Positions 1-64,000 of a stretch of 64,000 nucleotides of DNA are shown here, one piece after another (the stretch's first letter is position 1; each line of letters begins with the position of its first letter). The position numbers were made by a program, and so were the translations under genes. The notes beneath the pieces are model-generated. The model was not told the DNA's origin. It made no database searches and worked only from the letters and a program-made list of their open reading frames with translations. The stretch is from Thermoplasmata archaeon (lineage in GTDB: Archaea > Thermoplasmatota > Thermoplasmata > Lutacidiplasmatales > UBA184), in the NCBI GenBank assembly GCA_022749935.1, contig JAKIWQ010000004.1:2286-66285 (forward strand), written 5' to 3'.

Positions 1-19
1 GACTCCCCTGCGTGGGTCG

Positions 20-922
20 ATGCGGGTCACCTTCCTTGGGACCGCCGGCTCATGGCCCACCAAGGAGCGCTCGGCGAGTGCGATCGCGCTGGACACCGAG
101 AAGGAGCTCATCCTCCTCGACTGCGGCGAGGGCACCCAACGCCAGTTCTTCCAGTCCTCGGCCTCGTTCATGCGGGTCCGCCGGATCTTCCTCACGCACT
201 TCCACGGCGACCACTTCCTCGGCCTGCCGGGACTCATCCAGAGCATGGGACTCAACAACCGGACCGAGCCGATCGACATCTACGGCCCTCCGGACGCCGA
301 GGAGATGGTCGGGCGGGCGCTCCGAATGGGATACTTCACGCTCCGGTTCCCGGTGACCGTCCATCCCCTCCAAGCGGGCGAGTCCGTCGAGCTGGACGGC
401 TACACGGTGCGCACCGCGAAGGCCGATCACCCGGTGCCCGCACTCTCCTTCCGGGTCGAAGAGGGGCCGAAGCGGGGACGGTTCAACGGAGAGCTGGCGC
501 ACTCGCTCGGCCTCCAGGGCCGTGACTTTGCCCGGTTGGAGGCAGGGGAGTCGGTACGGGTGGGGGAGCGGCTCGTTCAGCCCTCCGAGGTGATGGGTCC
601 TCCGCGCCCGGGACGTTCGGTCGTCTACTCCGGCGATACCGCGCCCTCCGACGAGGTGCGTCGTCTCTCCCATCGCGCGACGCTCCTGATCCACGAGGCG
701 ACGGCGGCGCAGGACCTCGAGGAGGAGGCGAACGCGTGGGGACATTCGTCCGCCCGTCAGGCGGCCGAACTCGCCCTCTCGGCCGAGGTGGGGCTCCTCT
801 ACCTCACCCACTTCTCCTCCCGGTACAAGGAGCTCGAGCCGCTCGAGAACGAAGCGCGCATCGTCTTCCCCGGCTCGCACGCGGCGCGCGACCTCCTCGA
901 CCACCTCATCCACCAGCCATGA
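20..922 (+). CDS. rnz: Ribonuclease Z (tRNA 3-prime processing endonuclease), metallo-beta-lactamase fold
   Basis: N-terminus MRVTFLGTAGSWP. The HFHGDH metal motif and ~300 aa length are typical of RNase Z. Its stop overlaps the start of the next gene (ATGA). Confidence 0.88.
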   Translation: MRVTFLGTAGSWPTKERSASAIALDTEKELILLDCGEGTQRQFFQSSASFMRVRRIFLTHFHGDHFLGLPGLIQSMGLNNRTEPIDIYGPPDAEEMVGRALRMGYFTLRFPVTVHPLQAGESVELDGYTVRTAKADHPVPALSFRVEEGPKRGRFNGELAHSLGLQGRDFARLEAGESVRVGERLVQPSEVMGPPRPGRSVVYSGDTAPSDEVRRLSHRATLLIHEATAAQDLEEEANAWGHSSARQAAELALSAEVGLLYLTHFSSRYKELEPLENEARIVFPGSHAARDLLDHLIHQP

Positions 923-2184
923 TTGTCGCGGACCTCCTGGTCACCGGGATCGCCGAGGCGGCCACGCTCGCACGGGGGCCCATCCCGCGGACCCGTGCCT
1001 CCGCCGGGGAGCTCACCCGCGTACCGAACGCGGCGGTCGCGGTCCGGGACGGCCGCTTCGCTTGGATCGGGCCGGAACGACGGGCCTCGCGTTCCGTGCG
1101 GCTTCGACCGGGAGGAGCCCGGGTCGACGCGGCCGAAGGCACGCTGGTGCCGGGCCTCGTGGACGCCCACAGCCACGTCCTCTTCGCTGGGGACCGGGCC
1201 TTCGAACTCGAACTCAAGGCCCGGGGAATGACCTACCCGGAAATCGCCCGCCGGGGCGGAGGCATCCTTTCGACGGTGCGGGCGACGCGGCGCGCCTCAC
1301 CGGAGCGACTCCTGGAGGAAACGACGGTTCGACTCCGAGCCATGGCGCTCGCCGGGTCGACCTCGGTCGAGGTGAAGACCGGGTACTCCCTCACTCCCCG
1401 CGGAGAGGTCGAGCTCCTCCGTCTCATCCCTCGACTCGCCCAACGCACGGGCCTCCGGCTGGTCCCCACCTTCCTCGGGGCGCATGCGATCCCTCCGGAA
1501 GCCCACGGGAACGGCGATGCGTATGTCGACCGCCTCATCCGTCAGGCGCTTCCCGTCATCGCGCGAGAACGCCTCGCCCGCTTCGTGGACGTGTTCTGCG
1601 AACCGGGGTTCTTCTCGGTGCGCACGTCCGAGCGGCTCCTCCGGGCCGCGATGTCGCTCGGCCTCGGGGTGAAGGTCCATGCCGACGAATTCGTTCGCTC
1701 CGGCGGGGCACGCCTCGCGGCCCGGCTCGGCGCCCGTTCGGCGGAGCATCTCCTCGCGGCGAACACCGACGACATGGTCGCGCTCGCACGCGCCGGAGTC
1801 ACCGCGGTGCTCCTCCCCATCACGGCCTTCGCGTCCACCGCGTCCCGCCGGTCGCCGGCGCGCGAGCTCGTGGACGCCGGAGTGCCGGTGGCGCTCGGGA
1901 CCGATTGCTCTCCGAACTCCTGGGTCGAGTCGATGCCGCTCGCGATCGCCCTCGCGGTCCATGGCGGCCGGCTCTCACCGGCGGAGGCGCTCACCGCGGC
2001 GACCGTGAACGCCGCCCACGCCGTGGGTCTCGAGGACGCGGGGAGGGTCGAGGTCGGACGCCCGGCCGATTTTGCGATTTTCCCGGTCCCCGACGCCGAC
2101 CACCTGGGGTACCGGTTCGACGTGCGTCCGAACGTCGTTTTCCGTCAGGGAAAACCGGTTTCTTCGAGGACACTCCGTCAGTAA
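919..2184 (+). CDS. hutI: Imidazolonepropionase (histidine utilisation), amidohydrolase family
   Basis: Motifs LVPGLVDAHSHV, GGGI, KTGYSL, DVFCE and KVHADE match HutI. I chose the in-frame ATG at 919 rather than the longer ORF starting at 736. Confidence 0.82.
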   Translation: MIVADLLVTGIAEAATLARGPIPRTRASAGELTRVPNAAVAVRDGRFAWIGPERRASRSVRLRPGGARVDAAEGTLVPGLVDAHSHVLFAGDRAFELELKARGMTYPEIARRGGGILSTVRATRRASPERLLEETTVRLRAMALAGSTSVEVKTGYSLTPRGEVELLRLIPRLAQRTGLRLVPTFLGAHAIPPEAHGNGDAYVDRLIRQALPVIARERLARFVDVFCEPGFFSVRTSERLLRAAMSLGLGVKVHADEFVRSGGARLAARLGARSAEHLLAANTDDMVALARAGVTAVLLPITAFASTASRRSPARELVDAGVPVALGTDCSPNSWVESMPLAIALAVHGGRLSPAEALTAATVNAAHAVGLEDAGRVEVGRPADFAIFPVPDADHLGYRFDVRPNVVFRQGKPVSSRTLRQ

Positions 2185-2229
2185 TTCTAAATAGTGGGGC
2201 TCTCCCTCTCGCCGGTCGAGGTCGCCCAC

Positions 2230-2445
2230 ATGGCGGAACGCGTAGGCAAAGAGCAATCCAAGCGAGAGAAGGGATACCTGTACTACCTCGGGAAAGACGG
2301 GTACCTCTGGAAGACACCCACGAAGCTGAACAAGTCGGGAAAGAAGGGTCGCGTCGGTACGGAGAAGATCACCCGGGCCGACGGGTACATGTATTTCCTC
2401 GACAAGAAAGGCTTCATCTCCCGCGCCAAGATGAAGAACGCCTAG
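2230..2445 (+). CDS. Small lysine-rich hypothetical protein with two internal aromatic repeats (GYLYYLGKDGYLWK and DGYMYFLDKKGFISRAK)
   Basis: ORF 2194..2445. A TATA-like tctaaatag sits at 2186-2194, making the ATG at 2230 (MAERVGKEQ...) a likely leaderless start. A hairpin plus T-tract follows the stop. Confidence 0.45.
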   Translation: MAERVGKEQSKREKGYLYYLGKDGYLWKTPTKLNKSGKKGRVGTEKITRADGYMYFLDKKGFISRAKMKNA

Positions 2446-2465
2446 GATAGGCCCCACCCCTTCTG

Positions 2466-2519
2466 GGGCTCTCTCCCTCGGGAGAGGGCCCAATCGACAC
2501 CCCGATTCTTTCTTTCTCG
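2466..2519 (+). terminator. Putative archaeal terminator: near-perfect hairpin (ctctccc/gggagag core) followed by a T-rich tract ttctttctttctc
   Basis: Inverted repeat 2467-2490 directly after the stop at 2445. An oligo-T stretch is rare in this GC-rich context. Confidence 0.4.
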
Positions 2520-2580
2520 CCCGGACGTACCGACCACCGTTCCTTATAGCCGGTACGATTCCTATCGCCGAGAACCTCGT

Positions 2581-2751
2581 ATGGGATGCCGAAACGATCC
2601 GGACGATCCCCGGAAGTGCGAGCGGTGCGGCGCCTTCCTCTGGGTCGCGGAGGAAGGACTCTACTGCGGGGAGTGTGGGTCGATCATGCCGTGCACGATG
2701 CGCGTCCTTCCGCCCCCTCCTGAAGCGGCGCGAGCGGTTCCTCCACCCCGG
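2581..2751 (+). CDS. Small zinc-ribbon protein (56 aa; CERCG...CGECG, i.e. CxxC-x14-CxxC)
   Basis: Not in the ORF track because it is under 60 aa. An ATG sits 30-35 nt downstream of TATA-like ccttatagcc (2541-2550). Four Cys in a zinc-ribbon arrangement. Confidence 0.35.
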
Positions 2752-2787
2752 TAGTGGGGACGCTTCCCCTCGCGGCCGCGGAGGCCC

Positions 2788-3810
2788 TCAGGCTGGGACG
2801 ACGCCCACCGGAACGGGGAGCGGTCCCGACACCGGCCGGTAGTGCCGCCACAACGTGAGGAAGAACAGCCCGACGACCGCGTCCAGCAGCAGGACGATCG
2901 GGAGGAACCATTGGGCGAACAACCCGAAGACGAGGAGAGGGAGGAGGATCCCGACCGCGAGGGAGATCATCTGCGGCTCGTTCGCCGCCCGACCGATCCC
3001 CTGCCAGATCACCAGGAAGAGGAGGGCGGTCAGGGCGAGGTCGACGCCCCCCGCGACGAACGCGGGCAGGTGGAGGTCCCCCAGGAATCCGGGGACGGCC
3101 ACGAGGAGGAGGAAGTACGATAGACCGAGAAGGAAAAAAGTCCGAGGGAGCCGTCGGGGTCCGGGACTCGGCGGGTCGAGCCGCCCGGCGGGCAAACGCC
3201 AGGCCACGACCCACAAGAGACCCGCCGCGACGGCAGCGAGCACCAAGAGGAGGGCGCCGGCGGAGTAGTGAACGGCGTACGCAAGCACCGAGATGTCGAG
3301 CGCGTAGACGGCGACGGTCAGCGACAGTCGGTACCCCGTCAGAAAGGGCCGACCCCGCGTCGCGGGGAGCGCGAGTCCGAGGAGCACGATCGGAAGTCCG
3401 ACGCTGTAGACCATGTGGACACCGAGGACCCCGAGGAGCCAGACCCAGCTGACCCCGTAGGCGTGCCCGTAGGTGCCGAGCCCTCCGACCACCGAGGCCC
3501 TCGGGTTGAACAAGGTCGCGAGGGCCGTTCCCTCCTCGAGGAGTCCGTAGGCGCCGCCGAGGAGGAGGACCGTTGACCAACCTTTGTTCCAACGGACGTG
3601 CGCCTCGCGGACGAGAAGGACGCCGGGTCCGTAGAGGCCGAGGTTGAGGGCGAGGAAGAGGAAGAACCCTCCCGGTGCGAGGACGACCGGCCAGACGGCG
3701 GTCGAGCCCGAGAGGTACTCCGGGATGCCCGGCGTGAACGCGAAGAGCAAGAGCACCGGATGGCGGCGGAAGAATGCGATGACGCGGGGGAGGATCGGGG
3801 AGATCGCCAC
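2788..3810 (-). CDS. Polytopic integral membrane protein, function unknown
   Basis: 340 aa with 8 or more hydrophobic helices and no recognisable catalytic motif. Confidence 0.55.
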   Translation of the reverse strand: MAISPILPRVIAFFRRHPVLLLFAFTPGIPEYLSGSTAVWPVVLAPGGFFLFLALNLGLYGPGVLLVREAHVRWNKGWSTVLLLGGAYGLLEEGTALATLFNPRASVVGGLGTYGHAYGVSWVWLLGVLGVHMVYSVGLPIVLLGLALPATRGRPFLTGYRLSLTVAVYALDISVLAYAVHYSAGALLLVLAAVAAGLLWVVAWRLPAGRLDPPSPGPRRLPRTFFLLGLSYFLLLVAVPGFLGDLHLPAFVAGGVDLALTALLFLVIWQGIGRAANEPQMISLAVGILLPLLVFGLFAQWFLPIVLLLDAVVGLFFLTLWRHYRPVSGPLPVPVGVVPA

Positions 3811-4100
3811 CGTACGTCATCTCGGCCGGCCCGCTACTTAGACCCTCGTCGGCGAACGGGCCCTCCGCCGGGGGGGAATTTCTTCTCGGACCAATTCGTG
3901 AGGTCCGCGTCGGGTCTGGGTGCGGCTCCGGACTTACTCCGGAACGGTCGGGACGGTTCGGCCGACGCATTCCGGTCGTCTTCGCCGACAGTTCCGGCAG
4001 AGTGTCCTTATAGCAGAGCGCGCTTGGACGGACCCGGAGGGTTAAGACAGGTGTCCCGGGCGGCACCCCTCGCGCCTCATCCCATCACCGGCGGAAGTGG

Positions 4101-4123
4101 AACGCTCTCTCTCCGAGAGCGTT
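4101..4123. promoter_or_regulatory. Perfect 9-bp inverted repeat (aacgctctc-tctcc-gagagcgtt) in the nrdJ 5-prime region
   Basis: Read directly in the sequence. It lies about 95 nt upstream of the nrdJ ATG and downstream of TATA-like cttatagc (~4005-4012). Confidence 0.3.
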
Positions 4124-4217
4124 TCACGACCACGAGGTCGAACAGGGATTAGTCTGCGCGCGGTGGGACTGTCGCTTGAGATCGGACACCTCGTTCGACT
4201 CTCCGGAGTGGTCCTCA

Positions 4218-7001
4218 ATGGCCGTATCCAAGAAGCGCCCAACGTCCTCGTCCGACGCATCGGTCCCGCGGCCGGTCAGCCGGATGGGCCGCGAACCGAT
4301 TCCGGTCCCTCGACTCGTCCCCCGCGGCAAGACCGCGTTCGACTCCGTCACCTGGCGCACGCATGACGCTGTGATCAAGAACGCCGAAGGGAAGGTCATC
4401 TTCGAGCAGAAGGGGATCCGAGCTCCGGCGTCGTGGTCCGAAACGAGCGTCAACATCGCCGCGTCGAAGTATTTCCGCATCATCGGCGGCCGGCGCGAGA
4501 GCTCGGTCGACGGGATGATCCGCCGCGTCTGCCACTGGATGGCCGAGCGGGGTCTCGAACTCGGGTACCTCGAGACGAACGAGGAGGTCGCGACCTTCGA
4601 GGAGAGCCTCTCCTACCTCATGGTGCAGCAGATGGCGGCGTTCAACAGCCCCGTCTGGTTCAACGTCGGGGTGCGCGAACCGCCCCAGTGTTCGGCCTGC
4701 TTCATCCAGTCGGTCGCCGACGACATGGACTCGATCCTCGCGCTCGCCACGAGCGAGGGACGCCTCTTCAAGGGAGGGAGCGGCACCGGTTCCAACCTCT
4801 CCGCCCTCCGGGGAAGTCACGAGCGTCTCTCTGGCGGCGGGATCGCCTCCGGACCGGTCTCGTTCATGCGGGCGTTCGACGCGCTCGCCGGCGTCATCAA
4901 ATCCGGCGGGACGACCCGTCGCGCGGCGAAGATGGTCATCCTCAACATGGACCACCCCGACATCGTCGACTTCATCGAGTGCAAGGTCAAGGAGGAGGAG
5001 AAGGCCCTCGCCCTGATCCGCGAGGGGTACTCGTCCAACTTCGACGGCACCGACCCCGACTCCGCGTATGCGTCCATCGCGTACCAGAACGCCAACCACT
5101 CGGTCCGCATCCCGGACTCCTTCATGGAGGCGGTGATCCGGGACGGCGAGTGGAAGACCTCGAACCGGACCGACCACTCGGTGGCGGCGACCTTCCGGGC
5201 CCGCGAACTCTGGCGGAAGCTGGCCTACGCGGCCTGGCGGTGCGGCGACCCCGGCGTGCAGTTCGACGACCACACGAACGACTGGCACACGTCCCCGAAC
5301 TCGGGCCGGATCAACGCCTCCAACCCGTGCAGCGAGTACCTGTTCCTGGACGACACGGCGTGCAATCTCGCGTCCATCAACCTCATGAAATTCCTGGACC
5401 CGAAGGGAACGTTCGACGTGGAACTGTTCCGGCAGTCGGTCCGCACGATGATCCTTGCGATGGAGATCCTCGTGGACGCCTCGAGCTACCCGACCCCCTC
5501 CATCGCCCAGAATTCGCACGACTACCGGCCCCTCGGGCTCGGCTACGCCAACCTCGGTTCGCTCCTCATGCACTACGGGCTCTCGTACGACTCCGAGGCC
5601 GGTCGAACGCTCGCCGCGGCCGTCTCGGCGCTCCTCTCGGCCGAGGGGTACCACATGTCGAGCGAGATCGCCAAACGGGTCGGACCTTTCACCGGATTCG
5701 AGAAGAACCGTGCCCCGATGCTCCGGGTCATGAGCAAGCACGCACGGGCCGCCCAGGAAGTGCCCGTGAACGACCCCCGCCTCACCCCGTTCGTCACGGC
5801 CGCCGCGGACCGGTGGCACGACACGGTCAAGGCCGGAGAGCTCTGGGGCTACCGGAACGCCCAGATCTCGGTCATCGCCCCCACGGGGACGATCGGGTTG
5901 CTCATGGGATGCGACACGCTCGGCCTCGAACCCGAGCTCTCCCTCGTCAAGACGAAGAACCTCGTCGGGGGCGGGGTCATGCGGATGGTCAACCGAACCG
6001 TGCCGGACGGTCTGGCCGCGCTGGGGTACGCCCCCGAGGAGATTCGGGAGATCGCCGCGTACCTCGAGCGGACCGGCACCATCGAAGGGGCGCCGGGGCT
6101 CGAGGCCGACGACCTCGGGGTCTTCGACTGTGCGCTCGCGCCGGCCGGGGGGACCCGGACCATCGCTCCGATGGGGCATCTCAAGATGCTCGGGGCGGTC
6201 CAACCGTTCCTCTCCGGAGGCGCGTCCAAGACGATCAACCTCTCGAGCGATGCCACGGTCGAGGACATCGAGAAGATCTACCTCGAAGCCTGGCGCCTTG
6301 GGATCAAATCGGTCGCCCTCTACCGCGACGGATGCAAGGCCTCCCAGCCGTTCGAGACCGGCCAGGGAAAGGCGGTGGTCGGGGACCCGCGCGGGGCGGC
6401 CCGGGAACGCCTCCCGGACCAGCGCAAGGCCCTCACGCACCACTTCCAGGTCGGCGGCCACGACGGGTACGTGACGGTCGGGCTCTATCCCGACGGACGG
6501 CCCGGCGAAATTTTCGTCCGGGTCACGAAGGAAGGGTCCACCGTCAACGGGCTCATGGATTCGCTCGGGATCTCGATGTCGATGGCGCTCCAGCACGGGG
6601 TCCCGCTCCGTGACCTCGTCCGGAAGCTCGCCCACCTCCGCTTCGAGCCGGCGGGTGCGACCAACAACCCGAAGATCCGGTTCGCGAAATCGATCCCGGA
6701 CTACGTCGCGCGGTGGCTCGCGTTCGAGTTCCTGACCGAGGCCGACCGGCAGGCGATCGGCCTCGAGGCCGCCGCCGAGGGCGGCAACGGGCATGCCGCC
6801 GCGGGCCCGTCCGCGAAGGGATCCCCGAGCCAGACAGTGAAGTTCGAGACGAAACCGCTCGACTCGTTCGTTCCCGGCTCCGGCCCGATGGGCGGGGTCA
6901 GCGAGGACTCTCCGTCCTGCCACATCTGCGGCGGGATCATGGTCCGCTCGGGCACGTGCTACGCGTGCACCGTCTGCGGCGCGACGAGCGGCTGCTCCTA
7001 G
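4218..7001 (+). CDS. nrdJ: Ribonucleoside-diphosphate reductase, class II (adenosylcobalamin-dependent), monomeric type with C-terminal zinc ribbon
   Basis: Active-site and B12 region motifs NPCSEYLFLDDTACNLASINL and KGGSGTGSNLSALRG are present. The C-terminus is CHICGG...CYACTVCG. ~925 aa. The start is uncertain: ATG 4176, 4218 or 4281. Confidence 0.9.
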   Translation: MAVSKKRPTSSSDASVPRPVSRMGREPIPVPRLVPRGKTAFDSVTWRTHDAVIKNAEGKVIFEQKGIRAPASWSETSVNIAASKYFRIIGGRRESSVDGMIRRVCHWMAERGLELGYLETNEEVATFEESLSYLMVQQMAAFNSPVWFNVGVREPPQCSACFIQSVADDMDSILALATSEGRLFKGGSGTGSNLSALRGSHERLSGGGIASGPVSFMRAFDALAGVIKSGGTTRRAAKMVILNMDHPDIVDFIECKVKEEEKALALIREGYSSNFDGTDPDSAYASIAYQNANHSVRIPDSFMEAVIRDGEWKTSNRTDHSVAATFRARELWRKLAYAAWRCGDPGVQFDDHTNDWHTSPNSGRINASNPCSEYLFLDDTACNLASINLMKFLDPKGTFDVELFRQSVRTMILAMEILVDASSYPTPSIAQNSHDYRPLGLGYANLGSLLMHYGLSYDSEAGRTLAAAVSALLSAEGYHMSSEIAKRVGPFTGFEKNRAPMLRVMSKHARAAQEVPVNDPRLTPFVTAAADRWHDTVKAGELWGYRNAQISVIAPTGTIGLLMGCDTLGLEPELSLVKTKNLVGGGVMRMVNRTVPDGLAALGYAPEEIREIAAYLERTGTIEGAPGLEADDLGVFDCALAPAGGTRTIAPMGHLKMLGAVQPFLSGGASKTINLSSDATVEDIEKIYLEAWRLGIKSVALYRDGCKASQPFETGQGKAVVGDPRGAARERLPDQRKALTHHFQVGGHDGYVTVGLYPDGRPGEIFVRVTKEGSTVNGLMDSLGISMSMALQHGVPLRDLVRKLAHLRFEPAGATNNPKIRFAKSIPDYVARWLAFEFLTEADRQAIGLEAAAEGGNGHAAAGPSAKGSPSQTVKFETKPLDSFVPGSGPMGGVSEDSPSCHICGGIMVRSGTCYACTVCGATSGCS

Positions 7002-7008
7002 AACGGGT

Positions 7009-8610
7009 TCAGTCGGCGCCCCGGGACGTAGCCGAGACCGGCGCCGGTTCCCCGCGCTTCTCCACCGAGGGCGCACCGCTCGCCTCGCCGGTGCGGGTCC
7101 CGTCGGCGTGGAACCGATAGTTCCGGAGGGCGAGCGAGACGACCGCCCCGAGGATCCCGATGCTCGCGGTGAGGGCGAAGACGAACTCGTAGCCCGCGAG
7201 ATGGTAGTTCGTGAAGGCGACGACCGCCGGCGGCGGGTTCGGGTTGGGCACGAGGAACGAGTACCCGTACTCGGCGAGGATGGACGTGACGAGGACGGGG
7301 CCGAGCGCCGACCCCAGGTTCCGGAACGTCTGGTTCATGCCGGTGTGTACGCCGACCGCCCGTCGGTCCACCGAGAGGACGATGATGTTGGACATGGAGA
7401 TGAGCACCCCCACGTTCCCGACCATCATCGGCACGGCCAGGACCGCGACCTCGTACGTCGTCCGGTTGAACGCGAGCAGCCCGAGGGAGCCGAAGGTGAT
7501 CAGCAGGAAGCCGAGGACCATCACGGGCTTCGGGCCATACCGGCTGATCATCCGCCCGAGGAGGGGACCGAACGCCATCATCCCGATGACGGCCGGTACG
7601 AGCACGAGGCCCGCGTTCAGTTCCTTGAGGCCGAACCCGGGCGCGGGGTACTCGCCGAGGATGATGAGGATGGTGAAGAGGAGGAACATCGCCATCCCGA
7701 CCATCACCCCGTTCAGGTTGGAGACCCAGATGTTCCGCTGACGGAGCTCCTGGAACGAGACGACCGGACTCGGGGCCCGGGGCTCCCACCACAGGAAGAC
7801 GATGAACGAGGCCGCCGCGATCAGAAAGAACTCGGGGACGCCCCACGTGACCCCGCCGACCGAGCCGCCGGTGAAGTTCGTCCAGCCCCAGTACGCTCCC
7901 TCCGTGATCCCGAGCATCGCGAACGTGAGTCCGATCCCGAGGCTCGTGACCCCGACGAAGTCGATTCTGCGGGTCGCACGGACCGTCGACTCCCGCAGGA
8001 GGACGGCGGCGAGCACGAAGACGACCAGGGCGAGCGGGATGACCGTGTGATAGGTCAGCTGCCACCCGTAGGTCTGAGCGATCCAACCCCCTCCGACCAG
8101 TCCGAGGGCCGCCCCGCCCGCGAACATTCCCGAGAGGACCCCTTGCGCCTGACCGACCTGGGCGGGCGGGAACACCTCCGGCAACATCGCGAACCCGAGA
8201 GGGAACATCGCCATCCCGACCCCCTGGAGCGCCCGGACCGCGATGAGGAGGTAGATCTGGTTCGGACGGGTGACGCCGATGAGGTCCCCGATATTGGGCG
8301 TGAATCCGGCGATGCTGACCGCGACGGCGTAGACGCCCATCGCGACCAGGAGCATCTTCTTCTTGCCGTAGATGTCCCCGAGCTTGCCGAAGATCGGGGT
8401 GACGACGACCCCGACGAGCAGGTAGGCCGAGAGGATCCAGGCGATCGTGCTGGCGTCCCGGACCTGGAAGAACGTCTCGAAGTTGCTGAAGGCGGGGAGG
8501 ACCATCGTCTCGACGTAGGTCACCATGAGCGCCATGGCCGCGAGGATGCCGAGGACCACTCGGCTGTACCGCCGGTCGAACACGGGCGGGGGCGACGGGG
8601 AGGCGCTCAC
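7009..8610 (-). CDS. MFS transporter, DHA2/EmrB-QacA-like drug:H+ antiporter (14 TMS)
   Basis: ~14 hydrophobic segments. MFS motif region GKLGDIYGKKKMLL. The GTG start (VSASPSPPP) overlaps the MarR stop as GTGA. Confidence 0.82.
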   Translation of the reverse strand: MSASPSPPPVFDRRYSRVVLGILAAMALMVTYVETMVLPAFSNFETFFQVRDASTIAWILSAYLLVGVVVTPIFGKLGDIYGKKKMLLVAMGVYAVAVSIAGFTPNIGDLIGVTRPNQIYLLIAVRALQGVGMAMFPLGFAMLPEVFPPAQVGQAQGVLSGMFAGGAALGLVGGGWIAQTYGWQLTYHTVIPLALVVFVLAAVLLRESTVRATRRIDFVGVTSLGIGLTFAMLGITEGAYWGWTNFTGGSVGGVTWGVPEFFLIAAASFIVFLWWEPRAPSPVVSFQELRQRNIWVSNLNGVMVGMAMFLLFTILIILGEYPAPGFGLKELNAGLVLVPAVIGMMAFGPLLGRMISRYGPKPVMVLGFLLITFGSLGLLAFNRTTYEVAVLAVPMMVGNVGVLISMSNIIVLSVDRRAVGVHTGMNQTFRNLGSALGPVLVTSILAEYGYSFLVPNPNPPPAVVAFTNYHLAGYEFVFALTASIGILGAVVSLALRNYRFHADGTRTGEASGAPSVEKRGEPAPVSATSRGAD

Positions 8611-9098
8611 GAGTCCTCCGCCGGCGGATCTATCTGAGGACGGTCGAGACGCTGGCGGATCTCGCGGAACACGCGGGTGGCGGTCGCGACGTCCTCCCGG
8701 GAGAGGTCCGCCGTCGCACCTTCCATCACGTGCCCGATCGCCCGCCACAGCCGGGCTTCCGCGCGCCGGCCCGCCGGCGTGAGCGTGAGCTCGACCGCGC
8801 GTCGATCCTGCTCGGAGCGGTGCCGGGCGACCAGCCCATCCCGGACGAGGAGGTCGATGTTCACACAGACGGTCGGAGGAGCGACCGAGAGATGACGCGC
8901 GACCGAGGTCAGCGAGGTCCGGCCGAGGCTCGAGACGAGGTGGAGCGCCCAGAACTGGCCCATCGTGATCCCCACGTCCTCGAGGGTCGGCTGGAGTTCC
9001 CGCAGGACCGACCGCATCACCTCATGGACCGACCCGACGAGGTCGTCGGGTCCGCTGGTCGAAACCGCCTCGCGCGCAACCCGACTTGCCACCGACAT
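8607..9098 (-). CDS. MarR-family transcriptional regulator
   Basis: 163 aa winged-helix. The region LTMGQFWALHLV...SLTSVARHLSVAPPTVCVNIDLLVRDGLV is typical of MarR. It is co-directional and overlapping with the MFS pump. Confidence 0.85.
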   Translation of the reverse strand: MSVASRVAREAVSTSGPDDLVGSVHEVMRSVLRELQPTLEDVGITMGQFWALHLVSSLGRTSLTSVARHLSVAPPTVCVNIDLLVRDGLVARHRSEQDRRAVELTLTPAGRRAEARLWRAIGHVMEGATADLSREDVATATRVFREIRQRLDRPQIDPPAEDS

Positions 9099-9103
9099 GG
9101 GAC

Positions 9104-9132
9104 CTTAATTATTCTGGACCAGAATAATTAAG
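9104..9132. promoter_or_regulatory. Perfect 14-bp inverted repeat with 1-bp centre (CTTAATTATTCTGG A CCAGAATAATTAAG) abutting the marR start; putative MarR operator/promoter
   Basis: Seen directly. It is the only strongly AT-rich palindrome in the vicinity, 6 nt upstream of the marR ATG (9098), and is followed by aaatataa. Confidence 0.6.
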
Positions 9133-9152
9133 AAATATAAGCATTGGGGCCG

Positions 9153-9560
9153 CTACTCGAGCGCGAACCGAGCGAGCTCGACCACGTCGTCCAAGCGGGG
9201 ATGCTCGTCGTCCGGCACGGGACCCGCCCCCCAGACGGCGACGATCGCTCCCCCCGGAAACGCCGGGTCCCGTCCGGCGTGGACCGCCCCGAGGGCGGAC
9301 GGCACCCCTCGGCGGTCGAGGGCCAGGAGGAGGACGAGCGCTCCCACGGGCCCCGAATCGACCATGACCCCTCCGTCCCGTTCCGAACCCCACTCCTCCA
9401 CGCGGGCCTGCTCGTCCCGGAGCCGGGCCATCCGACCCCGACGGGTCTTGGGTCGCGGCGGCGATCGGGGAGCGGGTGTCCACTCGATCCGTTGACCGGC
9501 GGAACGAAATCGACTCCGAAGTCCGGGATTCACGGGCAGGGGCGGGTCGTCGGCCGTCAT
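9153..9560 (-). CDS. Hypothetical protein (136 aa), translationally coupled to the upstream gene
   Basis: The ATG at 9560 overlaps the stop of the 9557..10444 gene (ATGA). No recognised motif. Confidence 0.4.
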   Translation of the reverse strand: MTADDPPLPVNPGLRSRFRSAGQRIEWTPAPRSPPRPKTRRGRMARLRDEQARVEEWGSERDGGVMVDSGPVGALVLLLALDRRGVPSALGAVHAGRDPAFPGGAIVAVWGAGPVPDDEHPRLDDVVELARFALE

Positions 9561-10444
9561 GCGGCCACTTTCCGCCCACGCCACAATCGGCAGTCGGGGC
9601 GAACGGAACAGGGTCCGCAGACCCGTAGGTCCCGCTCTTTCGGACAATCCCCCGAGATGCCGGTGTGGCAGAGGACGAAGTCGAATTTGATGGGGTCGAC
9701 CGGGTCGATGCGTCGGAGCGCCTCGCTCACCTCCTCTACCGCGGCCCAGGATCGGGTTCGGCGCGCCGTGAGTCCGAGGTTGTACGCGATCCAGTGGACG
9801 TGCTGGTCGAGGGGCACCCGCAAGTCGCCAGTCGGGACACGGCGCCAGAATCCCAGGTCGGGGTACCGTTCCCGGACCATCCATCGTACGAAGAGGGTCA
9901 TCCGTTTGCAAGGACTTCGGGGCTTCTCGAGGGGGCTGGGAAACAGAGCGAAGTACCCCGGCGGCGCCTTCCCCAAACGATCGCGGTGGTCGGCCCCTCG
10001 GAAGACTCGGGATAACCGGTCGAGCCCTCCGGGAAAACCGGCGGCCGAGTATCCTTCGAGGAACGACTCCTCGAGCGAGGCGTGGTGCGCGTAGTACTCC
10101 GCGAGGACCCGGGCGAGGTAGTCCACCTGGTCGCCGCGAATCCAGCGGTGGCGGAACGAGGAGAGGATCCGGGCGCGCTCCGGGGCGGGAGTGCGCAGCA
10201 ACCAGACCTCGGGGCGACCGGTCGTCCGCCCGAGGAGACGGGCGAGGGCTCCTCGGATGGCGGTCGTGTTCCCGATCGCGAGAGTGGCCGCCACGATCCC
10301 CAGCACCTCGGCCGAACGGACATCGTGGGCGAGGGGCCGGATCGAGGACAGGGGGTCGTCGGAGAGCGAGCGCTCGAACGGGAACTGTCGGTAGAGCGCC
10401 TCCAGATGGGAGGGGAGCTCCGGGGTCGGGCGGTGGGTTCGCAC
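9557..10444 (-). CDS. Conserved hypothetical protein with C-terminal Cys cluster resembling the EndoIII/MutY [4Fe-4S] loop; possible HhH-type DNA glycosylase-like (DUF2400/TIGR02757-like)
   Basis: The C-terminus is CHTGISGDC-x8-C-x2-C-x5-C. The segment LGIVAATLAIGNTTAIRGAL is HhH-like. The family assignment is from memory, not a database search. Confidence 0.45.
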   Translation of the reverse strand: MRTHRPTPELPSHLEALYRQFPFERSLSDDPLSSIRPLAHDVRSAEVLGIVAATLAIGNTTAIRGALARLLGRTTGRPEVWLLRTPAPERARILSSFRHRWIRGDQVDYLARVLAEYYAHHASLEESFLEGYSAAGFPGGLDRLSRVFRGADHRDRLGKAPPGYFALFPSPLEKPRSPCKRMTLFVRWMVRERYPDLGFWRRVPTGDLRVPLDQHVHWIAYNLGLTARRTRSWAAVEEVSEALRRIDPVDPIKFDFVLCHTGISGDCPKERDLRVCGPCSVRPDCRLWRGRKVAA

Positions 10445-10611
10445 GACCCGTGCGACCCGGTGAGCGGATTTACCCTAGCGCCGAACCGTGGAGGATTCTC
10501 GCGGAACCGATCGACCCCACTTCGGGTCGGTTCTCGAGGGAACTGACCCGATGATCATCGGAATGCAACCCCGGCCCGAGACGTAACTACCCCGTGTTGT
10601 CTTAGGGCGCC

Positions 10612-11409
10612 ATGCCGCCGCCGGACCTCGAGATCCGTCCGTCGATCGACCGGGAGTGGCTGGAAGGGGAGTCCCGGAAGGACCCGTTTCTTCATGCCTA
10701 CGCCCTCTGGGACCTCGACCAGTACCCGGACCGGGTCCGATTCGTCTCCGCGGTCCGGGGGACGGCCACGCTCGGATACCTGCTCGTCTGGCCCCTCGCG
10801 GGGGGAGGCACGGTGGTCCACTGGGTGGGGCCGGAGGGTGAGAGTGAGGCGCTGATCGAGCACCTCCCACCCCGTCCGCTCGTCGTCGTGTGCGCGGAAG
10901 GGGCCGGTCCCGCGGTGGAGCGCGCCCGGGGCCCGGCCGTCACTCACCCCTTGCTCCTCGAGGCGGCCCCCCCGGGGGCGCCCCCTCCCGCAGGACCGCT
11001 CGACGAGCGGGTGCGGCGACTCTCTTCGGCGGAGCGGCCCCTGCTGGACGTGTTTGCGCGTCGGCAGACCGACGCGATCGCGACGGGGTACGTGGGGACC
11101 GACCCCGGACAAGAGCCCGTGTGGGCCGGATTCCTCGAAGGGGAGATCGTCGCGCTCGCACGTCCGGCGGTGCGTCTCCCCCACCTCTGGTTTGTGGGCG
11201 GGGTGTACGTCGCGCCCGAGGTCCGCAACCAAGGTTGGGGACGGGCGGTCGTTCGGGCGGTCATGGTCGAGGCCACCCGGGCGGCGGCCCGATGCGCCCT
11301 CTACGTCCGCGAGGAAAGTGCTCCCGCCCGGGCCCTCTACGAGCGGCTCGGCTACCGACCCGTGGCGCGCCGCCTGATGGTGGACGCAGGGCTCCATCGA
11401 GTCCCATGA
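10612..11409 (+). CDS. GNAT-family N-acetyltransferase
   Basis: Motif A, VYVAPEVRNQGWGRAVV, is present. 265 aa. Confidence 0.72.
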   Translation: MPPPDLEIRPSIDREWLEGESRKDPFLHAYALWDLDQYPDRVRFVSAVRGTATLGYLLVWPLAGGGTVVHWVGPEGESEALIEHLPPRPLVVVCAEGAGPAVERARGPAVTHPLLLEAAPPGAPPPAGPLDERVRRLSSAERPLLDVFARRQTDAIATGYVGTDPGQEPVWAGFLEGEIVALARPAVRLPHLWFVGGVYVAPEVRNQGWGRAVVRAVMVEATRAAARCALYVREESAPARALYERLGYRPVARRLMVDAGLHRVP

Positions 11410-11454
11410 CCTCACGTAACAACTAAGGCCCGCCTCGTACGATGGGGCCGGGCC

Positions 11455-13116
11455 ATGCCGTCGAACACGGAGGCCGCCGAGATCTTCCGGGGGATTGCCG
11501 ACCTGCTGGACGTGATGGGCGAGCGGTTCAAGCCCGAGGCGTACCGAAGGGCCGCGCGGTCCCTCGAGAGCCTGACCGAGGACCTGTCGGCGGTCGCGGC
11601 CCGGGGGGAGCTCCGGTCGATCCCGGGCGTCGGCGAGGCGATCGAGGAGAAGCTCCGAGAGTACCTCGCCTCGGGAAAGATCGCCTACTACGATCGGCTC
11701 CGGTTGGAGGTCCCGCCCGGTGTGGCCGAGATGCTCGCGATCCCCGGACTCGGACCCAAGACCGCCCGACGTTTCTGGGTGGAACTCGGGATCGAGACCC
11801 CCGACGAACTTCTGGCGGCCCTCACGGCTGGCCGTCTCAGCGGCGTGAAGGGCTTCGGCGAGAAGAAGGTCGCGCAGATCCGAAGCGCCGTCGAGGGCCA
11901 CCGGGCGGGTCCGGCCGGGGCCCGGCTGCCGATCGAGGTGGCCTACCCGATCGCTCAGGCCCTCGTCCAGGGTCTCCGCGAACGGGCGGGAGCCGAGCAA
12001 ATCGAGGTCGCCGGCAGCTTCCGTCGGGGTCGGGAGACGGTCGGGGACCTCGACCTGCTGGTCACCTCGGTGGACCCGACCCGCGCGTTCGATGTCTTCT
12101 CCTCCCTGCCCGAGGTCCGGGAGGTCCGGCTGCGGGGGGCGACCAAGGAGACGGTCCTGCTCACGAACGGTCTGCAGGTCGACCTCCGTGTGGTCGAGCC
12201 GGCGGCGTTCGGGGCGGCCCTGCAGTACTTCACCGGCTCAAAGGACCACAACGTCATCGTCCGCTCGCTCGCCAAAGAGCGCGGCCTGCGCGTCAATGAG
12301 TACGGGGTGTACCGGGGCGATGAGCGGCTGGCCGGTCGCACCGAGGAGGAGGTCTACGCCGCGCTGGGGCTGGCGTGGATCCCTCCGGAGTTGCGCGAGG
12401 CTCGCGGGGAGGTCGACCTCGCCGCCCAGGGTCCTCTCCCTCCCCTCGTCTCGGAGTCGGCTCTTCGGGGCGACCTGCACGTGCACCTGGCCCCCGACGC
12501 GGAGGCGGCCTCCGTCGAGCCATTGGTCACATCGGCCCGTGCCCGGGGGTTGGCGTACCTGGGGCTCGTGGCGGAGGGGCTGGACGACCACGGACGGCCC
12601 TTCACCCTCCCTTCCAAGACCCAGGAGCGGCTGAGGAAGGCCGCGGGTCCGAAGCTACGCCTCCACCTCGTGCGAGAGGTCGACGTCCCGAGCGGCCCCA
12701 CCTCCGCAGGCCGAGAAGTGTTCGACTGGACCGTCCTCCGACCAACCTCCCGGGCGCCGAATCCTCCACCGGCCTCGGTCGGCCGGGCGTGGTCCCTCGC
12801 GGTGGTCGCCCACGTCGGGTCCCGCGATCCCGCCGGAGCAGAAGCGGCCCGGGCCTGGATCCAGTTCGCCCGGGCGGTTGGGACCGCCGTCGAAGTGGGA
12901 CCCGGACCGGAGCGACTCGACTCGACCTGGGCGCGGTCCGCCCTGGAAACGGGGTTGTCGCTGGCCCTGCCCACCGGCGTCGAGGAACCCACCGGTTCCC
13001 CGACGGGTCCGATCGCCCTTCGGTTCGCTCGCCGCGCCGGGGCGGGCCCCGGCCAAGTGCGAAATGCCGACCCGCACGCGCCGGTCAGCGGGGGCCGGAA
13101 GGCGGCCGCGGACTGA
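11455..13116 (+). CDS. polX: DNA polymerase X family protein (Pol beta-like) with C-terminal PHP-like domain
   Basis: HhH motifs IPGVGEAI and IPGLGPKTA. Nucleotidyltransferase motif GSFRRGRETVGDLDLLV. PHP-type GDLHVHL follows. Confidence 0.85.
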   Translation: MPSNTEAAEIFRGIADLLDVMGERFKPEAYRRAARSLESLTEDLSAVAARGELRSIPGVGEAIEEKLREYLASGKIAYYDRLRLEVPPGVAEMLAIPGLGPKTARRFWVELGIETPDELLAALTAGRLSGVKGFGEKKVAQIRSAVEGHRAGPAGARLPIEVAYPIAQALVQGLRERAGAEQIEVAGSFRRGRETVGDLDLLVTSVDPTRAFDVFSSLPEVREVRLRGATKETVLLTNGLQVDLRVVEPAAFGAALQYFTGSKDHNVIVRSLAKERGLRVNEYGVYRGDERLAGRTEEEVYAALGLAWIPPELREARGEVDLAAQGPLPPLVSESALRGDLHVHLAPDAEAASVEPLVTSARARGLAYLGLVAEGLDDHGRPFTLPSKTQERLRKAAGPKLRLHLVREVDVPSGPTSAGREVFDWTVLRPTSRAPNPPPASVGRAWSLAVVAHVGSRDPAGAEAARAWIQFARAVGTAVEVGPGPERLDSTWARSALETGLSLALPTGVEEPTGSPTGPIALRFARRAGAGPGQVRNADPHAPVSGGRKAAAD

Positions 13117-13438
13117 GGGAGGGCGCCCCGCTCCGGCCCCCCGAAATGGAGGAGGGCGCACTCAGGCCCCGGGCCAGACAGCTGGTGCAACAATGGGCCG
13201 CGGGGGTCAGCCCGTGTTTCCAATAGCAGTTGGTGCACAGGGTCCGGCCACAACCCCAGCACAGAGGCGGGGCCGCCCGCGCGGTCACGGGGGCCGAGCA
13301 GTTGACACAGGCCCGTCCGGAACTGGGGGACGGCCGGAAGACGGGAGGCTCGGGGTACCGTGCCGTGGGTCCCGCGCCGGGGCGGGCGAGGCGCACCGGC
13401 GGCTCCGGAGCCTGGACGGGTCGGGGTACCCCGGTCAC
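13085..13438 (-). CDS. Possible small Cys-rich zinc-finger protein (CVNC...CWGC...CTNC...CCTSC)
   Basis: Part of ORF 13085..13576. A GTG at 13438 lies ~25-30 nt downstream of TATA-like ggctaaaaagg (complement of 13461-13471). Its tail overlaps the polX 3-prime end. No homology anchor. Confidence 0.2.
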   Translation of the reverse strand: MTGVPRPVQAPEPPVRLARPGAGPTARYPEPPVFRPSPSSGRACVNCSAPVTARAAPPLCWGCGRTLCTNCYWKHGLTPAAHCCTSCLARGLSAPSSISGGRSGAPSLSPRPPSGPR

Positions 13439-13539
13439 GAGGAGAACGCAGCCGAGGCCCCTTTTTAGCCTATGTCCCGGGGGCGACCCGCTGCGAATGG
13501 ACGTCGAAATAGATGTAGACCGACCCCGAGGCGCGAGGT

Positions 13540-13884
13540 GTGTCGCCGGGAGCTTCCCGCCGCATGCGACCCGCACGGAGCGAGGTCACGGGACCCCCCC
13601 GACGCTCGAATGCGGCCATCCCGGTGGCCGTCGTCCTGGTCGCGGTCGGGATCTACCTGGCCCGATTCACGGTACTCCTGCCCGCCCTGATCGGGTTCCT
13701 CCTGCTGTGCGCCGGCGGCTCCTTCCTCTCCGCGCGGCTGAACCCGCTCAGCACCCAGTTCTACCTCACGACCAAACCGTCCTGGGTCGCGGTCCTCGTG
13801 GTCTTCCTCGGGTCGTTCGCGCTCTTCGGGGCGGCCTACCTCCTCTACCTCCACCATCTCGGGCCGATCGTTCCTCGCCTCTAG
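13540..13884 (+). CDS. Small membrane protein (3 predicted TM helices), unknown function
   Basis: Hydrophobic segments AIPVAVVLVAVGIYLA, LLPALIGFLLLCAGG and VAVLVVFLGSFALFGAAYLL. An alternative ATG is at 13561. Confidence 0.4.
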   Translation: MSPGASRRMRPARSEVTGPPRRSNAAIPVAVVLVAVGIYLARFTVLLPALIGFLLLCAGGSFLSARLNPLSTQFYLTTKPSWVAVLVVFLGSFALFGAAYLLYLHHLGPIVPRL

Positions 13885-13899
13885 GGGCGGGGATTCCGC

Positions 13900-14805
13900 C
13901 TAGGAGGCGACCATCCGCTCGAGCGCGAGCCGAGCGCGGGCGGCGATCTCGGGGGGCACGTCGATGACGTGCTGGCCCAAGAGCAGAGAATCCCGAACGT
14001 CCGTGAGGTCGATCTGCTTCATGAACGGACAGACCGTCCCCTCGTCCAGCGGCGTGAACTTGGTGGTCGGGTTCAGTTGGCGCATCCGGTGCAGGATCCC
14101 GACCTCGGTCGCGACCAGTACCTCCGGAGCCCGAGTCTCCTCGGCGAACCGGACCATCCCGTCGGTCGACAGGACGTGGTCGACATGGGGGAGGACCTGG
14201 CTTGCGCACCCGCATTCCGGATGGGCGAGGACCGGCGCCCCCGGATGCTCGGCCCGGGCGCGGAGGAGGTCCTCCGGGCGCATCTTGGCGTGGACCGGAC
14301 AATCGCCGACCCAGAGGTGCATCTTCCGACCGGTCTTCCGGCGGACGTAGTCGCCGAGGAACATGTCAGGGAGGAACAGGATCTCCCGGTCCGCCGGGAT
14401 CCCGCTCACGACCTTGATCGCGTTCGAACTCGTGCAGCAGTAGTCGGCCTCGGCTTTGACCTCGGCCGACGTGTTGATGTAGGCCACGACGACCGCCGCC
14501 GGATGCTGGGCCTTCCAATCCCGGAGCAGGTCGGCCGTGATCGAATCGGCGAGACCGCAGCCGGCTTTCAGGTCCGGGAGGAGGACCGTGCGACTCGGGT
14601 TCAGGATCTTCGCGGTCTCCGCCATGAAGCGTACCCCGGCGAAGACGATGACCGGCCGGTCGGTCTCCATCGCCTTTCGGGAGAGATAGAGCGAGTCCCC
14701 GACAAAGTCGGCGACGTCCTGGACTTCCGGACGCTGGTAGTTGTGCGCCAGGAGGACCGCGTGCCGGTCGTCCTTCAGCTGACGGACCTCGGCCTCGAGC
14801 GACAA
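13900..14805 (-). CDS. nadA: Quinolinate synthase A
   Basis: 301 aa. Conserved Cys residues match the NadA FeS ligands. The N-terminus LLAHNYQRPEVQDVADFVGDSL is characteristic. Confidence 0.9.
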   Translation of the reverse strand: MSLEAEVRQLKDDRHAVLLAHNYQRPEVQDVADFVGDSLYLSRKAMETDRPVIVFAGVRFMAETAKILNPSRTVLLPDLKAGCGLADSITADLLRDWKAQHPAAVVVAYINTSAEVKAEADYCCTSSNAIKVVSGIPADREILFLPDMFLGDYVRRKTGRKMHLWVGDCPVHAKMRPEDLLRARAEHPGAPVLAHPECGCASQVLPHVDHVLSTDGMVRFAEETRAPEVLVATEVGILHRMRQLNPTTKFTPLDEGTVCPFMKQIDLTDVRDSLLLGQHVIDVPPEIAARARLALERMVAS

Positions 14806-14823
14806 TGCCCACCTCCGTCGCGT

Positions 14824-15720
14824 CTAGGGGCGGAGGTGACTTAAGCGGACGGGCCGAAGTCGGAGGTGGAACGGCAACGCTGGCGCCGAATGGGTCAAGG
14901 AGCCGAGGCTCACCGCGTTCGCGCCCACCCGTCGGTACCGAGCCACCGTCTCCGGCGTGATCCCCCCGGAGAGCTCGATCCATCGACTCGCGCGGAGCCC
15001 TGCAGCCTCGAGGGCACGGACGATGGCGCGGGCCCGGGTCGGCGACGCGTTATCGATGAGCAGGGCGTTCGCGCCGGCGCGGGCGGCCCGCAGCGCTTCC
15101 CCCTGGGTGCGAACCTCGACCTCGACCCGTTCGCCGATGGGGGCCCGGCCCCGTACCCGAGCGATCGCCGTCTCGAGCGGAACGAGGGCGAGATGATTCG
15201 ACTTGATCAGGAGGCCGTCGGAGAGGTCCCTCCGGTGCGAGTGTCCGCCCCCGTGCGATACCGCCGCTTTCTCGAGGTCCCGGAGCCCCGGCAGGGTCTT
15301 TCGAGTCGCCCAAATTTCGAGGTTCGGCCGGGTCCCGCGCGTGCCCCGCACGGCGCGCGCGGTCGCGGTCGCGACCCCACTGGCATGCATCAGGAGGTTG
15401 AGGATCGAACGCTCCGCCGCGAGGATCGCGCGGGCATCCCCCTCGAGCGTGAGGACAACGTCGCCCGGTCGCACGGTCGCCCCGTCCCGGAGACGGCCAC
15501 CGGTCCGAAGCCTCGCGGAGGCGGCCACCGCCCGGGCGGCTTCCAGGCCGGAGAGAACGCCCCGGGCCTGTACGACGACGTCGGCCGTGGCCGGAACGCG
15601 GACGGGAAGGAGGGATCGGGTGGTCCGGTCGTGGCCGGCCCGGTCCTCTCCGAGCGTCGTCCGCGCGAGCGAGCGGTACGAAGTCGGGGCGACCCGACCG
15701 GATCTACTGGGCCGCCCCAT
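14824..15720 (-). CDS. nadC: Nicotinate-nucleotide pyrophosphorylase (quinolinate phosphoribosyltransferase)
   Basis: Motifs LGEDRAGHDRTT, RKTLPGLR and LIKSNH match NadC. It lies directly downstream of nadA. Confidence 0.85.
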   Translation of the reverse strand: MGRPSRSGRVAPTSYRSLARTTLGEDRAGHDRTTRSLLPVRVPATADVVVQARGVLSGLEAARAVAASARLRTGGRLRDGATVRPGDVVLTLEGDARAILAAERSILNLLMHASGVATATARAVRGTRGTRPNLEIWATRKTLPGLRDLEKAAVSHGGGHSHRRDLSDGLLIKSNHLALVPLETAIARVRGRAPIGERVEVEVRTQGEALRAARAGANALLIDNASPTRARAIVRALEAAGLRASRWIELSGGITPETVARYRRVGANAVSLGSLTHSAPALPFHLRLRPVRLSHLRP

Positions 15721-18118
15721 CGGCCCCCTCCTTCGCCGCGAGGGTGCTCTTCAACCGCTCGAACTCCACCGCCAGGTCGGGCCGGAGGGTCGAGATGTGG
15801 TTCCGCTCGAGCTCGACGACCCGACGGCGGGCGCTCGCCCGGTCCCCCCGCGCGTAGGAGAGCTGGGCCAGCCGTAGGACGACGTCGACCTCGTCGGCCG
15901 GGGCCTTCAGCTCCCGGACGAGCCGGTACGCGTCGAGCAGTTCGACCTCCGCCCGTTCGTACTCCCCGCGGTCGGTGAGGATCTTCCCCTGGACGATGAT
16001 CGCGTTGACGAGACCGAACCGGTCCCCGATCCGTTCGAGGATCTCCCGGGAGCGACCGTTCTGTTCGGCCGCCTCCTCGATCTGACCCATCTCGCGCAGC
16101 ACATCGGCGGTGTTGAACAGCGCCCACGCGACGCGCCGGGGGTCCCGGGCCTTCTCGCCGAGCCGCATCGCCTCGCCGAACTCCCGGATCGACTCGGCGT
16201 ACCGGGGCGGAGTCGCCGGGAGTCCGGCGATGACCACGCCCACGAACAAGTGCGCGTACGCGGCTTCGTGCGCGTCCCCGAGCCCTTCGAGCGTCGTCGC
16301 GGCCTTCCGCGCGTCCGCGAGCGCGCTCTCCTCCTGTCCCATCATGGCCAGGACGTTCGCGCGTCGAACCTCGCCGAGGGCCCGGGCCCGTACGTTCCCG
16401 GTGGCGTCGGCGAGCCGCAACTCTTCGTTGTGCTCGGCGAGGGCATCAGGGTAGCGACCCGCGTAGTAGAGCGCCTCGCCGCGGAGGCGGTGGGTCGCCA
16501 TGAGGACCGTAGGGTGCGGCTCCAGAAGGGCGGCGTTCTGGGGGTCGAGGATCTTGGCGATCGTCTGCTCGGCCTCGGGCCACTCACCCCGGTCGGTGAG
16601 GATCCGGGCGAGGTAGAGCTCGGTGAGCGCATAGACCGCCGGGGAGACCCGGGCCTTGAGGTCCCGGCGGGCGAGATGGTGGCGCATGATCTTCTCGGCC
16701 TCTTCCAGTCGCCCGACCCGGTCGACCTGCTGGGCGAGCTCGATGACGAGCTCCGTCTCGCCCTCCCAGTCGTCCGGCTTCAACCGTCGGTGGCTCTCCA
16801 GCGCCCGCTCCAAATGCTCAGCCGCCACCTCGGGCGCATCGGCCCGGAGGGCGACCTCGGCGGCGGTTCGATTGTACATGATTGCCTTTTCGTCCACCTT
16901 TCCGAGGTGGTAGTGTCGGGCGAGCGCGTAGATGGTCGGGAGGTCCGCGCTGCCGGTCGCCTCGAGGGCCTCTCCGACCCGCCGGTGCAAGAGGCGGCGA
17001 CGGCTCTCGTTCAGGTCCTCGTACACCCGGGCGCGGACCCGCTCGTCGGCGAACGCGAGGTGCTCGCCCGGGCGTTCGAGGAAGACCCCCGAGCCGACCA
17101 GCCGGTCGACGGCCTCGGCGAGCGTCTCCTCGTCTTCGCCGCTCGCCCGAAGGAGGAGGGCGAACGAGAACTCGGGACCGAGGACGGAGCCCGCGGCCGC
17201 GACCCGGCCCGCGATCTCGTCGAGCGCCGGCACGGTCACCCGAGCCGACGGGTCCCGTGCCCCGGCGGGGGCGGGCGCGCGCGAGGGCTCGAGCCGTCGC
17301 TCGAGCTGTTCGAGCAGCAACGGGTTCCCGCCGCTCTCGGAGAATCGGCGAGCGACCTCTTCCGCGGTGAAGACCCGGTTCGGGTCCCGGCGGAACAGAT
17401 ACTCCGCCACCTCGGTCGAGTTCATCGGTCGGAGCACGATCCGCTCGGCGTGCGTGGCCGCCTCGTAGGCCTCGATACGACGCCGGCTCCCCTCGGGAAG
17501 GGATTGCGGGGAACGGATGGTCGCGAGGATCCACAGCGGCCGGTTCTGGAACTGGCCCGCGAGGAATTCGAGCGCCCCGAGGGAGGTCTCGTCGGCCCGG
17601 TGGAGGTCCTCGAGGACGAGCACCGTGGGCCCCCGTCGCGTGAACTCGAGGAACTGGGCCGCGATCCCGTTGAGGAGGGAGAGCCGGCCGGCCGAACCCC
17701 GATCGTCGGCCGAGTTGAGGGCGTCCAGCAACCGGTCCTCGATCTGCACCGGGGCGGCGAACGCCCCATCGTCCAACCGGGGGGCGAACCCGATCAAGAA
17801 CCCCTCCGGGGCGCCTCCGGGCCCGGCGGCGGCGGTCGGCGCCTCCACCCCTCGGGCGCTCTCGATCGCGGCCCGGATGAGCGCAAACGGGGGTGGGGCG
17901 TCCAGCGGAGCCGCTCGGCCTTCGAGGACCCAGACACCCCGTTCGCGAATGGTCCGGACCAGGTCCTTCACCAGTTCGCTCTTGCCGACGCCGGTGTCGC
18001 CGACCAGGAGGGTGACCCCTCCGTGGCCGGCGCGTGCGTCCTCGAATCTTCGGTGAAGCGCCTCGACGGCCTCCACCCGGCCGACGAACGCCAGGCCGTT
18101 CCCGGGATCGGCCGACAT
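15704..18118 (-). CDS. STAND-class P-loop NTPase (AAA_16-like) with C-terminal TPR repeats; signal-transduction ATPase
   Basis: Walker A GDTGVGKSELV and Walker B VLVLEDLHRAD. More than 10 TPR-like helical repeats in the C-terminal half. An ATG at 18118 (MSADPG) sits ~30 nt downstream of TATA gcgtaaatac. Confidence 0.78.
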   Translation of the reverse strand: MSADPGNGLAFVGRVEAVEALHRRFEDARAGHGGVTLLVGDTGVGKSELVKDLVRTIRERGVWVLEGRAAPLDAPPPFALIRAAIESARGVEAPTAAAGPGGAPEGFLIGFAPRLDDGAFAAPVQIEDRLLDALNSADDRGSAGRLSLLNGIAAQFLEFTRRGPTVLVLEDLHRADETSLGALEFLAGQFQNRPLWILATIRSPQSLPEGSRRRIEAYEAATHAERIVLRPMNSTEVAEYLFRRDPNRVFTAEEVARRFSESGGNPLLLEQLERRLEPSRAPAPAGARDPSARVTVPALDEIAGRVAAAGSVLGPEFSFALLLRASGEDEETLAEAVDRLVGSGVFLERPGEHLAFADERVRARVYEDLNESRRRLLHRRVGEALEATGSADLPTIYALARHYHLGKVDEKAIMYNRTAAEVALRADAPEVAAEHLERALESHRRLKPDDWEGETELVIELAQQVDRVGRLEEAEKIMRHHLARRDLKARVSPAVYALTELYLARILTDRGEWPEAEQTIAKILDPQNAALLEPHPTVLMATHRLRGEALYYAGRYPDALAEHNEELRLADATGNVRARALGEVRRANVLAMMGQEESALADARKAATTLEGLGDAHEAAYAHLFVGVVIAGLPATPPRYAESIREFGEAMRLGEKARDPRRVAWALFNTADVLREMGQIEEAAEQNGRSREILERIGDRFGLVNAIIVQGKILTDRGEYERAEVELLDAYRLVRELKAPADEVDVVLRLAQLSYARGDRASARRRVVELERNHISTLRPDLAVEFERLKSTLAAKEGADGAAQ

Positions 18119-18517
18119 CACTCTAGGGCAGAGTGGGGGGGTCCGAGTATTTACGCTCGCGCAGCGAGAACGCTCCGTCGCCGGTCCGTTCGAACTCTCG
18201 GAGCGTCTCGCGAACTCCGACGGTGGCTGCGACGGCCTGGAGGCCGGCACGTCGTCGCCCCGCCCGTCGGTCCGAACGGTGCGTCCTCGGCCCCCTGCGG
18301 TCCAGGCTCCGACCGCCGACCGATCCGGCCCGGAACCAACGGGGTTGGGCCACGGGGTACGAGCAGGGTTCTTCCGACGATCTTAGCGTCAGTGCTCCGG
18401 GTCGACGGGCGAACTCCTCCCGCCGTATGACGGCCGGCCGGGGTACCCGCCACCCCCTTTCGAAGGCCGCCGATAGACGGGTCGTCCGATATATCGAGCC
18501 CCTGGCATGCCCGGCCG

Positions 18518-19276
18518 ATGTCGCTCTGGGAGGTCACGTTCCGCAATCAGTACGACAACCCCTTCCTGGAGCTTTCGGCCAAGCTTCCGGGCACCGCCCT
18601 CTCGATGTGGTGCATCTGGAATCGGGAGCTGCTCCAGGTCCCCACGCGGGACCCGGCCGTGCTGAAGGTCGTGGAACAGGCGATCCGCGACGCGGGCCAC
18701 GTGGTGGACGAATGGGTCGACGCCCGGGGCGGGCGGATCTTCCTGCTCGAGTGCACGTGCGGACGCCACCAGAGCATGTGGAACGTGTTCGACGACCACC
18801 AGTGCCTCACCAGCCCTCCCGCCGTGTTCCTGGACGGGTGGGCCTATCACCGGTTCCTCAGCTTCGACCCGGAGCGGACTCGGGTCCTGTTCAAGGCGCT
18901 GCGGAATCTCGGACCGACGGTCCTCCTCCAGAAGCGGGAGCTCCCCCTCCACGTGCTCCCGTCCAGCATCTGGGCGGGCTCGCTCTTCGGGGACTTGACG
19001 GGTCGCCAGGTCGACGCGATCCTCCGGGCCCATCGGGCGGGGTACTACTCGACCCCTCGTTCGGTCACGACCGAGGACCTGGCGCACGCCCAAGGTCTGA
19101 GCCGTTCCACCTTCGAGGAGCACCTGCGAAAGGCCGAGAACCGGCTCATCAACGCGCTCGTCCCCTACCTCGAGCTCTACGCCACCGCCGACCGGCCTCC
19201 CGAGAAGATGGCCTCGCGCGGGCTCCCCCTCGACGCGGCCATGCTCCCCGGCACCCGGGGCGTCGGGAAGACCTGA
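18518..19276 (+). CDS. HTH_10 (bacterio-opsin activator-type) family archaeal transcriptional regulator
   Basis: C-terminal HTH: TPRSVTTEDLAHAQGLSRSTFEEHLRKAENRLI. A TATA gatatatcg sits ~28 nt upstream of the ATG, so likely leaderless. Confidence 0.68.
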   Translation: MSLWEVTFRNQYDNPFLELSAKLPGTALSMWCIWNRELLQVPTRDPAVLKVVEQAIRDAGHVVDEWVDARGGRIFLLECTCGRHQSMWNVFDDHQCLTSPPAVFLDGWAYHRFLSFDPERTRVLFKALRNLGPTVLLQKRELPLHVLPSSIWAGSLFGDLTGRQVDAILRAHRAGYYSTPRSVTTEDLAHAQGLSRSTFEEHLRKAENRLINALVPYLELYATADRPPEKMASRGLPLDAAMLPGTRGVGKT

Positions 19277-19277
19277 T

Positions 19278-20456
19278 TCAGGACTTCTTCGGAGACGACC
19301 GGAAGGGCAGGGCCACGACTCGGGCGGGGACGTCCCGGCCCCGGATCGACACCGTCACGTCCGACCCCAGCACCGCGTGCTCCCGAGGGAGATAGGCGAG
19401 CGCGATCCCGTGGTGGAGGGAGGGGGAGAGTCCTCCGCTGGTGGTCTCCCCGAGCGCGGTCTCGCCGACCCGCACCGGGGTCCCATGGCGGGGGATCGCA
19501 TCTTCTTGTACCACCTCGAGGCCCACCAACCGCAGCGCCGGCCCCTCGGCCCGCTGTTTCTCGAGCGCCTCTCGACCGACGAACTCGTGACCGAAATCGA
19601 CGAACCGTTCCTGGCCGGCTTCGAGGGGGGTGTGGTCCCGGTGGAACTCCTGTCCCGAGAGAAGGAATCCCTGCTCGAGTCGGAGCATGTCCCGGGCCGC
19701 CAGACCGCAAGGCACCGCGCCCGCCGCGACGAGCCGCTCGGCCCACGCGTCCGCCTCTTCGGCCCGAAGGAGGACCTCGTACCCCAGCTCGCCCGTGTAC
19801 CCGGTGCGGCTGACGAGGAGGAACTCTCCGAGTCCTTCCGCGAGGGAGAGGCCGAGGCGTCCCCGGAGGTCCGGAGCGCCGGTCGCCCGGGGAAACCACG
19901 CGGTGTGGTAGTACGCGAGGCCGGAAAGGTCCCATCCGAGCGTGCGTTCCAACACCTCGCGCGATTGGGGACCCTGGACCGCGAGCAAGGCCGTCTTCGG
20001 GTTCCAGCGGACGATCTTCGTGTCGGGCAGGCGGTGCTGTCGGAGGATCTCCTCGACCTCGTCGGCCCGGGCCGCGTTCGGAACGGCCAGGTATTCCCGC
20101 GAGAGGTCGGTGCCGTCATCCAGCCGGGAGACGAGCAGGTCGTCCACGATCCCGCCGGCCGTCTCGAGGAGGAAGGTGTACCGGACCTGCCCCGGGGCGA
20201 GCTTCCCGACGTCCGCGGTCGTCCGTCGGCCCAGGAGCTCCGCCGCATGGCCTCCGGACAGCGAGAGGATCCCCATGTGGGAGACGTCGAACAGACCGAC
20301 CGACTGCCGAACCGCGTCGTGCTCGGCGAGGATGCTGGTGTAGTACAGAGGCATCTCCCATCCGGCGAACGGGACCGGGTGCGACCCGTGGCGGGCGTGA
20401 AACGCAGCCAGAGGGGTTTGGTGGAGCACGACGCGCGGAGTCGCGGCCGGGATCAC
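19278..20456 (-). CDS. gcvT: Glycine cleavage system T protein (aminomethyltransferase)
   Basis: Motifs FAGWEMPLYY, FDVSHMG, GYTGELGYE and MLRLEQG match GcvT. The GTG start overlaps the purP stop (GTGA). Confidence 0.9.
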   Translation of the reverse strand: MIPAATPRVVLHQTPLAAFHARHGSHPVPFAGWEMPLYYTSILAEHDAVRQSVGLFDVSHMGILSLSGGHAAELLGRRTTADVGKLAPGQVRYTFLLETAGGIVDDLLVSRLDDGTDLSREYLAVPNAARADEVEEILRQHRLPDTKIVRWNPKTALLAVQGPQSREVLERTLGWDLSGLAYYHTAWFPRATGAPDLRGRLGLSLAEGLGEFLLVSRTGYTGELGYEVLLRAEEADAWAERLVAAGAVPCGLAARDMLRLEQGFLLSGQEFHRDHTPLEAGQERFVDFGHEFVGREALEKQRAEGPALRLVGLEVVQEDAIPRHGTPVRVGETALGETTSGGLSPSLHHGIALAYLPREHAVLGSDVTVSIRGRDVPARVVALPFRSSPKKS

Positions 20457-21610
20457 GTCACGACCTCTGCCAGCCGACCGGTGTCGGCGGCCCTACGAAT
20501 TTCGAGCGCGATCCGTCGCCCGGTGCTCATCGGCCGGCGCCAGAGCGCGTTCCCGTACGGGTGACCCAGCCCGAGGTGCACGTTTGTCCCGCCCCCGATC
20601 CGGGCGGCCACGTCGAAGACGACCGGACGACCGGCGGCGTCGAGGCAGGTCTGCAAACAGAACGGCCCGAGGATCCCCGGGGGGTAGCGGCTCCGGGCCG
20701 CCTCCACGAACCGCTCGCCGAGCCGGAACACCTCCTCGAGGATCGATTCCCGGACCGTCAGGGTCCCGTGTCCGACCACCGTGAACTCGGGGATCCGATC
20801 GGTCTCGGGCAACTCCAGCTGCTGGGCCGCCGGCAACCGGACGAGTCCGTCCAGGTTGCTCTCACGTCGCTCGTCCACCCCGAGGAGTTCGAGCCCGTCC
20901 GCCCGCGGTACGAGCGGAGAGAAGAAGAAATTGAAGTTGAAGACGGGCCCGAGGACGTACCGCTCGATCCGCGCGTGTTGGAGGTCGTCTCGAGCGACCG
21001 TCCCTCGGGTCACCAACCGCTCGACCTTCGCATGGTACTCCGCCGGTGTGGCCGCGGTGAAGAACCCCCGCTCGAGTCGGCGGGTTGCGTGAGGGAGCTT
21101 CACGATCGCGAGCCCATCGATCGCCTCGGGTCCGGCGAGGGCGGCGGGCGTCGGGATGCCGGCCGACTGGAGGAGGGTGTAGTAGTTCTCGCGTTCCGTC
21201 CGTTCCTCGATCCGGAGCATGGACCGGCTCCCTACGATCGGGACTCGGAGGTCGCGCTCGATCGTGTCGAGCGAGAGGTACGAGCTCAGCGCCCGGTTCG
21301 GGATCAGCAGCGCCCCCCGGGCCCGGAGCCGCTCCTGGGACGCGGGAAGGGCGAGGTCGGAGAACTTGGGGTAGACCCAGACCTCGTCCACGCAGCCCCG
21401 CTGGCGGACGCCTGCGGAGTCGGATATCGTCCGAAAGTACCGTGCGTACGTCGCCTCCCGTCCGGACTCGGCGAGCACGAGACTCGAGAGCCCTTCCGTG
21501 ACGGCCCCGTCCGCAATGTCGATCGCCGAATGGGAACCGACGGTCGCCACGACCGGGGGCGTCGGGTACTGCTCGAGAAGGGCGCGGATCTCCTCGCGCG
21601 GGAGCCCCAT
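20453..21610 (-). CDS. purP: 5-formaminoimidazole-4-carboxamide ribonucleotide synthetase (archaeal PurP, ATP-grasp)
   Basis: N-terminus MGLPREEIRALLEQYPTPPVVATVGSHSA. The GREATYARYF region matches archaeal PurP. I preferred the ATG at 21610 over the upstream GTG at 21622. Confidence 0.78.
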   Translation of the reverse strand: MGLPREEIRALLEQYPTPPVVATVGSHSAIDIADGAVTEGLSSLVLAESGREATYARYFRTISDSAGVRQRGCVDEVWVYPKFSDLALPASQERLRARGALLIPNRALSSYLSLDTIERDLRVPIVGSRSMLRIEERTERENYYTLLQSAGIPTPAALAGPEAIDGLAIVKLPHATRRLERGFFTAATPAEYHAKVERLVTRGTVARDDLQHARIERYVLGPVFNFNFFFSPLVPRADGLELLGVDERRESNLDGLVRLPAAQQLELPETDRIPEFTVVGHGTLTVRESILEEVFRLGERFVEAARSRYPPGILGPFCLQTCLDAAGRPVVFDVAARIGGGTNVHLGLGHPYGNALWRRPMSTGRRIALEIRRAADTGRLAEVVT

Positions 21611-21624
21611 CGCGGGGGGCACCG

Positions 21625-23829
21625 TCAGAGGAGCTTAAGCGCTCGTGCCACGCGCTCGGCGGAGAGCGGCAACTCGGTCGCGTGCGCGCCGCACGCTTCC
21701 CGAACGGCGATCGCCACGGTCGCAGGGACGGGTACGATCGGCGGCTCCCCGAGCCCCTTGGCGCCGAAGGGACCCGCACCGGCAAACCCCTCTAGGAACT
21801 CGACCGTCATGGGTGGGATCTCGCCGAGCGTCGGGATCCGGTAGTCGAGCAGCCCGGCGTTCTCGAGTCGCCCGTCCTCGGACCAGATCGCCTCTTCGGT
21901 GAGCGCCGCACCGAGTCCCATCGCGACCCCACCCTCGACCTGAGCCTGGGCCGCCCCCGGGTCGACCACGACCCCCGCATCATGGAACGCAGCGTACCGC
22001 TCGACGCGCACCGCTCCGGTGGCGGGGTCGACCGAGACTTCGGCCACGTGGGCCCCTCCCGTGAAATCCGTATAGGCATAGAACGAGCCCTGGAGCACCC
22101 GACTTTCGTCGATTGCCCGGGGCGAGGCGAAGTGGCGACCCTCGGCGAGGATCCCGCCGGCAGTTCGTTCTTCGGCGGTCACGAGGGACCCGACCGAGGC
22201 CCGGTGCCCCCCGGCCTCCGCGAAGATCTCCCCGCGATCGACCGAAAGGTCGGCCTGCCCGCGCGCCCCGAGCCGCTCGGCGAGCGTACGTCGCAAGGCC
22301 ACCGCCGCTTCCTCGACCGCGTGCCCGAGGGCCCCGAGGGTCCGGCTGCCGAACACCCCCGAGTCGAACGGCGCCTTCGAGGTGTCGGAGTACTCGATCG
22401 CGACCCGCTCCCGGGGCAACCCGGTCACGCGGCACGCCACCGCGGTCAGGCCACCGAGGACGCTCCCACTCCCGATCTCTCGCGATCCCTCATGGACGAC
22501 CAGTCGGTCTCCCGACAACCGGAGTCGGACCTCACCGCCGGCACCCGTGCTCGTCGACCAGAACCCGCACGCCACGCCCACCCCGTGGCCGGGAGGGGAC
22601 TCGGCCCGCCACGCACGGGCGGTGGCCCGGGCCCGCTCGAACGCAGCGAAGATGCCGAACGGCCCGACCGGCTGTCCCAGGGGGGTCGTATCCCCCTCGC
22701 GCCAGAGGTGACTGGCGCGAAACTCCTCGGGATCGAGGTTCAGCTCGCGCGCGACGTGGTCGAGGTGCGACTCGACGGCGAACGCGCACTGGGGAGCGAA
22801 CGGGGCCCGGTGCGGTCCGAACGGCGGCTTGTGGGTCCGAACGGCGTACCCCTCAACCTCGAACGCCTCGGTCCGATACGGCCCGAGCAAGAATCCGATG
22901 GAGTACCCCGTAGCGAAATCCCGTCCCGGCAGCGAGGTCCCGACGTCGAGCAGCAGGCGCACGCGGCGCGCCCGGATCCGACCGTCCTTGACCGCGGTCT
23001 CCATCCGAATGACGGCCGGCAGCGTGGTCCGGCCCAGGCGGAACTCGTCCCGGTACCCCAACGCGAGCCGGACCGGCCGCCCCGTCGCGCGGGCGAGGAG
23101 GAGCGCGTACGGCTCGAGGAACGAACTCCCCTTCCCGCCGAACCCGCCCCCGACCCAGGTTCCGTCGACCACGATGGACGTCTCCGGGATCCCGAGGAGC
23201 GACGCGGTGTCCTCCCGAACGCCGAAGGGGCTCTGGGTGGAGGTTCGAACGTACCAGACGTCCCCACGGATCTCCGCGACGCAGGCGTGCGGTTCGAGCG
23301 CCACCTGGTGGACGCTCGCCGTACGGTAGGTCTCCCGCACGACGCGATCGGCGCCGCGGAACTCGGCCTCGACGTCCCCGTGGCGCGCCCGCACGTGGGC
23401 CGCGATCTCGGGGGCGGCGTCGGCCTCGGACCCGGGCCACTCCGGGAACCGGGTCTCGAGGTCGGCGACGATGGGGAGCGGGTCCACCTCGACGCGCACG
23501 AGCGCGACGGCGGCCCTCGCCTCGGCCTCGGAAGGCGCGGCGACCGCCGCGATCGGCTGGTTTCGGTAAACGATCTCCTCGTGCGGAAAGAGGGGACGCT
23601 CCGCATCTCTCTCCCCGGGCCCGAGGAGTCGCGCGAGGTCGTCCGCGCCGATCACCGTGACACCGGGAAGCGCCCGCGCAGCCCGCAGGTCGACCGAAAC
23701 GATCCTTCCGTGGGCGATCGGGGCCGGGACGAGGGCGGCCCAGAGCATTCCGGGGACATCGAGGTCCATCCCGTAGACGGCCGTCCCGGCGAGCTTGACA
23801 ACGGCGTCCGGCCGTACCGCGCCGCTCAC
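21625..23829 (-). CDS. Molybdopterin-binding large subunit of a xanthine dehydrogenase/CO dehydrogenase-family molybdenum hydroxylase
   Basis: GGGFGGKG motif. N-terminal Ald_Xan_dh region VKLAGTAVYGMDLDVPGMLWAALV. The GTG start overlaps the small-subunit stop (GTGA). No CODH-specific active-site loop was seen. Confidence 0.85.
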   Translation of the reverse strand: MSGAVRPDAVVKLAGTAVYGMDLDVPGMLWAALVPAPIAHGRIVSVDLRAARALPGVTVIGADDLARLLGPGERDAERPLFPHEEIVYRNQPIAAVAAPSEAEARAAVALVRVEVDPLPIVADLETRFPEWPGSEADAAPEIAAHVRARHGDVEAEFRGADRVVRETYRTASVHQVALEPHACVAEIRGDVWYVRTSTQSPFGVREDTASLLGIPETSIVVDGTWVGGGFGGKGSSFLEPYALLLARATGRPVRLALGYRDEFRLGRTTLPAVIRMETAVKDGRIRARRVRLLLDVGTSLPGRDFATGYSIGFLLGPYRTEAFEVEGYAVRTHKPPFGPHRAPFAPQCAFAVESHLDHVARELNLDPEEFRASHLWREGDTTPLGQPVGPFGIFAAFERARATARAWRAESPPGHGVGVACGFWSTSTGAGGEVRLRLSGDRLVVHEGSREIGSGSVLGGLTAVACRVTGLPRERVAIEYSDTSKAPFDSGVFGSRTLGALGHAVEEAAVALRRTLAERLGARGQADLSVDRGEIFAEAGGHRASVGSLVTAEERTAGGILAEGRHFASPRAIDESRVLQGSFYAYTDFTGGAHVAEVSVDPATGAVRVERYAAFHDAGVVVDPGAAQAQVEGGVAMGLGAALTEEAIWSEDGRLENAGLLDYRIPTLGEIPPMTVEFLEGFAGAGPFGAKGLGEPPIVPVPATVAIAVREACGAHATELPLSAERVARALKLL

Positions 23830-24302
23830 GGCCCCTCGGTTCGCAATTCGTCCACCGCTCGCACGATGGCCGCGTACCCGGTGCATCGGCACAGGTTTCC
23901 ACCGAGTCCATCGAGCAATTCCTCTCGAGCGGCCGCGGTGCCTCGTTCCTTCAAGAGTCCGGCGAGCGCCATCACGAACCCCGGGGTGCAGTACCCACAC
24001 TGGAGCGCACCGGCCCGGTCGAACGCGGCGCGCACCCGGGTCACCACGAGATCCTCGGGACCCGTCTCGATGGTCGTGAGCTTCGCTCCGTCGACCTCGT
24101 GGGTCAGGGTGAGGCACGACAGGGTCGTCCGATCGTCGACGAGGACCGTACACGCCCCACAGTCACCGGTCCGGCACCCTTCCTTCGTTCCCTTGAGGCC
24201 GAGCCGCCAACGCAAGGTGTCGAGGAGTCGCTCCGAGTCGGGGACATTGGCGAGGTGCTGGGGGTGCCCGTTCACCTGGAACCGGAGCGGAGGAGACGTC
24301 AT
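23826..24302 (-). CDS. [2Fe-2S] iron-sulfur small subunit of molybdenum hydroxylase (CoxS/XdhC-like)
   Basis: Two 2Fe-2S motifs: CRTGDCGACTVLV and CGYCTPGFVMA...CRCTGY. The ATG at 24302 overlaps the FAD-subunit stop (ATGA). Confidence 0.88.
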   Translation of the reverse strand: MTSPPLRFQVNGHPQHLANVPDSERLLDTLRWRLGLKGTKEGCRTGDCGACTVLVDDRTTLSCLTLTHEVDGAKLTTIETGPEDLVVTRVRAAFDRAGALQCGYCTPGFVMALAGLLKERGTAAAREELLDGLGGNLCRCTGYAAIVRAVDELRTEGP

Positions 24303-25168
24303 GCCGGGAATCGCCCCCCGTTCACGGCCGAGCCGACGGCCCGCTCGAGGAGCGTGGCGACGAGGTGTCGACGATACTCTTCCGAGGCCCTCCGGTCGGT
24401 CACGAAGGCGGCCCGTGAGGCCGCGATCTCCGACGCGCGACGAACCTCGCTCGAGGTCGGTCGGCCGGATCCGAGCACGTCGCTGGCCTCGGGCAGGAGC
24501 GTCGGCCGCGGCGTGACGCCGCCCACGGCGACCTTCCACCGTCGCTGAGCGGGAGAGAAGGCCACGGCGACCGCGACCTGGGAGATGTCGTTGGAGGGCC
24601 GAACGCGTTGCCAAAGGAACGCCGAAGGGCGAGCCTCAGGGAGGTAGACCGAGCGCACGAGTTCGCCGGGACGGAGGTCGGTCCGGCGGGAAGCCTGTAC
24701 GAACCGGTCCACCGGGACCCGCCGGTCCCCACTGGGACCGACGAGGTCGACTTCGGCGTCGAGGGAGAGGAGGACCGGGACCAGGTCGGAGGCCGGCGCC
24801 GATCGAACGAGGTTCCCCCCGAGGGTCGCACGGTGACGCAGCGCGACGCTGCCGACCGCTCGCACCGCCTGGTAGAGGCCGGGGTACGAGACCCGCACCT
24901 GCGGGTCCTCCTCGAGGGAGCGGAGCGGCAGGGTGCTCCCCACGGTGAGCGCACCCGCATTCCAATCCAGGGTCTTCCACGGCAGGCGACGGAGCGAGAT
25001 GACCCGCCGAGGGGCGACGCGCCCTTCGTCGACGTCGATCAGGAGGTCCGTGCCCCCGGCGATCGGAGCCGCCTCTCCCGGTGCGAGCGCCTGGAGGGCG
25101 GCGACGGCCTCCTCCGCCGTCTCTGGAACGACGAGCTCGAAGGAGTTCACGGTCGCCCATCTCGGCAC
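24299..25168 (-). CDS. FAD-binding medium subunit of molybdenum hydroxylase (CoxM/XdhB-like)
   Basis: The segment AGGTDLLIDV...LGGNL is FAD_binding_5-like. It is the first gene of the three-gene operon. Confidence 0.8.
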   Translation of the reverse strand: MPRWATVNSFELVVPETAEEAVAALQALAPGEAAPIAGGTDLLIDVDEGRVAPRRVISLRRLPWKTLDWNAGALTVGSTLPLRSLEEDPQVRVSYPGLYQAVRAVGSVALRHRATLGGNLVRSAPASDLVPVLLSLDAEVDLVGPSGDRRVPVDRFVQASRRTDLRPGELVRSVYLPEARPSAFLWQRVRPSNDISQVAVAVAFSPAQRRWKVAVGGVTPRPTLLPEASDVLGSGRPTSSEVRRASEIAASRAAFVTDRRASEEYRRHLVATLLERAVGSAVNGGRFPA

Positions 25169-25250
25169 GGCCGCTTATCGTTTCGCGCGTCGAACCCGGC
25201 GCCAAGCCCCGGCCTTATTATCCGATGAGTGGCTGGGGCACCCACCCGGC

Positions 25251-25757
25251 ATGCCATTCGAAATCGCATTACGTTACAGCACCCCGCTGACCCCGATCCA
25301 CGACTTGGACGAGGTCCTGCGAGAGTTCCTCCGGCTCGTGGGGTACCTCCCCGAAGGCGAGGAGGGGCGGGGGGCGGAGGGCCCCGTCGCCCAGAGCCTG
25401 GCCTACCGCCTCGTGCGAGAGTGCTTTCTGCGCGACCCGTCGCGCGCGTGGTATATCGAGGAGCTGACCGCGGTGCTCAGGACGTCCAAGCCGACCATCT
25501 ACCGGCACATCAACAAGCTAAAGGCGCTCGACCTCCTCGAAGAGGTCGGAGGCGTCGCCGATGGCAAGGGGAGGAAGGGGTACCGGCTCCGGTACGGCAA
25601 CCTCGCCCGCGCCTGGGATTTTACCGAGGCGAACGCCCAGAACGCGCTGCGTCGCTACCGAGAAACGGTGAATCACTTGCAGGGTCTGATCGAGACGAAG
25701 GCTGCCGAGACTCCCCCGCCGAAGATCGCCGTACGGGAACGGGGAGGCGGACGATGA
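25251..25757 (+). CDS. Winged-helix transcriptional regulator (putative), divergent from the Mo-hydroxylase operon
   Basis: HTH segment LTAVLRTSKPTIYRHINKLKALDLLEEV. A TATA-like ggccttattatcc sits ~28 nt upstream of the ATG. Confidence 0.55.
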   Translation: MPFEIALRYSTPLTPIHDLDEVLREFLRLVGYLPEGEEGRGAEGPVAQSLAYRLVRECFLRDPSRAWYIEELTAVLRTSKPTIYRHINKLKALDLLEEVGGVADGKGRKGYRLRYGNLARAWDFTEANAQNALRRYRETVNHLQGLIETKAAETPPPKIAVRERGGGR

Positions 25758-26056
25758 GCGACACCGGGACCGCGAAGAAACCGGCCATCGCGCTGACGCC
25801 GGGCTCCCACGTCCGGGTCCGCTCGGCGGGACCGGACGACCAGGCGATCGACTCGGTCGGCCGGTTCCGGGGCCTCGTCTCGATCGGCGGCGACAACACG
25901 CTCGCGATCGAGCTCGACGGCGGCGAGGGCGAGGAGAAGGGACGGATCCGTCTCGTCCCCGTCCCCGCGCTGCTCGCGGTGGACATCCTCGAAGCGGCCA
26001 AGCCCGAAGAGGAGAAGCGGAACGACTCGAGCCAGGCGGCCGCGTACTTCCGGTAG
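25754..26056 (+). CDS. Small hypothetical protein (100 aa), translationally coupled (ATGA) to the wHTH regulator
   Basis: Its ATG overlaps the stop of the preceding gene. Acidic C-terminus. No recognised motif. Confidence 0.4.
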   Translation: MSDTGTAKKPAIALTPGSHVRVRSAGPDDQAIDSVGRFRGLVSIGGDNTLAIELDGGEGEEKGRIRLVPVPALLAVDILEAAKPEEEKRNDSSQAAAYFR

Positions 26057-26066
26057 GGCGCCGGAG

Positions 26067-26167
26067 CGGGCTTGCTGGGAGTTTCGTCGCCGGGGTCGCC
26101 GGCGAATTCGAACCCAGGTCGTTGGCTTCGAAGGCCAACAGGATAGTCCAGACTACCCCACAAGCCC
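26067..26167 (-). tRNA. tRNA-Arg (anticodon TCG) with a putative ~26-nt non-canonical intron in the T-arm
   Basis: On the minus strand the sequence runs 5-prime GGGCTTG ... anticodon stem-loop TTGGC-CTTCGAA-GCCAA ... T-stem CTGGG, T-loop TTCGAAT, then a 26-nt insert TCGCCGGCGACCCCGGCGACGAAACT, then CCCAG-CAAGCCC-G. Acceptor pairing is perfect only if the insert is spliced out. The D-arm register is ambiguous by one nucleotide. Confidence 0.55.
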
Positions 26168-26223
26168 GCGGCCCGTCCACGGGAGGAGGGCTATTTGGAC
26201 GTTCCGCGGCGCGGCCCCGGCCG

Positions 26224-29200
26224 CTAGGGCTCGACGCTCATCGGCGAGGCGGAGGGGGGGAACTGGTCAAGGGTCCGCTGGGCGGCGGCACCGGGGAACA
26301 GCGTCGCGAGCGAGTCCGCGAGCACCTGGATCCGCTGGCGAACGTAGGGCGTGATCCCCTCGATCGAGCCGAGCCGCTGGGAGAGGGCGAGGTACTTTCG
26401 CACCGACCCTTCATACACAGTCGAGAGGAGTTCGCCATCACACCGTCCGCCGCCCGGCCGGAGCGCGACGCACCGGCTGGCGAGCGGCGGCCGGCGGTAC
26501 GAGGCGCCGCAGACCTTGCATCGAAATTTCTGCGTCGCGTAGCTCTTGAGATTTCCCATCAGGTCCGGCAGGAAGTGAGCGTTCAGGACGAGCGTGACCG
26601 CTTCCGCGACATCGACCGCCCGGATTTGGGCCGCGAGGAGGATCGAGCGCTCGACCATGTCGTTCATCGACCGGGCGTCCCGGTAGGCGGAGCGGACCGG
26701 GCCCCCCGCGATCCGGGTCGTGTCGTGCGTGAACCCGTACCCCGAGAGGGCGTGCTCGGTCCCGAGCCGGCCCGCGACCTGCTCGATCATCGCCTCGACC
26801 TCCTTGGCCGGTCGGCGGTCGGCCGCGGCCCGGTACAGGGCGAGCGGGTAGTGGTCCCCTACGTCGACGTGGTGGGCCTCCTTGTCGACCTCCGTCGCCT
26901 CGAGCCGGGTCGTGAGGACGAGCGGCTTGTCCATCAACGCGCCCCGGCTGTCCGGCAAGTACGACCGGGAAAAGTTGAGGAGGGCGTCCAGCAAGAGCGT
27001 GACCGAGTCCTCGTCCCCGTCACAGTTCCGCCGTTTCGCCGCGTGGAACACGGGGTGGGCGAAGCACGCCTCGGCGTTCGTGAACCCGATGATCCGTCCC
27101 GTGACCCCGCCCGAGGTATGCGGGGCGAGGGCGATCACGATCGCCCCGACGAGGTCCCCCGGACGGTTCGCCCGGTAGAACGGGTCGAGGTTGTAGAGCC
27201 GGAGGAGTTCGTCGTCGACGAACTGGGCGAGACGGGTCAGGTAGTCCCCGCACGTGCGGGCGACGACCAGGTCCTGCGGGAGGAGCTCGACCAACTGTTC
27301 CTCGTCGGTCAGCTCCTGGCCGAGCCAGTCGTGCGTGTACCCGAGCGCGCGCAGCGTCGGAACCGGAGTCCCGACCTCGCCCGGTCGGAAGTGGGTGAGT
27401 GGGAGGTCGGTGAGGTCGAACCGGGCCGTCCCGTCCTGGTAGACCGAGATCCCGTGGGACGCCCGGAGGATCCCCTTCTCGATGGGCTCGGGCACTTTCC
27501 CCGGCGAGGTGAGCCCCTTCACGCCCTTCACCACCGGCGTGTGCGCGATGTGGAGGCGGGCGACCGCATCGCTCCAGAGGCGGGCGATCGGGAGCGGCTC
27601 GCTGACGACCCGGCCGTCCGGCTCCGTGTGCGTCCCGCAGGTACACCGGTTCCAGACAGTGGTCCGCTGGCACGACGGACAGAGGCGGACCCCGAGGTCG
27701 ACCCGAACTCCGTCCCGCATCGTCTGACGGGCGGCCTCGGGGACCGACCGGGTCGAACCGCCGGCTGGCCCGACGGGGAACAGCGCGTGGACGTTGGGCT
27801 CCATCGTGCGCTGGTACGCTTTTTCGGGTCGTCCGACGCGTCCCCCGATCCGGGAGGGGGCCCGGCTCCCGACCGTGACGCCGGCGAGACGGCCTACGTA
27901 GACGAGCGGGTCCTCGTCGACCGGGTCGATGTCCCGCTGCCGGGACAGGAGGCCTTCCGACACCTCGAGACCGAGACCGCCCACGAGGGCGTCGCTCGGG
28001 TCCGGCTCCCCGCGCCATCGGTCGGGGCCGCAGGGACCCATCAGGAACCCGAGCCGGATCAGGACCTCTCTCCAGCCCGGATCGTGCGGAAGCTCGAGGG
28101 CTCCGTCGCTCCATCGGCCCGTCCTCTCGACGAACTCGGAGAGCGCCCGGATCTCGCCGGGGGAGAGGTCATGCCAGAAGAGGAGCCAACGGGGGTGCAG
28201 GGGAACTCGGAATGTTCGGGAGGTCCGGACCGCGTCCTCGTACGAGGTCGGCGCGATCGCGACCGGGTCGGCTCCGGCGGCCAGGAGTTCCTCGACGTGC
28301 CAATCGAGCGAGTACGCCCCCGGGGCGAGGGGCCGGTTGTTCTCGAGGAACTCCCCGTAGCTGACGAGGATCTCACCGAGGTCGATGATCCGGCGAACTC
28401 GGGGCAGGAGGTCCGTGGCCCGGGCGGCCTCATGCACCGCGGTCAGGGTCCCGTCGTCGAGTTCGACGATCGGTCCCTCGATCGTGTCGCAGACTCCCAT
28501 CGCCGTCGCCTTGCCGGGGTACTCGAGCTTGACCTGCGTCCCCACGGCGACGAAATGTTGGAGGATCACCATCGTGGCCGGGTTGAGCGCGCACGCGGCG
28601 AGACCGGTCGTGCGGGCGCGTCCGTAGACGAGCCGGAACCCGCCGGGATGGCTCGGATGGGCCAGGACCGGTCGGCCCCCCACCGAATCCTGAAGGTACT
28701 TCGGAGTCTGGGCGTCGTCGTCGTCTACGGCATGGTGGCCGAGTTGTTCGAGGAACTCCCAGCCGTCCAGCCCCAGTTTGTCGACGATCCGCCGGAGCTT
28801 CGCGGCCTTCTGACAGAGTCCCTCAGCGATGACCAGGCACGCACCCCCTCGGATCCCGTTGGTCGGCACTCGGGCCAGGTTGCGAAAGGCGCTGACCTCG
28901 GCGTCGCCCTCGGTGGACTCTCCGGAGATCGAAACGGGGACGTTCTCCACGACGAGGGCGATCTCCTCGGCCGTCGGCACGTACTGGAGGTGCTGGTGGT
29001 ACTTGTACAACGGGATCTCCTCCTTGTATCGCTCGACCTCCGTGCGGTCGGGGCGGAACCGGGCGAGCCCGAGGTCGCGGCGGACGATGTCGGCCAGGAG
29101 CACGCTCAGGGCCTGCGCCGTACCGCCCGCCGCCCGGATCGGTCCGGCGTAGTACAGCTCGATGTACTGCCCTCCCGGTCCGTCCCGAACGTGGACCTCA

Positions 29201-29556
29201 GCCAGGCCCTCGAGGGGGGCCACCAGAATCCCCTCGGTGAGAATCGCGAGGCCCACTCGGAGCGCTGCGTCGACCCGGTCGGCGACCGAGCCCCCACGGG
29301 ACGTGTCGTTCGCGAGTCGACGGGTGATCCGCACGGCGACCTCTTCTCGCGGGAGGGTGGCGCCTAGCGTGCGGATCTCCTCGGAGATACCTTCGATCCG
29401 GAGATGGGCGAGGAGTTTCTCCACCCGCATGGCCATGTCCTGGGCCCGCGGTATCTCGGGGTGGATCTCCGGGTCGAGCCCCTCGCTTCGGGCTCGCTCG
29501 GCGACCGTGTAGGCCCGGTCGACTTCGGACTCGATCGCCCGGAAGTAGGGCTCCAC
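26224..29556 (-). CDS. polC: DNA polymerase D (Pol II) large subunit DP2
   Basis: Zinc-finger motif CPSCQRTTVWNRCTCG...C and conserved DP2 blocks throughout ~1110 aa. GTG start at 29556 (VEPYFRAIE) with a TATA-like tttatcc ~25 nt upstream. No intein-sized insertion. Confidence 0.9.
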   Translation of the reverse strand: MEPYFRAIESEVDRAYTVAERARSEGLDPEIHPEIPRAQDMAMRVEKLLAHLRIEGISEEIRTLGATLPREEVAVRITRRLANDTSRGGSVADRVDAALRVGLAILTEGILVAPLEGLAEVHVRDGPGGQYIELYYAGPIRAAGGTAQALSVLLADIVRRDLGLARFRPDRTEVERYKEEIPLYKYHQHLQYVPTAEEIALVVENVPVSISGESTEGDAEVSAFRNLARVPTNGIRGGACLVIAEGLCQKAAKLRRIVDKLGLDGWEFLEQLGHHAVDDDDAQTPKYLQDSVGGRPVLAHPSHPGGFRLVYGRARTTGLAACALNPATMVILQHFVAVGTQVKLEYPGKATAMGVCDTIEGPIVELDDGTLTAVHEAARATDLLPRVRRIIDLGEILVSYGEFLENNRPLAPGAYSLDWHVEELLAAGADPVAIAPTSYEDAVRTSRTFRVPLHPRWLLFWHDLSPGEIRALSEFVERTGRWSDGALELPHDPGWREVLIRLGFLMGPCGPDRWRGEPDPSDALVGGLGLEVSEGLLSRQRDIDPVDEDPLVYVGRLAGVTVGSRAPSRIGGRVGRPEKAYQRTMEPNVHALFPVGPAGGSTRSVPEAARQTMRDGVRVDLGVRLCPSCQRTTVWNRCTCGTHTEPDGRVVSEPLPIARLWSDAVARLHIAHTPVVKGVKGLTSPGKVPEPIEKGILRASHGISVYQDGTARFDLTDLPLTHFRPGEVGTPVPTLRALGYTHDWLGQELTDEEQLVELLPQDLVVARTCGDYLTRLAQFVDDELLRLYNLDPFYRANRPGDLVGAIVIALAPHTSGGVTGRIIGFTNAEACFAHPVFHAAKRRNCDGDEDSVTLLLDALLNFSRSYLPDSRGALMDKPLVLTTRLEATEVDKEAHHVDVGDHYPLALYRAAADRRPAKEVEAMIEQVAGRLGTEHALSGYGFTHDTTRIAGGPVRSAYRDARSMNDMVERSILLAAQIRAVDVAEAVTLVLNAHFLPDLMGNLKSYATQKFRCKVCGASYRRPPLASRCVALRPGGGRCDGELLSTVYEGSVRKYLALSQRLGSIEGITPYVRQRIQVLADSLATLFPGAAAQRTLDQFPPSASPMSVEP

Positions 29557-29728
29557 GGGGCGCCCACACTCCGAGGGAGGATAAACCCGCCGCGAGAAAT
29601 CAGCCCCGGTGGTACGACGGTGACCCTGTTCGTCGGAAACGCGGGGCTCGACCCGGCCGACGGCCGAACATCGCCGTTCGCCTGGGAGGCCCTTTATCCG
29701 ACAGGAGTTCCCCCGTCGAGGTCGTCGG

Positions 29729-30283
29729 ATGGAACCGGCGGAATCGTACGGGCCGGCCACGTTTCGCCCCGCCGTGGTCTCGGACGCCGGCCGGCTCGCC
29801 GACATTCACATCCGGGTCCTGATGGTGACCTATCGGGGAATCGACCCGCAGGAGTGGCTCGATAGCCTACCCCAACAGCTGATCGAGCGGGAAACACGGT
29901 GGCGCGAACGCCTCTCCCAAGTTCCCGTGGACGTGGTCCACGTGGCGGAGGTGGCGCCCGCGGGCCTCGTCGGGTTCGCCGTCGGGGGTCCCGCTCGCCC
30001 TCCCAACTTGGGGTACGAAGGGGAGCTCATCTCCCTGTACCTCCTACCGGAGCACCAGCGACGCGGGATCGGACGGGAGCTCGTCCGACGTGTGGCCCGC
30101 TCCCTGATGGAACGAGGGTTGCGGGGGATGTTGGTGCGAGTCCTTACCGCGAATCCGGCCCGCCTCTTCTACGAGCGACTCGGGGGCCGCCCGGTCGGAG
30201 TGCAGACCGTCACCATCGGGGACCAGCCACTCGAGGAGACCGTGTACGCCTGGCGCGACCTCGACCTCTACTTCGCGCCGTAA
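29729..30283 (+). CDS. GNAT-family N-acetyltransferase
   Basis: Motif A, QRRGIGRELVRRV, is present. 184 aa. A TATA-like cctttatccg sits ~30 nt upstream. Confidence 0.72.
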   Translation: MEPAESYGPATFRPAVVSDAGRLADIHIRVLMVTYRGIDPQEWLDSLPQQLIERETRWRERLSQVPVDVVHVAEVAPAGLVGFAVGGPARPPNLGYEGELISLYLLPEHQRRGIGRELVRRVARSLMERGLRGMLVRVLTANPARLFYERLGGRPVGVQTVTIGDQPLEETVYAWRDLDLYFAP

Positions 30284-30421
30284 GCCCTTCTCCCCGGCCC
30301 CGCCGGAGCCACCGAACGTGGCCGCGTGCCGCGCGTCCGACGGTGTCCGCAACCGTCGAGGCTCGAGGGAGAAACCAGATTCATGAGGTACCGCTGACGG
30401 TTCGGTTCCGCTGAACGCAAA

Positions 30422-30433
30422 CGTTTATGTAAC
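30422..30433 (+). promoter_or_regulatory. TATA-box-like element (cgtttatgtaac) upstream of ftsZ
   Basis: An AT-rich island in a GC-rich intergenic region, ~50 nt upstream of the ftsZ ATG. Confidence 0.3.
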
Positions 30434-30483
30434 AACCCCCCGAGTGGTTCCCCAGAGCGTATGACGCTCGTCTGACAAACAGG

Positions 30484-31632
30484 ATGGGGTACACACCTAT
30501 GAAGTCCATCATCCAAGAAGCGATCGCGAAACACCAGGAGAACCAAGCCCTGGTCGACGACAAGAAGCCGACCTTGCCGGCCTACGGCAGCGCTGACGAC
30601 GCGGAACTCGCGAAGTTGGCCGAGACGCTGAAGGTCAACATCCGGATCGTCGGATGCGGAGGCGGTGGTTCGAACACGATCAACCGATGCGTCGAGGACG
30701 GAATCCAGGGCGCCGAGATGTGCGCCATCAACACCGACGCCAAGCATCTCCTGACGATCCATTCGCCCCGCAAGATCCTCATCGGCCGCCGGGCCACCAA
30801 GGGCTTGGGCGCGGGGGCGCGTCCCGAGATCGGGGAAGAGGCTGCCCGCGAGAACGAGGAGGAGCTGCGCCAGTTCGTGAACGGCGCCCACATCGTCTTC
30901 ATCACCGCCGGCATGGGCGGAGGGACCGGGACGGGGTCGGCCCACCTGGTCGCACGTCTCGCCAAGGAAGCCGGAGCGCTCACGATGGGCGTCGTCACCC
31001 TGCCCTTCTCGGGCGAGGGAGCGGCGCGCATGGAGCAGGCCAAGGATGGACTCGAGCGCCTGCGCCGCGTGTGCGACACGACCATCGTCATCCAGAACGA
31101 CAAGCTTCTCGAGCTCGTCCCGCGCATGCCGCTCGACGCGGCGTTCAAGCTCGCGGACGCCTGCCTCATGACGGCCATCAAGGGGATCACGGAGATCGTG
31201 ACCCGGCCGGGGCTCGTGAACCTAGACTACGCCGACATCCTGACCGTCATGAAGGACGGCGGGGTCGCGCTCATCGGACTCGGAGAGAGCGAGAGTGCCA
31301 CCGACCGCGTGACCGAAGCGGTCACCGAGGCGCTCACCTCCCCGCTGCTCGGCTCGGTCGACCTGAAGGATGCGACCGGCGCGCTCGTGCGCGTCATCGG
31401 CGGCCCGACCATGACCGTCAGCGAGGCCGAGAAGGCCGCCGCACTGGTCGGCGGGAAGATCTCCAAGCGGGCCCGGATCATCTGGGGCTGCTCGGTCGAG
31501 AACTCTCCCGACCTCGAGAACACCATCCGGGTGCTCCTCATCATCACGGGCGTCCGCGCCACGAGCCTCCTCGGTCAGAAGGGAGGCTACGCAGCCGGTG
31601 AGTCTGAGGAAGTCATCGACCTCGTCCGCTAG
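30484..31632 (+). CDS. ftsZ: Cell division GTPase FtsZ
   Basis: Tubulin signature GGGTGTGSA. The region VGCGGGGSN and the T7 loop are present. Confidence 0.92.
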   Translation: MGYTPMKSIIQEAIAKHQENQALVDDKKPTLPAYGSADDAELAKLAETLKVNIRIVGCGGGGSNTINRCVEDGIQGAEMCAINTDAKHLLTIHSPRKILIGRRATKGLGAGARPEIGEEAARENEEELRQFVNGAHIVFITAGMGGGTGTGSAHLVARLAKEAGALTMGVVTLPFSGEGAARMEQAKDGLERLRRVCDTTIVIQNDKLLELVPRMPLDAAFKLADACLMTAIKGITEIVTRPGLVNLDYADILTVMKDGGVALIGLGESESATDRVTEAVTEALTSPLLGSVDLKDATGALVRVIGGPTMTVSEAEKAAALVGGKISKRARIIWGCSVENSPDLENTIRVLLIITGVRATSLLGQKGGYAAGESEEVIDLVR

Positions 31633-31936
31633 GTCGTCGGACCCGCGCCCCCGCTACCTCGGCCTCGAGGTCGCGGGGGAACACCTTCCCCTCCTGTCCC
31701 CCCGCTGGTGGGAGGGCACGCTCCGCCAGCGCTTCCCGGCAGTCCCGTTTCGCCTCGTGCGCTCGGAAGGACGGCGCGCCGTGGTCGAAGTGGAGCACCT
31801 CCGCCTCTCTGAGGCCCGAGCGGCCTGGACCGGCCCCGTCGAGGACCACGGCTCGCTCGGGACCGTGCGTACCTGGGGGACGCTGGTCGGGGCCAAGGCA
31901 TGGCTCGCCGGACCCCGTCGCCGCCGGGGAACGTGA
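31598..31936 (+). CDS. Possible RNase P protein component 2 (Pop5/Rpp14-like)
   Basis: The pattern PRYLGLEV...FRLVRSEGRRAVVEVEHLRLSEA...LGTVRTWGTL resembles archaeal Pop5. It overlaps the ftsZ 3-prime end by 35 nt, so the start is uncertain. Confidence 0.35.
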   Translation: MSLRKSSTSSARSSDPRPRYLGLEVAGEHLPLLSPRWWEGTLRQRFPAVPFRLVRSEGRRAVVEVEHLRLSEARAAWTGPVEDHGSLGTVRTWGTLVGAKAWLAGPRRRRGT

Positions 31937-31949
31937 GACCGCTCTCGGG

Positions 31950-33599
31950 CTACGAGAGCCCGACCGAGAACACCGAGTTCCCGACGGTCAACTGCTGCAA
32001 GGCGACGGTCGGGATGGTGAGCGTCACGGTGCCCAGCGAACCTCCGGGCGAGTAGGTTCCGGTGCAGATCGAGAAGGGCAGGCACGACCACAGGCCCGCA
32101 TACTGCAGGTTCCCGTTGAGATACTGGTCCCAGGCTTCCGCGTAGGGAGTGTGGAACGTGATGGTGATCGGGACCGCGGGATTGAGCGAGAACGCGACCG
32201 ACGTGTTGTTGGTGAGGGAGGGGTTGCTGGATTGCAGCAGCCTCAGGTTGAGCGTCTCGGTCCCGGTCCCCGAGGCCGAGCCGACCACGTTGGAGAAGTA
32301 CGGGAACCAGAGCGAAGCCTGGGTGACCGCGGTCCCGACGCCCCCGGGCCGGGTGAGGGAGATCGCCGGGGGGTCGATGATCACCGGGTAGGCACCGAAC
32401 TGCGCGTAGACGACCGCCCCCTCGTCGTAGGCGACCTCTCCGCTCGGCGAGTAGGTGTTGAAAAGGTGGACCGTGAGGCCCGCTCCCTGGAGGCTCGGGC
32501 CCTTGATCGGAACGGCCTGACGGGAGAAGAAGGGGCACATCGTCTGGGCCACGGCGGCCGCGTGGATGGTCCAGGGAGACGCCGAGAGCGTGCCGGTATA
32601 CGCGGTGTCGTTGTAGTAGGCGTTGTAGCTCGCCAGCGGGCCGGTCCCGTGGAGGGCTTCGGTCCGGGAGACGTTATCGTAGGGGCAGAGCGGCGACACG
32701 GGGTTGGTGGCGTTGAACCCGGTCACGTACGCGACGTTGGCCGCGGCGCCGGTCGCGTTCGCCGTGATCGAGTCGCCGTTCCCGTACGAGATCACGAGCA
32801 AGGACCCGACCCCGGTCGAAGCGTCGTAGACCGAGTCCGAGTCACCGAAGCTCCGCACGACGACGCCGGCCGTCCCGGTGGGTCCCAGGTTGAGGTAATC
32901 GTGGTTCCCGACCACGGTCACGTTCACCGCGGAACCTCCGAGGACCGAGAGGGTGACGCTGTCGTTGCTCCCGTAGATCGCGACATCCACCTTCGCTCCC
33001 CCGGTCGCCGCGATGGAGATCGTGGAGTGGTTCGTGGAGTAGTTCAGGGCGTAGAGACCCGTGGCGAGGGTCGAGGTGATCGTGAAGGCCTTGGCATTGC
33101 CGGAGAAATTGTAGGCGAGCTTCGAGAGGGCCAGCGTGCACGCGATGCCGACGTGGGCGAGCGTGGTGAACGAGCACCCGGCCGGCAGTTGCGGACCCCC
33201 CTGGGGGGAACCGAGGGGCGGCGAGTAGACCGACTCTCCCAGCAACCCGTACGAGACCGTGAGGTTGGTCCAGAAACGTCCACTTCCGACGGCGGAGCCG
33301 TCCGGGGCGGTCCACGGGGCCACCCCGTCCGAGCCCAGCGAGAGCGGCTGGACGACCTGGATCCCGGTTCCCCCGTCCTCTCCCGCCGCACTGAGGAGCG
33401 CCGACAGCCGGCTAAACTCGTTCTCGACGGCGATCACGTGGTTGAGGTCGTTGACCTGCATCTGGTTGGGCACGATCGTCGTGAGGAAATTCGCGATGAA
33501 CGTCACGACGAGCAAGAGGCCGAGCAGGGTCGCCACCGCGGCCACCTGGCCGCGACGGCCACGACGACGCCATCTCCGGCTCCTCAATAGACGGGGCAA
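31950..33599 (-). CDS. Secreted or surface glycoprotein with class III (type IV pilin/archaellin-like) signal peptide
   Basis: N-terminus RRRGRRG|QVAAVATLLGLLLVVTFIA, i.e. basic-G/Q-hydrophobic. More than 15 NxS/T sequons. Ser/Thr/Gly-rich beta-type sequence. Confidence 0.5.
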   Translation of the reverse strand: MPRLLRSRRWRRRGRRGQVAAVATLLGLLLVVTFIANFLTTIVPNQMQVNDLNHVIAVENEFSRLSALLSAAGEDGGTGIQVVQPLSLGSDGVAPWTAPDGSAVGSGRFWTNLTVSYGLLGESVYSPPLGSPQGGPQLPAGCSFTTLAHVGIACTLALSKLAYNFSGNAKAFTITSTLATGLYALNYSTNHSTISIAATGGAKVDVAIYGSNDSVTLSVLGGSAVNVTVVGNHDYLNLGPTGTAGVVVRSFGDSDSVYDASTGVGSLLVISYGNGDSITANATGAAANVAYVTGFNATNPVSPLCPYDNVSRTEALHGTGPLASYNAYYNDTAYTGTLSASPWTIHAAAVAQTMCPFFSRQAVPIKGPSLQGAGLTVHLFNTYSPSGEVAYDEGAVVYAQFGAYPVIIDPPAISLTRPGGVGTAVTQASLWFPYFSNVVGSASGTGTETLNLRLLQSSNPSLTNNTSVAFSLNPAVPITITFHTPYAEAWDQYLNGNLQYAGLWSCLPFSICTGTYSPGGSLGTVTLTIPTVALQQLTVGNSVFSVGLS

Positions 33600-33685
33600 G
33601 CCTTCCTCGCTCGAGGGTACAAATTACCCTAGGACGCGATATTTAGTCTTATGGCCCTGGCCCCCCGTAGCGCACTCGGGCGCGC

Positions 33686-35296
33686 GTGGTTTCCGCGAAA
33701 CTTATCCCGTCCCCTTCCTCCCCATTGGGGGTACGGACGGTGGGTTCCGAACGGGGGCCGGCGGTCCGGATCGAACGGGCCCTCCTTTCGGTCGATGACA
33801 AGACCGGACTCGATGCGCTCGGTCAAGGGCTGAGCCAACTCGGGATCGAACTCTGGGCCACCGGGGGTACGAGAGCCTCCCTATCGGCTTCGGGCCTGGC
33901 GGTCCGGGCCGCCGAGGAACTCACGGGCATCGCGGCCTGGTTCGATGGACGGGTCAAGACTCTCCATCCCGGGCTCCTCGGGGGGATCCTCGCCCCGCGC
34001 ACCGAGGCCGGCCGACGGGAACTCGCGGACCGGGGACTGCTTGCGTTCGACCTGGTCGTCGTCAATTTTTACCCGTTCGAGCGCCACCTCGCAGAGGCCC
34101 CGGCGGCGACCGACCGGGAGGAATACGTCGACATCGGCGGGGTCACGTTGGTCCGGGCCGCGGCCAAGAACCATGCCGGCGTCACGGTGGTGACCGACCC
34201 CACGGAGTACGGGGAGCTCCTGCGCGAGCTCCGGGAGACGAACGGCTCGGTGTCCGCGGGCACCCGCGCCCGATTCGCTCGCCGCGCCTTCCAGCGGGTG
34301 GCGGAATACGACGCGGCCATCGCCGCCGGCCTCCTCCCTCCGGACGAGGGGGACGACCCGTTCCCGCCGACGCTCGTGCTGCGGCGCGAGCCGCTCCGCC
34401 TCCGGTACGGCGAGAATCCGCATCAACGGGCCGCGGTCTACCGGGGCGAGGCGGGATTCCTCCACCGACCCTTCGAGGTCGTCAAAGGAGCGTCCCTCTC
34501 CTACACGAACCTCCTGGACGTCGACACCGCGCTCGAGATCGTGGCCGAGTACCCCTTGGCGGCGGCCGCGGTCGTGAAACACGCGACCCCCTGCGGCGTC
34601 GCCGAAGGAGCCAGCGTCCGGGAAGCCCTCGAGCGGGCGATCGCTACCGACCCCAAGGCCCGGTTCGGTTGCGCCATCGCGTTGAACCGGCCGATGGGTC
34701 CCGACGACCCGGACGCCTTGCACGGCGTGTTCGTCGACCTCATCGCGGCGCCGGGGTTCGACCCCGTCGCCCGGGAAAAGCTCGACCGGCGGCCCAAGCT
34801 CAAAGTCGTTCGGACCGACCCCCCGGGCTCGGCCCTTCCCCGATGGGAGGCCCGCTCCGCGTTCGGCCGGGTTCTGGTCCAGGACGCGGACCGGCGCCAA
34901 CTGGCGCCGGGTGAGCTGAAACCGGTAACCTCGCGGCGCGCGTCGCCCGAGGAACTCTGTTCCCTCGACTTTGCCTGGAGGGTCGTCCGGCATGCGAAGT
35001 CGAACGCCATCGTCCTCGCCCGCGGCCCCGCCACGGTGGGGATCGGCTCCGGCCAGCCCACGCGCGTGAAGGCCGTGGAGCTCGCCTGCGAAGTCGCCGG
35101 CGAGCGGGCGCGGGGTGCCGTGCTCGCGTCCGACGCCTTTTTTCCGTTCGCCGACGGCGTCGAGGCGGCCGGTCGGGCCGGGGTGGCGGCGATCCTTCAG
35201 CCCGGCGGAAGCCTGCGGGACCCCGAGGTCATCGCCGCCGCCGAGAAGGCGGGGATCGCGATGTACTTCACCGGGTGGCGGGTGTTCCGCCACTAG
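33686..35296 (+). CDS. purH: Bifunctional AICAR transformylase / IMP cyclohydrolase
   Basis: MGS-like N-terminus LSVDDKTGL...LWATGGT. The AICARFT core is present. An alternative GTG start is at 33740. A TATA gcgatatttag sits at ~33636-33646. Confidence 0.88.
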   Translation: MVSAKLIPSPSSPLGVRTVGSERGPAVRIERALLSVDDKTGLDALGQGLSQLGIELWATGGTRASLSASGLAVRAAEELTGIAAWFDGRVKTLHPGLLGGILAPRTEAGRRELADRGLLAFDLVVVNFYPFERHLAEAPAATDREEYVDIGGVTLVRAAAKNHAGVTVVTDPTEYGELLRELRETNGSVSAGTRARFARRAFQRVAEYDAAIAAGLLPPDEGDDPFPPTLVLRREPLRLRYGENPHQRAAVYRGEAGFLHRPFEVVKGASLSYTNLLDVDTALEIVAEYPLAAAAVVKHATPCGVAEGASVREALERAIATDPKARFGCAIALNRPMGPDDPDALHGVFVDLIAAPGFDPVAREKLDRRPKLKVVRTDPPGSALPRWEARSAFGRVLVQDADRRQLAPGELKPVTSRRASPEELCSLDFAWRVVRHAKSNAIVLARGPATVGIGSGQPTRVKAVELACEVAGERARGAVLASDAFFPFADGVEAAGRAGVAAILQPGGSLRDPEVIAAAEKAGIAMYFTGWRVFRH

Positions 35297-35642
35297 GCCG
35301 CGTCGTCTCGGCGAAGAACCGCCGTAGGATCGTCCGGAACTCCGCCGGTCCGACCGGACCGACCTCCCGACCTTTCTCCTGTCCCGACTCGACGAACACG
35401 TACGTGGGGATCGAATGGATCCCGTAGGAGCGAGTCACCCCGGCCGCATCGTCGATGTTCACTTTGGCAAACTTGATCCTTCCGGCGAGCCGGAGGGCGA
35501 GGTCGACGAACACCGGTTCGGTGACCCGACACGGCACGCACCAGTCCGCGTAGAAATCGACGACGACCGGCAGCGGAGATCGGATGACCTCGGTCTCAAA
35601 GGTCGCATCCGTGACCCGAACCGGACCTTCCGCACTCGCCAT
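35268..35642 (-). CDS. trxA: Thioredoxin
   Basis: WCVPC active site. ~124 aa from ATG 35642 (MASAEGPVRV). Confidence 0.8.
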   Translation of the reverse strand: MASAEGPVRVTDATFETEVIRSPLPVVVDFYADWCVPCRVTEPVFVDLALRLAGRIKFAKVNIDDAAGVTRSYGIHSIPTYVFVESGQEKGREVGPVGPAEFRTILRRFFAETTRPSGGTPATR

Positions 35643-35706
35643 GGTCTTCCTCCTCCTTTCGATTTCGTCACTCGCTTTAAGCACTCTCTTCCTCGCGCGG
35701 TCACTC

Positions 35707-36906
35707 GTGAGTTCCCCCGACCGTCCCCGGCCCGGTTCCGAGGTACCCGCGGCGGTCACCCCGGCGCTCCTGGCCTGGTTCCGCGAACATCGGCGGCCCC
35801 TTCCCTGGCGTCGCGACCGGGACCCGTACCGCATCTGGGTCGCGGAAGTCCTGCTCCAGCAGACCCGGGTCGTGCAGGCCCTCCCGTACTACGAACGATT
35901 CCTTCTCCGCTTCCCGACGCTGGAGGCCCTGGCGAGTGCGGACCGTTCCGACGTCCTCAAAGCCTGGCAGGGCGCCGGGTACTACGCCCGCGCCCGAAAC
36001 CTCCACGCCGCGGCGAGGATCGTCCGAAGCTCGCCGGCGCGGACCCTTCCGACCACCGTCGCCGGACTCGAGTCCCTTCCGGGGGTGGGACCGTACATCG
36101 CCCGGGCCGTGGGGAGTCTCGCATTCGACCTGCCGGAGTTGGCCCTCGAAGCGAACGGTCTCCGTGTCGCCGCCCGGTGGACGGGGGAAACCGGCGACCT
36201 GCGATCGGCTCCGGTCCGTCAGCGCTTGGTCCGGACACTGGAGCTCCTCCTGCCCGCGCGGAGCGCCGGTGCGTTCAACGAGGCGCTCATGGAACTGGGA
36301 GAGGTCGTCTGTCGACCGTCCTCCCCCGATTGTCCGAACTGTCCCGTCCGGTTCGGCTGTCGGGCCGGTACCGAGCTTTCTGACCCGGGGTCGGTTCCCC
36401 GACCCCGCGCTCGTCGGCCGCGACCGCACGTCGGGGCCGCGGTGGTCGTCGTCGAACTCCGGGGCCGGTGGCTCGTTCAACAACGTCCAGCGGAAGGACT
36501 TCTCGGAGGATTGTGGGAATTCCCCGGTGGGAAGATCGATCGGGGGGAGTCACCGGCCCATGCGGCCCGACGGGAACTCCGGGAGGAGACCGGGGTCCGG
36601 GTTTCCGCGCTCGCACCGGTCGGCGTGGTCCGGCACGCCTACTCTCACTTCACCGTGACCTTGCACGTCTTCCGCGCTTCGGTGCGGACCTCTCCGGCCG
36701 GGAAGGGGCTCCGCTGGGAGACGCCGGACGGCCTGGCCCGCCTCCCCCTCCCGAAGGCGACGGAGAAGATCCTCCGGTTGTTGGAGGCCCGCTCGGGTAC
36801 AACTTCCCGGGGTTCAGGATCCCGTCGGGGTCGCACGCGTCCTTCACCGCGCGCAAGAGGCGAACGGCGGTCGTCCCGAGCTCGTGCCCCAAGAACTCCC
36901 GCTTGA
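35707..36906 (+). CDS. mutY: A/G-specific adenine DNA glycosylase MutY (HhH-GPD + [4Fe-4S] + NUDIX-like C-terminal domain)
   Basis: The segment LLQQTRV...LPGVGPYIARAV is HhH-GPD. Cys cluster C-x6-C-x2-C-x5-C. C-terminal Nudix-like GGLWEFPGGK. GTG start at 35707. The 3-prime tail overlaps the convergent gene. Confidence 0.75.
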   Translation: MSSPDRPRPGSEVPAAVTPALLAWFREHRRPLPWRRDRDPYRIWVAEVLLQQTRVVQALPYYERFLLRFPTLEALASADRSDVLKAWQGAGYYARARNLHAAARIVRSSPARTLPTTVAGLESLPGVGPYIARAVGSLAFDLPELALEANGLRVAARWTGETGDLRSAPVRQRLVRTLELLLPARSAGAFNEALMELGEVVCRPSSPDCPNCPVRFGCRAGTELSDPGSVPRPRARRPRPHVGAAVVVVELRGRWLVQQRPAEGLLGGLWEFPGGKIDRGESPAHAARRELREETGVRVSALAPVGVVRHAYSHFTVTLHVFRASVRTSPAGKGLRWETPDGLARLPLPKATEKILRLLEARSGTTSRGSGSRRGRTRPSPRARGERRSSRARAPRTPA

Positions 36907-38146
36907 CCCGTCCGACGCCGTGCTCGGCGCTGATGGTCCCGCCCAAACGGAGCACCGCGGCATACAGCGCCGCCCGAATCCGGTCGGCGGTCCGCGACGC
37001 GGGGTCGACCGCGTAGTTCGGGTGCAGGTTTCCCTCCCCGAGATGGCCGAACAGGTAGACCCGGACCTCTTCGTCGAGGGCGATCGTGCGAACCGCAGCG
37101 ACCAGCTCGTCCAATCGGTCGAAGGGGACCGCCACGTCGTCCCGGACATGCGGTCCCAAGCGTTCGTCCAGGACGCGACCGTTCTCCCCGCGAAGGCTCC
37201 AGAGGCGGTCGGCCTCTTCGATCACGGTCGGTTCGGTAAGGATCCCCGACGCCCGAAGGGCCGCCGAGACCCGTACGATGTGAACGGCCGACTCGGCCGT
37301 GTCCTCCCCCTCGACCTCGAGGAGGAGGAGCGGCGAGCCGGTCGCCCATCGCGCGCCGCGACCGACGACGAGTCCTTCGGCCGAGAACTCGTCGAGATAC
37401 TCGACGGCCGAAAGCCCCGTGCCCGGGGCCCGGGCGAGCGCCCTCGCCAGCCGGCCGAGGGACGCGTCGACCGGGAGAGGGAGGGCGAGGCCGGTGCGTC
37501 GGGCCGGTCGAGGCGCGAGGCGGAGCGTCACCTCGGTAGCGATCCCGAGCGTCCCCTCGCTGCCGATGAAGAGCTGAAGGAGGTCGGGTCCCATCGAGCG
37601 TTTTTCGACGCGGCGGCCCAACCGGACCTTTTCGCCGGTACCGAGTACCGCCTCGACCTCGCTGACCCAGTGTCGGGTCGGCCCGTATCGGAACGAGCGG
37701 GGTCCCGACGCGTTGGTCCCGAGGTTCCCGCCGATCGTGCAGGTCTCCCACGAGCCGGGGTTCGGAGGAAAGAACAGTCCCGCGGGCTCGAGGGCGGTGT
37801 GGAGTGCCCGGTTGACCACGCCGGGACCCACGCGGACCGAGCGATCGCCTGGGCCGACGTCCCCGATCCCCTTCCACCCCGAGAGGTCCACCACTACCGC
37901 CCCCCCGAGGGCCACCGATTCCCCGTCGAGCGACGTGCCGGCCCCGCGCGGTACGAGGGCCATTCGATGCTGCCGGGCCCAGCCCACTAGCTCCGCCACG
38001 TCCTCAGCATCGATCGGCCGGACCACGGCGCCCGGGGCGCCGTGGACATGGGAGGCGTCTCGGCCGAGGCGGTTCAACTCCGTTGGGCGGGTCGTGACCG
38101 TGCCCCGGACCGTCCGCTGGAGCGAGCTACGGAGCGCGGGGTCCAC
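36650..38146 (-). CDS. FAD-linked oxidase (GlcD/D-lactate dehydrogenase family)
   Basis: FAD-binding PCMH region ALVPRGAGTSLDGESV. The C-terminal DGILNPGK is typical of FAD-oxidase_C. Confidence 0.78.
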   Translation of the reverse strand: MDPALRSSLQRTVRGTVTTRPTELNRLGRDASHVHGAPGAVVRPIDAEDVAELVGWARQHRMALVPRGAGTSLDGESVALGGAVVVDLSGWKGIGDVGPGDRSVRVGPGVVNRALHTALEPAGLFFPPNPGSWETCTIGGNLGTNASGPRSFRYGPTRHWVSEVEAVLGTGEKVRLGRRVEKRSMGPDLLQLFIGSEGTLGIATEVTLRLAPRPARRTGLALPLPVDASLGRLARALARAPGTGLSAVEYLDEFSAEGLVVGRGARWATGSPLLLLEVEGEDTAESAVHIVRVSAALRASGILTEPTVIEEADRLWSLRGENGRVLDERLGPHVRDDVAVPFDRLDELVAAVRTIALDEEVRVYLFGHLGEGNLHPNYAVDPASRTADRIRAALYAAVLRLGGTISAEHGVGRVKREFLGHELGTTAVRLLRAVKDACDPDGILNPGKLYPSGPPTTGGSSPSPSGGGGGPGRPASPSGAPSRPERSAPKRGRRARSR

Positions 38147-38170
38147 AGGGAACGGAGACCGGCCGCGACC

Positions 38171-38662
38171 TTAGCGTGGACCGAGGTCGGCCCGTCCCGA
38201 CCCCGGACCCCCGGCGAGAAGTTCCTCGCCGCGCGCGACCGCCTCGACGGCGGAGACGAGGTCCCGGATCGCGAAGGGGCGGTTCAAGATCGCGCGCACG
38301 CCGAGCCGGCGGGCGCGCGCCAGCAGGTCCGGTGTCGTTTCCGGGACGATCAAGAGAGGGAGGAGACCCGCTTGCCGGGCCCGGGCGACGCCGAGCTCGT
38401 GCGGCCAAAGCTCCCCCTCCCCGTCGGCCACGAGGATGAGGACCCGGGGCGGGTCGGCCTCCTCGACGGATGCGAGCGACTCCGCGCTGCCCACCTCACC
38501 GGTCACCCGGTGGTGGTGCAGCCGGATCAACCCCCGCAGCAGGAGCCGGGTTTCCTCGGTTCCCCCTACAATGAGTGTGTGTACGATCGGTCGGTCGACT
38601 CCCGGCGCAGGACGGCCGGCAGGCACTTCGGCACGCGGCACATTTTCGTCGTTTCGGCGCAT
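38171..38662 (-). CDS. Receiver-like (pseudo-receiver) domain protein lacking the canonical acid pocket and Lys
   Basis: CheY-like alpha/beta pattern. It has LIVGG where DD is expected, LILVADGEG, LLIVPETT, and NRPF where KPF is expected. Confidence 0.45.
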   Translation of the reverse strand: MRRNDENVPRAEVPAGRPAPGVDRPIVHTLIVGGTEETRLLLRGLIRLHHHRVTGEVGSAESLASVEEADPPRVLILVADGEGELWPHELGVARARQAGLLPLLIVPETTPDLLARARRLGVRAILNRPFAIRDLVSAVEAVARGEELLAGGPGSGRADLGPR

Positions 38663-38811
38663 GGCGTGGCAGGCCCGGACCCGCCAACCGAACCAGCGGC
38701 CCCCCTAGGGTATAGTTCTGGTGGTACAGGCGCTAATTGCTCTCGAGGCGCACCGTCGGTCACCTCCCGGGGGCCCCGTCAACTATATAGTCTGACGAGA
38801 ACTTCCGTTCC

Positions 38812-39660
38812 TTGGCCTCGGGCATCGGCATTCCGGCCCCCGGGTGGCATCGTCCAGCAGACCCGGAGAACGGGACGCCGGTGCCTTCCCCGTGCTCATC
38901 GAGCGACAGGTTCTTTTATCGTCGGCCGGGAGCGCATCCGATGGCCGCTCTCTTTGGTCCTTCCACGACCGACCTCGAACATCTCCGAAGCACCGTGCGG
39001 GCGCTGGGCACCACGAGCGTGCCGGGACTCGCCGCGGCGCTCTCCTGGCGCGAGCGGAAGACCGAGAAGTTCCTGGCCCACGAGCTTTCCCGCCCAAATA
39101 CCCCGCTCGTCTACGACCCGTCCCGGCGAACGGTCCGGTGGGCGGTCGTGATGAAGGTCCCTCCACCGGCCGCAGCGCCGGGCCTCCCACCGACGTCACC
39201 CTCCACGCCGCGCGCTCCCAGCCCCGTGTTCACCCCGATGGGTCTGAAGACGCTCTGCCCGCGGTGTCACGTGGCGCTCCAGTCGACCGGCTCCGCGGGC
39301 CTGATCGTATGTCCTCAATGCGGGAGACTCTCGAGCGCCCGCAGCGGCGGGATCCTCTCGGGAACCTCCACGACCCCGACCCGACCCACGCCCACGACGC
39401 CGAGCGCTCCCACCGTCCCCCCACCGTGGTCGTCCCCTCCGGCCACCCCGCCGTCCAGCTCGGCGACCGCGTCGGTCGACCGCCGCTCCCAGGAACTGTT
39501 CGCGGCCTGGGTGACGAACCAGCCGATCCCCTGCCCCAAGTGCCGTACCCCGCTCCGCCACCGGGGCGTCAGCGAGTATGGCTGCCCTTCGTGCGGACAG
39601 CAGGTCCATTTCCCTGCCCCCCCGGAGAAGTCCTCCGGGGTCGCGATACCGGCCCGATGA
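38812..39660 (+). CDS. Hypothetical protein with N-terminal winged-helix-like region, Thr/Pro-rich linker and two zinc-ribbon motifs
   Basis: Ribbon motifs CPRCHVALQS...CPQCG and CPKCRTPLRH...CPSCGQ. A TATA caactatatag sits ~25 nt upstream of ATG 38812 (leaderless). An alternative ATG is at 38941. Confidence 0.42.
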   Translation: MASGIGIPAPGWHRPADPENGTPVPSPCSSSDRFFYRRPGAHPMAALFGPSTTDLEHLRSTVRALGTTSVPGLAAALSWRERKTEKFLAHELSRPNTPLVYDPSRRTVRWAVVMKVPPPAAAPGLPPTSPSTPRAPSPVFTPMGLKTLCPRCHVALQSTGSAGLIVCPQCGRLSSARSGGILSGTSTTPTRPTPTTPSAPTVPPPWSSPPATPPSSSATASVDRRSQELFAAWVTNQPIPCPKCRTPLRHRGVSEYGCPSCGQQVHFPAPPEKSSGVAIPAR

Positions 39661-39664
39661 GCTT

Positions 39665-41194
39665 CTAGAACGGGACCTGAGCCCGGACTTCCCGCACCAG
39701 CGCTCCCGAGGCGATCGCCTCGGTCACGCGCGCGATGTCGCCCGCGGGGCTCCGGTCGTGAGACCAGGGAGCGACGCGGGACCGGAGCGCCCGGAAGGCC
39801 GCCTCGCTCCCGGCGCCCCCGGTCTTGGGGTGGCGCAGCTCGAGCGCCTGCCCGGCGACGATCCACTCCACGGCCACGACCCGCCGCGTGTTCTCCAGGA
39901 TGCGTCGTAGCTTGGCTCCGGCCCAGGGACCCATGCTGACGAAGTCCTCCTGGTCGGCCGAGGTCGGGAGGCTGGAGGCACTCGCGGGGTGGACGAGGGT
40001 CACGTTCTCGTTTACGAGCGCGGCGGCGAGATACTGGGGGACCATGAACCCCGAGCTTACTCCCGGGTCGGGCGCGAGGAAGGCGGGCAGTCCCCGGTTG
40101 AGGGCGGGGTGGAGGAGCCGGGAGGTCCGCCGCTCGCTGAACGCGGCGACGTACTGGGTCGTGAGGGCGAGGGTGTCGAGCGCCAGCGCGAGCGGTTGTC
40201 CGTGGAAGTTTCCTCCGCTGACGAAGTCGTCCTTCTCGAAGACGACGGGATTGTCGGTGACGGCGTTGAGCTCCCGCCCGACGACCTCTTCGGCAAACCG
40301 GAGCCCGAGCAAGACCGACCCGAGGACCTGGGGAAGGCAGCGCAGCGTGTAGGCATCCTGCCCTGCCCAGGCCGTGCGAGGGGCGGAGAGGGCGGAGCCG
40401 GCGAGGAGCGCGCGCATCGAAGCGGCGATGGTGCGATGTTCGGGAAAATTGCGGATCTCACCAAGACGGTCGTCCAGCGATTCGGGATTCCCTTCGAGCG
40501 CGTCAAACGAGAGCGCCGCGGCGATCAGGCCCGCGTCCAACACCGAGCGGAGGTCCTGGACGGCGAGCGCGAGGTACGACGCCATGAGGGCCGTCCCGTT
40601 GAGGAGCGCGACCCCCTCCTTCTCGACCAGTTCGAGCGCGGGGATCTCGTCCCGCTCGAGGACCCCGCGGGCCGGCAGCGGGTCCCCACCCTCGGGTGGA
40701 ACGAACGCACCCTCTCCCATGAGCGTCAGCGCCAGATGTGCGAGCGGAGCGAGGTCGCCCGAAGCACCGACCGAACCCTGCTCCGGGATCCAGGGCTGGA
40801 GTCCATGGTTGAGCAGGTCGAGGAGCCGCTCGACAACCTCCACCCGGACCCCGGAGTGACCCCTGGCCAGCGAATTCGCCCGAAGCAGGACCAATCCGCG
40901 CACCACGTCGCTCGGGAGGGCCGGACCGGTCCCGCTCGCGTGGCTCCGGACGAGGGAGATTTGGAGCTCTCTCGCCTTCGCTGGCGAGATCGTCTTGTGA
41001 GAGAGCCCCCCGAATCCGGTCGTCACCCCGTAGATGGCCCGTTCGGCCGCTACCACGCGCTCGACAGCCTGCCGGCTCGACATCATCGCCTTCCGCGCCT
41101 CGGGCGCGAGGGCGACCTTGTGTCCCTCGCGGGCGATCGCGAGGAACTGCTCGAGGGTCAGCGAGCGGCCGTCCATCGGGATCGTCTCGGTCAT
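39665..41194 (-). CDS. hutH: Histidine ammonia-lyase
   Basis: MIO-forming GSVGASGDLAPL signature. 509 aa. Confidence 0.9.
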   Translation of the reverse strand: MTETIPMDGRSLTLEQFLAIAREGHKVALAPEARKAMMSSRQAVERVVAAERAIYGVTTGFGGLSHKTISPAKARELQISLVRSHASGTGPALPSDVVRGLVLLRANSLARGHSGVRVEVVERLLDLLNHGLQPWIPEQGSVGASGDLAPLAHLALTLMGEGAFVPPEGGDPLPARGVLERDEIPALELVEKEGVALLNGTALMASYLALAVQDLRSVLDAGLIAAALSFDALEGNPESLDDRLGEIRNFPEHRTIAASMRALLAGSALSAPRTAWAGQDAYTLRCLPQVLGSVLLGLRFAEEVVGRELNAVTDNPVVFEKDDFVSGGNFHGQPLALALDTLALTTQYVAAFSERRTSRLLHPALNRGLPAFLAPDPGVSSGFMVPQYLAAALVNENVTLVHPASASSLPTSADQEDFVSMGPWAGAKLRRILENTRRVVAVEWIVAGQALELRHPKTGGAGSEAAFRALRSRVAPWSHDRSPAGDIARVTEAIASGALVREVRAQVPF

Positions 41195-41246
41195 CGTGAA
41201 GGGGTCCTACGACCCATCCCGCCCGGTCGCAAGTCCCACGACGCGC

Positions 41247-41777
41247 TTACCCCGCGGGGACGACGAGCTCCCCACCGGGCTTCTGCAGGGAGGGCACCCG
41301 GCGGGTCTTCTGTCCTTTGGCTTGCCAGAAGATCTCCGCGAACTCCTGGACGAGCTTCTGGAGCTCCTGCGCGTCGGCCAGGTTCGTCCCCTGGCGCGCC
41401 TTGGACGCTTGCTTCATGATCTTCCAGGTGAGCTCGTGGATCTGGGGGAACTGCTTGGCGTGGTCGGGAGTGAAGAAATCGCCCCAGATGACACGGACCT
41501 CGGTCTTCAGTTTCTCCGCGTGCTGCTCCTTCACGGTGGTGTAGCGGGAGACCTTGGCGACGTACCCCGCACGGTCCTCCGGCTTGGCGTCCATCGGAGG
41601 GGACGCGAGCTCGGCGATCAACTGGTCCATCCGGACGATCGTCATCGCCGAGAGTTGCGCGTCGATCGGGTCATAAATACCACAGGGAATGTCGCAGTGC
41701 GCGTACACGGGCTCGGGCGGTCGAACGGCGTCCCAGAGACGGGTCACGCCCTCTCGGATAGGGGAAAATGCGGGCAT
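41247..41777 (-). CDS. sodN: Nickel-containing superoxide dismutase precursor (NiSOD)
   Basis: Ni-hook HCDIPCGIYDP follows a 26-aa leader. A four-helix body follows. A TATA-like ccttatgcc sits ~25 nt upstream of the ATG. Confidence 0.8.
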   Translation of the reverse strand: MPAFSPIREGVTRLWDAVRPPEPVYAHCDIPCGIYDPIDAQLSAMTIVRMDQLIAELASPPMDAKPEDRAGYVAKVSRYTTVKEQHAEKLKTEVRVIWGDFFTPDHAKQFPQIHELTWKIMKQASKARQGTNLADAQELQKLVQEFAEIFWQAKGQKTRRVPSLQKPGGELVVPAG

Positions 41778-41855
41778 GAGCGGCGCACTCTCGAGCGGGG
41801 CATAAGGTTGCCGGACGCCACGCGTCCCTCGGCGGCGGGTACCGGCTGGTGGTCG

Positions 41856-42242
41856 GTGCTCCGACGTCGGTTGAGGAGTCGCCGGTTCGTCGTCCGCGAT
41901 GATTCGATGGTGCCCACGCTACTCCCGGACGACCACCTCCTCGTCGACCCGGAGGCGTATCGTACGGCCGGACCCCAGCGGGGAGACCTCGTCGTCCTGC
42001 AGGACCCCGAAGTGGAGGCGCGCCGGTTGGTGAAGCGCGTCGACGGACTTCCCGGGGATTTCCGGGGGACCGCGGGCACGATTCCGACCGGGTCGGTGTA
42101 CGTACTCGGGATCGACCCGAGCCGGAGCCGGGACAGTCGGAGCTTTGGGCCGGTCCCGATAGGTCACATCGTCGGCCGGGCCTGGTTCCGGTACCGTCCG
42201 CCCGAACGGAGGGGTCCGCTACCTCCCGCCACCGTTAAGTGA
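41856..42242 (+). CDS. sodX: S26/S24-family signal-peptidase-like protease; putative NiSOD maturation peptidase (SodX-like)
   Basis: The pattern SMVPTLLPDDHLLVD...GDLVVL...VKRVDGLPGD is signal-peptidase-I-like. It is divergent from sodN. The start could be TTG 41808 or GTG 41856. Its stop overlaps the ATG of the next gene. Confidence 0.55.
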   Translation: MLRRRLRSRRFVVRDDSMVPTLLPDDHLLVDPEAYRTAGPQRGDLVVLQDPEVEARRLVKRVDGLPGDFRGTAGTIPTGSVYVLGIDPSRSRDSRSFGPVPIGHIVGRAWFRYRPPERRGPLPPATVK

Positions 42243-43345
42243 TGTGGCATTTGCCCACATCGATGCGTCCAGTCGTTCGTACCGCCGTCGGGGTCGTCGT
42301 CGTCGTGAGCGCGCTGGTCGGCGGGTTTCTTGGAGGTTGGTATCTTCACACCCCGGCCGCCTCCACGGCCGGCCCGACCTCCTCCACGTTGGGGATCATC
42401 GCGGCGGGAAGTCTCGCACCGATCCTCCCCTCGTTCGCGTCGGCCTTCGCCAACCAGACGTCCGGGGTCGACGCGTCCGCCGCGGCGCAGCTGTACGAGG
42501 GGTCGACGGCCGCGGCGACCGCGCTGAGTACGGAAACGCATTCCCCGTACGACCTCTTCATCTCGGCCGATTTCCGCGTGATCCCGCAGCACCTCGAGGC
42601 TCCGACCAGCACCGTGGCCACCTGGGAGGCCGTGTTCGCCTCCGACCCGGTCGTCCTGGCGTATGCCCCGGGCGTGTCCGCGCTGTCGGGGATCAACACG
42701 ACCAACTGGTTCCAGAAGGTCACCGCGTCCGGCGTGACCCTCGGGGTCGCCAACGCCAGCGCCGACCCGTTGGGAGCCAACGCCCTCTTCGTCCTCGAAC
42801 TCCAGGACGCCCTCGCCCACCAGAGCGGCGCCCTCTACGGCCACTTCTTCAACGGCGCGCTGGGGGCCCTCGCGACCCCCACGTCCTCGGCCAAATTCGT
42901 CGCCGAGAACGTCGCGCAATCGGCCCTGTCCACGGGAGAGGTGAGCGCCTACCTCATCTACCGGTCGTACGCCCAGGTCGACCACCTCACCTACGTCAGC
43001 CTGAGTTCGTCGGTGAATCTCGGAGCGACCGACCCGTCGAACGTCAGTCTCTACGGGACCGTCTCGACCACCATCCTGTCGGGCACGTCGACCAAGAGTG
43101 TGGCCGGCGCACCGGTACTCTTCGCGCTGACCGTCCCGACCAACGCGCCGAACGTCGCCCTCGGGGTCGCCTTCGCCGCCTACCTCCTGTCCAACGCCAC
43201 GTCGTCGATGTGGGCCGCGGACGGATTCCAGCCGATCTCACCGGCGTGGGTCGACGCACCCGCCCATGTGCCCGCCGCGCTCAGTGGGTTCGCCCCCGAC
43301 GGCCTTCCTCCACTTCCCGCCGACCTCGCGAGCCTCCTGGCCTGA
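42242..43345 (+). CDS. ABC transporter periplasmic-type substrate-binding protein, molybdate/tungstate (ModA/WtpA-like) family, membrane-anchored
   Basis: N-terminal anchor VVVVVSALVGG. The SBP_bac_11-like core is LFISADF...VLAYAPG. It is the first gene of an SBP-permease-ATPase-TOBE regulator set. Confidence 0.65.
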   Translation: MWHLPTSMRPVVRTAVGVVVVVSALVGGFLGGWYLHTPAASTAGPTSSTLGIIAAGSLAPILPSFASAFANQTSGVDASAAAQLYEGSTAAATALSTETHSPYDLFISADFRVIPQHLEAPTSTVATWEAVFASDPVVLAYAPGVSALSGINTTNWFQKVTASGVTLGVANASADPLGANALFVLELQDALAHQSGALYGHFFNGALGALATPTSSAKFVAENVAQSALSTGEVSAYLIYRSYAQVDHLTYVSLSSSVNLGATDPSNVSLYGTVSTTILSGTSTKSVAGAPVLFALTVPTNAPNVALGVAFAAYLLSNATSSMWAADGFQPISPAWVDAPAHVPAALSGFAPDGLPPLPADLASLLA

Positions 43346-43367
43346 GGCCGGACGGCCTCACCCCGTG

Positions 43368-44210
43368 ATGTTCGCTAGCCGCACCGCCACCATCGCCCGG
43401 GTGGTTGCGGGAATCCTTTCGGCCTCCTTGGTCGGCCTGTTCGTCCTCCCGCTCGTCGCCCTGGTGGCCTACACGGGGTGGGACGGGATCCTCTCCGCCG
43501 CGGGAAACGGCGGGTTCCGGACGGCGCTCGAGTTCACGTTGCTCGCGTCGGCCATCGCGGTCGGTCTAGGTCTCCTCACCGGGGTGCCCCTCGGGTACGT
43601 CCTCGCGCGATACCGGTTTCCCGGGCGCTCGATCGTGGAGTCGCTCGTCCTCGTACCGGTCGTGATCCCGCACCTCGTGGTAGGCATCGCCCTTCTCCTC
43701 CTCTTCGCCCCCGGAAATCCGGTCGGAGGCTGGGTCGCCTCGCTCGGCATACCGGTGTTTGACGGAACCTGGGGCGTGGTCCTGGTCATGATGTACGTCG
43801 GCTCGTCCTACGTGGTCCTGACCAGTCAGCTGGCGTTCCGCTCGGTGGACGACGACGTCCTCGAGTCCGCGCGCTCGCTCGGCGCGACTCCGTCCGAGGC
43901 GTTCCTCACCGTGACGCTCCCCTCGGCCGCCCGGGGCATCTTGACCGGGGCTCTGCTGATGTGGGCGCGGGGCGTCAGCGAGGTCGGCGGGTTCATCATC
44001 CTCGCCTACGCGATCTACCCGAGTCCCCCGTGGAACGGGCCCGTCACCAACCCCGCGTCCGTGTGGATCCTGAACTACTACTCGATCGACCCGAGTCTCG
44101 CGGTGGGGGCCGCGGCGCTCCTGGTCTTGGTCGCACTTGCCCTCTTCCTCGCGATCCGACTGGTCGACCGGACGGGGATCCTCACCGCCCTCCGGGGGTG
44201 GTGGTCGTGA
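43368..44210 (+). CDS. ABC transporter permease (ModB/WtpB-like)
   Basis: Six TM segments. The EAA-like loop is ESARSLGATPSEAFLTVTLP. Confidence 0.8.
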   Translation: MFASRTATIARVVAGILSASLVGLFVLPLVALVAYTGWDGILSAAGNGGFRTALEFTLLASAIAVGLGLLTGVPLGYVLARYRFPGRSIVESLVLVPVVIPHLVVGIALLLLFAPGNPVGGWVASLGIPVFDGTWGVVLVMMYVGSSYVVLTSQLAFRSVDDDVLESARSLGATPSEAFLTVTLPSAARGILTGALLMWARGVSEVGGFIILAYAIYPSPPWNGPVTNPASVWILNYYSIDPSLAVGAAALLVLVALALFLAIRLVDRTGILTALRGWWS

Positions 44211-45238
44211 GCGGTCTCGTCGTGGAGGGACTCGAGGTCGCACGGGGCGAGTTCCACCTGGGACCCATCCGTCTCGACGTCCCCCCGGCGTCGGCCACCG
44301 CGCTCCTCGGACGGTCGGGGGCGGGCAAGACCACGCTCCTGCGGACGCTCGCGGGGTTCCTGCCGGCCCAACGCGGGGAGGTTCGCCTCGGGGACCGATC
44401 GATCGGTCGCCTTCCCCCCGAGCGGCGGGGGTTCGGGTTCGTCCCTCCCAACCTCGGCCTCTTCCCACATCGCCGGGTCCGCGAGAACGTCGCCTATCCG
44501 TTGCGACTCCGCGGCGCTCCGGACGCGGCCGCGCAGACCCGGGTCTGGATCGACCGGTTCCATCTCGGGGGCCTCGCCGATCGGTATCCGGCCGAGCTCA
44601 GTTCGGGGCAGCAACAGCGGGTCGCGATGGCCCGGGCTCTGGCGGCCGGTCCCAGCGCCCTCCTCTGGGACGAACCCCTGGCCGCGCTGGACGTCGAGAG
44701 CCGCGACGTCCTCCTCCGACTGGTTCGAGACCTCCTCGTCGCGGAAGGGTTGTCGCTCCTCCTCGTCACCCACGACGCCGCCACCGCGCTCGCGCTCGCC
44801 GACCGGATCGTCGTCCTGGTCGAGGGCCGGATCCGGTTCGACGGCCCTCCCGAGCAGCTCGCGCGAGCCCCTCTCGATCGGTTCATCGCCCGGTTCCTCG
44901 GGTTCGAGAACCTCCTCTCGCTCGCCGAGATCGAGACCGGGTCCGCATCGGGGCTCGCCCCGGATCTCCGTCGGGCGGCCGGCCCAGGTGGCGTGGTGAT
45001 CCCGCCGACGGCGCTGACCTGGAGCCGTTCGGGAACGAACGAGGGGCCGGCGCAGGTGAATGCGCTTCGCTGGACCCCCGGCGGCTGGGTGGTGGTCGTC
45101 CAGGAGGGTCCGTGGACGTTCCGTGTCCCCGCCGGACCCCACCCACCCACCGTCCGGGTCGGGGACCCGGTGACGCTCTCGCTCGACCCGACGCTCTTGA
45201 AGCCGCTCTCCGACCTCACCGACGAGGAGGCCGCATGA
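44207..45238 (+). CDS. ABC transporter ATP-binding protein (ModC/WtpC-like)
   Basis: Walker A GRSGAGKTT, signature LSSGQQQRV and Walker B LLWDEP. The GTG start overlaps the permease stop (GTGA). Confidence 0.85.
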   Translation: MSGLVVEGLEVARGEFHLGPIRLDVPPASATALLGRSGAGKTTLLRTLAGFLPAQRGEVRLGDRSIGRLPPERRGFGFVPPNLGLFPHRRVRENVAYPLRLRGAPDAAAQTRVWIDRFHLGGLADRYPAELSSGQQQRVAMARALAAGPSALLWDEPLAALDVESRDVLLRLVRDLLVAEGLSLLLVTHDAATALALADRIVVLVEGRIRFDGPPEQLARAPLDRFIARFLGFENLLSLAEIETGSASGLAPDLRRAAGPGGVVIPPTALTWSRSGTNEGPAQVNALRWTPGGWVVVVQEGPWTFRVPAGPHPPTVRVGDPVTLSLDPTLLKPLSDLTDEEAA

Positions 45239-45891
45239 GCGAGGAGCGATGGCTGACGCCGACGGACGTGCGCCTCCTCGGGTCGCTCGCCGAGACCCCG
45301 AACCTGGTCCGGGCGGCCCGCTCCATCGGGATCGGGCGGGACCGGGCGGTCTACCGGCTGCAGCGACTCGCGCGACTCTACGGGCACGCGGTCTCCGTCG
45401 CCCACCGGGGTGGCACGACCCCCGGCGCGACGCGGCTCACGGCGCTCGGTCGGCGTCTCTTACAGCGAGCGGGCGGGACCGACCCGGAAGTCCAACAATG
45501 GTCGGGGGTCTACCGGACCGGTCCGCCCCCCCGCGTGGTCCTCGGGCCGGGAAAGGAGCTGGTCGTCTCGTTCCCGGCGGGGGAAGGACGGGCCGTGCGC
45601 GTCGCCGTCGAGCCGGAAGCGTTCGTCATCGCCCGCCAGCGCGTCGACCTGAGCGCCCGGAACGTCCTCCGCGTCCGTGTGGTCGCGGCCCACCGACGGC
45701 CGCACGGGGAAGCGGAGGTGTTGGCCGACTGGTCCGGAACGCCGGTCCGAGTGGCCCTCACCTGGTCGTCGGTCGAGCGGCTCCGGCTGACCCCGGGGGC
45801 GCGTGTCTACCTGTACGTGAAAGCCGTGGCGCTTCGCCGCATCGCTGCGGCCGTTCCCGCGCGGACTACTCGCGGATCCCCTCGGTCGTGA
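45235..45891 (+). CDS. ModE-like regulator: N-terminal HTH plus C-terminal TOBE (molybdate/tungstate-binding) domain
   Basis: [31 protein letters not shown]. The TOBE-like segment is [11 protein letters not shown]...[15 protein letters not shown]. The ATG overlaps the ATPase stop (ATGA). Confidence 0.55.
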
Positions 45892-46861
45892 GCGAGAAGA
45901 CCGCCTCGCCCTCGGGGAGGTTCGGGGAATCGATGAGGCGCGCGATCCGGCGCGGTGGCTTGGACTTCCGCAGGTAGACCCGATACGTCGCGGCGTGGGC
46001 CACGATGTTCCCGCCGATGGGTCGGGTCGGGTCGCCGAAGAGGATGTCCGGCCGGGCCGAGACCTGGTTCGTGACGACGATGGAGGCGTTGTACGTGTCG
46101 GAGAACCGGAGCAGCTCGTGGAGGTGCTTGTTGAGAAGCTGTTGCCGCGGGGCGAGCTCGGCGCGCCCGAGGTACTCCGCCCGGAAGTGGGCGGTCAGGG
46201 AGTCGACCACGAGCAGGCGGATCGGCTTCTCCCGGGCGAGTTCCTGCGCCTTCTGGACGAGGAGCATCTGGTGGTTCGAGTTGAAGGCGCGCGCGACGTG
46301 GATGTGGGAGAGCGCCTCCGTCGGGTCGATCCCGGCGCCCTTGGCCATATCCACGATCCGCTCGGGGCGGAACGTGCTCTCCGTGTCGATGTAGACGACC
46401 TCGCCCTCGAGCCCGCCCTGCGCCGGCGGCAGCTGGACGTCGACCGCGATCTGGTGGGCGATCTGGGTCTTTCCCGTCCCGAACTCGCCGGAGAACTCGG
46501 TGATCGCCTGGGTCTCGACGCCGCCCCCGAGCAGTTCGTCCAATGCTTTGGCGTTGGTCGTGATCCGCCCGAGCTTCTTGCGACGCTCGAGCAACGCGGT
46601 CCCGCTCTCGAACCCGCCGACGTCGGCCTTCCGTCGCGCTTCCCCGATGAGCTTCTGGGCGCTCGCCGTCCCGATCTCGGCCGCCTCGGCGACGTCCCCC
46701 GGCGAGGCGACCGCGAGTTCCATCAGGTCGGTGTACCCGGCCTCCCGCAGCTTGTCGGCGGTGGCGGTGCCGATTCCGGGCAGGTCCTCCAGCGCGATCT
46801 CGTGTTTCGGCTCCGGAGGACTCTCCGTCTGTCCGGGCCGGGCGGTGGGCTTCGGCGGCAC
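45866..46861 (-). CDS. radA: DNA repair and recombination protein RadA
   Basis: N-terminal Hh[21 protein letters not shown]. Walker [10 protein letters not shown]. The RecA/Rad51 core is present. Confidence 0.92.
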
Positions 46862-46927
46862 GAGGCCACCGACCCGACTACGAGGGATAAGGGTGGGGGA
46901 GGGGTCGCGGAACGGTGGAGGGTGCGC

Positions 46928-47887
46928 CTAGCCGGACTCGGGCTCCGGGACGAACGGTTCCCCCGTGAGCCGCTGGTAGACGGTCGTGTAGAGCCGGCTC
47001 ACCTCGTCCACGAGCAGCGGGGGGAGCGGGGGGATCGGGGGTTCCTCCGCCTGGGCCTCCCGGGCCTTCTGGAGGAGGTCGTAGTAGCCGGATTGCCGGT
47101 AGTGCTGGCGGACGAACTCCTTGGAAAAATCGACGTGGCGCCCGCGCTCGTAGGCGTCCTTGTCCCAGAACCGGTCCTCGTCGGCGGTCCCAAACGTGTC
47201 GACGACCATGAGGGTCCCTTCCGTGTCGACCCCGAACTCCTTCTTGCCGTCCACGTGGAGCAACCCCCGCGGTCCGATCTCCTTCTGCATCGCCTCGTCG
47301 ATCCGGAGGATCGTTTCCCGGATCTGGGCGAGCTGCTTCGCGTCGAGGGTCGACAGCTCGAGGGCTTCCTTGGTGGTGAGCAGACGGTCGACCGGTTCGA
47401 GCTTGGTCGTGACCTCGAAGTGCGGGTCGGGGAGAGGGACCCCGTACTCGAGCCGGTGGCCCGTGGGGAACCCCAGGTCCTCCGCGTGCACCGTCTCGGC
47501 CCGGACCCGGTCCCACATCGAGCCCGCGAGGTAGTACCGTACGATGACCTCGAGCGGGACCAGGAAATCCTTCGGGTGGGGGCCGAGGGTTCGGGGCTTC
47601 GGGACGACCCGGACCCGTTTCACGCGCATGGACGACGGGCCGCTCCGCTCGAGGAAGTGATGCGGGATGTGCAACCGCGTGCACAGCGCGAACCAGTGGG
47701 CGGCGGTCCCGTTGAGCGTCCTCCCCTTGTGCGGGATCTCGCTCGGGATGTGCTTGTCGAAGACCGAGATGTCGTTCGTGAACCGGAACTCGAGCTCGGT
47801 CGGCGAGACCTCGTAGACCTCCTTGACCTTCCCTCGGCGGAGGTACTTCAGCCCGCCCGGGGTCGGGGGAGAGGGAACCGCATCCAT
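46928..47887 (-). CDS. purC: Phosphoribosylaminoimidazole-succinocarboxamide synthase (long form)
   Basis: The pattern YLRRGKVKEVYEV...FTNDISVFD and the SAICAR_synt core match PurC. ATG at 47887 (MDAVPSP). Confidence 0.85.
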   Translation of the reverse strand: MDAVPSPPTPGGLKYLRRGKVKEVYEVSPTELEFRFTNDISVFDKHIPSEIPHKGRTLNGTAAHWFALCTRLHIPHHFLERSGPSSMRVKRVRVVPKPRTLGPHPKDFLVPLEVIVRYYLAGSMWDRVRAETVHAEDLGFPTGHRLEYGVPLPDPHFEVTTKLEPVDRLLTTKEALELSTLDAKQLAQIRETILRIDEAMQKEIGPRGLLHVDGKKEFGVDTEGTLMVVDTFGTADEDRFWDKDAYERGRHVDFSKEFVRQHYRQSGYYDLLQKAREAQAEEPPIPPLPPLLVDEVSRLYTTVYQRLTGEPFVPEPESG

Positions 47888-47954
47888 CGGTGGTCGAGGA
47901 GGGCCGAGCGGCTTAAGGTTGCGGGGCCGCGCCGCCCCTTCGAGGCGCCGGACG

Positions 47955-48494
47955 CTAGAGCGAGCGCGCGTGCCGCTCGGTGATCGCTCGGAATCCCCGC
48001 TTGGCATAGAATCGGCTCGCGATCTCGTTCTGGGCGGGGAATTCTGCGATGACGACCCCAGCGCCCTTGGCTTTCAACTGCGAGGAGATCTCCTTGAGGA
48101 GGTACTCTCCCACACCGTGGCGCCGGTAGAGCGGGAGGAGGTAGATGTCGACGATCACGCCCTCCATCTCGGGCGTGTAGAACGGCCGCTCCCGCAAGAT
48201 CGCGTGGACGAACCCCACCACCTTGTCCCGGTCCGGGCCGACCCCTTCCGCGGCGAGGAGGATCGCCTTCGGGTCGTTCAAACTGGCCTTCAGTACCTCG
48301 CGGGCCTGGGACTCGGCATCGTCGCGCACCCGGAGCAGCGGGTCGAACTCCTCGTTCAAGCGTTTCAACCGGAGGAGGAGGGGTACCAGGACGGGGAGGT
48401 CGGCGGGTCGGGCCGGACGCAGGTGGATGGGAACGGCGGGGGAGTCGCCTCCGCCCGGCGAGGGGGGAGTGCCGGACTCGTTCGCCCCGGTCAC
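47955..48494 (-). CDS. GNAT-family N-acetyltransferase
   Basis: Motif A is RRHGVGEYLLKEI. The GTG start overlaps the malic-enzyme stop (GTGA). Confidence 0.68.
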   Translation of the reverse strand: MTGANESGTPPSPGGGDSPAVPIHLRPARPADLPVLVPLLLRLKRLNEEFDPLLRVRDDAESQAREVLKASLNDPKAILLAAEGVGPDRDKVVGFVHAILRERPFYTPEMEGVIVDIYLLPLYRRHGVGEYLLKEISSQLKAKGAGVVIAEFPAQNEIASRFYAKRGFRAITERHARSL

Positions 48495-49927
48495 GGTGAC
48501 CGCCTCCGGGCGGAAGGGCCTCCGCGGGGCATCGGGGGCGTCAGGTGGGCCCGTTGGAGGGCGCGCACGAGTTGCCGGGACCGACCCATCTGGGTCTCGG
48601 CCCGGTGGAGGAATTCGTCGTGGCTCAGCCGGCGACGGGCGATCCCCTCTCGCACCGCGGCGTCGGCGACGGCCGCGGCGACGTGCGGGAAGACTTCGAT
48701 CTCCTCCATCGTCGGAAGGAGGTGGTCGCTCGAGAGTCCCAGGTCGGCGGCGTGGTGGGCGAGCTGACGCGCGGCCGCGAGGACGATCTCGTCCGGGATC
48801 GAGCGGGCCCGAGCGTCCAGTACGCCGCGGAACACCGCGGGAAAGACGAGGGAGTTGTTGACCTGATTCGGGAAGTCGCTGCGTCCCGTGGCGACCACCG
48901 CCGCCCCGGCGGCCCGAGCGATGTCCGGCCAGATCTCGGGGACCGGGTTCGCAAGGGCGAAGACGATCGGTCCCCGGGCCATCGACCGGACGTGGGCCGG
49001 TGTGATGGTGTTCGGGTCGGGGGTCGACGCCGCCAGGAGTACGTCGGCCCCCGCGACGGCGCTCGCGAGGTCGCCCGTACGTCCGGCGCCGTTCGTGCGG
49101 AGCGCGAGGCGGTACTTCCAGGGATTCCGTACGCTCAGTTCGTCCACGTCGGCCCGCTCGGCGTGCAGGATCCCCGAGCTGTCGACCAGCGCCAGCCGGT
49201 GCGGGTCGTGTCCGAGGGCGAGGAGGAGGCGCGCGGTCGCGATGTTGGCCGCTCCCGCGCCGAGGAGGACCGTCCGGATCTCCTTCACCGACCGGTGGGT
49301 CAACGTGAGGGCATTCAGGAGTCCCGCGATGGTCGCTGCGGCGGTCCCGAGCTGGTCGTCGTGCCACACGGGGATCGGGAGCCGCTTCTGGAGCTCTTCC
49401 AGGATCCCGAAGCACTTGGGGGAGGCGATGTCCTCGAGGTTGATGGCCCCGAACGCCGGAGCGATCCGCTCGACGGTGTCGATGATCGCGTCGGGGGCGG
49501 TCGCGTGGATCGGGAGCGGGACGGCGTCCACCCCGCCGAGCCATCGGAAGAGGAGCGCCTTCCCCTCCATCACCGGGAGAGCGGCCTCGGGACCCATGTC
49601 CCCGAGTCCGAGGACCCGGGAGCCGTCGGTCACGATCGCGATCGTGTTCCATCGGCCGGTGAGGTCGAACGAGAGCTCGGGGTCGGCGTGGATGGCCCGG
49701 GAGACCTCCGCGACCCCGGGAGTGTACCAGAGGGCGAAGTCCCGCAGGGACCGGACGGGGACCTTCGGGACGGTCTCGATCTTCCCCCCGTAGAATCGGG
49801 AGAGTTCGACCGCCCTCCGACCGAGCTCGTCCGTCTCGCTTTCGCGACGGGCCGACGCCCCCCGCGGACGGCTCCGCCGACGGGGCTCACGCCCCCCTTC
49901 CACGGGTGCGGGAACGCTCTCCGCCAT
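48491..49927 (-). CDS. NAD(P)-dependent malic enzyme (short, MaeB-N-like)
   Basis: Motifs YTPGVAEVS, AIVTDGSRVLGLGDMGPEAALPVMEGKALLF and the NAD-binding GAGAANIAT are present. ATG at 49927. A TATA ttaataaa lies ~25 nt upstream on the coding strand. Confidence 0.85.
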   Translation of the reverse strand: MAESVPAPVEGGREPRRRSRPRGASARRESETDELGRRAVELSRFYGGKIETVPKVPVRSLRDFALWYTPGVAEVSRAIHADPELSFDLTGRWNTIAIVTDGSRVLGLGDMGPEAALPVMEGKALLFRWLGGVDAVPLPIHATAPDAIIDTVERIAPAFGAINLEDIASPKCFGILEELQKRLPIPVWHDDQLGTAAATIAGLLNALTLTHRSVKEIRTVLLGAGAANIATARLLLALGHDPHRLALVDSSGILHAERADVDELSVRNPWKYRLALRTNGAGRTGDLASAVAGADVLLAASTPDPNTITPAHVRSMARGPIVFALANPVPEIWPDIARAAGAAVVATGRSDFPNQVNNSLVFPAVFRGVLDARARSIPDEIVLAAARQLAHHAADLGLSSDHLLPTMEEIEVFPHVAAAVADAAVREGIARRRLSHDEFLHRAETQMGRSRQLVRALQRAHLTPPMPRGGPSARRRSP

Positions 49928-50085
49928 GCCGAAGTCGTTCACCGAGGGGGCCTTTATTAACACTTTCGCGGAGACGTTTGGCGAGTTCGGCGATTGTCGG
50001 ATGCCCACGTCACCGGTCGGGGTGCCGGAGATCCCTCCCACGGGGGTGGATAAGTACATCCCGCCGGCTCCCGTACCGGCTCCGG

Positions 50086-51171
50086 ATGTCTTCGAACAGC
50101 CCCCCGGCCCCCCACCCCTACGTCCGTCCTCCCCGGGCCGGGGCGGTCCCCCTCATCGCGCCGCGGGTGCTCCGTCAGCTGCTCGACGGCGAGGGCCCGC
50201 CGCTGCTGATCGACGTCCGTCCGCTCCCCGAGCGCCGTCTCGCCCACCTTCCCGGTGACCGACATCTCCCCCTCGAAGAACTCGTGGCCGGCGTCGCAAG
50301 TCTGCCGGCCGACCGGGCGATCGTCCTCTACGACCACCTCGGTTTCCGGGCCCGCCGCGCCGCGGAGTTCTTGATCGACCATGGGTTCGGGTCGGTCGCC
50401 GCTCTCGAAGGCGGGATCGAGGAGTACGCGCGGGTGGTGGACCCCGGCCTCGCCCGGTATTCCGGGGACGAGCGGGGTTCGGACCTCATCGTCCGTCAAT
50501 TGCCCCGCCCGGAGACCGGTTGCCTCGCCTACTTCGTCGGGGACCCCGTCGCGCGCGTCGGGGTCGTCATCGACCCCGGGCAAGATACCGCGCCCTACCA
50601 GGCCCTCCTCGCCGAAGGGGATTGGAAGCTCGCCGGGATCGTAGAGACCCACACGCACGCCGACCATCTGGCGGGTCATTCGGCCCTCCACCTGACGACC
50701 GACGCACCCATCCTCGTCAGCCACCGCTCCCCGGCCCAGTACCCCCACCAGCGCCTCACCGAGGGAGAGGCCGTGCGCTTCGGAAGCCAAGAGCTGGTCG
50801 TGCTGGAAACCCCGGGGCATACGCAGGACCACCTGACCCTGCGGCTGCGCGACCAGATCTTCACCGGCGACACGCTCCTGCTCGGCTCCTGCGGCCGCAC
50901 CGACCTCGCCGGGGGCTCACCGGAGCGGCTCTGGGAGAGCCTCCAGGACCGACTCCTCCGACTCCCGAGGGAGACCGAGGTCTATCCCGCCCACTACGGC
51001 CCGCTCCACGCTCTCCCCGACCGGTACGTCTCGACGCTCGGGTTCGAGCGGGCCACCAACGAGGCGCTCAACCAAGGGTCGCGCGAGGCGTTCCTTCGGT
51101 ACATGACCGAAGGCTGGCCCCCCAAGCCCGCACGGTTCGACGAGATCGTCGCCTCGAACCTCGCGGCGTAG
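50086..51171 (+). CDS. Rhodanese domain fused to a metallo-beta-lactamase fold (persulfide dioxygenase/ETHE1-like)
   Basis: The N-terminal rhodanese-like segment is LIDVRPLPER...DRAIVLYD. The MBL motif THTHADHLAG and the GHTQDH region are present. Confidence 0.72.
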   Translation: MSSNSPPAPHPYVRPPRAGAVPLIAPRVLRQLLDGEGPPLLIDVRPLPERRLAHLPGDRHLPLEELVAGVASLPADRAIVLYDHLGFRARRAAEFLIDHGFGSVAALEGGIEEYARVVDPGLARYSGDERGSDLIVRQLPRPETGCLAYFVGDPVARVGVVIDPGQDTAPYQALLAEGDWKLAGIVETHTHADHLAGHSALHLTTDAPILVSHRSPAQYPHQRLTEGEAVRFGSQELVVLETPGHTQDHLTLRLRDQIFTGDTLLLGSCGRTDLAGGSPERLWESLQDRLLRLPRETEVYPAHYGPLHALPDRYVSTLGFERATNEALNQGSREAFLRYMTEGWPPKPARFDEIVASNLAA

Positions 51172-51178
51172 CGGACCG

Positions 51179-52066
51179 CTACTCGCCGGTGCCCCCCGAG
51201 AGGACCTCGGGGCCGTTCGGTCCGACCAACACCGTGTGTTCGGCTTGCGCCACCAACCCTCGCCCCCGTTCGACGAACACGGGGTAGGTCTGGAGCACGC
51301 GGCGGGCGCGCGTCAACGCGGCCCGTTCCTCCGGGCGCGCCACCCAACGGAGGGTGAACGGAAGGGTCCGGAAGCGGGCGAAGAGCCCGGAGAGGACCGG
51401 GTCGCGCCCGCCGGGGTCGGACCGGAATCGAACGATGTTTCCGAAAGGACCGTTCTCGATGAGGCCGACCCCGTTGGTCGCGAACGGTTCGATCGCGATC
51501 ACCTCGCCCTCCTCGAGCGTCGCACCGCTGACCCCCGGCACGTTCGGGACCGACTTCCCCGCGTGCAGGAGGTACCGCTCGATCGAGTGTCCGGTAAGAT
51601 TCTCCATCGGCTTCAGGCCGCGGGCCCGGATCGCCGACGCGATCGCCCGGCTGATCTCGTCGACCCGCACCCCGGGGCGCACCTGGGCGATCCCGGCCCG
51701 GAGTCCTTCCCGCGCCGCCCGAACCAGGTTCTCGTGCCGGTGGGTCCCCCCGACCTCGACCGTATCCGCGGTGTCCGCGATCGCTCCGTCCAGGTGCGCC
51801 CCCACGTCGACCTTGACGAGGTCCCCCGGGACGAACGTCACGGTGTCGTCCGGGTCCGGCGTGTAGTGGGCCGCTTCGTCGTTGCGGGACAGGTTCGCGG
51901 GAAAGGCGGGCTCCGCGCCCGCGGCCCGGATGAGGGCTTCCACGGCGTCGGCCACGTCGCGTCGGCGCGCGCCGGGGATCGTGAGGCGCAACCCGAGCTC
52001 CCGGCCCCGAGCGGCGATCCGGGCCGCCTCGCGCCACTGCTCGAGATGCTCGGGGTACCGGGCCAC
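51179..52066 (-). CDS. map: Methionine aminopeptidase, type 2 (archaeal)
   Basis: Metal ligands lie in the DLVKVDVGAH, DTADTV, HSIERY and EPF contexts. GTG start at 52066. Confidence 0.85.
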   Translation of the reverse strand: MARYPEHLEQWREAARIAARGRELGLRLTIPGARRRDVADAVEALIRAAGAEPAFPANLSRNDEAAHYTPDPDDTVTFVPGDLVKVDVGAHLDGAIADTADTVEVGGTHRHENLVRAAREGLRAGIAQVRPGVRVDEISRAIASAIRARGLKPMENLTGHSIERYLLHAGKSVPNVPGVSGATLEEGEVIAIEPFATNGVGLIENGPFGNIVRFRSDPGGRDPVLSGLFARFRTLPFTLRWVARPEERAALTRARRVLQTYPVFVERGRGLVAQAEHTVLVGPNGPEVLSGGTGE

Positions 52067-52067
52067 G

Positions 52068-52634
52068 TTACCTTCTCGGGACGAGGCGAGGTCGGTCCTG
52101 CGTAACGTCGACCAGAAGGGAGGGTCGGCCCGAGGGGGAAGGGCCGCCCGGAACGTACACCGCCACGCTCTCCCCGAACGTCCGTCGCGCTGCCCGAGCG
52201 GTTCGGCAGGGAGAGTACCCATGGAGGTTCGCGCTCGTGGCCGTGATGGGGCCCACCCGTCGGGCCAGTTCTCGAGCGATCGGGTGGTCGGGGACCCGGA
52301 GTCCGAGACGGCCCCGCGGCGGGAGGACCGAGGGCGGAAAGGTGCGACGCGCCCGGGTCGTCGGAACGACGAGCAGCGTGTACGGGCCCGGGAGATGGCG
52401 ACGCACCCACGCGCGCGACGCGGGGGCCAGCTCCGCCCAGGTCTCGAGCTCGTCCACGGAGCTGAGCGCGAGGGAGATCGGGGGGCCGCCCGGACGCCCT
52501 TTCACCTCTTCCAATCGCGCGACCGCCGCGGCGTCGGAACCGAGGGCCGCCATCCCGAGCAGGGTATCGGTCGGGTAGACGACGAGTTCGCCGCGCGCGA
52601 GGGCTCGCGCCGCGTCGGCGAGCGGGGACCCCAT
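52068..52634 (-). CDS. tsaC: L-threonylcarbamoyladenylate synthase (YrdC/TsaC-type)
   Basis: Motif LVVYPTDTLLGMAALG. 188 aa from ATG 52634, immediately downstream of ndk. Confidence 0.75.
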   Translation of the reverse strand: MGSPLADAARALARGELVVYPTDTLLGMAALGSDAAAVARLEEVKGRPGGPPISLALSSVDELETWAELAPASRAWVRRHLPGPYTLLVVPTTRARRTFPPSVLPPRGRLGLRVPDHPIARELARRVGPITATSANLHGYSPCRTARAARRTFGESVAVYVPGGPSPSGRPSLLVDVTQDRPRLVPRR

Positions 52635-52638
52635 CGAC

Positions 52639-53106
52639 CTAGGCGTACTCCTCGCCCACCCGGGAGTAGGCGAGATACTCGGTGGGTCCGAAGTAGAGCG
52701 CGAGCTCGCGGGCCGCCGACTCGGGCGAGTCGGAGGCGTGGACCAGGTTGGCCGTGATGCCGAGCGCCCAATCTCCCCGGATCGTCCCCGGAGCGGCCGA
52801 CTGCGGGTTGGTGGCTCCGACGAGCAACCGCACGACGGAGATCGCCGACCGGCCCTCGAGGGCCAGCGCCAGGACCGGGCCCGACGTGATATGCTGGATG
52901 AGCGAGGGGTAGAACGGCTTGCCCTCGTGCTCCGCGTAGTGCCGTTGCGCGAGCTCGGGAGCGAGCTGGACCGCCTTGGCGGCCACGATCTTGAGCCCCT
53001 TGTGTTCCAATCGCGAGACGATCCCGCCGACGAGTCCCCGACGTAGGCCGTCGGGCTTGACCAGGACCAGCGTGCGCTCGACGCTCCCTTCCGCCATCGG
53101 TCGCAC
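52639..53106 (-). CDS. ndk: Nucleoside diphosphate kinase
   Basis: The pattern ERTLVLVKPDG...NLVHASDS matches Ndk, including the active-site His. 155 aa. Confidence 0.92.
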   Translation of the reverse strand: MRPMAEGSVERTLVLVKPDGLRRGLVGGIVSRLEHKGLKIVAAKAVQLAPELAQRHYAEHEGKPFYPSLIQHITSGPVLALALEGRSAISVVRLLVGATNPQSAAPGTIRGDWALGITANLVHASDSPESAARELALYFGPTEYLAYSRVGEEYA

Positions 53107-53162
53107 GAACCGGGCCGGGGCGTAAAGGTTTCCTCCGCCCGCGCTCGGGGGCGGTTTGGACG

Positions 53163-53987
53163 GTGGGTCCCATGGCCGGTCGCGGAGCGAAGAAGGAACG
53201 GCTCGCCCGGACCTTCGACCGGTCGGCCGCGCTCTACGAACGCGGGCGTCCCGGCTACCCCCGCTCGGCCCTCCGGTTCATCGCTTCGAACCTCGGGGTC
53301 GGACGGGGGTCGGTCGTGGTCGACCTCGCGGCCGGGACCGGGAAGTTCACGCGGGAAATCGTCCGGACCGGTGCCGCCGTCGTCGCCATCGAACCAATGG
53401 CCGGAATGCGACGGGAGTTCCGTCGACGGGTCCCCGACGTCCCGATCGTCGAAGGTACGGCCGAGAAGATCCCTCTCCCATCGGGGAGCGTGGACGCCGT
53501 CGTCGTGGCGCAGGCCTTCCACTGGTTTCGGGGACGGCTCGCGCTCCGGGAGATCGCCCGAGTGCTGCGCCCCGGAGGTCTGCTCGTCCTGGTCTGGAAC
53601 ACCCGGGACGACCGGTATCGTTGGTCCCGCGAGCTGACCGCGATCATCGAGGGCGCGGGTGGTCCCCGGATCTATGCCGCCGCCCACGGGGGCGACACGC
53701 TCTGGCGCCGACCGTTCCGCCGGGGGGCCAGTCCCTTCACGGGCTTGAAGAAGCGAACGTTCCCCCACGTCCAGGACGCACCTCCGGGGACCTTTCTCGC
53801 CCGGGCCCTCTCGGTGAGCCTGGTCGCGGCCCAACCCCCTTCAGTGCGCCGCCGGGTGGCCCGCGAGGTACGCACACTCCTCGCGACCGACCCGCAGACC
53901 CGGGGCCGGGAGTTGATCCGACTGACCTACCGTACCGAACTGTTCTGGTGTCGCCTCCGGGCCCCACGGCGGGTGCGGACGATCTAG
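53163..53987 (+). CDS. Class I SAM-dependent methyltransferase (Methyltransf_11/UbiE-like, small-molecule type)
   Basis: Motif I VVDLAAGTGKFT. Motif post-I AVVAIEP. The region VDAVVVAQAFHWF follows. Confidence 0.75.
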   Translation: MGPMAGRGAKKERLARTFDRSAALYERGRPGYPRSALRFIASNLGVGRGSVVVDLAAGTGKFTREIVRTGAAVVAIEPMAGMRREFRRRVPDVPIVEGTAEKIPLPSGSVDAVVVAQAFHWFRGRLALREIARVLRPGGLLVLVWNTRDDRYRWSRELTAIIEGAGGPRIYAAAHGGDTLWRRPFRRGASPFTGLKKRTFPHVQDAPPGTFLARALSVSLVAAQPPSVRRRVAREVRTLLATDPQTRGRELIRLTYRTELFWCRLRAPRRVRTI

Positions 53988-54753
53988 CTCGCGCGGGCGT
54001 CGCACCCGTCGCGCCACGGGCACCGCGCACACCGGCCCGGAGAGGGGGTGGCCCGGCCGTCATAGGGCCGGTCCATCTCGGCGCGAAGGGCGAGCAGGTC
54101 GGCGCGGGCGACGCGGTCCCACGGAACGCGGAACTCGCCACCGTCCCCGTACCGCACCACTCCGTACGGCGGTGAGCGGCCCGTCGTCTCCTCGACGAGG
54201 AGACAATAGGCCCCCACCTGCACCCGATGGGAATACGGGACCCCGCGCGCGGGGGTCGAACGGCTCTTGAACTCGACTGGGACGACGCGCGCGTCCGGTA
54301 GACGCCGAAGCTCGTCCGGTCGGCCGGAGATCCGATACCGGGAGGAGCGAAGGACCGGCGCGGAATCCGACCCGTCGTCCACGGCGAGGAGGGTCCCGTA
54401 CCGACGTTCGCGTCGCCCCACGACGACCGCCCGCATCCCGAAATACACCGCGGCCAACCCCCCGAGGACGAGGGCCGCTCCCACGAACTCGCCTAGAGCA
54501 GCCACGCCGAGCCTCCGAGGACGATGAGGAGACCCGCCACGACGAGGAGCCAGTACGCGACTCTCCACTCCGAGCGACGGCGTTCTCCGCGGAGCTGGCG
54601 GTGGTGAGTCCGGGTCCCGGCCCGAGCGCTCCGGACCGCGTCCGGAGTCGGCCCTCGCTCCGGAGGGTGATGCCGATACCAGTGCGACCGAGGGCAGTAC
54701 GCGTAGTCCGCGAGGTCGGACGCGGAAACGTACCGGAGCCCCTCCGAAGGCAT
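53984..54753 (-). pseudogene. Cas4-family (DUF83, RecB-like PD-(D/E)xK) nuclease, apparently split by a frameshift into two overlapping reading frames
   Basis: ORF 54493..54753 encodes YVSASDLADYAYCPRSHWY, the Cas4 N-terminal Cys motif. A different frame (~54436..53984) encodes RISGRPDELRRL, VVPVEFKSR, HRVQVGAY (QhxxY) and the C-terminal CARCPWRDGC. Both frames are hydrophobic across the junction at 54437-54560. There is no CRISPR array nearby. Confidence 0.5.
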
Positions 54754-54819
54754 CGGGTGAACTGCGGAGCCGCGGAGAAATACGGCTTCCGCTCGAAGAG
54801 CTCGGTGGGGCGTGCCGGT

Positions 54820-55239
54820 CTACGCCTTCGGTGCCGCGGGGTCTGCGGGGGGTTTCTTGGTACGGGTTCGAGGCTTGGATGCCGGCGGGGGCGATGGGTT
54901 CGGGGTTTCGGTCTCGGCCGGAGCCTCCGGCCTCGGGGGAACCGCGGCGGCGGGCGAAGGGGTCGGCTCTTTCGGCGGAACGGCCGGTCGGACGGGTTTC
55001 CCTCGGGAGGAGGACTTCCCGGCCGGTCGGGCGGCGGCGGCCGATCGGTCCGCGGCCCGCTTCAGCGCATGGGCCCGGGTCCACTTCAGGCGATGGCCGA
55101 CCCGGCCGAGGTGGAGCTGTTGCTTCCGGCAGGACGAGGTGCAGAAGTGGAAGATCGACCCGTCGCGCTTGACGAACATCGTACCGGTCCCCGGTTCGAT
55201 CTCCGCGGCGCAGAACGAGCACTGGCGCTTGACGACCAT
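54820..55239 (-). CDS. rpl24e: Ribosomal protein L24e with long Pro/Lys/Ala-rich C-terminal extension
   Basis: N-terminus MVVKRQCSFCAAEIEPGTGTMFVKRDGSIFHFCTSSCRK. A ~70-aa low-complexity tail follows the core. Confidence 0.82.
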   Translation of the reverse strand: MVVKRQCSFCAAEIEPGTGTMFVKRDGSIFHFCTSSCRKQQLHLGRVGHRLKWTRAHALKRAADRSAAAARPAGKSSSRGKPVRPAVPPKEPTPSPAAAVPPRPEAPAETETPNPSPPPASKPRTRTKKPPADPAAPKA

Positions 55240-55248
55240 GGTGGATCC

Positions 55249-55461
55249 CTACCGCACCGAGAGTTTGCGCGCTTCGCGGGCGGTCTCGCGCAGGATCAGG
55301 ACGTCCCCGAGGCGGATCGGGCCGGCCACGTTGCGAGTGATGATTTTTCCCCGGTCCCGTCCGGCGAGGACCCGGACCTTGACCTGCGTCGCTTCGCCCG
55401 CCATGCCCGTACGGCCGACGAGCTCGACGACCTCCGCGGGGGATCCCTTGTCTTCCGCCAC
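55249..55461 (-). CDS. rps28e: Ribosomal protein S28e
   Basis: 70 aa. The region [24 protein letters not shown]...GDVLIL is typical. Confidence 0.9.
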
Positions 55462-55486
55462 GGTCTAGCCTCCGGTCGGACCCTGC

Positions 55487-55885
55487 CTACTTCTTGAGGT
55501 TCGGGAACTGGGCCGCGATCTCGTCCAGGAGGGCCTTGGCTTCCCCCGGCTCCACGACCGCCACGCTCGCCGCCGACTTGGAGAGGCCGGCCGACTGGCC
55601 GAGCCGCTGCTTCTTCGGGACGTAGACGTAGGGGATCCGCTTCTCCTCGCACAGCATCGGGATGTGGACGAGGATCTCGACCGGGTCGACGTCCTCGGCC
55701 ATGATGACGAGCTTGGCCTCGGACCGTTCGCTCGACTTCGTGACCTCGTTCGTGCCGACACGGACCTTTCCCGTCTCGCTCGCCACCTGGACGAGCTGCA
55801 GGGCCTTGTCGGAGAGTTCGGTCGGCGTCTCGAATCGTACGTAGATGGGTCGCGCCATGGTTCCTCGCGTCAGCGGAACCCCCAT
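55487..55885 (-). CDS. rpl7ae: Ribosomal protein L7Ae (K-turn binding)
   Basis: The region VQVASETGKVRVGTNEVTKS...KLVIMAEDVDPVEIL is typical. Confidence 0.92.
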   Translation of the reverse strand: MGVPLTRGTMARPIYVRFETPTELSDKALQLVQVASETGKVRVGTNEVTKSSERSEAKLVIMAEDVDPVEILVHIPMLCEEKRIPYVYVPKKQRLGQSAGLSKSAASVAVVEPGEAKALLDEIAAQFPNLKK

Positions 55886-55924
55886 CCGGGGGGTCCTCGG
55901 CTCACGGGTGGGTGCGTAGGGGCC

Positions 55925-55940
55925 ACGCTATTTAACGGTG
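55925..55940 (-). promoter_or_regulatory. TATA-box-like element (GTTAAATAG on the coding strand) upstream of rpl7ae
   Basis: An AT-rich motif 40-50 nt upstream of the rpl7ae ATG. The same TAAATAG core appears at 2186. Confidence 0.35.
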
Positions 55941-56000
55941 CCCGAAGGGCCGACTCCCTTCCAGGGGATTCGCCTCACCCGGGGGTCCGACCCTCGTCCC

Positions 56001-59000
56001 CTACGGTCCCGGTTCCCCGTAGGTCGTCTCGGGCGTCGTGTCCTCCGGTTCCCTCACCGGTGGGTGGGCCGGAGGCGTCGCGGTCGGAGGCGACTCGGCT
56101 TCCCCCTCCCCGTACGTCGTCTCTGGTGTGGTGTCCTCGGGCTCCCTCGCCGGCGGGTGGGTTGAGCTGGTCCCGGTCGGAGACGACTCGGCGGGGGGTC
56201 CGCGGACGCGCCGCTTCCGGGCGAACAGTAGGCCGAGCACCAGGGCCACGAGAGCCAGCCCCACGGCCGCGTAGACCCAGAGCGGGAGGGCGGAGCCCGG
56301 ACCTCCGGAGGAAGCAGAGGAAGCGACCACGGTGAGGGTCACTTGGTCCCCGACCGTTCGGTTCAACTGATCGGTCGCTCGCACGCTGACCGAGAACGTG
56401 CCCAGCACCGCGGGGAGGCAGCTGACCGTAGAGGTATTCGCACTCTGACATCCCGTCGGAAGGCCCCCGTACGCGTACGTCACCGCCCCGACCGCGCCCA
56501 CCAACGTGACGGTGAGGCGGGAGGTCGCGCCGAGAGAGACCAACGCCGGCGAAGCGACGAACGACCCGACGGCCAACGTCGGGGGGGTCGAGACCGAGAG
56601 GGTGAGCATCGCCTTCGAACGGCCGCCCTGGAGGTCGGTGACGTTGACCGTGACGGAACTGTTTCCGACCGCCGTCGGGAAGCAGTGAAGGACGGCGACA
56701 TTTCCACTGGTACACCCGCTCGGGAGTCCTGAGTAGGAGTAGCTCAGCGACGCCCCGGACGCGACGACCGTGAGGACGGTCGTCTCGCCGAGGTAGATCG
56801 AGCTCGCCGACGCGGTGAAGGACGTGATGGTCGGGAGGGGGATCCGATACACCGTGAGGGTCGCGTTCGCCTCCGCGGACTTTCCGTAGATGTTCGTGGC
56901 AGTGACGGTCACGGTGTAGTTGCCGACAACCGACGGGGTGCAGGCGAGGGCCGAGATGTTGGCCGATGCGCACCCCGTGGGGAGTCCGGTGTACGCATAG
57001 TTCATCCAACCGTACGCCCCGGTGGCCACGGTCTGGAAGACCGTTCCGCTCCCGTTCGGGATGCTCGGCGGGACGGCTTGGAACGAGGTGATCACGGGAT
57101 TCGGGTCGGGCAACACCTGGAGCGTCAGGTTGGCGGTCGCGGTCTTTCCGTAGGCGTTGGTGACCGTGACCTCGACCGGATAGCTTCCGAGGACCGTCGG
57201 GGTGCACCCGAACGAGGAGAGGTTCTGGCTCCCACAACCGGGGGGCAGTCCGGAGTAGGTGTAGGCCAGCCAGCCGTACGCCCCCGTCGCGTTGACGCGG
57301 AGGACGCTCGCGTTATGGAGGAAGATCACCGAGGGGGTCGCCGCGAACGTCTGGATCACCGGAGACGGGGCCACGCTCACGGAGAGGCTCGTGTTCGCGA
57401 ACGCCGTCACGAGGTTGGCGTTGGTCACCGTGACCTCGATCGTGTAGGAGCCCGACCCCGTGGGGGTGCACGCCAGGGACGAACTGTTGACGGTCCCGCA
57501 CCCGGCCGGCAACCCCGTGTAGGCGTACGCCAGCCAGCCATACCCACCCGTCGCGTTCACCATCAGGGTCGTCGCATTCCCGAGGAAGAGAGAGGGCGGG
57601 TTCGCGGAGAACGAGTGGATCTGGGGAGCCGGCAGGGTGTGCACCACCAGGTCCGTGAAGGCGGTCGTGGACCGTCCGGCTCCGTCGGTCACGAGGACCT
57701 CCACGCGATACTCGCCCCGCGAGGTCGGGGTGCACAGGAAGGAGGGCCCGTTCGTACTCGAACATCCGGGGGGAAGTCCGGAGTACGCGTACGATAGGGA
57801 GCCACTCCAACCTTTCGCCGTGACATTGAACGTGGTGCTTCCGCCGATCTGGACGCTCGCAGGGGCGGCCGTGAACGAAGCGACGTATGGGGCCCCGGAC
57901 GAGTTCGTGGGGAGGATGGAGATCCCGCCCCCGAGGACGTTGGCCACATAGAGGTCCCCGTTCCCCGGATCGTAGGCGAGGGACGAGGGACCAGCCCCCA
58001 CGCTCACATTCCCCAACGGCGAGAACGTCGTCGCGTTGTAGAACGTGAGGTTGTCGGTCGCGTAGTCCGCGGTCACGACCTCTTCCGTCCCGCTGAGGTA
58101 GGTCACGTCCGTGGGATCGGCCGTGCCGAGCGAGTAGGACGTGAGGGCGCGGCCGGTGCTCGCGTTGTACGCACCGAAGTAGGAGGGACAGAAGAGGCAC
58201 CCCTCCGCGACGACCATCGCGTTGGCGGCCGGGTCAAAGGTGATCGCCTCGGCCCGTCCTCCCGCGGGAAGCGGAACGTAACCGGTCACGTTGTCGGTGA
58301 AGGGGTCGATGATCGAGATCGTCGTGGTGTACCCCCCTGCGGTATTGTTCTGGATCCACAGTTCGCCCGTGACCGGGTCGTATCCGACCGCGTTGGGCGC
58401 GCCGCCGAAGGGGATGGTCGCCATGGTCAGGAGCGAGGTCGCGTTCACGACCGTCACGTAGCCGTTCGGCTGACAGAAATTGTCGACGTAGACGAACTGG
58501 TTCTCTGGGTCGTACGTCGCCCCGGAGGGGCTGCAGGATCCCGTGGCGAGGTTGGTGATGAGGTGGCCGGAGGTGGAGTTGACGACCCGAACCCCTGCCG
58601 TGGCCGCGACGAAGAGCTCGTGGAGGCCCGCAGCGTAGACGAGGGGGGAGGCGGACGGAAAGCTCGAGGCGGTAGGGTTCTCGTAGAACCCCCCGGTCCC
58701 GGACGGGCCGCTCAGGTTGAGGACCGTCCCGTAGGTCTCGGCGGTGGTCAGGAAGCCGGACCCGCGGAGCGGGTCCGCCACGAGGGTGGAGAGGACCGCT
58801 CCCGTCTCGATGTAGGTGATGCTCCCGAGCCCCGCGCCCGAGAGCACGCTCACGTTGTATCCCGCGACATCGAGGGCCCGAGCCGTCGGATCGTAGACGA
58901 GCTGGTTCGCGCCGTTTCCCGCGTAGACCGAGGGGCCAACCAATCGGGTGAGGAGGTTGACCGCCGTCAGGTTCGGCGAGGGGTACTCCGTCAGGTAGAG

Positions 59001-60080
59001 GGTGTGGAGGGAGGCATCGATCGCGAGCGCGGTGGGAAGGCCCGAAAATCCGATGGGCGCCAACAGCGTGTCCGTCGTGGCGTTGGCCTCGGTCAAGTTT
59101 CCGAGGGAGGCGCCGCCGGCCCCGTACGTGAAACTCGCGATGTAGAACGTCTGGCCCCCCGGCGCGACGACAAGGCCGACGCCGGTGTTGGCGTAGGTGA
59201 CCGAACTCAACCAGGCAAAGGTCGTGGCGTTGAAGATCGAGACGTTGCTCACCGAACTGTCCATGACCAGGAGCTCGTTCGTCAATGCATCGAATGCGGC
59301 GGCGAAGAGATCGGTCCCGAAGGTGACGTTAGTCTGGACCGTAACGGCCGTCGCGTTGATGACCGAAAAGGCTCCGTCGCCGTCGGCCAGGAAGACGTTG
59401 CCGGTGATCGTGTCGAGGGCCAGCTGCTCGGTCGAGCCGAAGGCGTTCCCCGCCGTGAGATTCGCCACGACTTGGTCGGTCGTGGTGTTGATGACCGAAA
59501 CCTCCCCCAAACCCGAATCGCCCACGTAGAGCTGGTGGGTCAGCGGGTCGAGCAGCATCGTGGAAGGGGTGGCGCCGGCGGGGAGGGAGATGATCGCGAC
59601 GACCCGGTCGAGCGTCAGGTTGATGACGTCGACCCCGTTGTGCGTCCCGCCCCCGCCCGTGGCCGCGACGTACAGCAACTCGCGTCCCGGGTCCACGGCA
59701 TCGCTCAGGTCGTTCGGTCGGTTGAGCGGTTGAAAGTTTCCGCCGACTAGGGTCTGGTTGAAGACCACGTAGGTCGAGTTCACGGCAGGCACGCTGGGAA
59801 ACGGTGGGGGCACCGCCGGCAGGCCCCGCGACGTTCCGATGCTGGAGAGCTGATCTACGGGGGTGAATGGTCGTCCGGAGTGGTTCCCAGCGAGCGCATT
59901 CGGCACCATCATCCCCGAAATGACAAACCCTGTGACCAGTATCCAGGCAAGGATGGTCGGGAGACGGCTCCGATTCGCGCGAGAAGACCCGGTACCACCG
60001 GGGGGCACTCGAACTGGCGTGGCCACCGGAAGTTCTGAACGCTGGAGTGAGGCGGGTCCGTCCGAGAATTGAGTCGACAC
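56001..60080 (-). CDS. Giant cell-surface glycoprotein: signal peptide, YVTN-type beta-propeller region, seven tandem ~90-aa Ig/PKD-like Cys-containing repeats, C-terminal TM anchor and repetitive acidic cytoplasmic tail
   Basis: The signal anchor ends in ALAG. YVTN-like repeats include LYVANVLGGGISIL. The repeat unit Y-x-YSGLPxGC...C.PT..G.Y...VTVT occurs 7 times. TM segment LWVYAAVGLALVALVLGLLFARKRR. The tail carries 2x PPxREPEDTTPETTYGE. There are dozens of NxS/T sequons. Confidence 0.8.
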   Translation of the reverse strand: MSTQFSDGPASLQRSELPVATPVRVPPGGTGSSRANRSRLPTILAWILVTGFVISGMMVPNALAGNHSGRPFTPVDQLSSIGTSRGLPAVPPPFPSVPAVNSTYVVFNQTLVGGNFQPLNRPNDLSDAVDPGRELLYVAATGGGGTHNGVDVINLTLDRVVAIISLPAGATPSTMLLDPLTHQLYVGDSGLGEVSVINTTTDQVVANLTAGNAFGSTEQLALDTITGNVFLADGDGAFSVINATAVTVQTNVTFGTDLFAAAFDALTNELLVMDSSVSNVSIFNATTFAWLSSVTYANTGVGLVVAPGGQTFYIASFTYGAGGASLGNLTEANATTDTLLAPIGFSGLPTALAIDASLHTLYLTEYPSPNLTAVNLLTRLVGPSVYAGNGANQLVYDPTARALDVAGYNVSVLSGAGLGSITYIETGAVLSTLVADPLRGSGFLTTAETYGTVLNLSGPSGTGGFYENPTASSFPSASPLVYAAGLHELFVAATAGVRVVNSTSGHLITNLATGSCSPSGATYDPENQFVYVDNFCQPNGYVTVVNATSLLTMATIPFGGAPNAVGYDPVTGELWIQNNTAGGYTTTISIIDPFTDNVTGYVPLPAGGRAEAITFDPAANAMVVAEGCLFCPSYFGAYNASTGRALTSYSLGTADPTDVTYLSGTEEVVTADYATDNLTFYNATTFSPLGNVSVGAGPSSLAYDPGNGDLYVANVLGGGISILPTNSSGAPYVASFTAAPASVQIGGSTTFNVTAKGWSGSLSYAYSGLPPGCSSTNGPSFLCTPTSRGEYRVEVLVTDGAGRSTTAFTDLVVHTLPAPQIHSFSANPPSLFLGNATTLMVNATGGYGWLAYAYTGLPAGCGTVNSSSLACTPTGSGSYTIEVTVTNANLVTAFANTSLSVSVAPSPVIQTFAATPSVIFLHNASVLRVNATGAYGWLAYTYSGLPPGCGSQNLSSFGCTPTVLGSYPVEVTVTNAYGKTATANLTLQVLPDPNPVITSFQAVPPSIPNGSGTVFQTVATGAYGWMNYAYTGLPTGCASANISALACTPSVVGNYTVTVTATNIYGKSAEANATLTVYRIPLPTITSFTASASSIYLGETTVLTVVASGASLSYSYSGLPSGCTSGNVAVLHCFPTAVGNSSVTVNVTDLQGGRSKAMLTLSVSTPPTLAVGSFVASPALVSLGATSRLTVTLVGAVGAVTYAYGGLPTGCQSANTSTVSCLPAVLGTFSVSVRATDQLNRTVGDQVTLTVVASSASSGGPGSALPLWVYAAVGLALVALVLGLLFARKRRVRGPPAESSPTGTSSTHPPAREPEDTTPETTYGEGEAESPPTATPPAHPPVREPEDTTPETTYGEPGP
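56036..56212. repeat. Direct tandem repeat, 2 x ~84 bp (~85% identical), encoding the duplicated Pro/Glu/Thr-rich C-terminal tail of the surface protein
   Basis: The two units are 56036-56118 and 56129-56212, aligned by eye. Confidence 0.55.
56230..58100. repeat. Tandem ~270-bp coding repeats (7 units) within the surface-protein gene
   Basis: The motif ccgtacgcccc(c/g)gt(c/g)gc / ccatacccacccgtcgc recurs at ~270-bp spacing and matches the protein-level repeats. Boundaries are approximate. Confidence 0.45.
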
Positions 60081-60179
60081 CCTTTCGCAGCCACCCCCGT
60101 CGCGTTGTACCCCGAGCCACGCACACCGATAGCCCTCACGGTCGAAGCCTCCCTCCCGCCCCCACGGGGCGGAGCGGCG

Positions 60180-62069
60180 TCACCCTTCGGTCGACATCAA
60201 CCCCAAAGCGAACGCGGCCCGCAACACTCCGATGTGCGTGAAGGCCTGGGGATAGTTTCCGAGCGGCTCCTTGGCCACAGGATCGAACTGTTCGGAGAAC
60301 AGGAGCAACGGGCCGGCCACGTCGAGCAGCGCACGCCAGTGGTCGAGGGCGCGGTCGGTCTGCCCGCTCTTCGCGAGCGACTCGACGAGCCAGAAGGAAC
60401 ACAGGAGGAAAGCGCCTTCCGGACCCTCGAGGCCGTCGTCCGACCGGTAGCGCTGGACGAACGGGCCGCGGCAGAGATTCTGCTCGATGGCCGCGATCGT
60501 GCCGAGAACGCGTGGGTCGTTCGGGGGCAAGAGCCCGTCCAGCGCGATCCGCAAGGCGCTCGCGTCCAGCACGGGCCGGTCGAACGCCTGGACGAATGCT
60601 CCCTGACGGTCGTCGAACCCGCGCGACAGGATGGCTGCCCGGATCTCGTCCGCGCCCCGGCGCCACCGGTCGATGGGCTCGGTCTTGCCGAGATCCTGCG
60701 CGATCTGGATCGCCCGGTCGAGCGCGACCCAGCACATCAGCTTCGAGTGGACGTAGTGCGCCGGGCGGGTCCGGAACTCCCATATCCCACTATCCGCGAG
60801 GGGCCACAGTTCGAGCGCCCGCTGGGCGAGCCGTTCGATGGTCGGCCATCGGTCCCGGACGAACGCCGGGTCGACCTGCTCGAGGAGGCGGGCCGAGTCG
60901 AGGATCTCCCCGTAGATGTCGAGCTGCCGCTGGTCGGCGGCGGCGTTGCCGACGCGAACGGGGCGGGAGTTCCGATACCCCTCGAGATGCGTGAGCTCCA
61001 CCTCCGCGGGCGGCGCCTGCCCGTCCACGGTGTAGACGGTCCGAAGCTCGTCGCCCTCCTGGAGCTGAGCGGCCCGGTCGAGGGCCCATCCCACGTACGC
61101 CCGGGCCTCGCTCAGGTGGCCCAGCAAGAGGAACACTTGAGCGGTGAACGCCGCGTCCCGGATCCAGACGTACCGATAGTCCCAGTTTCTCGGTCCCCCG
61201 AACCATTCGGGAAGGGAGGTGGTCGGCGCGGCGACGAACACGCCCGAGTCGGCATACGAGAGGAGCTTGAGGACGAGCTCCGAACGTTCCACCCAGGGGT
61301 GCCACCGGGCGGCCACTCGGCGCAGGGGGGCGTCGGTGGGGGAGACCCACCCGCGCCAGTACGCGTCGGTCACCGACAGGAGGTTGGAGGCGGTCGGCTC
61401 CTCGGGGGGAGGCTCCCCCCAACGGACCTGGGCGAACTTCGGGCTCCCGGGTTCGACCCTGCCGGTGGAGACGACGCCGACCCCGTCGGAGCGCCAGGGC
61501 CAGGGCGACGTGAGGGACAGCCGGGCCGCCCCGCTGTGCGCGACCGCCAACTCCCCCGACACATTCCAGCCGGGGACCGAGCGACCGTAGTCGAACCGCG
61601 GGTCAGCCTCGATACGAACCTCGATGGGCGCTCCCCGGGCCAGGAGGCGCCGGACGATGCGCGGATCCCCTCCGATGGTCGCCCCCTGGGGCCCCATGGG
61701 CATGAAGTCGGTCAGTACCAGGGTGACCGCCCGCCGCAACTCGAAGAACGTGGTGAGGACGTTCGTGCCCGGGACGTACTGCTGGTGAGAGACATACTTC
61801 GCGACGGGCGCGACCTGATGGAATCCCCCGTTGGGCCGGCCGAGGAGCCGGGCAAAGACGCTCGGACTGTCGAACCGGGGCAGGCAGGCCCAATCGACCG
61901 ACCCGTGCCGCGAGATCAACGCCCCGGTCTTCTCGTTCCCGATGAGTCCGTAATCGTTGACCGTCAGGGCCGGCGGTGACCGCTCCGGTCGGTCGTGGGG
62001 TGCGGCGGCAGCCGTCGACGCGGCGACGGGCACCGAGTCGGACGTCGACCCTGGGGGAGTACCGTTCAC
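60180..62069 (-). CDS. Glycoside hydrolase family 15 protein (glucoamylase/trehalase-like)
   Basis: Hallmark N-terminus DYGLIGNEKTGALISRHGSVDWACLPRFDSPSVFA, plus the (alpha/alpha)6 catalytic region. Confidence 0.82.
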   Translation of the reverse strand: MNGTPPGSTSDSVPVAASTAAAAPHDRPERSPPALTVNDYGLIGNEKTGALISRHGSVDWACLPRFDSPSVFARLLGRPNGGFHQVAPVAKYVSHQQYVPGTNVLTTFFELRRAVTLVLTDFMPMGPQGATIGGDPRIVRRLLARGAPIEVRIEADPRFDYGRSVPGWNVSGELAVAHSGAARLSLTSPWPWRSDGVGVVSTGRVEPGSPKFAQVRWGEPPPEEPTASNLLSVTDAYWRGWVSPTDAPLRRVAARWHPWVERSELVLKLLSYADSGVFVAAPTTSLPEWFGGPRNWDYRYVWIRDAAFTAQVFLLLGHLSEARAYVGWALDRAAQLQEGDELRTVYTVDGQAPPAEVELTHLEGYRNSRPVRVGNAAADQRQLDIYGEILDSARLLEQVDPAFVRDRWPTIERLAQRALELWPLADSGIWEFRTRPAHYVHSKLMCWVALDRAIQIAQDLGKTEPIDRWRRGADEIRAAILSRGFDDRQGAFVQAFDRPVLDASALRIALDGLLPPNDPRVLGTIAAIEQNLCRGPFVQRYRSDDGLEGPEGAFLLCSFWLVESLAKSGQTDRALDHWRALLDVAGPLLLFSEQFDPVAKEPLGNYPQAFTHIGVLRAAFALGLMSTEG

Positions 62070-62198
62070 CCTGGGCCTCCCCTCACGGGAGGCGGTCCCC
62101 GCCCGCGGGGTGCCGGCGCACGCGGTGGAAGTGACGGGACCGCGAGACCCTTCGGGAGCAATCCGTAACTATTCCGGGGCCCGTCGTGCACGATCACG

Positions 62199-63113
62199 AT
62201 GACTGCACCGACTCCGGCACGTAACGAGGACTCCGTGCACCATATCCGTTTCCGCGCGGGGAAACCGACCCGAAGCCCCCGGGGGAGTGCGCCCTCCGCG
62301 GGGACCGCGAACCCGGAGCGGAGGGGACGCCGCCCTGCGGGGCCACTACCGGTAGGCGTCCGGTCCCGCCGAGACAGCCCGCCTCCACGACCACGGGCTT
62401 TCGTAAGCGATCTCGATCGCACCCTCCTGCGTCCGGGGGGTCGACCTACGGAGTGGGCGAGGGCAGCGCTCCAGACGGCGCGAGCGATGGGCCTGCGAAC
62501 TATGTTGGTCTCCGGTCGTACCTATTCGGACCTCACCCGCCTCGCGCGTCCCTTCGGTGCGTGGGACGCGCTCGTAGCGGAGAACGGGGCGGTCGTCGAA
62601 GCGCCTTGCGGGTCGTCGCCACTGGTCCTCGGGAGCGGAGTGGGCGCCGCCGTGCGTCGTCGACTCCGGACCTACGCGGGCAAACGCCCGGAATTTGGAA
62701 GGGTGGTCGTCTCCTTCCCTCGACGGGAGCGCCGCTACTTCCTACAGGCCTTGCACGGGCTACCGGTCGATATCATCGCGAACGTCGACCGGCTGATGGT
62801 CCTCCCCCTCGGGGTGACGAAGCGGTCGGGCGTCCGTCTCGCATTGCGCCGTCTCGGGTTGGGGGGAGCGGGGTATGCGGCCATCGGAGACGCGTCGAAC
62901 GACCTCGAGCTCCTCGACGGCGCGTCACTCTCTGGCGCCGTAGCGAACGCGGAGTCGACCGTGCGGTCGACCGCCGATTATGTCTGTCGCGGGTCGTTCG
63001 ACCGCGGGGTCCTCGAGTTCGTCTCGGGCCCGTTGTGGGCGCGGGTCGGAGGCGGACCCCCGTGGCCCGGACTCACCGGCGGCCCGCTCGGACACGGTCG
63101 AGGACCTCGGTAA
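62199..63113 (+). CDS. HAD-superfamily hydrolase, subfamily IIB (Cof/sugar-phosphate phosphatase-like; possibly trehalose-6-P or mannosyl-3-phosphoglycerate phosphatase)
   Basis: Motif I FVSDLDRTLL. Motif III/IV AIGDASNDLELL. It is divergent from the GH15 gene. The start is uncertain: ATG 62199 or GTG 62235. Confidence 0.58.
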   Translation: MTAPTPARNEDSVHHIRFRAGKPTRSPRGSAPSAGTANPERRGRRPAGPLPVGVRSRRDSPPPRPRAFVSDLDRTLLRPGGRPTEWARAALQTARAMGLRTMLVSGRTYSDLTRLARPFGAWDALVAENGAVVEAPCGSSPLVLGSGVGAAVRRRLRTYAGKRPEFGRVVVSFPRRERRYFLQALHGLPVDIIANVDRLMVLPLGVTKRSGVRLALRRLGLGGAGYAAIGDASNDLELLDGASLSGAVANAESTVRSTADYVCRGSFDRGVLEFVSGPLWARVGGGPPWPGLTGGPLGHGRGPR

Positions 63114-63831
63114 GGCGCTTGTTCGTTTCGGCGGTGATCGCGTCCCGGTCCTCCGGCCGCCGGAGCATGAGCGTGAGGGTGAGGTCGGTGGACTGCGGGG
63201 AGCGCGCCTTGGTCGTGACGACGGGCGGGAACCGTGGGTCGAGACGTGCCCGGAGTTTCGAAAGGGTCTTCAGAAGGTCGCTCTCGAATGCCGGCAGGTC
63301 GATGTTGCCGCTGATCGAGACGGGAATGATGACCTCCTTCCACGCCTGAGGGGACGTGTTCACCACGACGTCATGGATCATGGACGCGTTCGGGACCGAA
63401 ACGAGCTGCTCCTTGTCGGAGAGCAGCACGGTCGTCATCGGGTTGATCTCGATGACCTTTCCCGAGTACCCTTTCACTTCGATCGTATCGCCGACCTTGA
63501 AGGGCGTGTAGATGTCGGAAAAGTACTTCGCCCCGTAGTTTCCGAGCGGGTCCCGGAGTGCGACGAGCGCCGTCACACCGAGGAGGGCGACCACCAACAA
63601 CAGGATGTCCGGACTCACGCCGAGCGCCTGGAGGGCGAGCGTCCCCCCAATCAGTCCGACCATGACGACTGCGAGGCGGCGGGCGGCCACCGCCATCTGG
63701 GGACTCCCTCCTCGAATCAGACGACCCACCAGCCATCCGACCAACCAGGCGAGGAGGACGGTCAGGGCGACGATCACGGCGACCGGCCAGTACGGTAGGA
63801 GGAGGTTCAGGAGCGATGCGAGTCCGATCAC
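63073..63831 (-). CDS. Small-conductance mechanosensitive channel (MscS family)
   Basis: Three N-terminal TM helices, then the conserved beta domain VGDTIEVKGYSGKVIEINPMTTVL. The GTG start at 63831 overlaps the stop of the upstream partial gene (GTGA). The longer ORF extends to 63894. Confidence 0.72.
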   Translation of the reverse strand: MIGLASLLNLLLPYWPVAVIVALTVLLAWLVGWLVGRLIRGGSPQMAVAARRLAVVMVGLIGGTLALQALGVSPDILLLVVALLGVTALVALRDPLGNYGAKYFSDIYTPFKVGDTIEVKGYSGKVIEINPMTTVLLSDKEQLVSVPNASMIHDVVVNTSPQAWKEVIIPVSISGNIDLPAFESDLLKTLSKLRARLDPRFPPVVTTKARSPQSTDLTLTLMLRRPEDRDAITAETNKRLTEVLDRVRAGRR

Positions 63832-64000
63832 GAAGCCTCCGTGACGTCGGTCAGCAGCTCCGCTTCGGCCCGTTCGGCGGCGTCGAGCGAACACTTCTTC
63901 GCCGTCACTCGGCCGTTCTTCGCCAGCCGGGCGCTCAGTTTCCCGGAACGGTCGTCCAGGAGTCGCTGCATCTGGTGCACGAGGGCGCCGGGCGCGTCGG
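63828..64000 (-). CDS. 3-prime end of an unidentified gene (partial, runs off the window)
   Basis: An open frame ...LLDDRSGKLSARLAKNGRVTAKKCSLDAAERAEAELLTDVTEAS ends at the stop 63828-63830. Too little sequence to identify. Confidence 0.25.
   Translation of the reverse strand, partial: DAPGALVHQMQRLLDDRSGKLSARLAKNGRVTAKKCSLDAAERAEAELLTDVTEAS

Follow-up and report, generated by a model that had tools for sequence, protein, structure and literature searches.

[quoted passage not shown] In tRNA genes, reviews associate the euryarchaeal forms of the endonuclease EndA (alpha4 or alpha'2) with introns at the canonical position (37/38) only, an association that is a correlation. The lineages classically tied to non-canonical introns are the Crenarchaeota, Thaumarchaeota, and Nanoarchaeota, and the host of the gene described here, a Thermoplasmata archaeon, stands outside them. 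In lineages rich in such introns the positions are likewise non-canonical, with 59/60 on the published list (PMC4090602, PMC4033280), but these genomes carry many introns, often with relaxed hBH or HBh' motifs, and have an (alpha-beta)2 EndA with a specific loop, whereas we find a single strict motif. ARMAN-2 shares with the present locus an insertion at 59/60 in the T-loop, and its Pro(GGG) case also has the strict hBHBh' form (PMC3239211). However, ARMAN-2 belongs to DPANN and our host to Thermoplasmatota, and the tRNA concerned here is Arg-UCG; the EndA of ARMAN-2 is of the special epsilon2 type with broad specificity, whereas that of cultured Thermoplasmatales is alpha'2 (PMC5829648). In contrast to ARMAN-2, we see a single intron that looks fixed across an order-level clade.

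Compared with the archaeal introns at 37/38, the intron has the same 4-bp helix and two 3-nt bulges, lies in a similar length range (median 12–25 nt for the canonical introns), and is presumably handled by the same enzymes, but here the T-stem takes the place of the anticodon stem as the outer helix, and it is the T-loop, not the anticodon, that the central helix hides. The survey made with tRNAscan-SE 2.0 lists 25 non-canonical introns in Euryarchaeota, including relatives from the same class as our host, with six in three genomes of Methanomassiliicoccales and one in five genomes of Thermoplasmatales (Table S7, PMC8450103); these are counts alone, given without tRNA identity or position, and the high-GC clade studied here is outside that data set. 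We found no paper on this intron or on tRNA introns in Lutacidiplasmatales, nor one on BHB tRNA introns in Methanomassiliicoccales. The intron is a further case of a known intron type and involves no new mechanism; what it adds is a well-supported strict BHB intron, present throughout a clade, in the T-loop and hence off the canonical position, and this in a lineage of euryarchaeal type, for which reviews confine introns to 37/38.

Read from the sequence of the window (the whole 64-kb stretch of DNA analyzed), a tRNA-Arg(UCG) gene occupies the minus strand from 26167 to 26067 and is split by a 26-nt insert. Along the minus strand the 5' exon reads GGGCUUG UG GGGU AGUCUGGACUA UCCU G UUGGC CUUCGAA GCCAA C GAC CUGGG UUCGAA, and it is followed by the intron, UUCGCCGGCGACCCCGGCGACGAAAC, and then by the 3' exon, U CCCAG CAAGCCC G. 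The first-pass annotation, made from the letters alone, had located the acceptor stem, the UCG anticodon loop, the T-stem and T-loop, and a CCCAG that appears only after the 26-nt insert, and all of these lie at the coordinates it gave. The parts of the tRNA are as follows:

26107..26167, minus strand: 5' exon, tRNA positions 1–59, 61 nt, containing GGGCUUG, the D-arm, the 6-bp anticodon stem including 26:44, the loop CUUCGAA, CUGGG, and the T-loop UUCGAA (sequence and ARAGORN)
26167–26161 and 26074–26068, minus strand: acceptor stem GGGCUUG/CAAGCCC, 7 bp (read from the sequence)
26129..26131, minus strand: anticodon UCG (Arg; reads CGA and CGG) (ARAGORN)
26067..26080, minus strand: 3' exon, 14 nt, consisting of U60, CCCAG, CAAGCCC, and the discriminator G73 at 26067 (sequence and ARAGORN)

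CCA is not encoded at the end of the 3' exon. The first-pass annotation had made its reading depend on the tRNA folding properly once the insert is taken out, and with 26106..26081 deleted, ARAGORN folds the remaining 75 nt into a perfect tRNA-Arg(tcg) cloverleaf with stems of 7/4/6/5 bp and the T-loop UUCGAAU. The predicted spliced junction is ...GGGUUCGAA joined to UCCCAG..., and the junction sequence expected after splicing would be GACCUGGGUUCGAAUCCCAGCAAGCCCG.

In the D-arm register chosen by ARAGORN, the linker U8 G9 is followed by the pairs G10·U25, G11–C24, G12–C23, and the mismatched U13·U22, the last of which is invariant among the sequences compared, and these enclose an 11-nt D-loop. 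This register retains the core nucleotides U8, A14, G15:C48, G18G19, A20, and A21, and they are present together with the T-loop UUCGAAU. A20 is an identity element for ArgRS. Judged by the anticodon, the canonical core, and A20, the locus is a tRNA-Arg gene with putative charging by arginine. RNAfold (8 bp) and RNAalifold (7 bp) favor a D hairpin shifted by one base, so that the one-nucleotide uncertainty admitted in the first-pass annotation reappears as a one-base difference between the programs. The D-stem columns are near-invariant, with only column 9 varying (G or A) and being unpaired in the canonical register, and for this reason sequence comparison cannot choose between the registers; we prefer the canonical one on architectural grounds. 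Positions 26 and 44, on the other hand, covary (G–C in 33, U–A in 18, and G·U in 2 of the 53 sequences listed), which extends the anticodon stem to 6 bp.

We placed the splice sites with the BHB cleavage rule, in which the definition of the motif and the location of the first two anticodon bases within the 4-bp helix at the canonical site (PMC4090602) together place the cut in each bulge between its second and third nucleotides. The elements of the motif are the following, with h the outer, H the central, and h' the intron helix:

26081..26106, minus strand: 26-nt intron UUCGCCGGCGACCCCGGCGACGAAAC, between tRNA positions 59 and 60 (BHB cleavage rule)
26075..26117, minus strand: whole hBHBh' motif (RNAfold MFE and RNAalifold consensus)
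26117–26113 and 26079–26075, minus strand: h, the T-stem CUGGG/CCCAG, 5 bp (RNAfold, RNAalifold)
26112–26109 and 26086–26083, minus strand: H, UUCG/CGAA, 4 bp, pairing U54–G57 with the intron (RNAfold, RNAalifold)
26108–26106, minus strand: bulge 1, AAU, cut between AA and U (RNAfold, RNAalifold)
26082–26080, minus strand: bulge 2, ACU, cut between AC and U (RNAfold, RNAalifold)
26105–26099 and 26093–26087, minus strand: h', UCGCCGG/CCGGCGA, 7 bp (RNAfold, RNAalifold)
26098–26094, minus strand: loop of h', CGACC (RNAfold, RNAalifold)

The two 3-nt bulges are on opposite strands, each 3' of its H strand, and the motif is of the strict hBHBh' form. When RNAfold is given the 101-nt precursor alone, both the MFE and the centroid structure are exactly hBHBh'; the MFE is −51.4 kcal/mol, whereas shuffled sequences average −34.4 (z = −4.8) and 0 of 200 of them were as stable. 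The consensus computed by RNAalifold from 18 species is the same hBHBh' structure. The BHB motif that the first-pass annotation expected at the exon–intron boundaries is thereby drawn in its strict form by the two programs independently, and the short helix that it suspected within the insert is the 7-bp h' of the RNAfold MFE. Its 26-nt length for the insert held, and the boundaries, which it drew as TCGCC...AAACT after position 60, are refined by the BHB rule, which shifts them one base 5', to 26106–26081. Because U flanks both junctions, the earlier drawing and that of the BHB rule give the same spliced RNA. The 5' exon ends with ...U54 U55 C56 G57 A58 A59 and the 3' exon begins with U60 C61..., and for the listed orthologues in which the intron starts with A, G, or C, the T-loop UUCGAAU results only under the 59/60 assignment. 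The intron belongs to the non-canonical-position class 59/60, in the T-loop.

Standard tools handle the unspliced gene poorly. On the raw window ARAGORN makes one tRNA call, a tRNA-Arg(tcg) at 26089–26168, and one could take this sole call for the true gene and the downstream CCCAG...CAAGCCC for a coincidence. Its 80-nt fold of the unspliced gene, however, has an 8-bp acceptor stem with a C–C mismatch, a 9-nt T-loop, a weak T-stem, and a 3' end midway through the insert. As its 3' half draws on sequence that is different in each species, this fold is not conserved. Of the 53 orthologous Thermoplasmata loci listed, ARAGORN is silent at 24, and elsewhere its calls span 70 to 91 nt. As the tRNA obtained by removing the insert is both perfect and conserved, we give the 80-nt gene a next to negligible chance of being the real one and retain the split gene. 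Applied to the unspliced DNA, the Rfam tRNA model RF00005 scores 20.8 bits against a gathering threshold of 29 and its alignment mis-threads into the intron, a subthreshold score that is expected where a gene has a T-loop intron; at the gathering threshold Rfam finds no tRNA in the window. No further tRNA came to light in the window when Rfam was run permissively or when T-loop motifs were scanned for. With the option -i, ARAGORN also calls a tRNA-Pro at 51622–52664 and a tRNA-Ser at 62879–63747, whose introns of 774–948 nt led us to consider them artefacts. Self-splicing group I and group II introns were discarded as an explanation, the insert having 26 nt where a catalytic core has hundreds, and there being no match to an Rfam intron in the window.

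To find related genes, we took one genome for each prokaryotic species and searched it for CTTCGAA-N11-14-GGTTCRAA-N8-38-YGAANN-TCC, a pattern that describes a UCG anticodon loop and a T-loop with a 59/60 BHB intron and covers the UCG anticodon only. At least 119 loci matched, and the matches were spliced in silico and their cloverleaf checked; those from bacteria were ordinary tRNA-Arg genes or chance matches and not introns. A tRNA-Arg(UCG) with a 59/60 intron was present in at least 52 Thermoplasmata genomes besides the window, the intron being 23–38 nt long in 51 of those listed and 41 nt in one further contig (L054). The exons are near-invariant among the orthologues listed: the 58 retained sequences include 24 distinct exon sequences, while their intron sequences are all different. 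Since the scan pattern itself prescribes YGAA, TCC, and the sequence of the T-loop, their invariance is in part built in.

For the pairing in h', we used the 18 species whose introns are 26 nt long, aligned without gaps. Each of the six tested pairs had changed on both sides, with 96.4% of the cells paired, and the observed covariation was reached by 0 of 500 column shuffles; sliding the partner by 1–3 columns lowered the pairing to 34–53%. In the register counted from the bulges, h' pairs 1–6 are each paired in 47–51 of the 53 sequences listed, while by composition the chance of six contiguous h' pairs at a fixed register is about 0.002 per sequence. A few orthologues have a mismatch in the first h' pair and still fold into hBHBh'. 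In a relative from a JGI metagenome reached via synteny (L121), the intron is present and carries CGGA, which turns one H pair into a U55·G wobble. These patterns indicate that the hBHBh' geometry is under purifying selection, and the intron hairpin appears, from the comparison of sequences, to be under structural constraint only.

The same comparison bears on whether the gene is active. A pseudogene, in which a GC-rich insertion of 26 nt, never removed, had put a once-normal tRNA-Arg gene out of action, would agree with the failure of standard detectors, which reject or misfold the unspliced gene and of which ARAGORN, as noted, passes over nearly half of the loci listed. A dead gene would not, however, be expected to keep near-invariant exons around an insert that is free to change and yet retains its helix by compensatory changes, always with the exact BHB geometry; nor would its position, synteny, and promoter box be kept across 51 species (among the matches listed). 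An exact-pattern scan of the JGI metagenomes revealed no intron-less copy of this tRNA, and CGA codons are in use. We regard inactivation as extremely unlikely and the gene as functional. The metagenome scan, which covered the intron-less form from anticodon loop to discriminator in all JGI metagenome contigs, gave a single match (L120) with a different D-arm, which puts it outside the orthologue group of this tRNA; Pfam found nothing informative in its neighborhood. As the clade is well represented among the JGI metagenome sources of the relatives of the adjacent DP2 gene, the intron looks fixed in the clade, within the limits of exact-pattern matching. The DP2 gene itself has CGA at 24 of its 118 Arg codons; with this codon in regular use, a tRNA with the UCG anticodon is needed. 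The gene for it is probably single-copy.

The surroundings of the tRNA are conserved as well. The neighboring features are:

26224–29805, minus strand: gene for the PolD large subunit DP2, directly upstream of the tRNA
25229–26056: convergent ORF, with its stop 10 nt from the tRNA 3' end
26191..26205, minus strand: promoter-like element, a BRE-like GGAAC at 26205–26201 followed by CCAAATAG (sequence)

Among the matches listed, the tRNA is just 3' of DP2 and/or convergent with a homologue of ORF 25229–26056 in 51 loci, and at the syntenic loci DP2 is 59–91% identical to the window protein, with one outlier at 40%; by this shared synteny the loci are orthologues across a roughly order-level clade. 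With these 51 syntenic orthologues and their compensatory changes in h', added to the cloverleaf and the BHB fold, the proposal of the first-pass annotation, that a BHB intron at the non-canonical site 59/60 or thereabouts interrupts a tRNA-Arg(TCG), is borne out. A TATA-like AAATA (26196–26192) is centered 27 nt upstream of tRNA position 1, and an A/T box (AAATA, TTATA, ATATA, or TAATA) is found at equal distance in 53 of the 53 Thermoplasmata loci listed, usually with GGAAC before it and with flanks that are otherwise about 70% GC. Archaeal TATA boxes lie at approximately −26/−27, and from this position we infer that the box is a putative BRE/TATA promoter.

An FtsZ gene and a xanthine-dehydrogenase-type cluster are near the tRNA locus. 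FtsZ and the archaeal DNA polymerase PolD mark the host as an archaeon, and its DP2 shares 100% identity with a protein of a Thermoplasmata MAG. The GC content of the window is 69.6%, and DP2 has more than 100 relatives at 75–88% identity in soil and sediment metagenomes. The order Lutacidiplasmatales/TMEG has about 69% GC and genomes of about 2.1 Mb (PMC9287336), and given the GC content and the MAG names of the relatives (AcS and SubAcS bins), the host is probably a member of it.

The proximity of the convergent ORF raises the question of whether the hairpin is mainly another signal, such as a terminator or protein site for the gene ending at 26056 or the remnant of an integrase att site, that lies inside the tRNA by accident. 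The stop of that ORF is indeed only 10 nt away, and tRNA 3' halves are classic targets of integration (PMC4090602). Yet the sequence of the hairpin varies, and conservation is limited to its pairing and to the exact register in which it stands to the two bulges; neither a duplicated tRNA 3' half nor an integrase gene flanks the locus. Among the viral contigs of IMG/VR, neither the spliced tRNA 3' half nor the intron/3'-exon junction turned up, a result that is weak as negative evidence. Such an accidental origin seems highly improbable to us. We conclude that the locus is, very probably, a functional tRNA-Arg(UCG) gene of a Thermoplasmata archaeon whose BHB intron would be removed by splicing.

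Introns at 59/60 in tRNA-Arg(UCG) are also found outside the clade. Among the matches listed, three Micrarchaeota (28 and 43 nt) and one Marsarchaeota (38 nt) have one. The contig L054 is from Thermoplasmata, with 50% GC and its 41-nt 59/60 intron in tRNA-Arg(UCG); the best named relative of a neighboring protein on this contig belongs to 'Ca. Proteinoplasmatales SG8-5', and the synteny of the tRNA is not kept in six related contigs. There is a plausible structural reason for the recurrence of 59/60 introns: with h, one of the two H strands, and the greater part of bulge 1 already provided by the universal T-stem and UUCG/UUCA-AA, any hairpin ending in CGAANN would complete a BHB motif.

For the processing of the transcript we propose the following. 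In the precursor, the 5-bp T-stem would stack on the 4-bp helix between U54–G57 and CGAA, and the latter would continue into the 7-bp intron hairpin. With U54, U55, and C56 locked in H, neither the T-loop nor the G18–U55/G19–C56 elbow could form in the precursor, and because the elbow would be blocked, splicing should precede the T-loop modifications and the processing steps that read the elbow. EndA would cut after the second nucleotide of each bulge and, as in archaeal tRNA splicing (PMC4090602), would leave a 2',3'-cyclic phosphate and a 5'-OH; RtcB would join A59 to U60, and the intron would be released and possibly circularized. U54–C56 would then be free to make the normal T-loop and D-loop contacts, and the 75-nt tRNA would receive its CCA posttranscriptionally. 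Excision by EndA and ligation by RtcB are the most likely route.

Alternatively, the mature RNA could retain the insert, which would then form an additional arm growing out of the T-loop of an expanded, non-canonical tRNA, as a stable hairpin of conserved structure might suggest. We know of no precedent for an unspliced arm protruding from the T-loop. With U54–G57 paired to the insert, the T-loop and its contacts with G18/G19 would be blocked; the insert length ranges from 23 to 38 nt; and two 3-nt bulges exactly 4 bp apart are the recognition motif of EndA (PMC4090602), with no reason to persist in an RNA that is not spliced. A retained arm is in our judgment very improbable, and excision by EndA remains the favored reading.

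As to the enzyme, a tblastn search with M. jannaschii EndA (PDB 1a79) gave no match in the 64-kb window or in 120 retrieved loci. Cultured Thermoplasmatales have an EndA of the alpha'2 type, with that of T. acidophilum represented by PDB 2ohc, and alpha'2 enzymes are considered to be limited to strict BHB motifs (PMC5829648). The motif here is the strict form that alpha4 and alpha'2 enzymes accept, and its uniform strictness fits an EndA of the alpha'2 type. The intron may be retained because it is neutral in a single-copy gene, or because it protects the T-arm and the 3' end against integrases.

For annotation, the consequence is that the only visible gene for a CGA-reading tRNA-Arg(UCG) is missed or miscalled unless non-canonical BHB introns are searched for, which affects the tRNA complements and the MAG quality scores of abundant uncultured Thermoplasmata of soil and peat. 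The 50-odd orthologues, each with its own intron sequence, provide a natural covariation set for the evolution of the BHB motif, and the case bears on the model in which intron position coevolves with the type of endonuclease. A more far-reaching scenario can be offered tentatively and seems to us rather doubtful: the T-loop intron would be old and kept by selection in much of Thermoplasmatota, Micrarchaeota and Marsarchaeota might either share it or have gained it repeatedly, and it would be processed by an alpha'2-type EndA of strict specificity. If this were true, non-canonical intron positions would not need broad-specificity endonucleases, and the intron would have a function, for example as a checkpoint in the maturation of the T-loop and elbow or in the disruption of an integrase att site.

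Across the tRNA-Arg(UCG) of the window and its orthologues from 52 Thermoplasmata genomes among the scan matches listed (53 sequences), tRNA positions 26 and 44, which correspond to window 26139 and 26121, form a covarying Watson–Crick pair, with 33 G–C, 18 U–A and 2 G·U combinations. As these positions pair, the anticodon stem comprises 6 bp. The U13·U22 mismatch of the D-stem is invariant. Both RNAfold and RNAalifold favoured a D-arm (window 26140–26160) folded as a hairpin of 7–8 bp, one base off the canonical tRNA register; as the D-stem columns are near-constant, the comparative data do not decide between the registers.

The gene is flanked in the window by the following features:

26224–29805, minus strand: PolD large subunit DP2, longest ORF, 1193 aa
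25229–26056, plus strand: ORF convergent with the tRNA, with only 10 nt between its stop and the 3′ end of the tRNA
21625–25168, minus strand: gene cluster adjoining the tRNA, xanthine/CO-dehydrogenase family

The deposited DP2 protein (P0001) and its relatives are approximately 1105–1120 aa long and span 92–93% of the 1193-aa ORF, and the true start probably lies about 80 codons 3′ of the first ATG. On the other side, the ORF at 24299–25168 (minus strand) contains the domains FAD_binding_5 and CO_deh_flav_C, and this flavoprotein also occurs in syntenic relatives, where Fer2_2 and MoCoBD subunits come after it; the combination points to a cluster of the xanthine/CO-dehydrogenase family. The convergent ORF is kept in nearly all syntenic loci, and a Pfam search with it gave no match. 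In L121, a JGI metagenome contig, gene callers split the counterpart region into two products of 101 and 168 aa, the latter with a weak HTH_20 match, and the 275-aa ORF, which uses a GTG start, may thus be over-extended. Within it, at 25747–25798 (plus strand), lies a hit to sR28, an Rfam family of archaeal C/D-box sRNAs, which at 27.5 bits (E = 0.0035) falls short of the threshold of 39 and is possibly due to chance.

ARAGORN run with option -i called two further tRNAs in the window:

51622–52664, minus strand: tRNA-Pro(ggg) with a 948-nt anticodon-loop intron
62879–63747, minus strand: tRNA-Ser(cga) with a 774-nt anticodon-loop intron

Neither was supported by Rfam or by a T-loop motif scan of the window, and both are very likely artefacts of this option on GC-rich DNA.

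L121 comes from a close relative (DP2 identity 88%), and the intron of its tRNA (6404–6504, plus strand) has the H strand CGGA instead of CGAA, placing a U55·G wobble inside the central helix of the bulge-helix-bulge motif; our search pattern is blind to such H-strand variants. The only intron-less tRNA-Arg(UCG) in the JGI metagenomes with identical anticodon loop, T-arm and acceptor 3′ half is found at 4453–4527 (minus strand) of L120, a contig of 64–67% GC, and differs from the window's gene in the D-arm (GGCUAGUUCGGAUAGACU).

Among the scan matches listed, tRNA-Arg(UCG) genes with a 59/60 intron, of 28–43 nt, are found also outside the main clade:

L016, L107 and L068: Micrarchaeota
L063: Marsarchaeota
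L054, positions 309–379: Thermoplasmata contig of 50% GC

A protein encoded in the neighbourhood of the L054 tRNA has its nearest named relative in 'Ca. Proteinoplasmatales SG8-5'. The 59/60 introns of these lineages may go back to shared ancestry or to repeated gain. The strict splice motif, hBHBh′, appears more relaxed in L016 and L063 and is perfect in the micrarchaeotal L068.

Follow-up and report, generated by a model that had tools for sequence, protein, structure and literature searches.

A nickel superoxide dismutase gene pair beside a candidate molybdate/tungstate uptake cassette in Thermoplasmata: two probable back-to-back units

Introduction

The nickel superoxide dismutase (NiSOD) of Streptomyces carries a leader of 14 aa, and in some marine cyanobacteria sodN and sodX are reportedly linked to sodT, a putative Ni permease gene. 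A study of the order Lutacidiplasmatales counts Ni-SOD among the traits of the group and reports a separate peptide/nickel ABC system there (Sheridan et al. 2022, PMC9287336). For molybdenum, the ModE protein of M. acetivorans, composed of an HTH and one Mop domain and encoded downstream of a wtpABC-like transporter, binds a palindrome situated less than 200 bp (29 and 194 bp) from the starts of two Mo transporter operons (PMC12327845).

Here, we describe a locus in which relatives of both systems lie side by side, within a window (the whole 64,000-nt stretch of DNA that was analysed) from a soil archaeon of the lineage within the Thermoplasmata to which UBA184 (Lutacidiplasmatales/TMEG) belongs; the archaeal markers PolD DP2, RadA, and PurP are all encoded within the window. 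The original prediction for this locus listed sodN, sodX, and genes for a binding protein, a permease, an ATPase, and an HTH-TOBE regulator, every one of which we recovered by profile search, and it placed sodX and the transporter on a single, translationally chained transcript. We instead consider it quite likely that the sodN/sodX pair and the Mo/W uptake cassette are two ordinary units set back to back, with no new functional link between them. The first unit would consist of the divergent sodN and sodX genes, and the second of the binding protein, permease, ATPase, and HTH+TOBE regulator genes.

Results

The sodN gene (41247..41777, minus strand) encodes a 176-aa NiSOD precursor that scores 148.6 bits against Pfam Sod_Ni (PF09055; cutoff 25) and 145.8 bits against TIGR02753 (cutoff 90). 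Because H27 falls opposite His1 of the Streptomyces NiSOD crystal chains (PDB 1t6u and 1q0d) in the alignment, the leader comprises residues 1-26 and the mature N-terminus reads H27-C-D-I-P-C-G-I-Y-D-P, within which H27-C28-D-I-P-C32-G-I-Y35 corresponds to residues 1-9 of both chains. The predicted 26-aa leader and HCDIPCGIYDP hook are thus confirmed by alignment, with His1, Cys2, and Cys6 all present; the Ni-hook is unchanged in 21 relatives, and the end of the leader, PVYA followed by HCD, is kept in 21 loci. SodN is predicted to bind Ni and to dismutate superoxide. On the minus strand, a TATA-like box, CCTTATG (41801..41807), starts 28 nt ahead of the ATG of sodN and abuts the sodX start codon on its plus-strand side. 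Its motif, GGCAACCTTATCC, is kept in 21 of 21 Thermoplasmata loci, with the conserved box CCTTATCC at this 28-nt distance. Boxes at radA, purC, PolD, and other genes of the window are equally spaced from their starts, suggesting that the sodN box works as a promoter.

Divergent from sodN lies sodX (41808..42242, plus strand), which encodes a 144-aa S26 serine peptidase with no membrane anchor and an N-terminus that is basic, not hydrophobic. Its TTG start at 41808, absent from the original prediction, lies 30 nt from the sodN ATG; the start position is kept in all relatives (as TTG, ATG, or GTG), and in four loci in-frame stops occur just 5' of it. The product matches Peptidase_S26 with 80.7 bits and retains the Ser and Lys boxes, as expected for the divergent S26 peptidase first proposed, and 27 loci share the SMxPT Ser, KR Lys, and SRDSRxFG boxes. 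We call the peptidase SodX-type by context, and not a certified member of the TIGR02754 family, because it falls below the cutoff of that model (46.7 bits against 63.25) and is better matched by the general signal peptidase I model TIGR02227 (78.6 bits; cutoff 47). Its product is presumed to be the NiSOD leader peptidase, and the site between V-Y-A and H would be compatible with the -3/-1 small-residue rule for cleavage of the SodN leader. The sodN product would be made as a precursor carrying its 26-aa leader, SodX, as a soluble S26 peptidase of the Ser/Lys type, would cut after V-Y-A, and His1 exposed by leader removal would complete the His1-Cys2-Cys6 hook that binds Ni. Profile matches, hook alignment, catalytic boxes, and adjacency (sodX adjoins sodN in 27 loci, archaeal and bacterial) bear out the claim of a genuine pair of NiSOD and SodX-type maturation peptidase.

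An archaeal NiSOD had been regarded as unusual, and this one as a candidate horizontal acquisition; neither view survives comparison with relatives. More than 120 protein clusters share 71% identity or more with SodN, many of them titled 'superoxide dismutase, Ni [Thermoplasmata archaeon]', the gene neighborhood is syntenic across 21 species-level Thermoplasmata genomes, and Ni-SOD already appears in passages of an earlier report (PMC9287336), so NiSOD is common in this lineage. The GC3 and length-controlled codon usage of sodN and sodX lie inside the range of the window, and composition thus gives no sign of recent transfer. The full block, in the order HAL, sodN, sodX, wtpABC, modE, radA, is found in 19 species genomes and 54 metagenome contigs, and UBA184 (locus L009) has the identical gene order. 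At one end, the conserved sodN neighbor is a histidine ammonia-lyase (HAL) gene (39665..41194, minus strand; an ORF call, identified from its translation alone), and this flank is syntenic among relatives at 66-84% identity. At the other end, radA (45866..46861, minus strand; ORF call and synteny) is convergent with the regulator gene and overlaps its 3' end by 26 nt.

Downstream of sodX, the binding-protein gene (42263..43345, plus strand) encodes a 360-aa solute-binding protein of the WtpA/archaeal-ModA class that opens with the signal anchor MRPVVRTAVGVVVVV and matches SBP_bac_11 with 83 bits. It is a distant relative of WtpA and not a certified WtpA, scoring 120.3 bits on NF003196 (cutoff 355) and 114 bits on TIGR03730 (cutoff 242.75). 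Among structures, it matches PDB 3k6u with E = 1e-25 and 2onk, 3cfz, and 3cg1 with E = 1e-17 to 1e-21. The pocket columns AGS/AGT, GS, AD[YF], DPxG, E, and IY[RK]S are kept in 19 sequences, covering both types of cassette described below. Comparison of the ligand pocket finds that the archaeal ModA/WtpA motifs with Asp, Glu, and Tyr are retained, in columns that probably correspond to the A. fulgidus ModA ligands Asp153, Glu218, and Tyr236.

The remaining three genes follow on the plus strand. A WtpB/ModB-like permease gene (43368..44210, with its start at ATG 43368 or GTG 43365) gives 60 bits on BPD_transp_1 and 177 bits on NF040839 (WtpB; cutoff 340), and a WtpC/ModC-like ABC ATPase gene with a GTG start (44207..45238) gives 100 bits on ABC_tran and 192 bits on NF040840 (WtpC; cutoff 440). 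Codon usage of the ATPase gene is an outlier. The last gene (45235..45891) encodes a 218-aa ModE-like regulator with a putative N-terminal ModE/LysR-type HTH and one C-terminal TOBE (Mop) domain: TOBE (PF03459) is matched with 37.9 bits (cutoff 22.3), HTH_1 weakly with 13.9 bits, and TIGR00637 (ModE) with 27.4 bits against a cutoff of 98.5, while PDB 2ijl is matched with E = 0.001 and the N-terminal domain of 1b9m with E = 0.018. These genes had all been said to overlap by 4 nt, which is correct for permease and ATPase (GTGA at 44207) and for ATPase and regulator (ATGA at 45235); binding protein and permease are separated by 19-22 nt, counted from the stop at 43345.

Two deeply divergent types of this cassette, with about 44% protein identity, sit at the same place in the chromosomes of different species, and the types do not track the tree of the flanking genes. 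The type B binding protein (L002) scores 116 and 102 bits on the WtpA models, and in type B cassettes the gap from sodX to the binding-protein gene is 30-41 nt.

The conserved ligand residues and the molybdoenzymes encoded in the genome favor the Mo/W importer among the two alternatives first raised, and the transporter is best read as an importer of Mo/W oxyanions that would serve molybdoenzymes. A nearby Mo-hydroxylase, also predicted, was found in the window by Pfam domain matches at 21625..25168 (minus strand), 17 kb from the importer; this enzyme of the xanthine-dehydrogenase/CoxL family has its large subunit at 21625..24153 (MoCoBD_1, MoCoBD_2, Ald_Xan_dh_C) and its FAD subunit at 24299..25168 (FAD_binding_5, CO_deh_flav_C), both on the minus strand. 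Mo/W taken up by the cassette would feed molybdoenzymes such as this hydroxylase at 21.6-25.2 kb, which is likely to consume the imported metal.

The stretch joining sodX to the cassette carries two conserved elements. A TATA-like box, TTAAGT (42235..42240, plus strand), overlaps the sodX stop codon, TGA at 42240-42242, and begins 28 nt before ATG 42263, the distance also seen at sodN, radA, purC, PolD, 21610, and 53097; such spacing would be typical of leaderless or near-leaderless transcripts in this genome. A 21-bp palindrome, GATGTGG-N7-CCACATC (42241..42261), separates this box from the start of the binding-protein gene and is the sole exact match in the window; a search of the window for a second copy near other Mo genes found none. 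Box, palindrome, and an invariant ATG at the position of 42263 occur together in 77 of 77 cassette loci. A TTA[AT] box stands in the same place in 19/19 genome loci and 58/58 metagenome loci, the latter being the true ones among the metagenome palindrome matches, and none of the 62 chance matches has it. In the 19 genome loci, the element is kept in both cassette types and the DNA just upstream is not conserved. Conservation and spacing suggest that the TTAAGT box would act as an archaeal promoter of the importer.

The palindrome bears directly on the proposed coupling. The sequence TGATG is really present at the sodX stop, the open frame of the binding protein extends back to 42239, and both GTG 42239 and ATG 42242 overlap the TGA, but this apparent overlap of sodX and the binding-protein gene stems from the ATG and GTG present in the left palindrome arm. 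Translational chaining through TGATG is therefore probably an artefact, and the overlapping start is probably not the real one, the invariant ATG 42263 being the better candidate.

It is still conceivable, though in our view unlikely, that sodX, the transporter genes, and modE share one mRNA on which TGATG coupling co-regulates NiSOD maturation and oxyanion import. The genes are tightly packed on the same strand, with a gap from sodX to the binding-protein gene of -4 to +41 nt in the 19 genome loci, sodX is directly 5' in 54 of 56 evaluable metagenome cassette loci, and no obvious terminator follows it; with a gap of at most 41 nt in nearly all loci, read-through from sodX may occur. However, the overlapping start codons fall within a conserved palindrome, and in L010 no in-frame start precedes the invariant ATG; the latter, 21 nt downstream, opens a normal signal anchor and has its TATA-like box at the usual 28 nt for this genome, and the gap in type B cassettes leaves zero overlap. 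Gene neighborhoods argue in the same direction. The box and palindrome travel with the binding-protein gene where the sodX side has given way to an IS element (L096/L101) and stay with it where a GNAT gene is inserted after sodX (L114), whereas two loci (L019 and L020) retain sodN and sodX with the transporter missing and sodX directly abutting radA. The claim of a single, chained transcript is thus unsupported, in view both of the position of the overlap, inside a conserved box and palindrome ahead of an invariant ATG, and of the loci in which this element keeps to the binding-protein gene in the absence of an adjacent sodX; what conservation reveals within the proposed transcript is an internal promoter-like element.

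Complementarity of the palindrome arms, at 97% of positions across the 77 loci, with double compensatory changes at two arm positions (L014/L016; L002), together with a predicted hairpin energy of -12.8 kcal/mol, could also be explained by a hairpin formed in read-through or leader RNA, with a role in processing, stability, or start-codon masking, and not by a DNA operator. We regard this as improbable: the arm sequence is near-invariant between cassette types that are only about 44% identical, which favors base-specific protein contacts, the folding z-score is only -1.55, an Rfam search of the palindrome region gave no match, and a transcription start near the ATG, as suggested by the box spacing, would leave the hairpin untranscribed. 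It is very improbable that the cargo is nickel for NiSOD, or sulfate, vanadate, or phosphate, which would explain the place beside sodX and for which the low scores of all three transporter proteins against the curated WtpA, WtpB, and WtpC cutoffs and, for nickel, the reported cyanobacterial sodT linkage can be counted, since every one of the top structural matches is an archaeal ModA/WtpA protein, both cassette types retain the Asp, Glu, and Tyr motifs along with the Ser motifs at helix N-termini, the regulator bears a TOBE/Mop oxyanion-binding domain, molybdoenzymes are encoded in the genome, and a separate peptide/nickel ABC system, mentioned above, is reported for Lutacidiplasmatales.

Taken as two back-to-back units, the locus most likely holds a self-contained, ModE-autoregulated Mo/W uptake unit with a promoter and operator of its own. 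A further observation is the candidate operator motif itself. The ModE-like regulator most likely binds the 21-bp palindrome; the regulator of the cassette would do so as a dimer, repressing transcription when the oxyanion is plentiful. Standing against this pairing, the sequence and spacing of the palindrome are unlike those of verified ModE motifs, and the HTH of the regulator is weakly ModE-like.

Discussion

Relative to the Streptomyces NiSOD system, the hook described here is equal at His1, Cys2, Cys6, and Tyr9 (HCDIPCGIY here and HCDLPCGVY there), and both systems have an N-terminal pro-peptide preceding His1 and an adjacent gene for an S26 Ser/Lys peptidase. The leader differs in length, at 26 aa here and a shorter 14 aa in Streptomyces, as do the body and end of the protein, with a 13-aa insertion at about residues 63-75 and a 22-aa C-terminal tail that Streptomyces SodN lacks. 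The host is an archaeon, its sodN and sodX genes run in opposite directions from start codons separated by 30 nt, and the peptidase lies below the TIGR02754 cutoff, unlike the SodX of Streptomyces. The Ni-SOD of Lutacidiplasmatales comes from the same lineage and is the same gene; in the passages concerned, that report gives it only as a stress-resistance trait, leaving sodX, the transporter, and the promoter elements undescribed (PMC9287336).

The transporter shares its fold family and A-B-C gene order with WtpABC and ModA-WtpA transporters (P. furiosus WtpA; A. fulgidus ModA, 2onk/2ons), and the fold family also includes M. acetivorans MA_0280 (3k6u, E = 1e-25). Pocket motifs are shared with archaeal ModA/WtpA, among them the Asp and Glu responsible for octahedral coordination. 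It is nevertheless very divergent from WtpABC (120, 177, and 192 bits against cutoffs of 355, 340, and 440), its binding protein has few charged residues and is rich in Ala, Ser, and Thr, unlike WtpA/ModA, and the presence of two cassette types of about 44% mutual identity at one site is a further difference from known WtpABC. As in M. acetivorans, a regulator with a ModE-type HTH (putative here, being weakly matched) and a single Mop/TOBE domain is encoded downstream of a WtpABC-like transporter, and a palindrome lies upstream of the Mo transporter genes, here as a putative operator recognized from sequence. The operators themselves differ, with GATGTGG-N7-CCACATC at this locus and RTTATGT-N8-RCATAAY in M. 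acetivorans (PMC12327845).

Results

Profile searches bear out the gene identifications of the original prediction across the block. On the minus strand, sodN (41247..41777) encodes a 176-aa protein. It scores 145.8 bits with the curated NiSOD profile TIGR02753, above the 90-bit cutoff, and 148.6 bits with Pfam Sod_Ni. The leader of 26 aa and the HCDIPCGIYDP hook proposed for it also hold, since its H27 aligns to residue 1 in crystal chains of Streptomyces NiSOD. The product of the divergent sodX gene is an S26 peptidase (Peptidase_S26, 80.7 bits) that keeps the S26 Ser, Lys and SRDSRxFG boxes and, at 46.7, stays below the 63.25 cutoff of TIGR02754, the model specific to SodX. Its start is placed at TTG 41808, 30 nt away from the ATG of sodN, because TTG, ATG or GTG occupies this position in all loci compared and in-frame stops lie just upstream in four of them. 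The genes downstream of sodX specify a binding protein similar to WtpA, a permease similar to WtpB, an ABC ATPase, and a regulator of 218 aa in which the TOBE domain is clear and the ModE/LysR-type HTH is weak.

The original prediction had sodX translationally chained to this importer through a shared TGATG, with 4-nt overlaps between all of the following genes. Overlaps of 4 nt do join permease to ATPase and ATPase to regulator, but the binding-protein gene stops at 43345 and is followed by a gap of 19-22 nt before the permease start, so the description is inaccurate for that pair. At the first junction, the sodX stop (TGA 42240-42242) is overlapped by GTG 42239 and ATG 42242, both of which sit within the left arm of a palindrome. 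When 19 cassette loci are aligned at this junction, the sodX 3' end lacks conservation at the DNA level and is followed by a near-invariant block. This block opens with a TATA-like box (TTAAGY, TTATCC or ATAAGC), continues with the palindrome GATGTGG-N7-CCACATC and, after a single base, ends in an ATG. The window has the box as TTAAGT (42235-42240), its first T 28 nt ahead of the start codon, the palindrome at 42241-42261 and the ATG, invariant across loci, at 42263. The locus L010, from our genome scan for NiSOD loci, has GATATGG as its arm and hence no in-frame start upstream of the invariant ATG, and the product read from ATG 42263 opens MRPVVRTAVGVVVVV..., in keeping with a normal signal anchor. 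With the overlapping codons falling inside this conserved element, the case for translational chaining falls away; judged from the alignment, a conserved internal promoter and operator would account for the overlap better, and transcription from sodX may run on into the cassette to some extent.

We favor a predicted DNA operator over an RNA hairpin for the palindrome. Its arms are complementary in 97% of cells and otherwise near-invariant in sequence, with double compensatory arm changes in L014/L016 and in L002. A palindrome working as an RNA hairpin is the less favored reading, as the arm sequences are almost invariant and the region is not unusually stable when folded as RNA (z = -1.55); a search of Rfam gave no RNA family match anywhere in the window. 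The copy at 42241-42261 is the sole exact one in the window, so no regulon is definable there, and the next best match, with 2 mismatches, falls within the coding sequence of a molybdenum hydroxylase of the xanthine-dehydrogenase/CoxL family (21625..25168) and was treated as chance. Separately, a 2-mismatch copy, GATGAGG-N7-ACACATC, preceded by TATAGTTATCC, occurs in two related loci (L018, 13056-13076; L017, 3408-3428) about 80 nt upstream of an ORF resembling a response-regulator receiver, which is a homologue of window ORF 38171..38662, itself without a Pfam match. This copy may mark a second regulated promoter or be a coincidence.

The box spacing seen at the binding-protein gene recurs in the window. 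A CCTTATG box (41801-41807; here and below box positions are approximate) lies 28 nt before the sodN ATG at 41777, and the same spacing holds within 1 nt at radA (46886-46892), purC (47912-47918), the PolD large subunit DP2 gene (29581-29587), purP (start 21610; 21635-21641) and the ORF starting at 53097 (53122-53128). Counting the binding-protein gene (42235-42240), seven window genes have a TTA[AT]/TTTA box beginning 28-29 nt before the start, often inside (A)ACCTTAWNCC, and a positional count of the box in the window gives a modest peak at 28-29 nt. No TATA-like box was found 28 nt before the sodX start in the window, and its relatives have a weak (G/C)ATAC at most. Such spacing is expected of archaeal promoters for leaderless or near-leaderless mRNAs, and its recurrence suggests frequent use of leaderless-type promoters by this genome. 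The spacing can further guide the choice of start codons: by this rule, PolD would start at GTG 29556 and not at the longest-ORF ATG 29805.

A scan of JGI metagenomes for GATGTGG-N7-CCACATCGATG returned at least 120 loci. The cassette is present in 58 of the listed matches, and in all 58 a TTA[AT] box directly precedes the palindrome. The other 62 listed matches have no box and, bar a handful, short downstream ORFs; with mostly no substantial ORF downstream, they were treated as chance. Directly upstream of the listed cassette loci lies sodX in 54 of 58, and two end at the contig edge. The metagenome contigs L096 and L101 have no sodX upstream and carry an IS transposase and a nucleotidyltransferase-like ORF in its place: L101 (1-2120) encodes a 445-aa IS-type transposase along with the nucleotidyltransferase-like ORF, the latter common to L096 (1-700). 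On a third contig, L114 (882-1520), a GNAT-like acetyltransferase gene is inserted between sodX and the box and palindrome. That the element stays beside the binding-protein gene on these contigs argues that it belongs to the transporter unit, not to sodX.

The transporter itself is likely to import molybdate or tungstate, as judged from relatives and conserved residues. All three transporter proteins score far under NCBIfam equivalog cutoffs, and the only solved relatives of the binding protein are archaeal ModA/WtpA proteins (3k6u, E = 1e-25; 2onk, 3cfz, 3cg1 and 3cg3). The oxyanion-pocket columns are kept in 19/19 sequences (AGS/AGT, GS, AD[Y/F], the DPxG Asp, a Glu and the IY[RK]S Tyr), this Glu preceding that Tyr by 18 residues. 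We take the pocket Asp and Glu, mapped by alignment, to be the octahedral-coordination residues of this subclass. Together with the TOBE/Mop domain of the regulator and the molybdoenzymes of the genome, these features support the Mo/W reading put forward originally. The binding protein (42263-43345) has strikingly few charged residues and much Ala, Ser and Thr in qualitative terms; Lutacidiplasmatales are described as acidophilic, and this composition would be in line with an acidophile's extracellular protein.

Comparison of related loci by tblastn with the window proteins recovers the order histidine ammonia-lyase (HAL) – sodN <> sodX – binding protein – permease – ATPase – regulator >< radA in 19 species genomes, some of the blocks being partly cut by a contig end. 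In L019 and L020 (SodN 62-64% identical), sodX abuts radA without the transporter, the site between these genes being empty, and in more distant archaeal and bacterial loci sodN and sodX alone stay together. This pattern ties sodX to sodN and marks the transporter as an extra module of one clade.

The cassette comes in two types, whose binding proteins are about 44% identical to each other. Type A (window, L001, L005, L010-L014, L016 and L018) has binding proteins 58-78% identical to that of the window, and type B (L002-L004, L006-L009, L015 and L025) has binding proteins 39-46% identical to it. The box, palindrome and pocket motifs are common to both. The apparent overlap arises in type A because the sodX frame extends into the box, whereas type B has a spacer of 30-41 nt. 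The distribution of types is at odds with how the flanking genes (HAL, sodN and radA) are related: L002 is among the closest relatives of the window by its flanks (RadA 94%, SodN 86%, HAL 84%) and nonetheless type B (binding protein 44%, regulator 42%), and L011 has more distant flanks (RadA 70%, SodN 70%, HAL 88%) yet is type A (binding protein 69%). Most simply, recombination at one fixed site, between sodX and radA, would have replaced the cassette as a whole, an argument that leans on the size of the identity contrast, the trees being neighbor-joining without bootstrap.

The SodN protein had been considered unusual for an archaeon, a view refuted for this lineage. Among 5.8 billion proteins searched, 4247 matched, and the best 120 clusters are all at least 71% identical, many named "superoxide dismutase, Ni [Thermoplasmata archaeon]". 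In a scan of one genome per species, 21 of the 29 NiSOD loci (L001-L020, L025) belong to close Thermoplasmata relatives, UBA184 among them, with two of the 21 bin-labelled merely bacterium; Nanoarchaeota and Micrarchaeota MAGs gave single matches each. UBA184 is a member of the order Lutacidiplasmatales (TMEG), and a published account of this order places nickel SOD among its stress-resistance genes and also describes genes for sulfite oxidase and a distinct peptide/nickel ABC system (Sheridan et al. 2022, PMC9287336). NiSOD is thus a known, common trait of Lutacidiplasmatales.

Composition likewise fails to single out sodN as the horizontal acquisition that had been suggested. The window has about 70% G+C with no dip at the block, and contains the archaeal markers PolD DP2 (26224..29805), RadA (45866..46861) and PurP (20453..21610). 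GC3 is 0.86 for sodN and 0.80 for sodX, near the 0.83-0.94 range of the other window genes, and the codon usage of both is unremarkable after gene-length control. Presumably, sodN was taken from bacteria at some point, before the radiation of Lutacidiplasmatales. Most clusters among the nearest non-clade relatives are unnamed, and the taxon labels of these next-nearest relatives are unreliable, given that L021 ("bacterium") and L022 ("Thermoplasmata archaeon") have near-identical sodX sequences and that a SodN cluster 51% identical is labelled Chloroflexota.

Raw codon-usage distance would mark the block as atypical, a reading we rejected after length control left one outlier, the ABC ATPase gene (44207-45238). 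Its distance in synonymous codon usage is reached by 0/1000 same-length fragments of other window genes. Elsewhere in the window, a 1359-aa ORF on the minus strand (56001-60080) with PKD and Y_Y_Y domains is probably a large surface protein. A MarR-family regulator gene (8607-9098, minus strand) adjoins an MFS transporter gene (7009..8748), and directly upstream of the regulator gene lies a perfect 14-nt AT-rich inverted repeat (9104-9132; CTTAATTATTCTGG / CCAGAATAATTAAG, arms 1 nt apart) that is probably its autoregulatory operator.

Discussion

The chief value of these results is a correction: in an archaeal genome of 70% GC, overlapping start and stop codons were taken for translational coupling, and comparison of relatives assigns the overlapping codons to an inferred promoter and operator. 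Existing knowledge of NiSOD and of Mo/W transport is unchanged. What remains is a testable candidate operator motif for Lutacidiplasmatales ModE-like regulators, the corrected starts of sodX and the binding-protein gene, and evidence that the Mo/W cassette is exchanged as a module at one set position in the chromosome; a promoter rule for this genome, which places a TTA[AT] box 28-29 nt ahead of the start, is a further by-product.

The cassette lies directly behind sodX in 73 of 77 loci (19 from genomes and 58 from metagenomes). Read-through from the sodX promoter may be gated by a ModE-type regulator on the palindrome, and the two cassette types are possibly exchangeable alleles differing in Mo versus W selectivity. 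We think it improbable that the placement is functional or that the types are such alleles. If the placement were functional, the NiSOD maturation unit would be tied to Mo/W status in aerobic archaea, in which molybdoenzymes (xanthine-dehydrogenase family, sulfite oxidase) would themselves be superoxide sources.

The closest worked example is ModE of M. acetivorans, which combines an HTH with one Mop domain, is encoded downstream of a WtpABC-like transporter, and binds RTTATGT-N8-RCATAAY at 29 and 194 bp from the starts of two Mo ABC-transporter operons (PMC12327845). The window motif, GATGTGG-N7-CCACATC, differs from this site in both sequence and spacing.

Follow-up and report, generated by a model that had tools for sequence, protein, structure and literature searches.

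Solo-Cas4 proteins, encoded outside CRISPR-cas loci, have been proposed to act in defence or repair, and many Chloroflexi carry a monophyletic solo-Cas4 group (Hudaiberdiev et al. 2017, PMC5704561). The accessible part of that paper describes no split or membrane-anchored form of Cas4, the word 'split' is absent from the paper and 'membrane' occurs in it once; nor did we find a description of such a form in a literature that is incompletely searchable. In the solo-Cas4 of M. mazei, cysteine mutants lose the Fe–S cluster and retain nuclease activity, and the term 'iron staple' has been applied to Cas4 (PMC12501428). For the CRISPR-associated protein SSO0001, His62 is given as a metal ligand (PMC13621843). 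AddB/AdnAB, Dna2 and Exo5 have iron-staple nuclease domains, in which an Fe–S cluster links the N-terminal helix with a triad of C-terminal cysteines around a RecB-type active site.

The locus described here lies in a 64,000-nucleotide stretch of a Thermoplasmata archaeon (GCA_022749935.1, JAKIWQ010000004.1:2286-66285), referred to below as the window. Its context is that of a core genome, with PolD, RadA, FtsZ, RNR and ribosomal proteins, and the host lineage looks Lutacidiplasmatales/UBA184-like. In the archaeal L7Ae-S28e-L24e-ndk cluster, rpl24e adjoins ndk (PMC10833476). Here, the interval between the two contains a methyltransferase gene on the plus strand and, on the minus strand, two ORFs that do not share a frame, for which GenBank gives two CDSs (MCI4364780.1 and MCI4364779.1). 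The genes, numbered from the first letter of the window, are as follows.

52639 to 53106, minus strand: ndk, the downstream flank (Pfam PF00334, E 1.8e-52)
53163 to 53987, plus strand: class I SAM methyltransferase, Methyltransf_11 (Pfam E 2.4e-21)
53984 to 54505, minus strand: ORF B, 173 aa, GTG start
54493 to 54753, minus strand: ORF A, 86 aa, ATG start
54820 to 55239, minus strand: rpl24e (L24e), the upstream flank (Pfam PF01246, E 4.8e-16, residues 5-57 of 139)
55249 to 55461, minus strand: S28e, a member of the cluster
55487 to 55885, minus strand: L7Ae, a member of the cluster

In the L24e protein the domain is followed by a C-terminal tail of ~75 aa rich in Pro, Ala and Lys. A preliminary description of this DNA had placed a nuclease and a SAM methyltransferase between rpl24e and ndk, and the gene calls and Pfam matches agree with it. 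It had also called the methyltransferase divergently oriented, which is correct with respect to ndk but not with respect to ORF B, to which the gene is convergent, the 3′ ends overlapping by 4 nt. Its further statements, that the nuclease is a PD-(D/E)XK enzyme of the Cas4 family with all motifs present, and that these motifs are divided over two frames at a hydrophobic junction, were both upheld by translation, the former also by TIGR00372 profile matches. Frames A and B meet in the hydrophobic stretch 54434-54561, and the motifs are arranged around it.

54688 to 54699, minus strand: YCPR motif with Cys20, in the translation of the ORF A frame
54604 to 54618, minus strand: G46-x3-H50 motif of ORF A, G46 and H50 invariant
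54496 to 54561, minus strand: predicted transmembrane (TM) helix 1, VAYWLLVVAGLLIVLGGSAWLL, at the ORF A C-terminus
54434 to 54502, minus strand: predicted TM helix 2, AALGEFVGAALVLGGLAAVYFGM, at the ORF B N-terminus
54314 to 54325, minus strand: GRPD of ORF B, RecB motif II with catalytic Asp64; G61, R62, P63 and D64 invariant in 27 homologues
54266 to 54274, minus strand: E78-F-K80 of ORF B, RecB motif III; E78 and K80 invariant in 27 homologues
54206 to 54220, minus strand: Q96-x3-Y100 (QVGAY) of ORF B; Q96 and Y100 invariant in 27 homologues
54002 to 54031, minus strand: C159-x2-C162-x5-C168 (CARCPWRDGC) of ORF B; all three cysteines invariant

ORF A thus begins with the helix that bears YCPR, continues with the G..H motif and ends in a TM helix of the tail-anchor kind. 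The Cas4 profile TIGR00372 matches it over model positions 2-50 (E 1.4e-4, 21.7 bits), and the top PDB match of the ORF A family profile is the Cas4 structure 4R5Q (E 0.0067). Its homologues (n = 90) are 85-98 aa long, with a single exception of 111 aa. All of 27 homologues have C20, P21 and R22, the YCPR motif aligning with YCPR of the Cas4 protein Pcal_0546 and G46-x3-H50 with GRILH of 4R5Q; Cys20 is the presumed first ligand of an Fe–S cluster and His50 the presumed metal ligand of RecB motif I. The Kyte–Doolittle maximum of TM helix 1 over 19 residues is 2.29 (family median 2.33, starting at residue 68 of 87), and the 16 residues before it have a net charge of +4.

ORF B has the complementary content, namely an N-terminal TM helix followed by GRPD, ExK, QxxxY and CxxCx5C. 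TIGR00372 matches it over model positions 58-178 (E 9e-13, 48.4 bits), and the superfamily model PF12705 gives 34 bits, which passes its cut-off of 22. More than 460 homologues were found; those among the matches listed are 154-180 aa long, mostly 169-177. GRPD aligns with GRAD, and EFK with IEIKT, of SSO0001. CxxCx5C is found in 258 of 269 family proteins, and C159, C162 and C168 are the predicted three C-terminal Fe–S ligands. TM helix 2 has a Kyte–Doolittle maximum of 1.96 (family median 2.44 at residue 6) and is followed by 16 residues with a net charge of +4; in the AF2 model of ORF B, residues 2-36 form a helix. When ORF B is modelled alone, the top PDB match is Cas4 8D3L (E 5e-6, part of the target covered); the model has a confident core and a Cys-rich tail at pLDDT 35-53, as against block means of 86-91 in a model of an unsplit homologue. 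The different alignments behind the two models may partly explain the low values in the tail. Cys101 of ORF B was considered as a substitute fourth ligand and rejected as a replacement specific to the split, because unsplit homologues hold both Cys101 and the N-terminal Cys.

Judged from these profile matches, the resemblance of the two ORFs to Cas4 is far beyond chance, and the PADLOC Cas4 models divide between A and B in the same way as TIGR00372. Neither ORF reaches the curated Cas4 cut-offs, the TIGR00372 scores of 21.7 (A) and 48.4 (B) comparing with a threshold of 65 bits and the PF01930 score of 12.6 bits with one of 22.7. The catalytic set of Cas4 (the Asp of GxxD, ExK and QxxxY) is complete in ORF B, the four Cas4 cysteines (one N-terminal plus CxxCx5C) are found only when both polypeptides are counted together, and AF2 models of an unsplit homologue and of ORF B have the Cas4 fold. 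Where Cas4 is a single soluble polypeptide, this domain is divided between two gene products, and one TM helix is predicted in either of them. The preliminary description had also called the nuclease 'solo', and this holds for the window: the 64 kb contain no CRISPR array and no Rfam hit, CRISPR repeats included, and PADLOC finds nothing in the 33 other predicted proteins. Related loci likewise contain no cas genes. The pair accordingly lacks the adjacent cas1/cas2 or array of a CRISPR-associated Cas4, and has the setting of a solo-Cas4, outside CRISPR-cas and mobile-element contexts and with vertical inheritance.

Some direct homologues from the same clade carry the same residues in the same order in one chain, as helix, two TM helices and core. 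Examples are P0267 (MBI4344301.1, 'Dna2/Cas4 domain-containing protein', 243 aa), P0233, P0319 and P0351, and there are longer unsplit forms of 320-600 aa with multiple TM helices, apparently four or eight. Among 269 inspected proteins of the family, ∼9% are unsplit and ∼80% have the architecture of ORF B; the unsplit genes are located in other genomic contexts. By hhalign, ORF A (run against unsplit sequences only) aligns with residues 2-77 of the unsplit homologues (probability 96.7%), and ORF B with residues 112-242 (probability 100%). The AF2 model of P0267 (pLDDT 92.4) has long helices at 32-76 and 81-109, and the 4-residue loop between them falls at the position of the split. Its best PDB matches are Cas4, AdnAB, Dna2 and SSO0001, with E 3.6e-8 and a TM-score of 0.67 over the full Cas4 length for 8D3L.

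The arrangement in the window is widely conserved. An ORF B relative is encoded in 272 stretches of a one-genome-per-species collection, and we examined 84 related Thermoplasmata loci, a few of them duplicates of one organism. ORF A lies immediately upstream of ORF B in 83 of the 84, the exception being truncated by a contig end, and the order L24e-A-B-ndk is kept in all 68 complete loci, across many species. No fused A-B gene was found among the close relatives; a 256-aa ORF in the assembly L002/L009 was rejected as a natural unsplit form, as it has one extra G relative to the short-read copy, and that assembly contains other broken genes. Both ORFs are under purifying selection (at dS ∼1, the median dN/dS of ORF A is 0.36 and that of ORF B 0.28), GC3 periodicity backs each in its own frame, and the invariant residues of both are all intact in the window. 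The split pair also occurs in Anaerolineae, in a different context. At three Chloroflexi loci a gene of 79-81 aa and one of 171-177 aa stand together, with nadK and recN as neighbours. Across lineages the neighbourhoods vary between the ribosomal cluster, nadK-recN and ArsR-type regulators, and they give no firm indication of a role.

The boundary between the two genes is itself conserved. ORF B starts 13 nt before the end of ORF A, in the −1 frame, and all 78 loci scored for it have an ORF B start codon within an overlap of the two genes (of 1-52 nt, and of 4, 13, 16 or 19 nt in 73 of them); the −1 relation is kept in 80 of 83 Thermoplasmata loci. Two further elements are candidates for expression signals.

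54512 to 54516, minus strand: GGAGG, Shine–Dalgarno-like, within ORF A and 6 nt ahead of the GTG of ORF B
54777 to 54790, minus strand: AT-rich promoter-like box, GGAAGCCGTATTTC, with its centre ∼27 nt before the ATG of ORF A

A strict Shine–Dalgarno-like motif is present in 24 of the 78 related loci (31%), compared with 7% at random positions within those loci, a roughly fourfold enrichment. Over 79 aligned regions upstream of ORF A, the AT fraction peaks at 0.66 at −30 to −26, against 0.17-0.42 elsewhere, and the box has the consensus AATCGGTAAG. Its association with ORF A is kept in loci where an insert of 0.3-1.6 kb follows L24e. A sigma-70 promoter scan found nothing, its model not being applicable to archaea. 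We regard the box as a putative promoter of a leaderless mRNA, so that the A-B pair is probably transcribed on its own. ORF B would be translated by coupling, from a GTG that follows GGAGG at 6 nt and precedes the stop codon of ORF A by 13 nt; both features expected of coupled genes, a start overlapping the upstream stop and constant co-occurrence, are seen here.

How, then, should the two frames be explained? The preliminary description had proposed a single Cas4-like gene that either is interrupted by a frameshift, genuine or introduced in sequencing, or is decaying. Motifs of one domain do lie in two overlapping frames, and a true 1-nt indel, the extra G that produces the artificial 256-aa fusion, does exist in the long-read assembly L002/L009. 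Against this, the synteny comparison found the outcome which that description had itself named as contrary to its proposal, relatives with the same genes intact at this position: the pair is present in 83 of 84 loci and in constant order in 68 of 68, with dN/dS ∼0.3. The two-frame structure and ORF lengths are shared across species, in 80 of the 83 loci, selection preserves both ORFs, no invariant residue is damaged in the window, the split recurs in Chloroflexi and GenBank gives two intact CDSs. We therefore leave next to no chance for a broken gene. Programmed −1 ribosomal frameshifting, which would yield one protein and make the split only apparent, would account for the constancy of the −1 relation, and in the window the B frame is open upstream of the ORF B start, although at 70% GC that is expected anyway. 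However, the 13-nt overlap contains no slippery heptamer, in 20 loci the overlap is just 4 nt (ATGA or GTGA), and a start codon is kept at the family N-terminus in 78 of 78 loci. The frame relation also differs in Chloroflexi, where ORF B at locus L084 follows in the frame of ORF A after a stop and one codon, and the overlaps at L087 and L088 are 1 and 4 nt. A slip before TM helix 1 would, moreover, remove that helix from the fusion. Frameshifting is very improbable.

Two other readings accept both genes as real. ORF B might be a membrane nuclease by itself, with ORF A as a separate small membrane protein, for instance a regulator or an inhibitor, or as a remnant retained because ORF B translation needs it. 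ORF B does hold every catalytic residue of D, ExK and QxxxY, and part of the 3′ end of ORF A also serves as its ribosome-binding site and start. Given that the M. mazei protein is active without its cluster (PMC12501428), the cluster may be dispensable for catalysis, and the Cys of ORF A might not be required by ORF B. Yet the conserved residues of ORF A are exactly those of the N-terminal Cas4 piece (the Cys of YCPR, and G..H), they are under purifying selection far from the overlap, unsplit homologues retain them in one chain, and ORF A is missing from only one, truncated, locus of the 84; independence of the two is distinctly unlikely. It has also been suggested that the locus is an insertion hotspot, and a recent mobile-element insertion of defence cargo, with nuclease and methyltransferase as in restriction-modification, would fit a block that interrupts a cluster contiguous in other archaea (PMC10833476). 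Its boundaries do vary, with inserts of 0.3-1.6 kb that add genes between L24e and ORF A in ∼14 loci. The methyltransferase lies between ORF B and ndk on the opposite strand in 61 of 68 loci and is missing in seven. Whilst 'hotspot' is apt in this weak sense, the position of the pair is the same in 68 of 68 loci from many species, GC (0.71-0.73) and GC3 match the 0.70 of the genome, no integrase, repeat or tRNA was found nearby, and PADLOC is silent on the 33 other proteins of the window. On this comparative evidence the A-B block is ancestral to the lineage and not a recent insertion, for which we see only the slimmest chance; the ancestor of a high-GC soil Thermoplasmata lineage would already have had the pair fixed at the rpl24e-ndk junction, with vertical descent since. 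The methyltransferase has only generic PDB and NCBIfam matches. We rejected it as a restriction-modification-like partner because it is of the generic, small-molecule Methyltransf_11 type and matches no DNA methyltransferase, and because its gene is lacking both in those seven of the 68 loci and wherever the nuclease pair was seen in Chloroflexi; it is probably an independent neighbour.

The reading that we consider likely is a conserved two-gene operon encoding a translationally coupled, heterodimeric, membrane-tethered nuclease of the Cas4 family. ORF A would give the N-terminal helices, with the 'iron staple' Cys20 and the motif-I His50, followed by a tail-anchoring TM helix, and ORF B the rest, that is Asp64, Glu78, Lys80, QxxxY and the three C-terminal cysteines. 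Because the TM helices are flanked by positive-inside charges, the soluble parts of both proteins should face the cytoplasm. The two TM helices may pack together as a hairpin does in the unsplit homologues, and this pairing would join the halves, with residues of both chains contributing to the [4Fe-4S] cluster and likewise to the catalytic metal site. The predicted product is a DNA nuclease of the Cas4/solo-Cas4 kind that depends on metal and is tethered to the membrane. Its likely role would be DNA-end processing at the membrane, for defence against incoming DNA, for the handling of such DNA or for repair; tethering would hold it apart from the nucleoid. A wider proposal, to which we attach a rather low probability, is that Thermoplasmata and Chloroflexota share a widespread and previously unrecognised class of membrane nucleases, related to unsplit and multi-TM proteins, which are obligate heterodimers of two single-pass chains with cluster and metal site lying across the interface and which could act as a guard degrading incoming DNA, possibly under redox or iron gating. 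If so, there would be nuclease activity only where and when both halves and the cluster meet, and solo-Cas4 would have a concrete cellular role.

In the genomes surveyed, the split pair is common to many soil archaea and Chloroflexi, and a large membrane-anchored, two-chain subgroup limits the possible sites and modes of action of such nucleases. It also offers a natural test of the 'iron staple' idea, as two separate polypeptides would have to be kept together by the cluster. There is a practical consequence for annotation. ORF A is called 'Cas4' or 'hypothetical' and ORF B 'PD-(D/E)XK nuclease', ORF A is sometimes missed by pipelines (it is uncalled in L084), and the pair can be mistaken for a pseudogene by readers and quality filters; knowing that the split is native guards against false frameshift calls. 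The pair is nevertheless a variant of a well-known enzyme family, and shows no new biochemical principle.

In comparison with known systems, the A-B pair shares its fold and motif set with CRISPR Cas4 (DUF83/COG1468, TIGR00372; SSO0001 4IC1, Pcal_0546 4R5Q, type I-C 8D3L), which provides its best sequence and structure matches. It differs in having two TM helices inserted between model positions ∼50 and 58, in dividing the domain over two genes, in its sub-cut-off scores and in the lack of a nearby cas1, cas2 or array. It resembles the solo-Cas4 proteins (PMC5704561) in lying outside CRISPR-cas loci, in vertical inheritance at the order level and in ordinary purifying selection. The M. mazei Solo-Cas4, however, is a soluble single-chain homo-oligomer with subunits of ∼31 kDa (PMC12501428), whereas the A-B pair consists of chains of 9.9 and 19 kDa with one predicted TM helix each. 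AdnAB and Dna2 are among the structural matches of the models, but in AddB/AdnAB, Dna2 and Exo5 the nuclease is a domain of a large soluble helicase-nuclease and the staple is formed within one chain, while that of the A-B pair would join two small membrane proteins.

An archaeal gene cluster has been described in which L7Ae, S28e, L24e and ndk are contiguous (PMC10833476). In the window, whose G+C content is 69.6%, these four genes are each identified by a strong Pfam match, and three further genes lie between L24e and ndk:

55487-55885, minus strand: L7Ae
55249-55461, minus strand: S28e
54820-55239, minus strand: L24e
54493-54753, minus strand: ORF A, 86 aa, ATG start
GTG at 54505 to stop at 53984, minus strand, in a frame other than that of ORF A: ORF B, 173 aa
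53163-53987, plus strand: class I SAM methyltransferase (Methyltransf_11, E 2.4e-21)
52639-53106, minus strand: ndk

Translation confirmed that, as the preliminary description had it, the Cas4 motifs are divided over two frames, with YCPR in ORF A and GRPD, EFK, QVGAY and CARCPWRDGC in ORF B. Positions 2-50 of the Cas4 model TIGR00372 match ORF A (E 1.4e-4) and positions 58-178 match ORF B (E 9e-13), and the PADLOC Cas4 models are divided between the two in the same way. All catalytic and cluster residues are intact across the pair, which the public record (GenBank) carries as two adjacent coding sequences, MCI4364780.1 (86 aa, 'Cas4') and MCI4364779.1 (173 aa, 'PD-(D/E)XK nuclease family protein'). 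The palindrome CTAG at 53984-53987 is common to the stop codons of ORF B and the convergent methyltransferase gene, which thus overlap by 4 nt, as they do in the related loci L001 and L003. L24e itself has 139 aa, a normal domain of ∼60 aa being followed by a Pro/Ala/Lys-rich tail of ∼75 aa; the versions in L001, L003 and a further relative, L030, have 157-165 aa, so the extension is lineage-wide.

This split had been read as a possible real or sequencing frameshift, or as a decaying gene. When the conceptual fusion of ORF A and ORF B was used as a search query, more than 460 homologues were found, the best 120 of which are 154-180 aa long, mostly 169-177, which matches ORF B as translated from its GTG; the ORF A portion is covered by none of these 120. 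Conversely, a query with ORF A only gave 90 proteins of 85-98 aa, bar one of 111 aa. When genomes were scanned, one per species, 272 stretches encoding an ORF B relative were found, from which 80 loci were kept. These come from MAGs of soil and peat projects labelled Thermoplasmata, except for one 'Methanobacteriota' and one 'bacterium', with names that include UBA184, UBA61 and the AcS/SubAcS type. Adding the window and three loci obtained by exact look-up gives a comparison set of 84 loci, which includes a few same-organism duplicates. ORF A immediately precedes ORF B in 83 of the 84, the remaining locus starting 9 nt before ORF B, and order and strand are as in the window in all 68 loci that have L24e, ORF A, ORF B and ndk.

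Each reading frame also behaves as a gene in its own right. In comparisons with ∼80 relatives (dS near 1), ORF A has a median dN/dS of 0.36 and ORF B one of 0.28, and the GC3 periodicity of each ORF's region favours the frame of that ORF. These comparative data refute the frameshift or decay of a single gene, an explanation that can be regarded as effectively excluded: related genomes carry both genes intact at this place. A genuine indel at this locus is exemplified by L002/L009 (OY970259.1, a long-read MAG chromosome), where a fused ORF of 256 aa has one G more than the short-read copy of the same sequence. Within the same 8.5-kb stretch ndk is split, the methyltransferase gene is shortened and a Sua5-peptidase M24 gene is fused, and the short-read assembly has neither the apparent 1-nt insertion nor those broken genes. 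The single extra G and the other broken genes rule out this fused ORF as a natural unsplit form.

The frame of ORF B relative to ORF A is -1 in 80 of 83 loci, and the production of one protein by programmed -1 frameshifting was considered as an alternative to separate initiation. At the N-terminus of the ORF B family, the 78 scored loci have a start codon of GTG (46), ATG (27) or TTG (5), and in 73 of them the 3' end of ORF A and the start of ORF B share 4, 13, 16 or 19 nt. The GTG of the window is preceded, at a distance of 6 nt, by a GGAGG (54516-54512). In ORF A of many relatives, the G-rich box and the start codon of ORF B are both encoded by a conserved 'LGG..W' (xxA/G/T-TGG in the -1 frame). 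A strict Shine-Dalgarno-like motif was found in 24 of 78 loci, compared with 7% at random positions, and is therefore enriched, yet not universal.

Upstream of ORF A, an AT-rich promoter-like box (consensus AATCGGTAAG, in the window GCCGTATTTC) is centred ∼27 nt before the ATG. Over the 80 nt upstream the AT fraction peaks nowhere else (0.66 in the box versus 0.17-0.42), and the box keeps its place by ORF A in the loci where 0.3-1.6 kb is inserted after L24e. Since archaeal TATA boxes have a known spacing, the position of the box suggests that the pair has its own promoter and a leaderless mRNA.

The claim that these genes were inserted between rpl24e and ndk stands in part. The block does interrupt a cluster that is contiguous elsewhere, and the methyltransferase is a usual part of it, being present between ORF B and ndk on the opposite strand in 61 of 68 loci. 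However, the A-B block lies between L24e and ndk in every locus of the lineage, so the insertion is old and fixed; its composition is native (GC 0.71-0.73, GC3 0.81-0.83), and a recent mobile insertion is effectively excluded by the comparative data. Around the pair the content varies. In about 14 loci the distance from L24e to ORF A is 0.3-1.6 kb longer, and in several there is additional DNA before ndk. The cargo between L24e and ORF A includes a 464-aa polytopic membrane protein in loci like L041 (2359-3753 there) and a second SAM methyltransferase in L030 (2840-3595). The usual methyltransferase matches generic small-molecule-type models only, and we treat it as an unrelated neighbour of the pair.

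The nuclease is solo, as proposed at the outset: there is no CRISPR-like repeat array in the 64 kb and no PADLOC match in the 33 other predicted proteins, which are housekeeping (PolD, RNR, RadA, FtsZ, purine and NAD synthesis). No tRNA or other Rfam family reached its gathering score anywhere in window positions 1-64000. The G+C content and several MAG names resemble Lutacidiplasmatales/UBA184, for which ∼69% GC is reported (PMC9287336). Adjoining the ribosomal cluster, a 1359-aa protein (56001-60080, minus strand) has many similar domains of ∼95 aa with N-x-S/T sites throughout, and ends in a hydrophobic stretch (likely a membrane anchor) and a Pro/Thr/Glu-rich tail encoded by a 93-nt tandem repeat at 56014-56192. 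It looks like a surface protein of the S-layer or adhesin type.

The ORF A family, represented by 76 locus-derived and 27 database sequences, has the consensus S-x-SDLA(D/E)YAYCPRxHWYRxHPP...G-x-RYH...L..ER.R followed by a hydrophobic C-terminus, with C20, P21, R22, G46 and H50 invariant. The ORF B family begins with a variable hydrophobic helix, followed by invariant G61, R62, P63, D64, E78, K80, Q96, Y100, C159, C162 and C168. The Kyte-Doolittle 19-residue maximum is 2.29 for ORF A (residues 68-86; family median 2.33) and 1.96 for ORF B (residues 11-29; family median 2.44), and each cytoplasm-proximal flank carries a net charge of +4. From these predicted transmembrane (TM) helices and positive flanks, ORF A is predicted to be tail-anchored and ORF B signal-anchored, with the soluble parts of both in the cytoplasm.

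Searching 1.84 billion representatives with the ORF B profile gave 1803 matches at E < 1e-3 (648 at E < 1e-10), representatives of a TM-containing clade. A minority are unsplit: a single chain contains the Cys helix, the TM helices and the core, as in P0267 (243 aa), P0233, P0319, P0351, P0298 and P0313. In profile-profile comparison the ORF A family aligns with residues 2-77 of the unsplit proteins (probability 96.7%, E 3.7e-10) and the ORF B family with residues 112-242 (probability 100%, E 2e-39). Their homology is complementary, each matching a different part of a single Cas4-type domain. P0267 was modelled with AF2 (pLDDT 92.4, pTM 0.87), and the model begins with short N-terminal helices. 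Two long helices come next, one (32-76) bearing the G..H motif and continuing as TM helix 1, the other (81-109) leading to the alpha/beta core; a loop of 4 residues separates them, at the place where the window has the split between ORF A and ORF B. The top Foldseek match of the P0267 model is the Cas4 of a type I-C Cas4-Cas1-Cas2 complex (8D3L, E 3.6e-8, TM-score 0.67 over the whole target), followed by AdnAB, Cas4-Cas1, Dna2, SSO0001, MGME1 and ACE1. For the ORF A profile the best PDB sequence match is the Cas4 Pcal_0546 (4R5Q, E 0.0067), YCPR lying over YCPR and G..H over GRILH.

We also considered that ORF B acts alone. Modelled by itself, ORF B has a confident core and a poorly defined Cys-rich tail (pLDDT 35-53), and covers part of Cas4 (TM-score 0.43-0.48 on the target). 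ORF B may depend on ORF A, although this is a weak pointer because the models compared came from different alignments. The catalytic metal ligands of SSO0001 are said to be His62, Asp99, the acidic residue 113 and Lys115 (PMC13621843); by alignment, ORF A would contribute the metal-site His and ORF B the remaining ligands.

The architecture of ORF B, with one TM helix and a core but no Cys helix, is found in 214 of 269 family proteins inspected. In 23 of the 269 the Cys helix is in the same chain, with two TM helices or, in longer forms, apparently four or eight, these counts being approximate as a simple count merges adjacent helices. Such longer forms (P0249, P0253, P0258 and P0277, of ∼325 aa; P0264, P0297, P0301 and P0348, of 557-596 aa) have TM helices in pairs that repeat along the stretch from the N-terminal Cys helix to the core, and here the membrane portion seems to do more than anchor the protein. 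Many short forms come from Anaerolineae/Chloroflexota and are annotated 'Cas4'. In three such loci (L084, L087 and L088) a gene of 79-81 aa, for example MKPIRASEIGTYLYCRRAWWYRLNG...AGTDLHRRHG...TM, lies directly upstream of the short form, which is in the same frame after the stop, or overlaps it by 1 nt or by 4 nt. In L084 (bacterial MAG GCA_020630175.1) the 79-aa gene at 2758-2997 adjoins an annotated 172-aa 'Cas4' and is uncalled in the public record; the small partner genes of this nuclease family are probably often missed in annotation. In all three loci the neighbours are nadK and recN rather than ribosomal genes, the pair being followed by nadK, a protein of ∼170 aa that has no Pfam match, and recN. 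This is possibly a hint of a link to DNA repair, although nadK and recN are commonly adjacent in bacteria anyway. The unsplit archaeal forms are flanked by ArsR-type regulator genes close to the dnaK operon, or else lie near rpl3. With contexts so different, the pair itself is the only constant.

A mechanism can be proposed in which the TM helices of ORF A and ORF B would pair as in the unsplit hairpin, joining the two halves, and the metal site and the Fe-S 'iron staple', a term applied to Cas4 (PMC12501428), would be completed across the two chains. The resulting enzyme would cut DNA on the cytoplasmic side of the membrane; candidate roles for it are repair and the handling or degradation of DNA that enters the cell. 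Beyond the gene structure, this account of the pair as a membrane Cas4-type enzyme is one that we infer.

The part of the literature that could be searched, which included a Cas4 phylogenomics paper, yielded no account of a Cas4 that is split or membrane-anchored; as this coverage is incomplete, we regard such an enzyme as provisionally undescribed. By context, the closest known system is solo-Cas4 (PMC5704561, PMC12501428). The closest known enzyme is CRISPR Cas4, with which the pair shares the motifs and fold, although it scores below the curated HMM cut-offs, has no CRISPR association and is not a single soluble chain.
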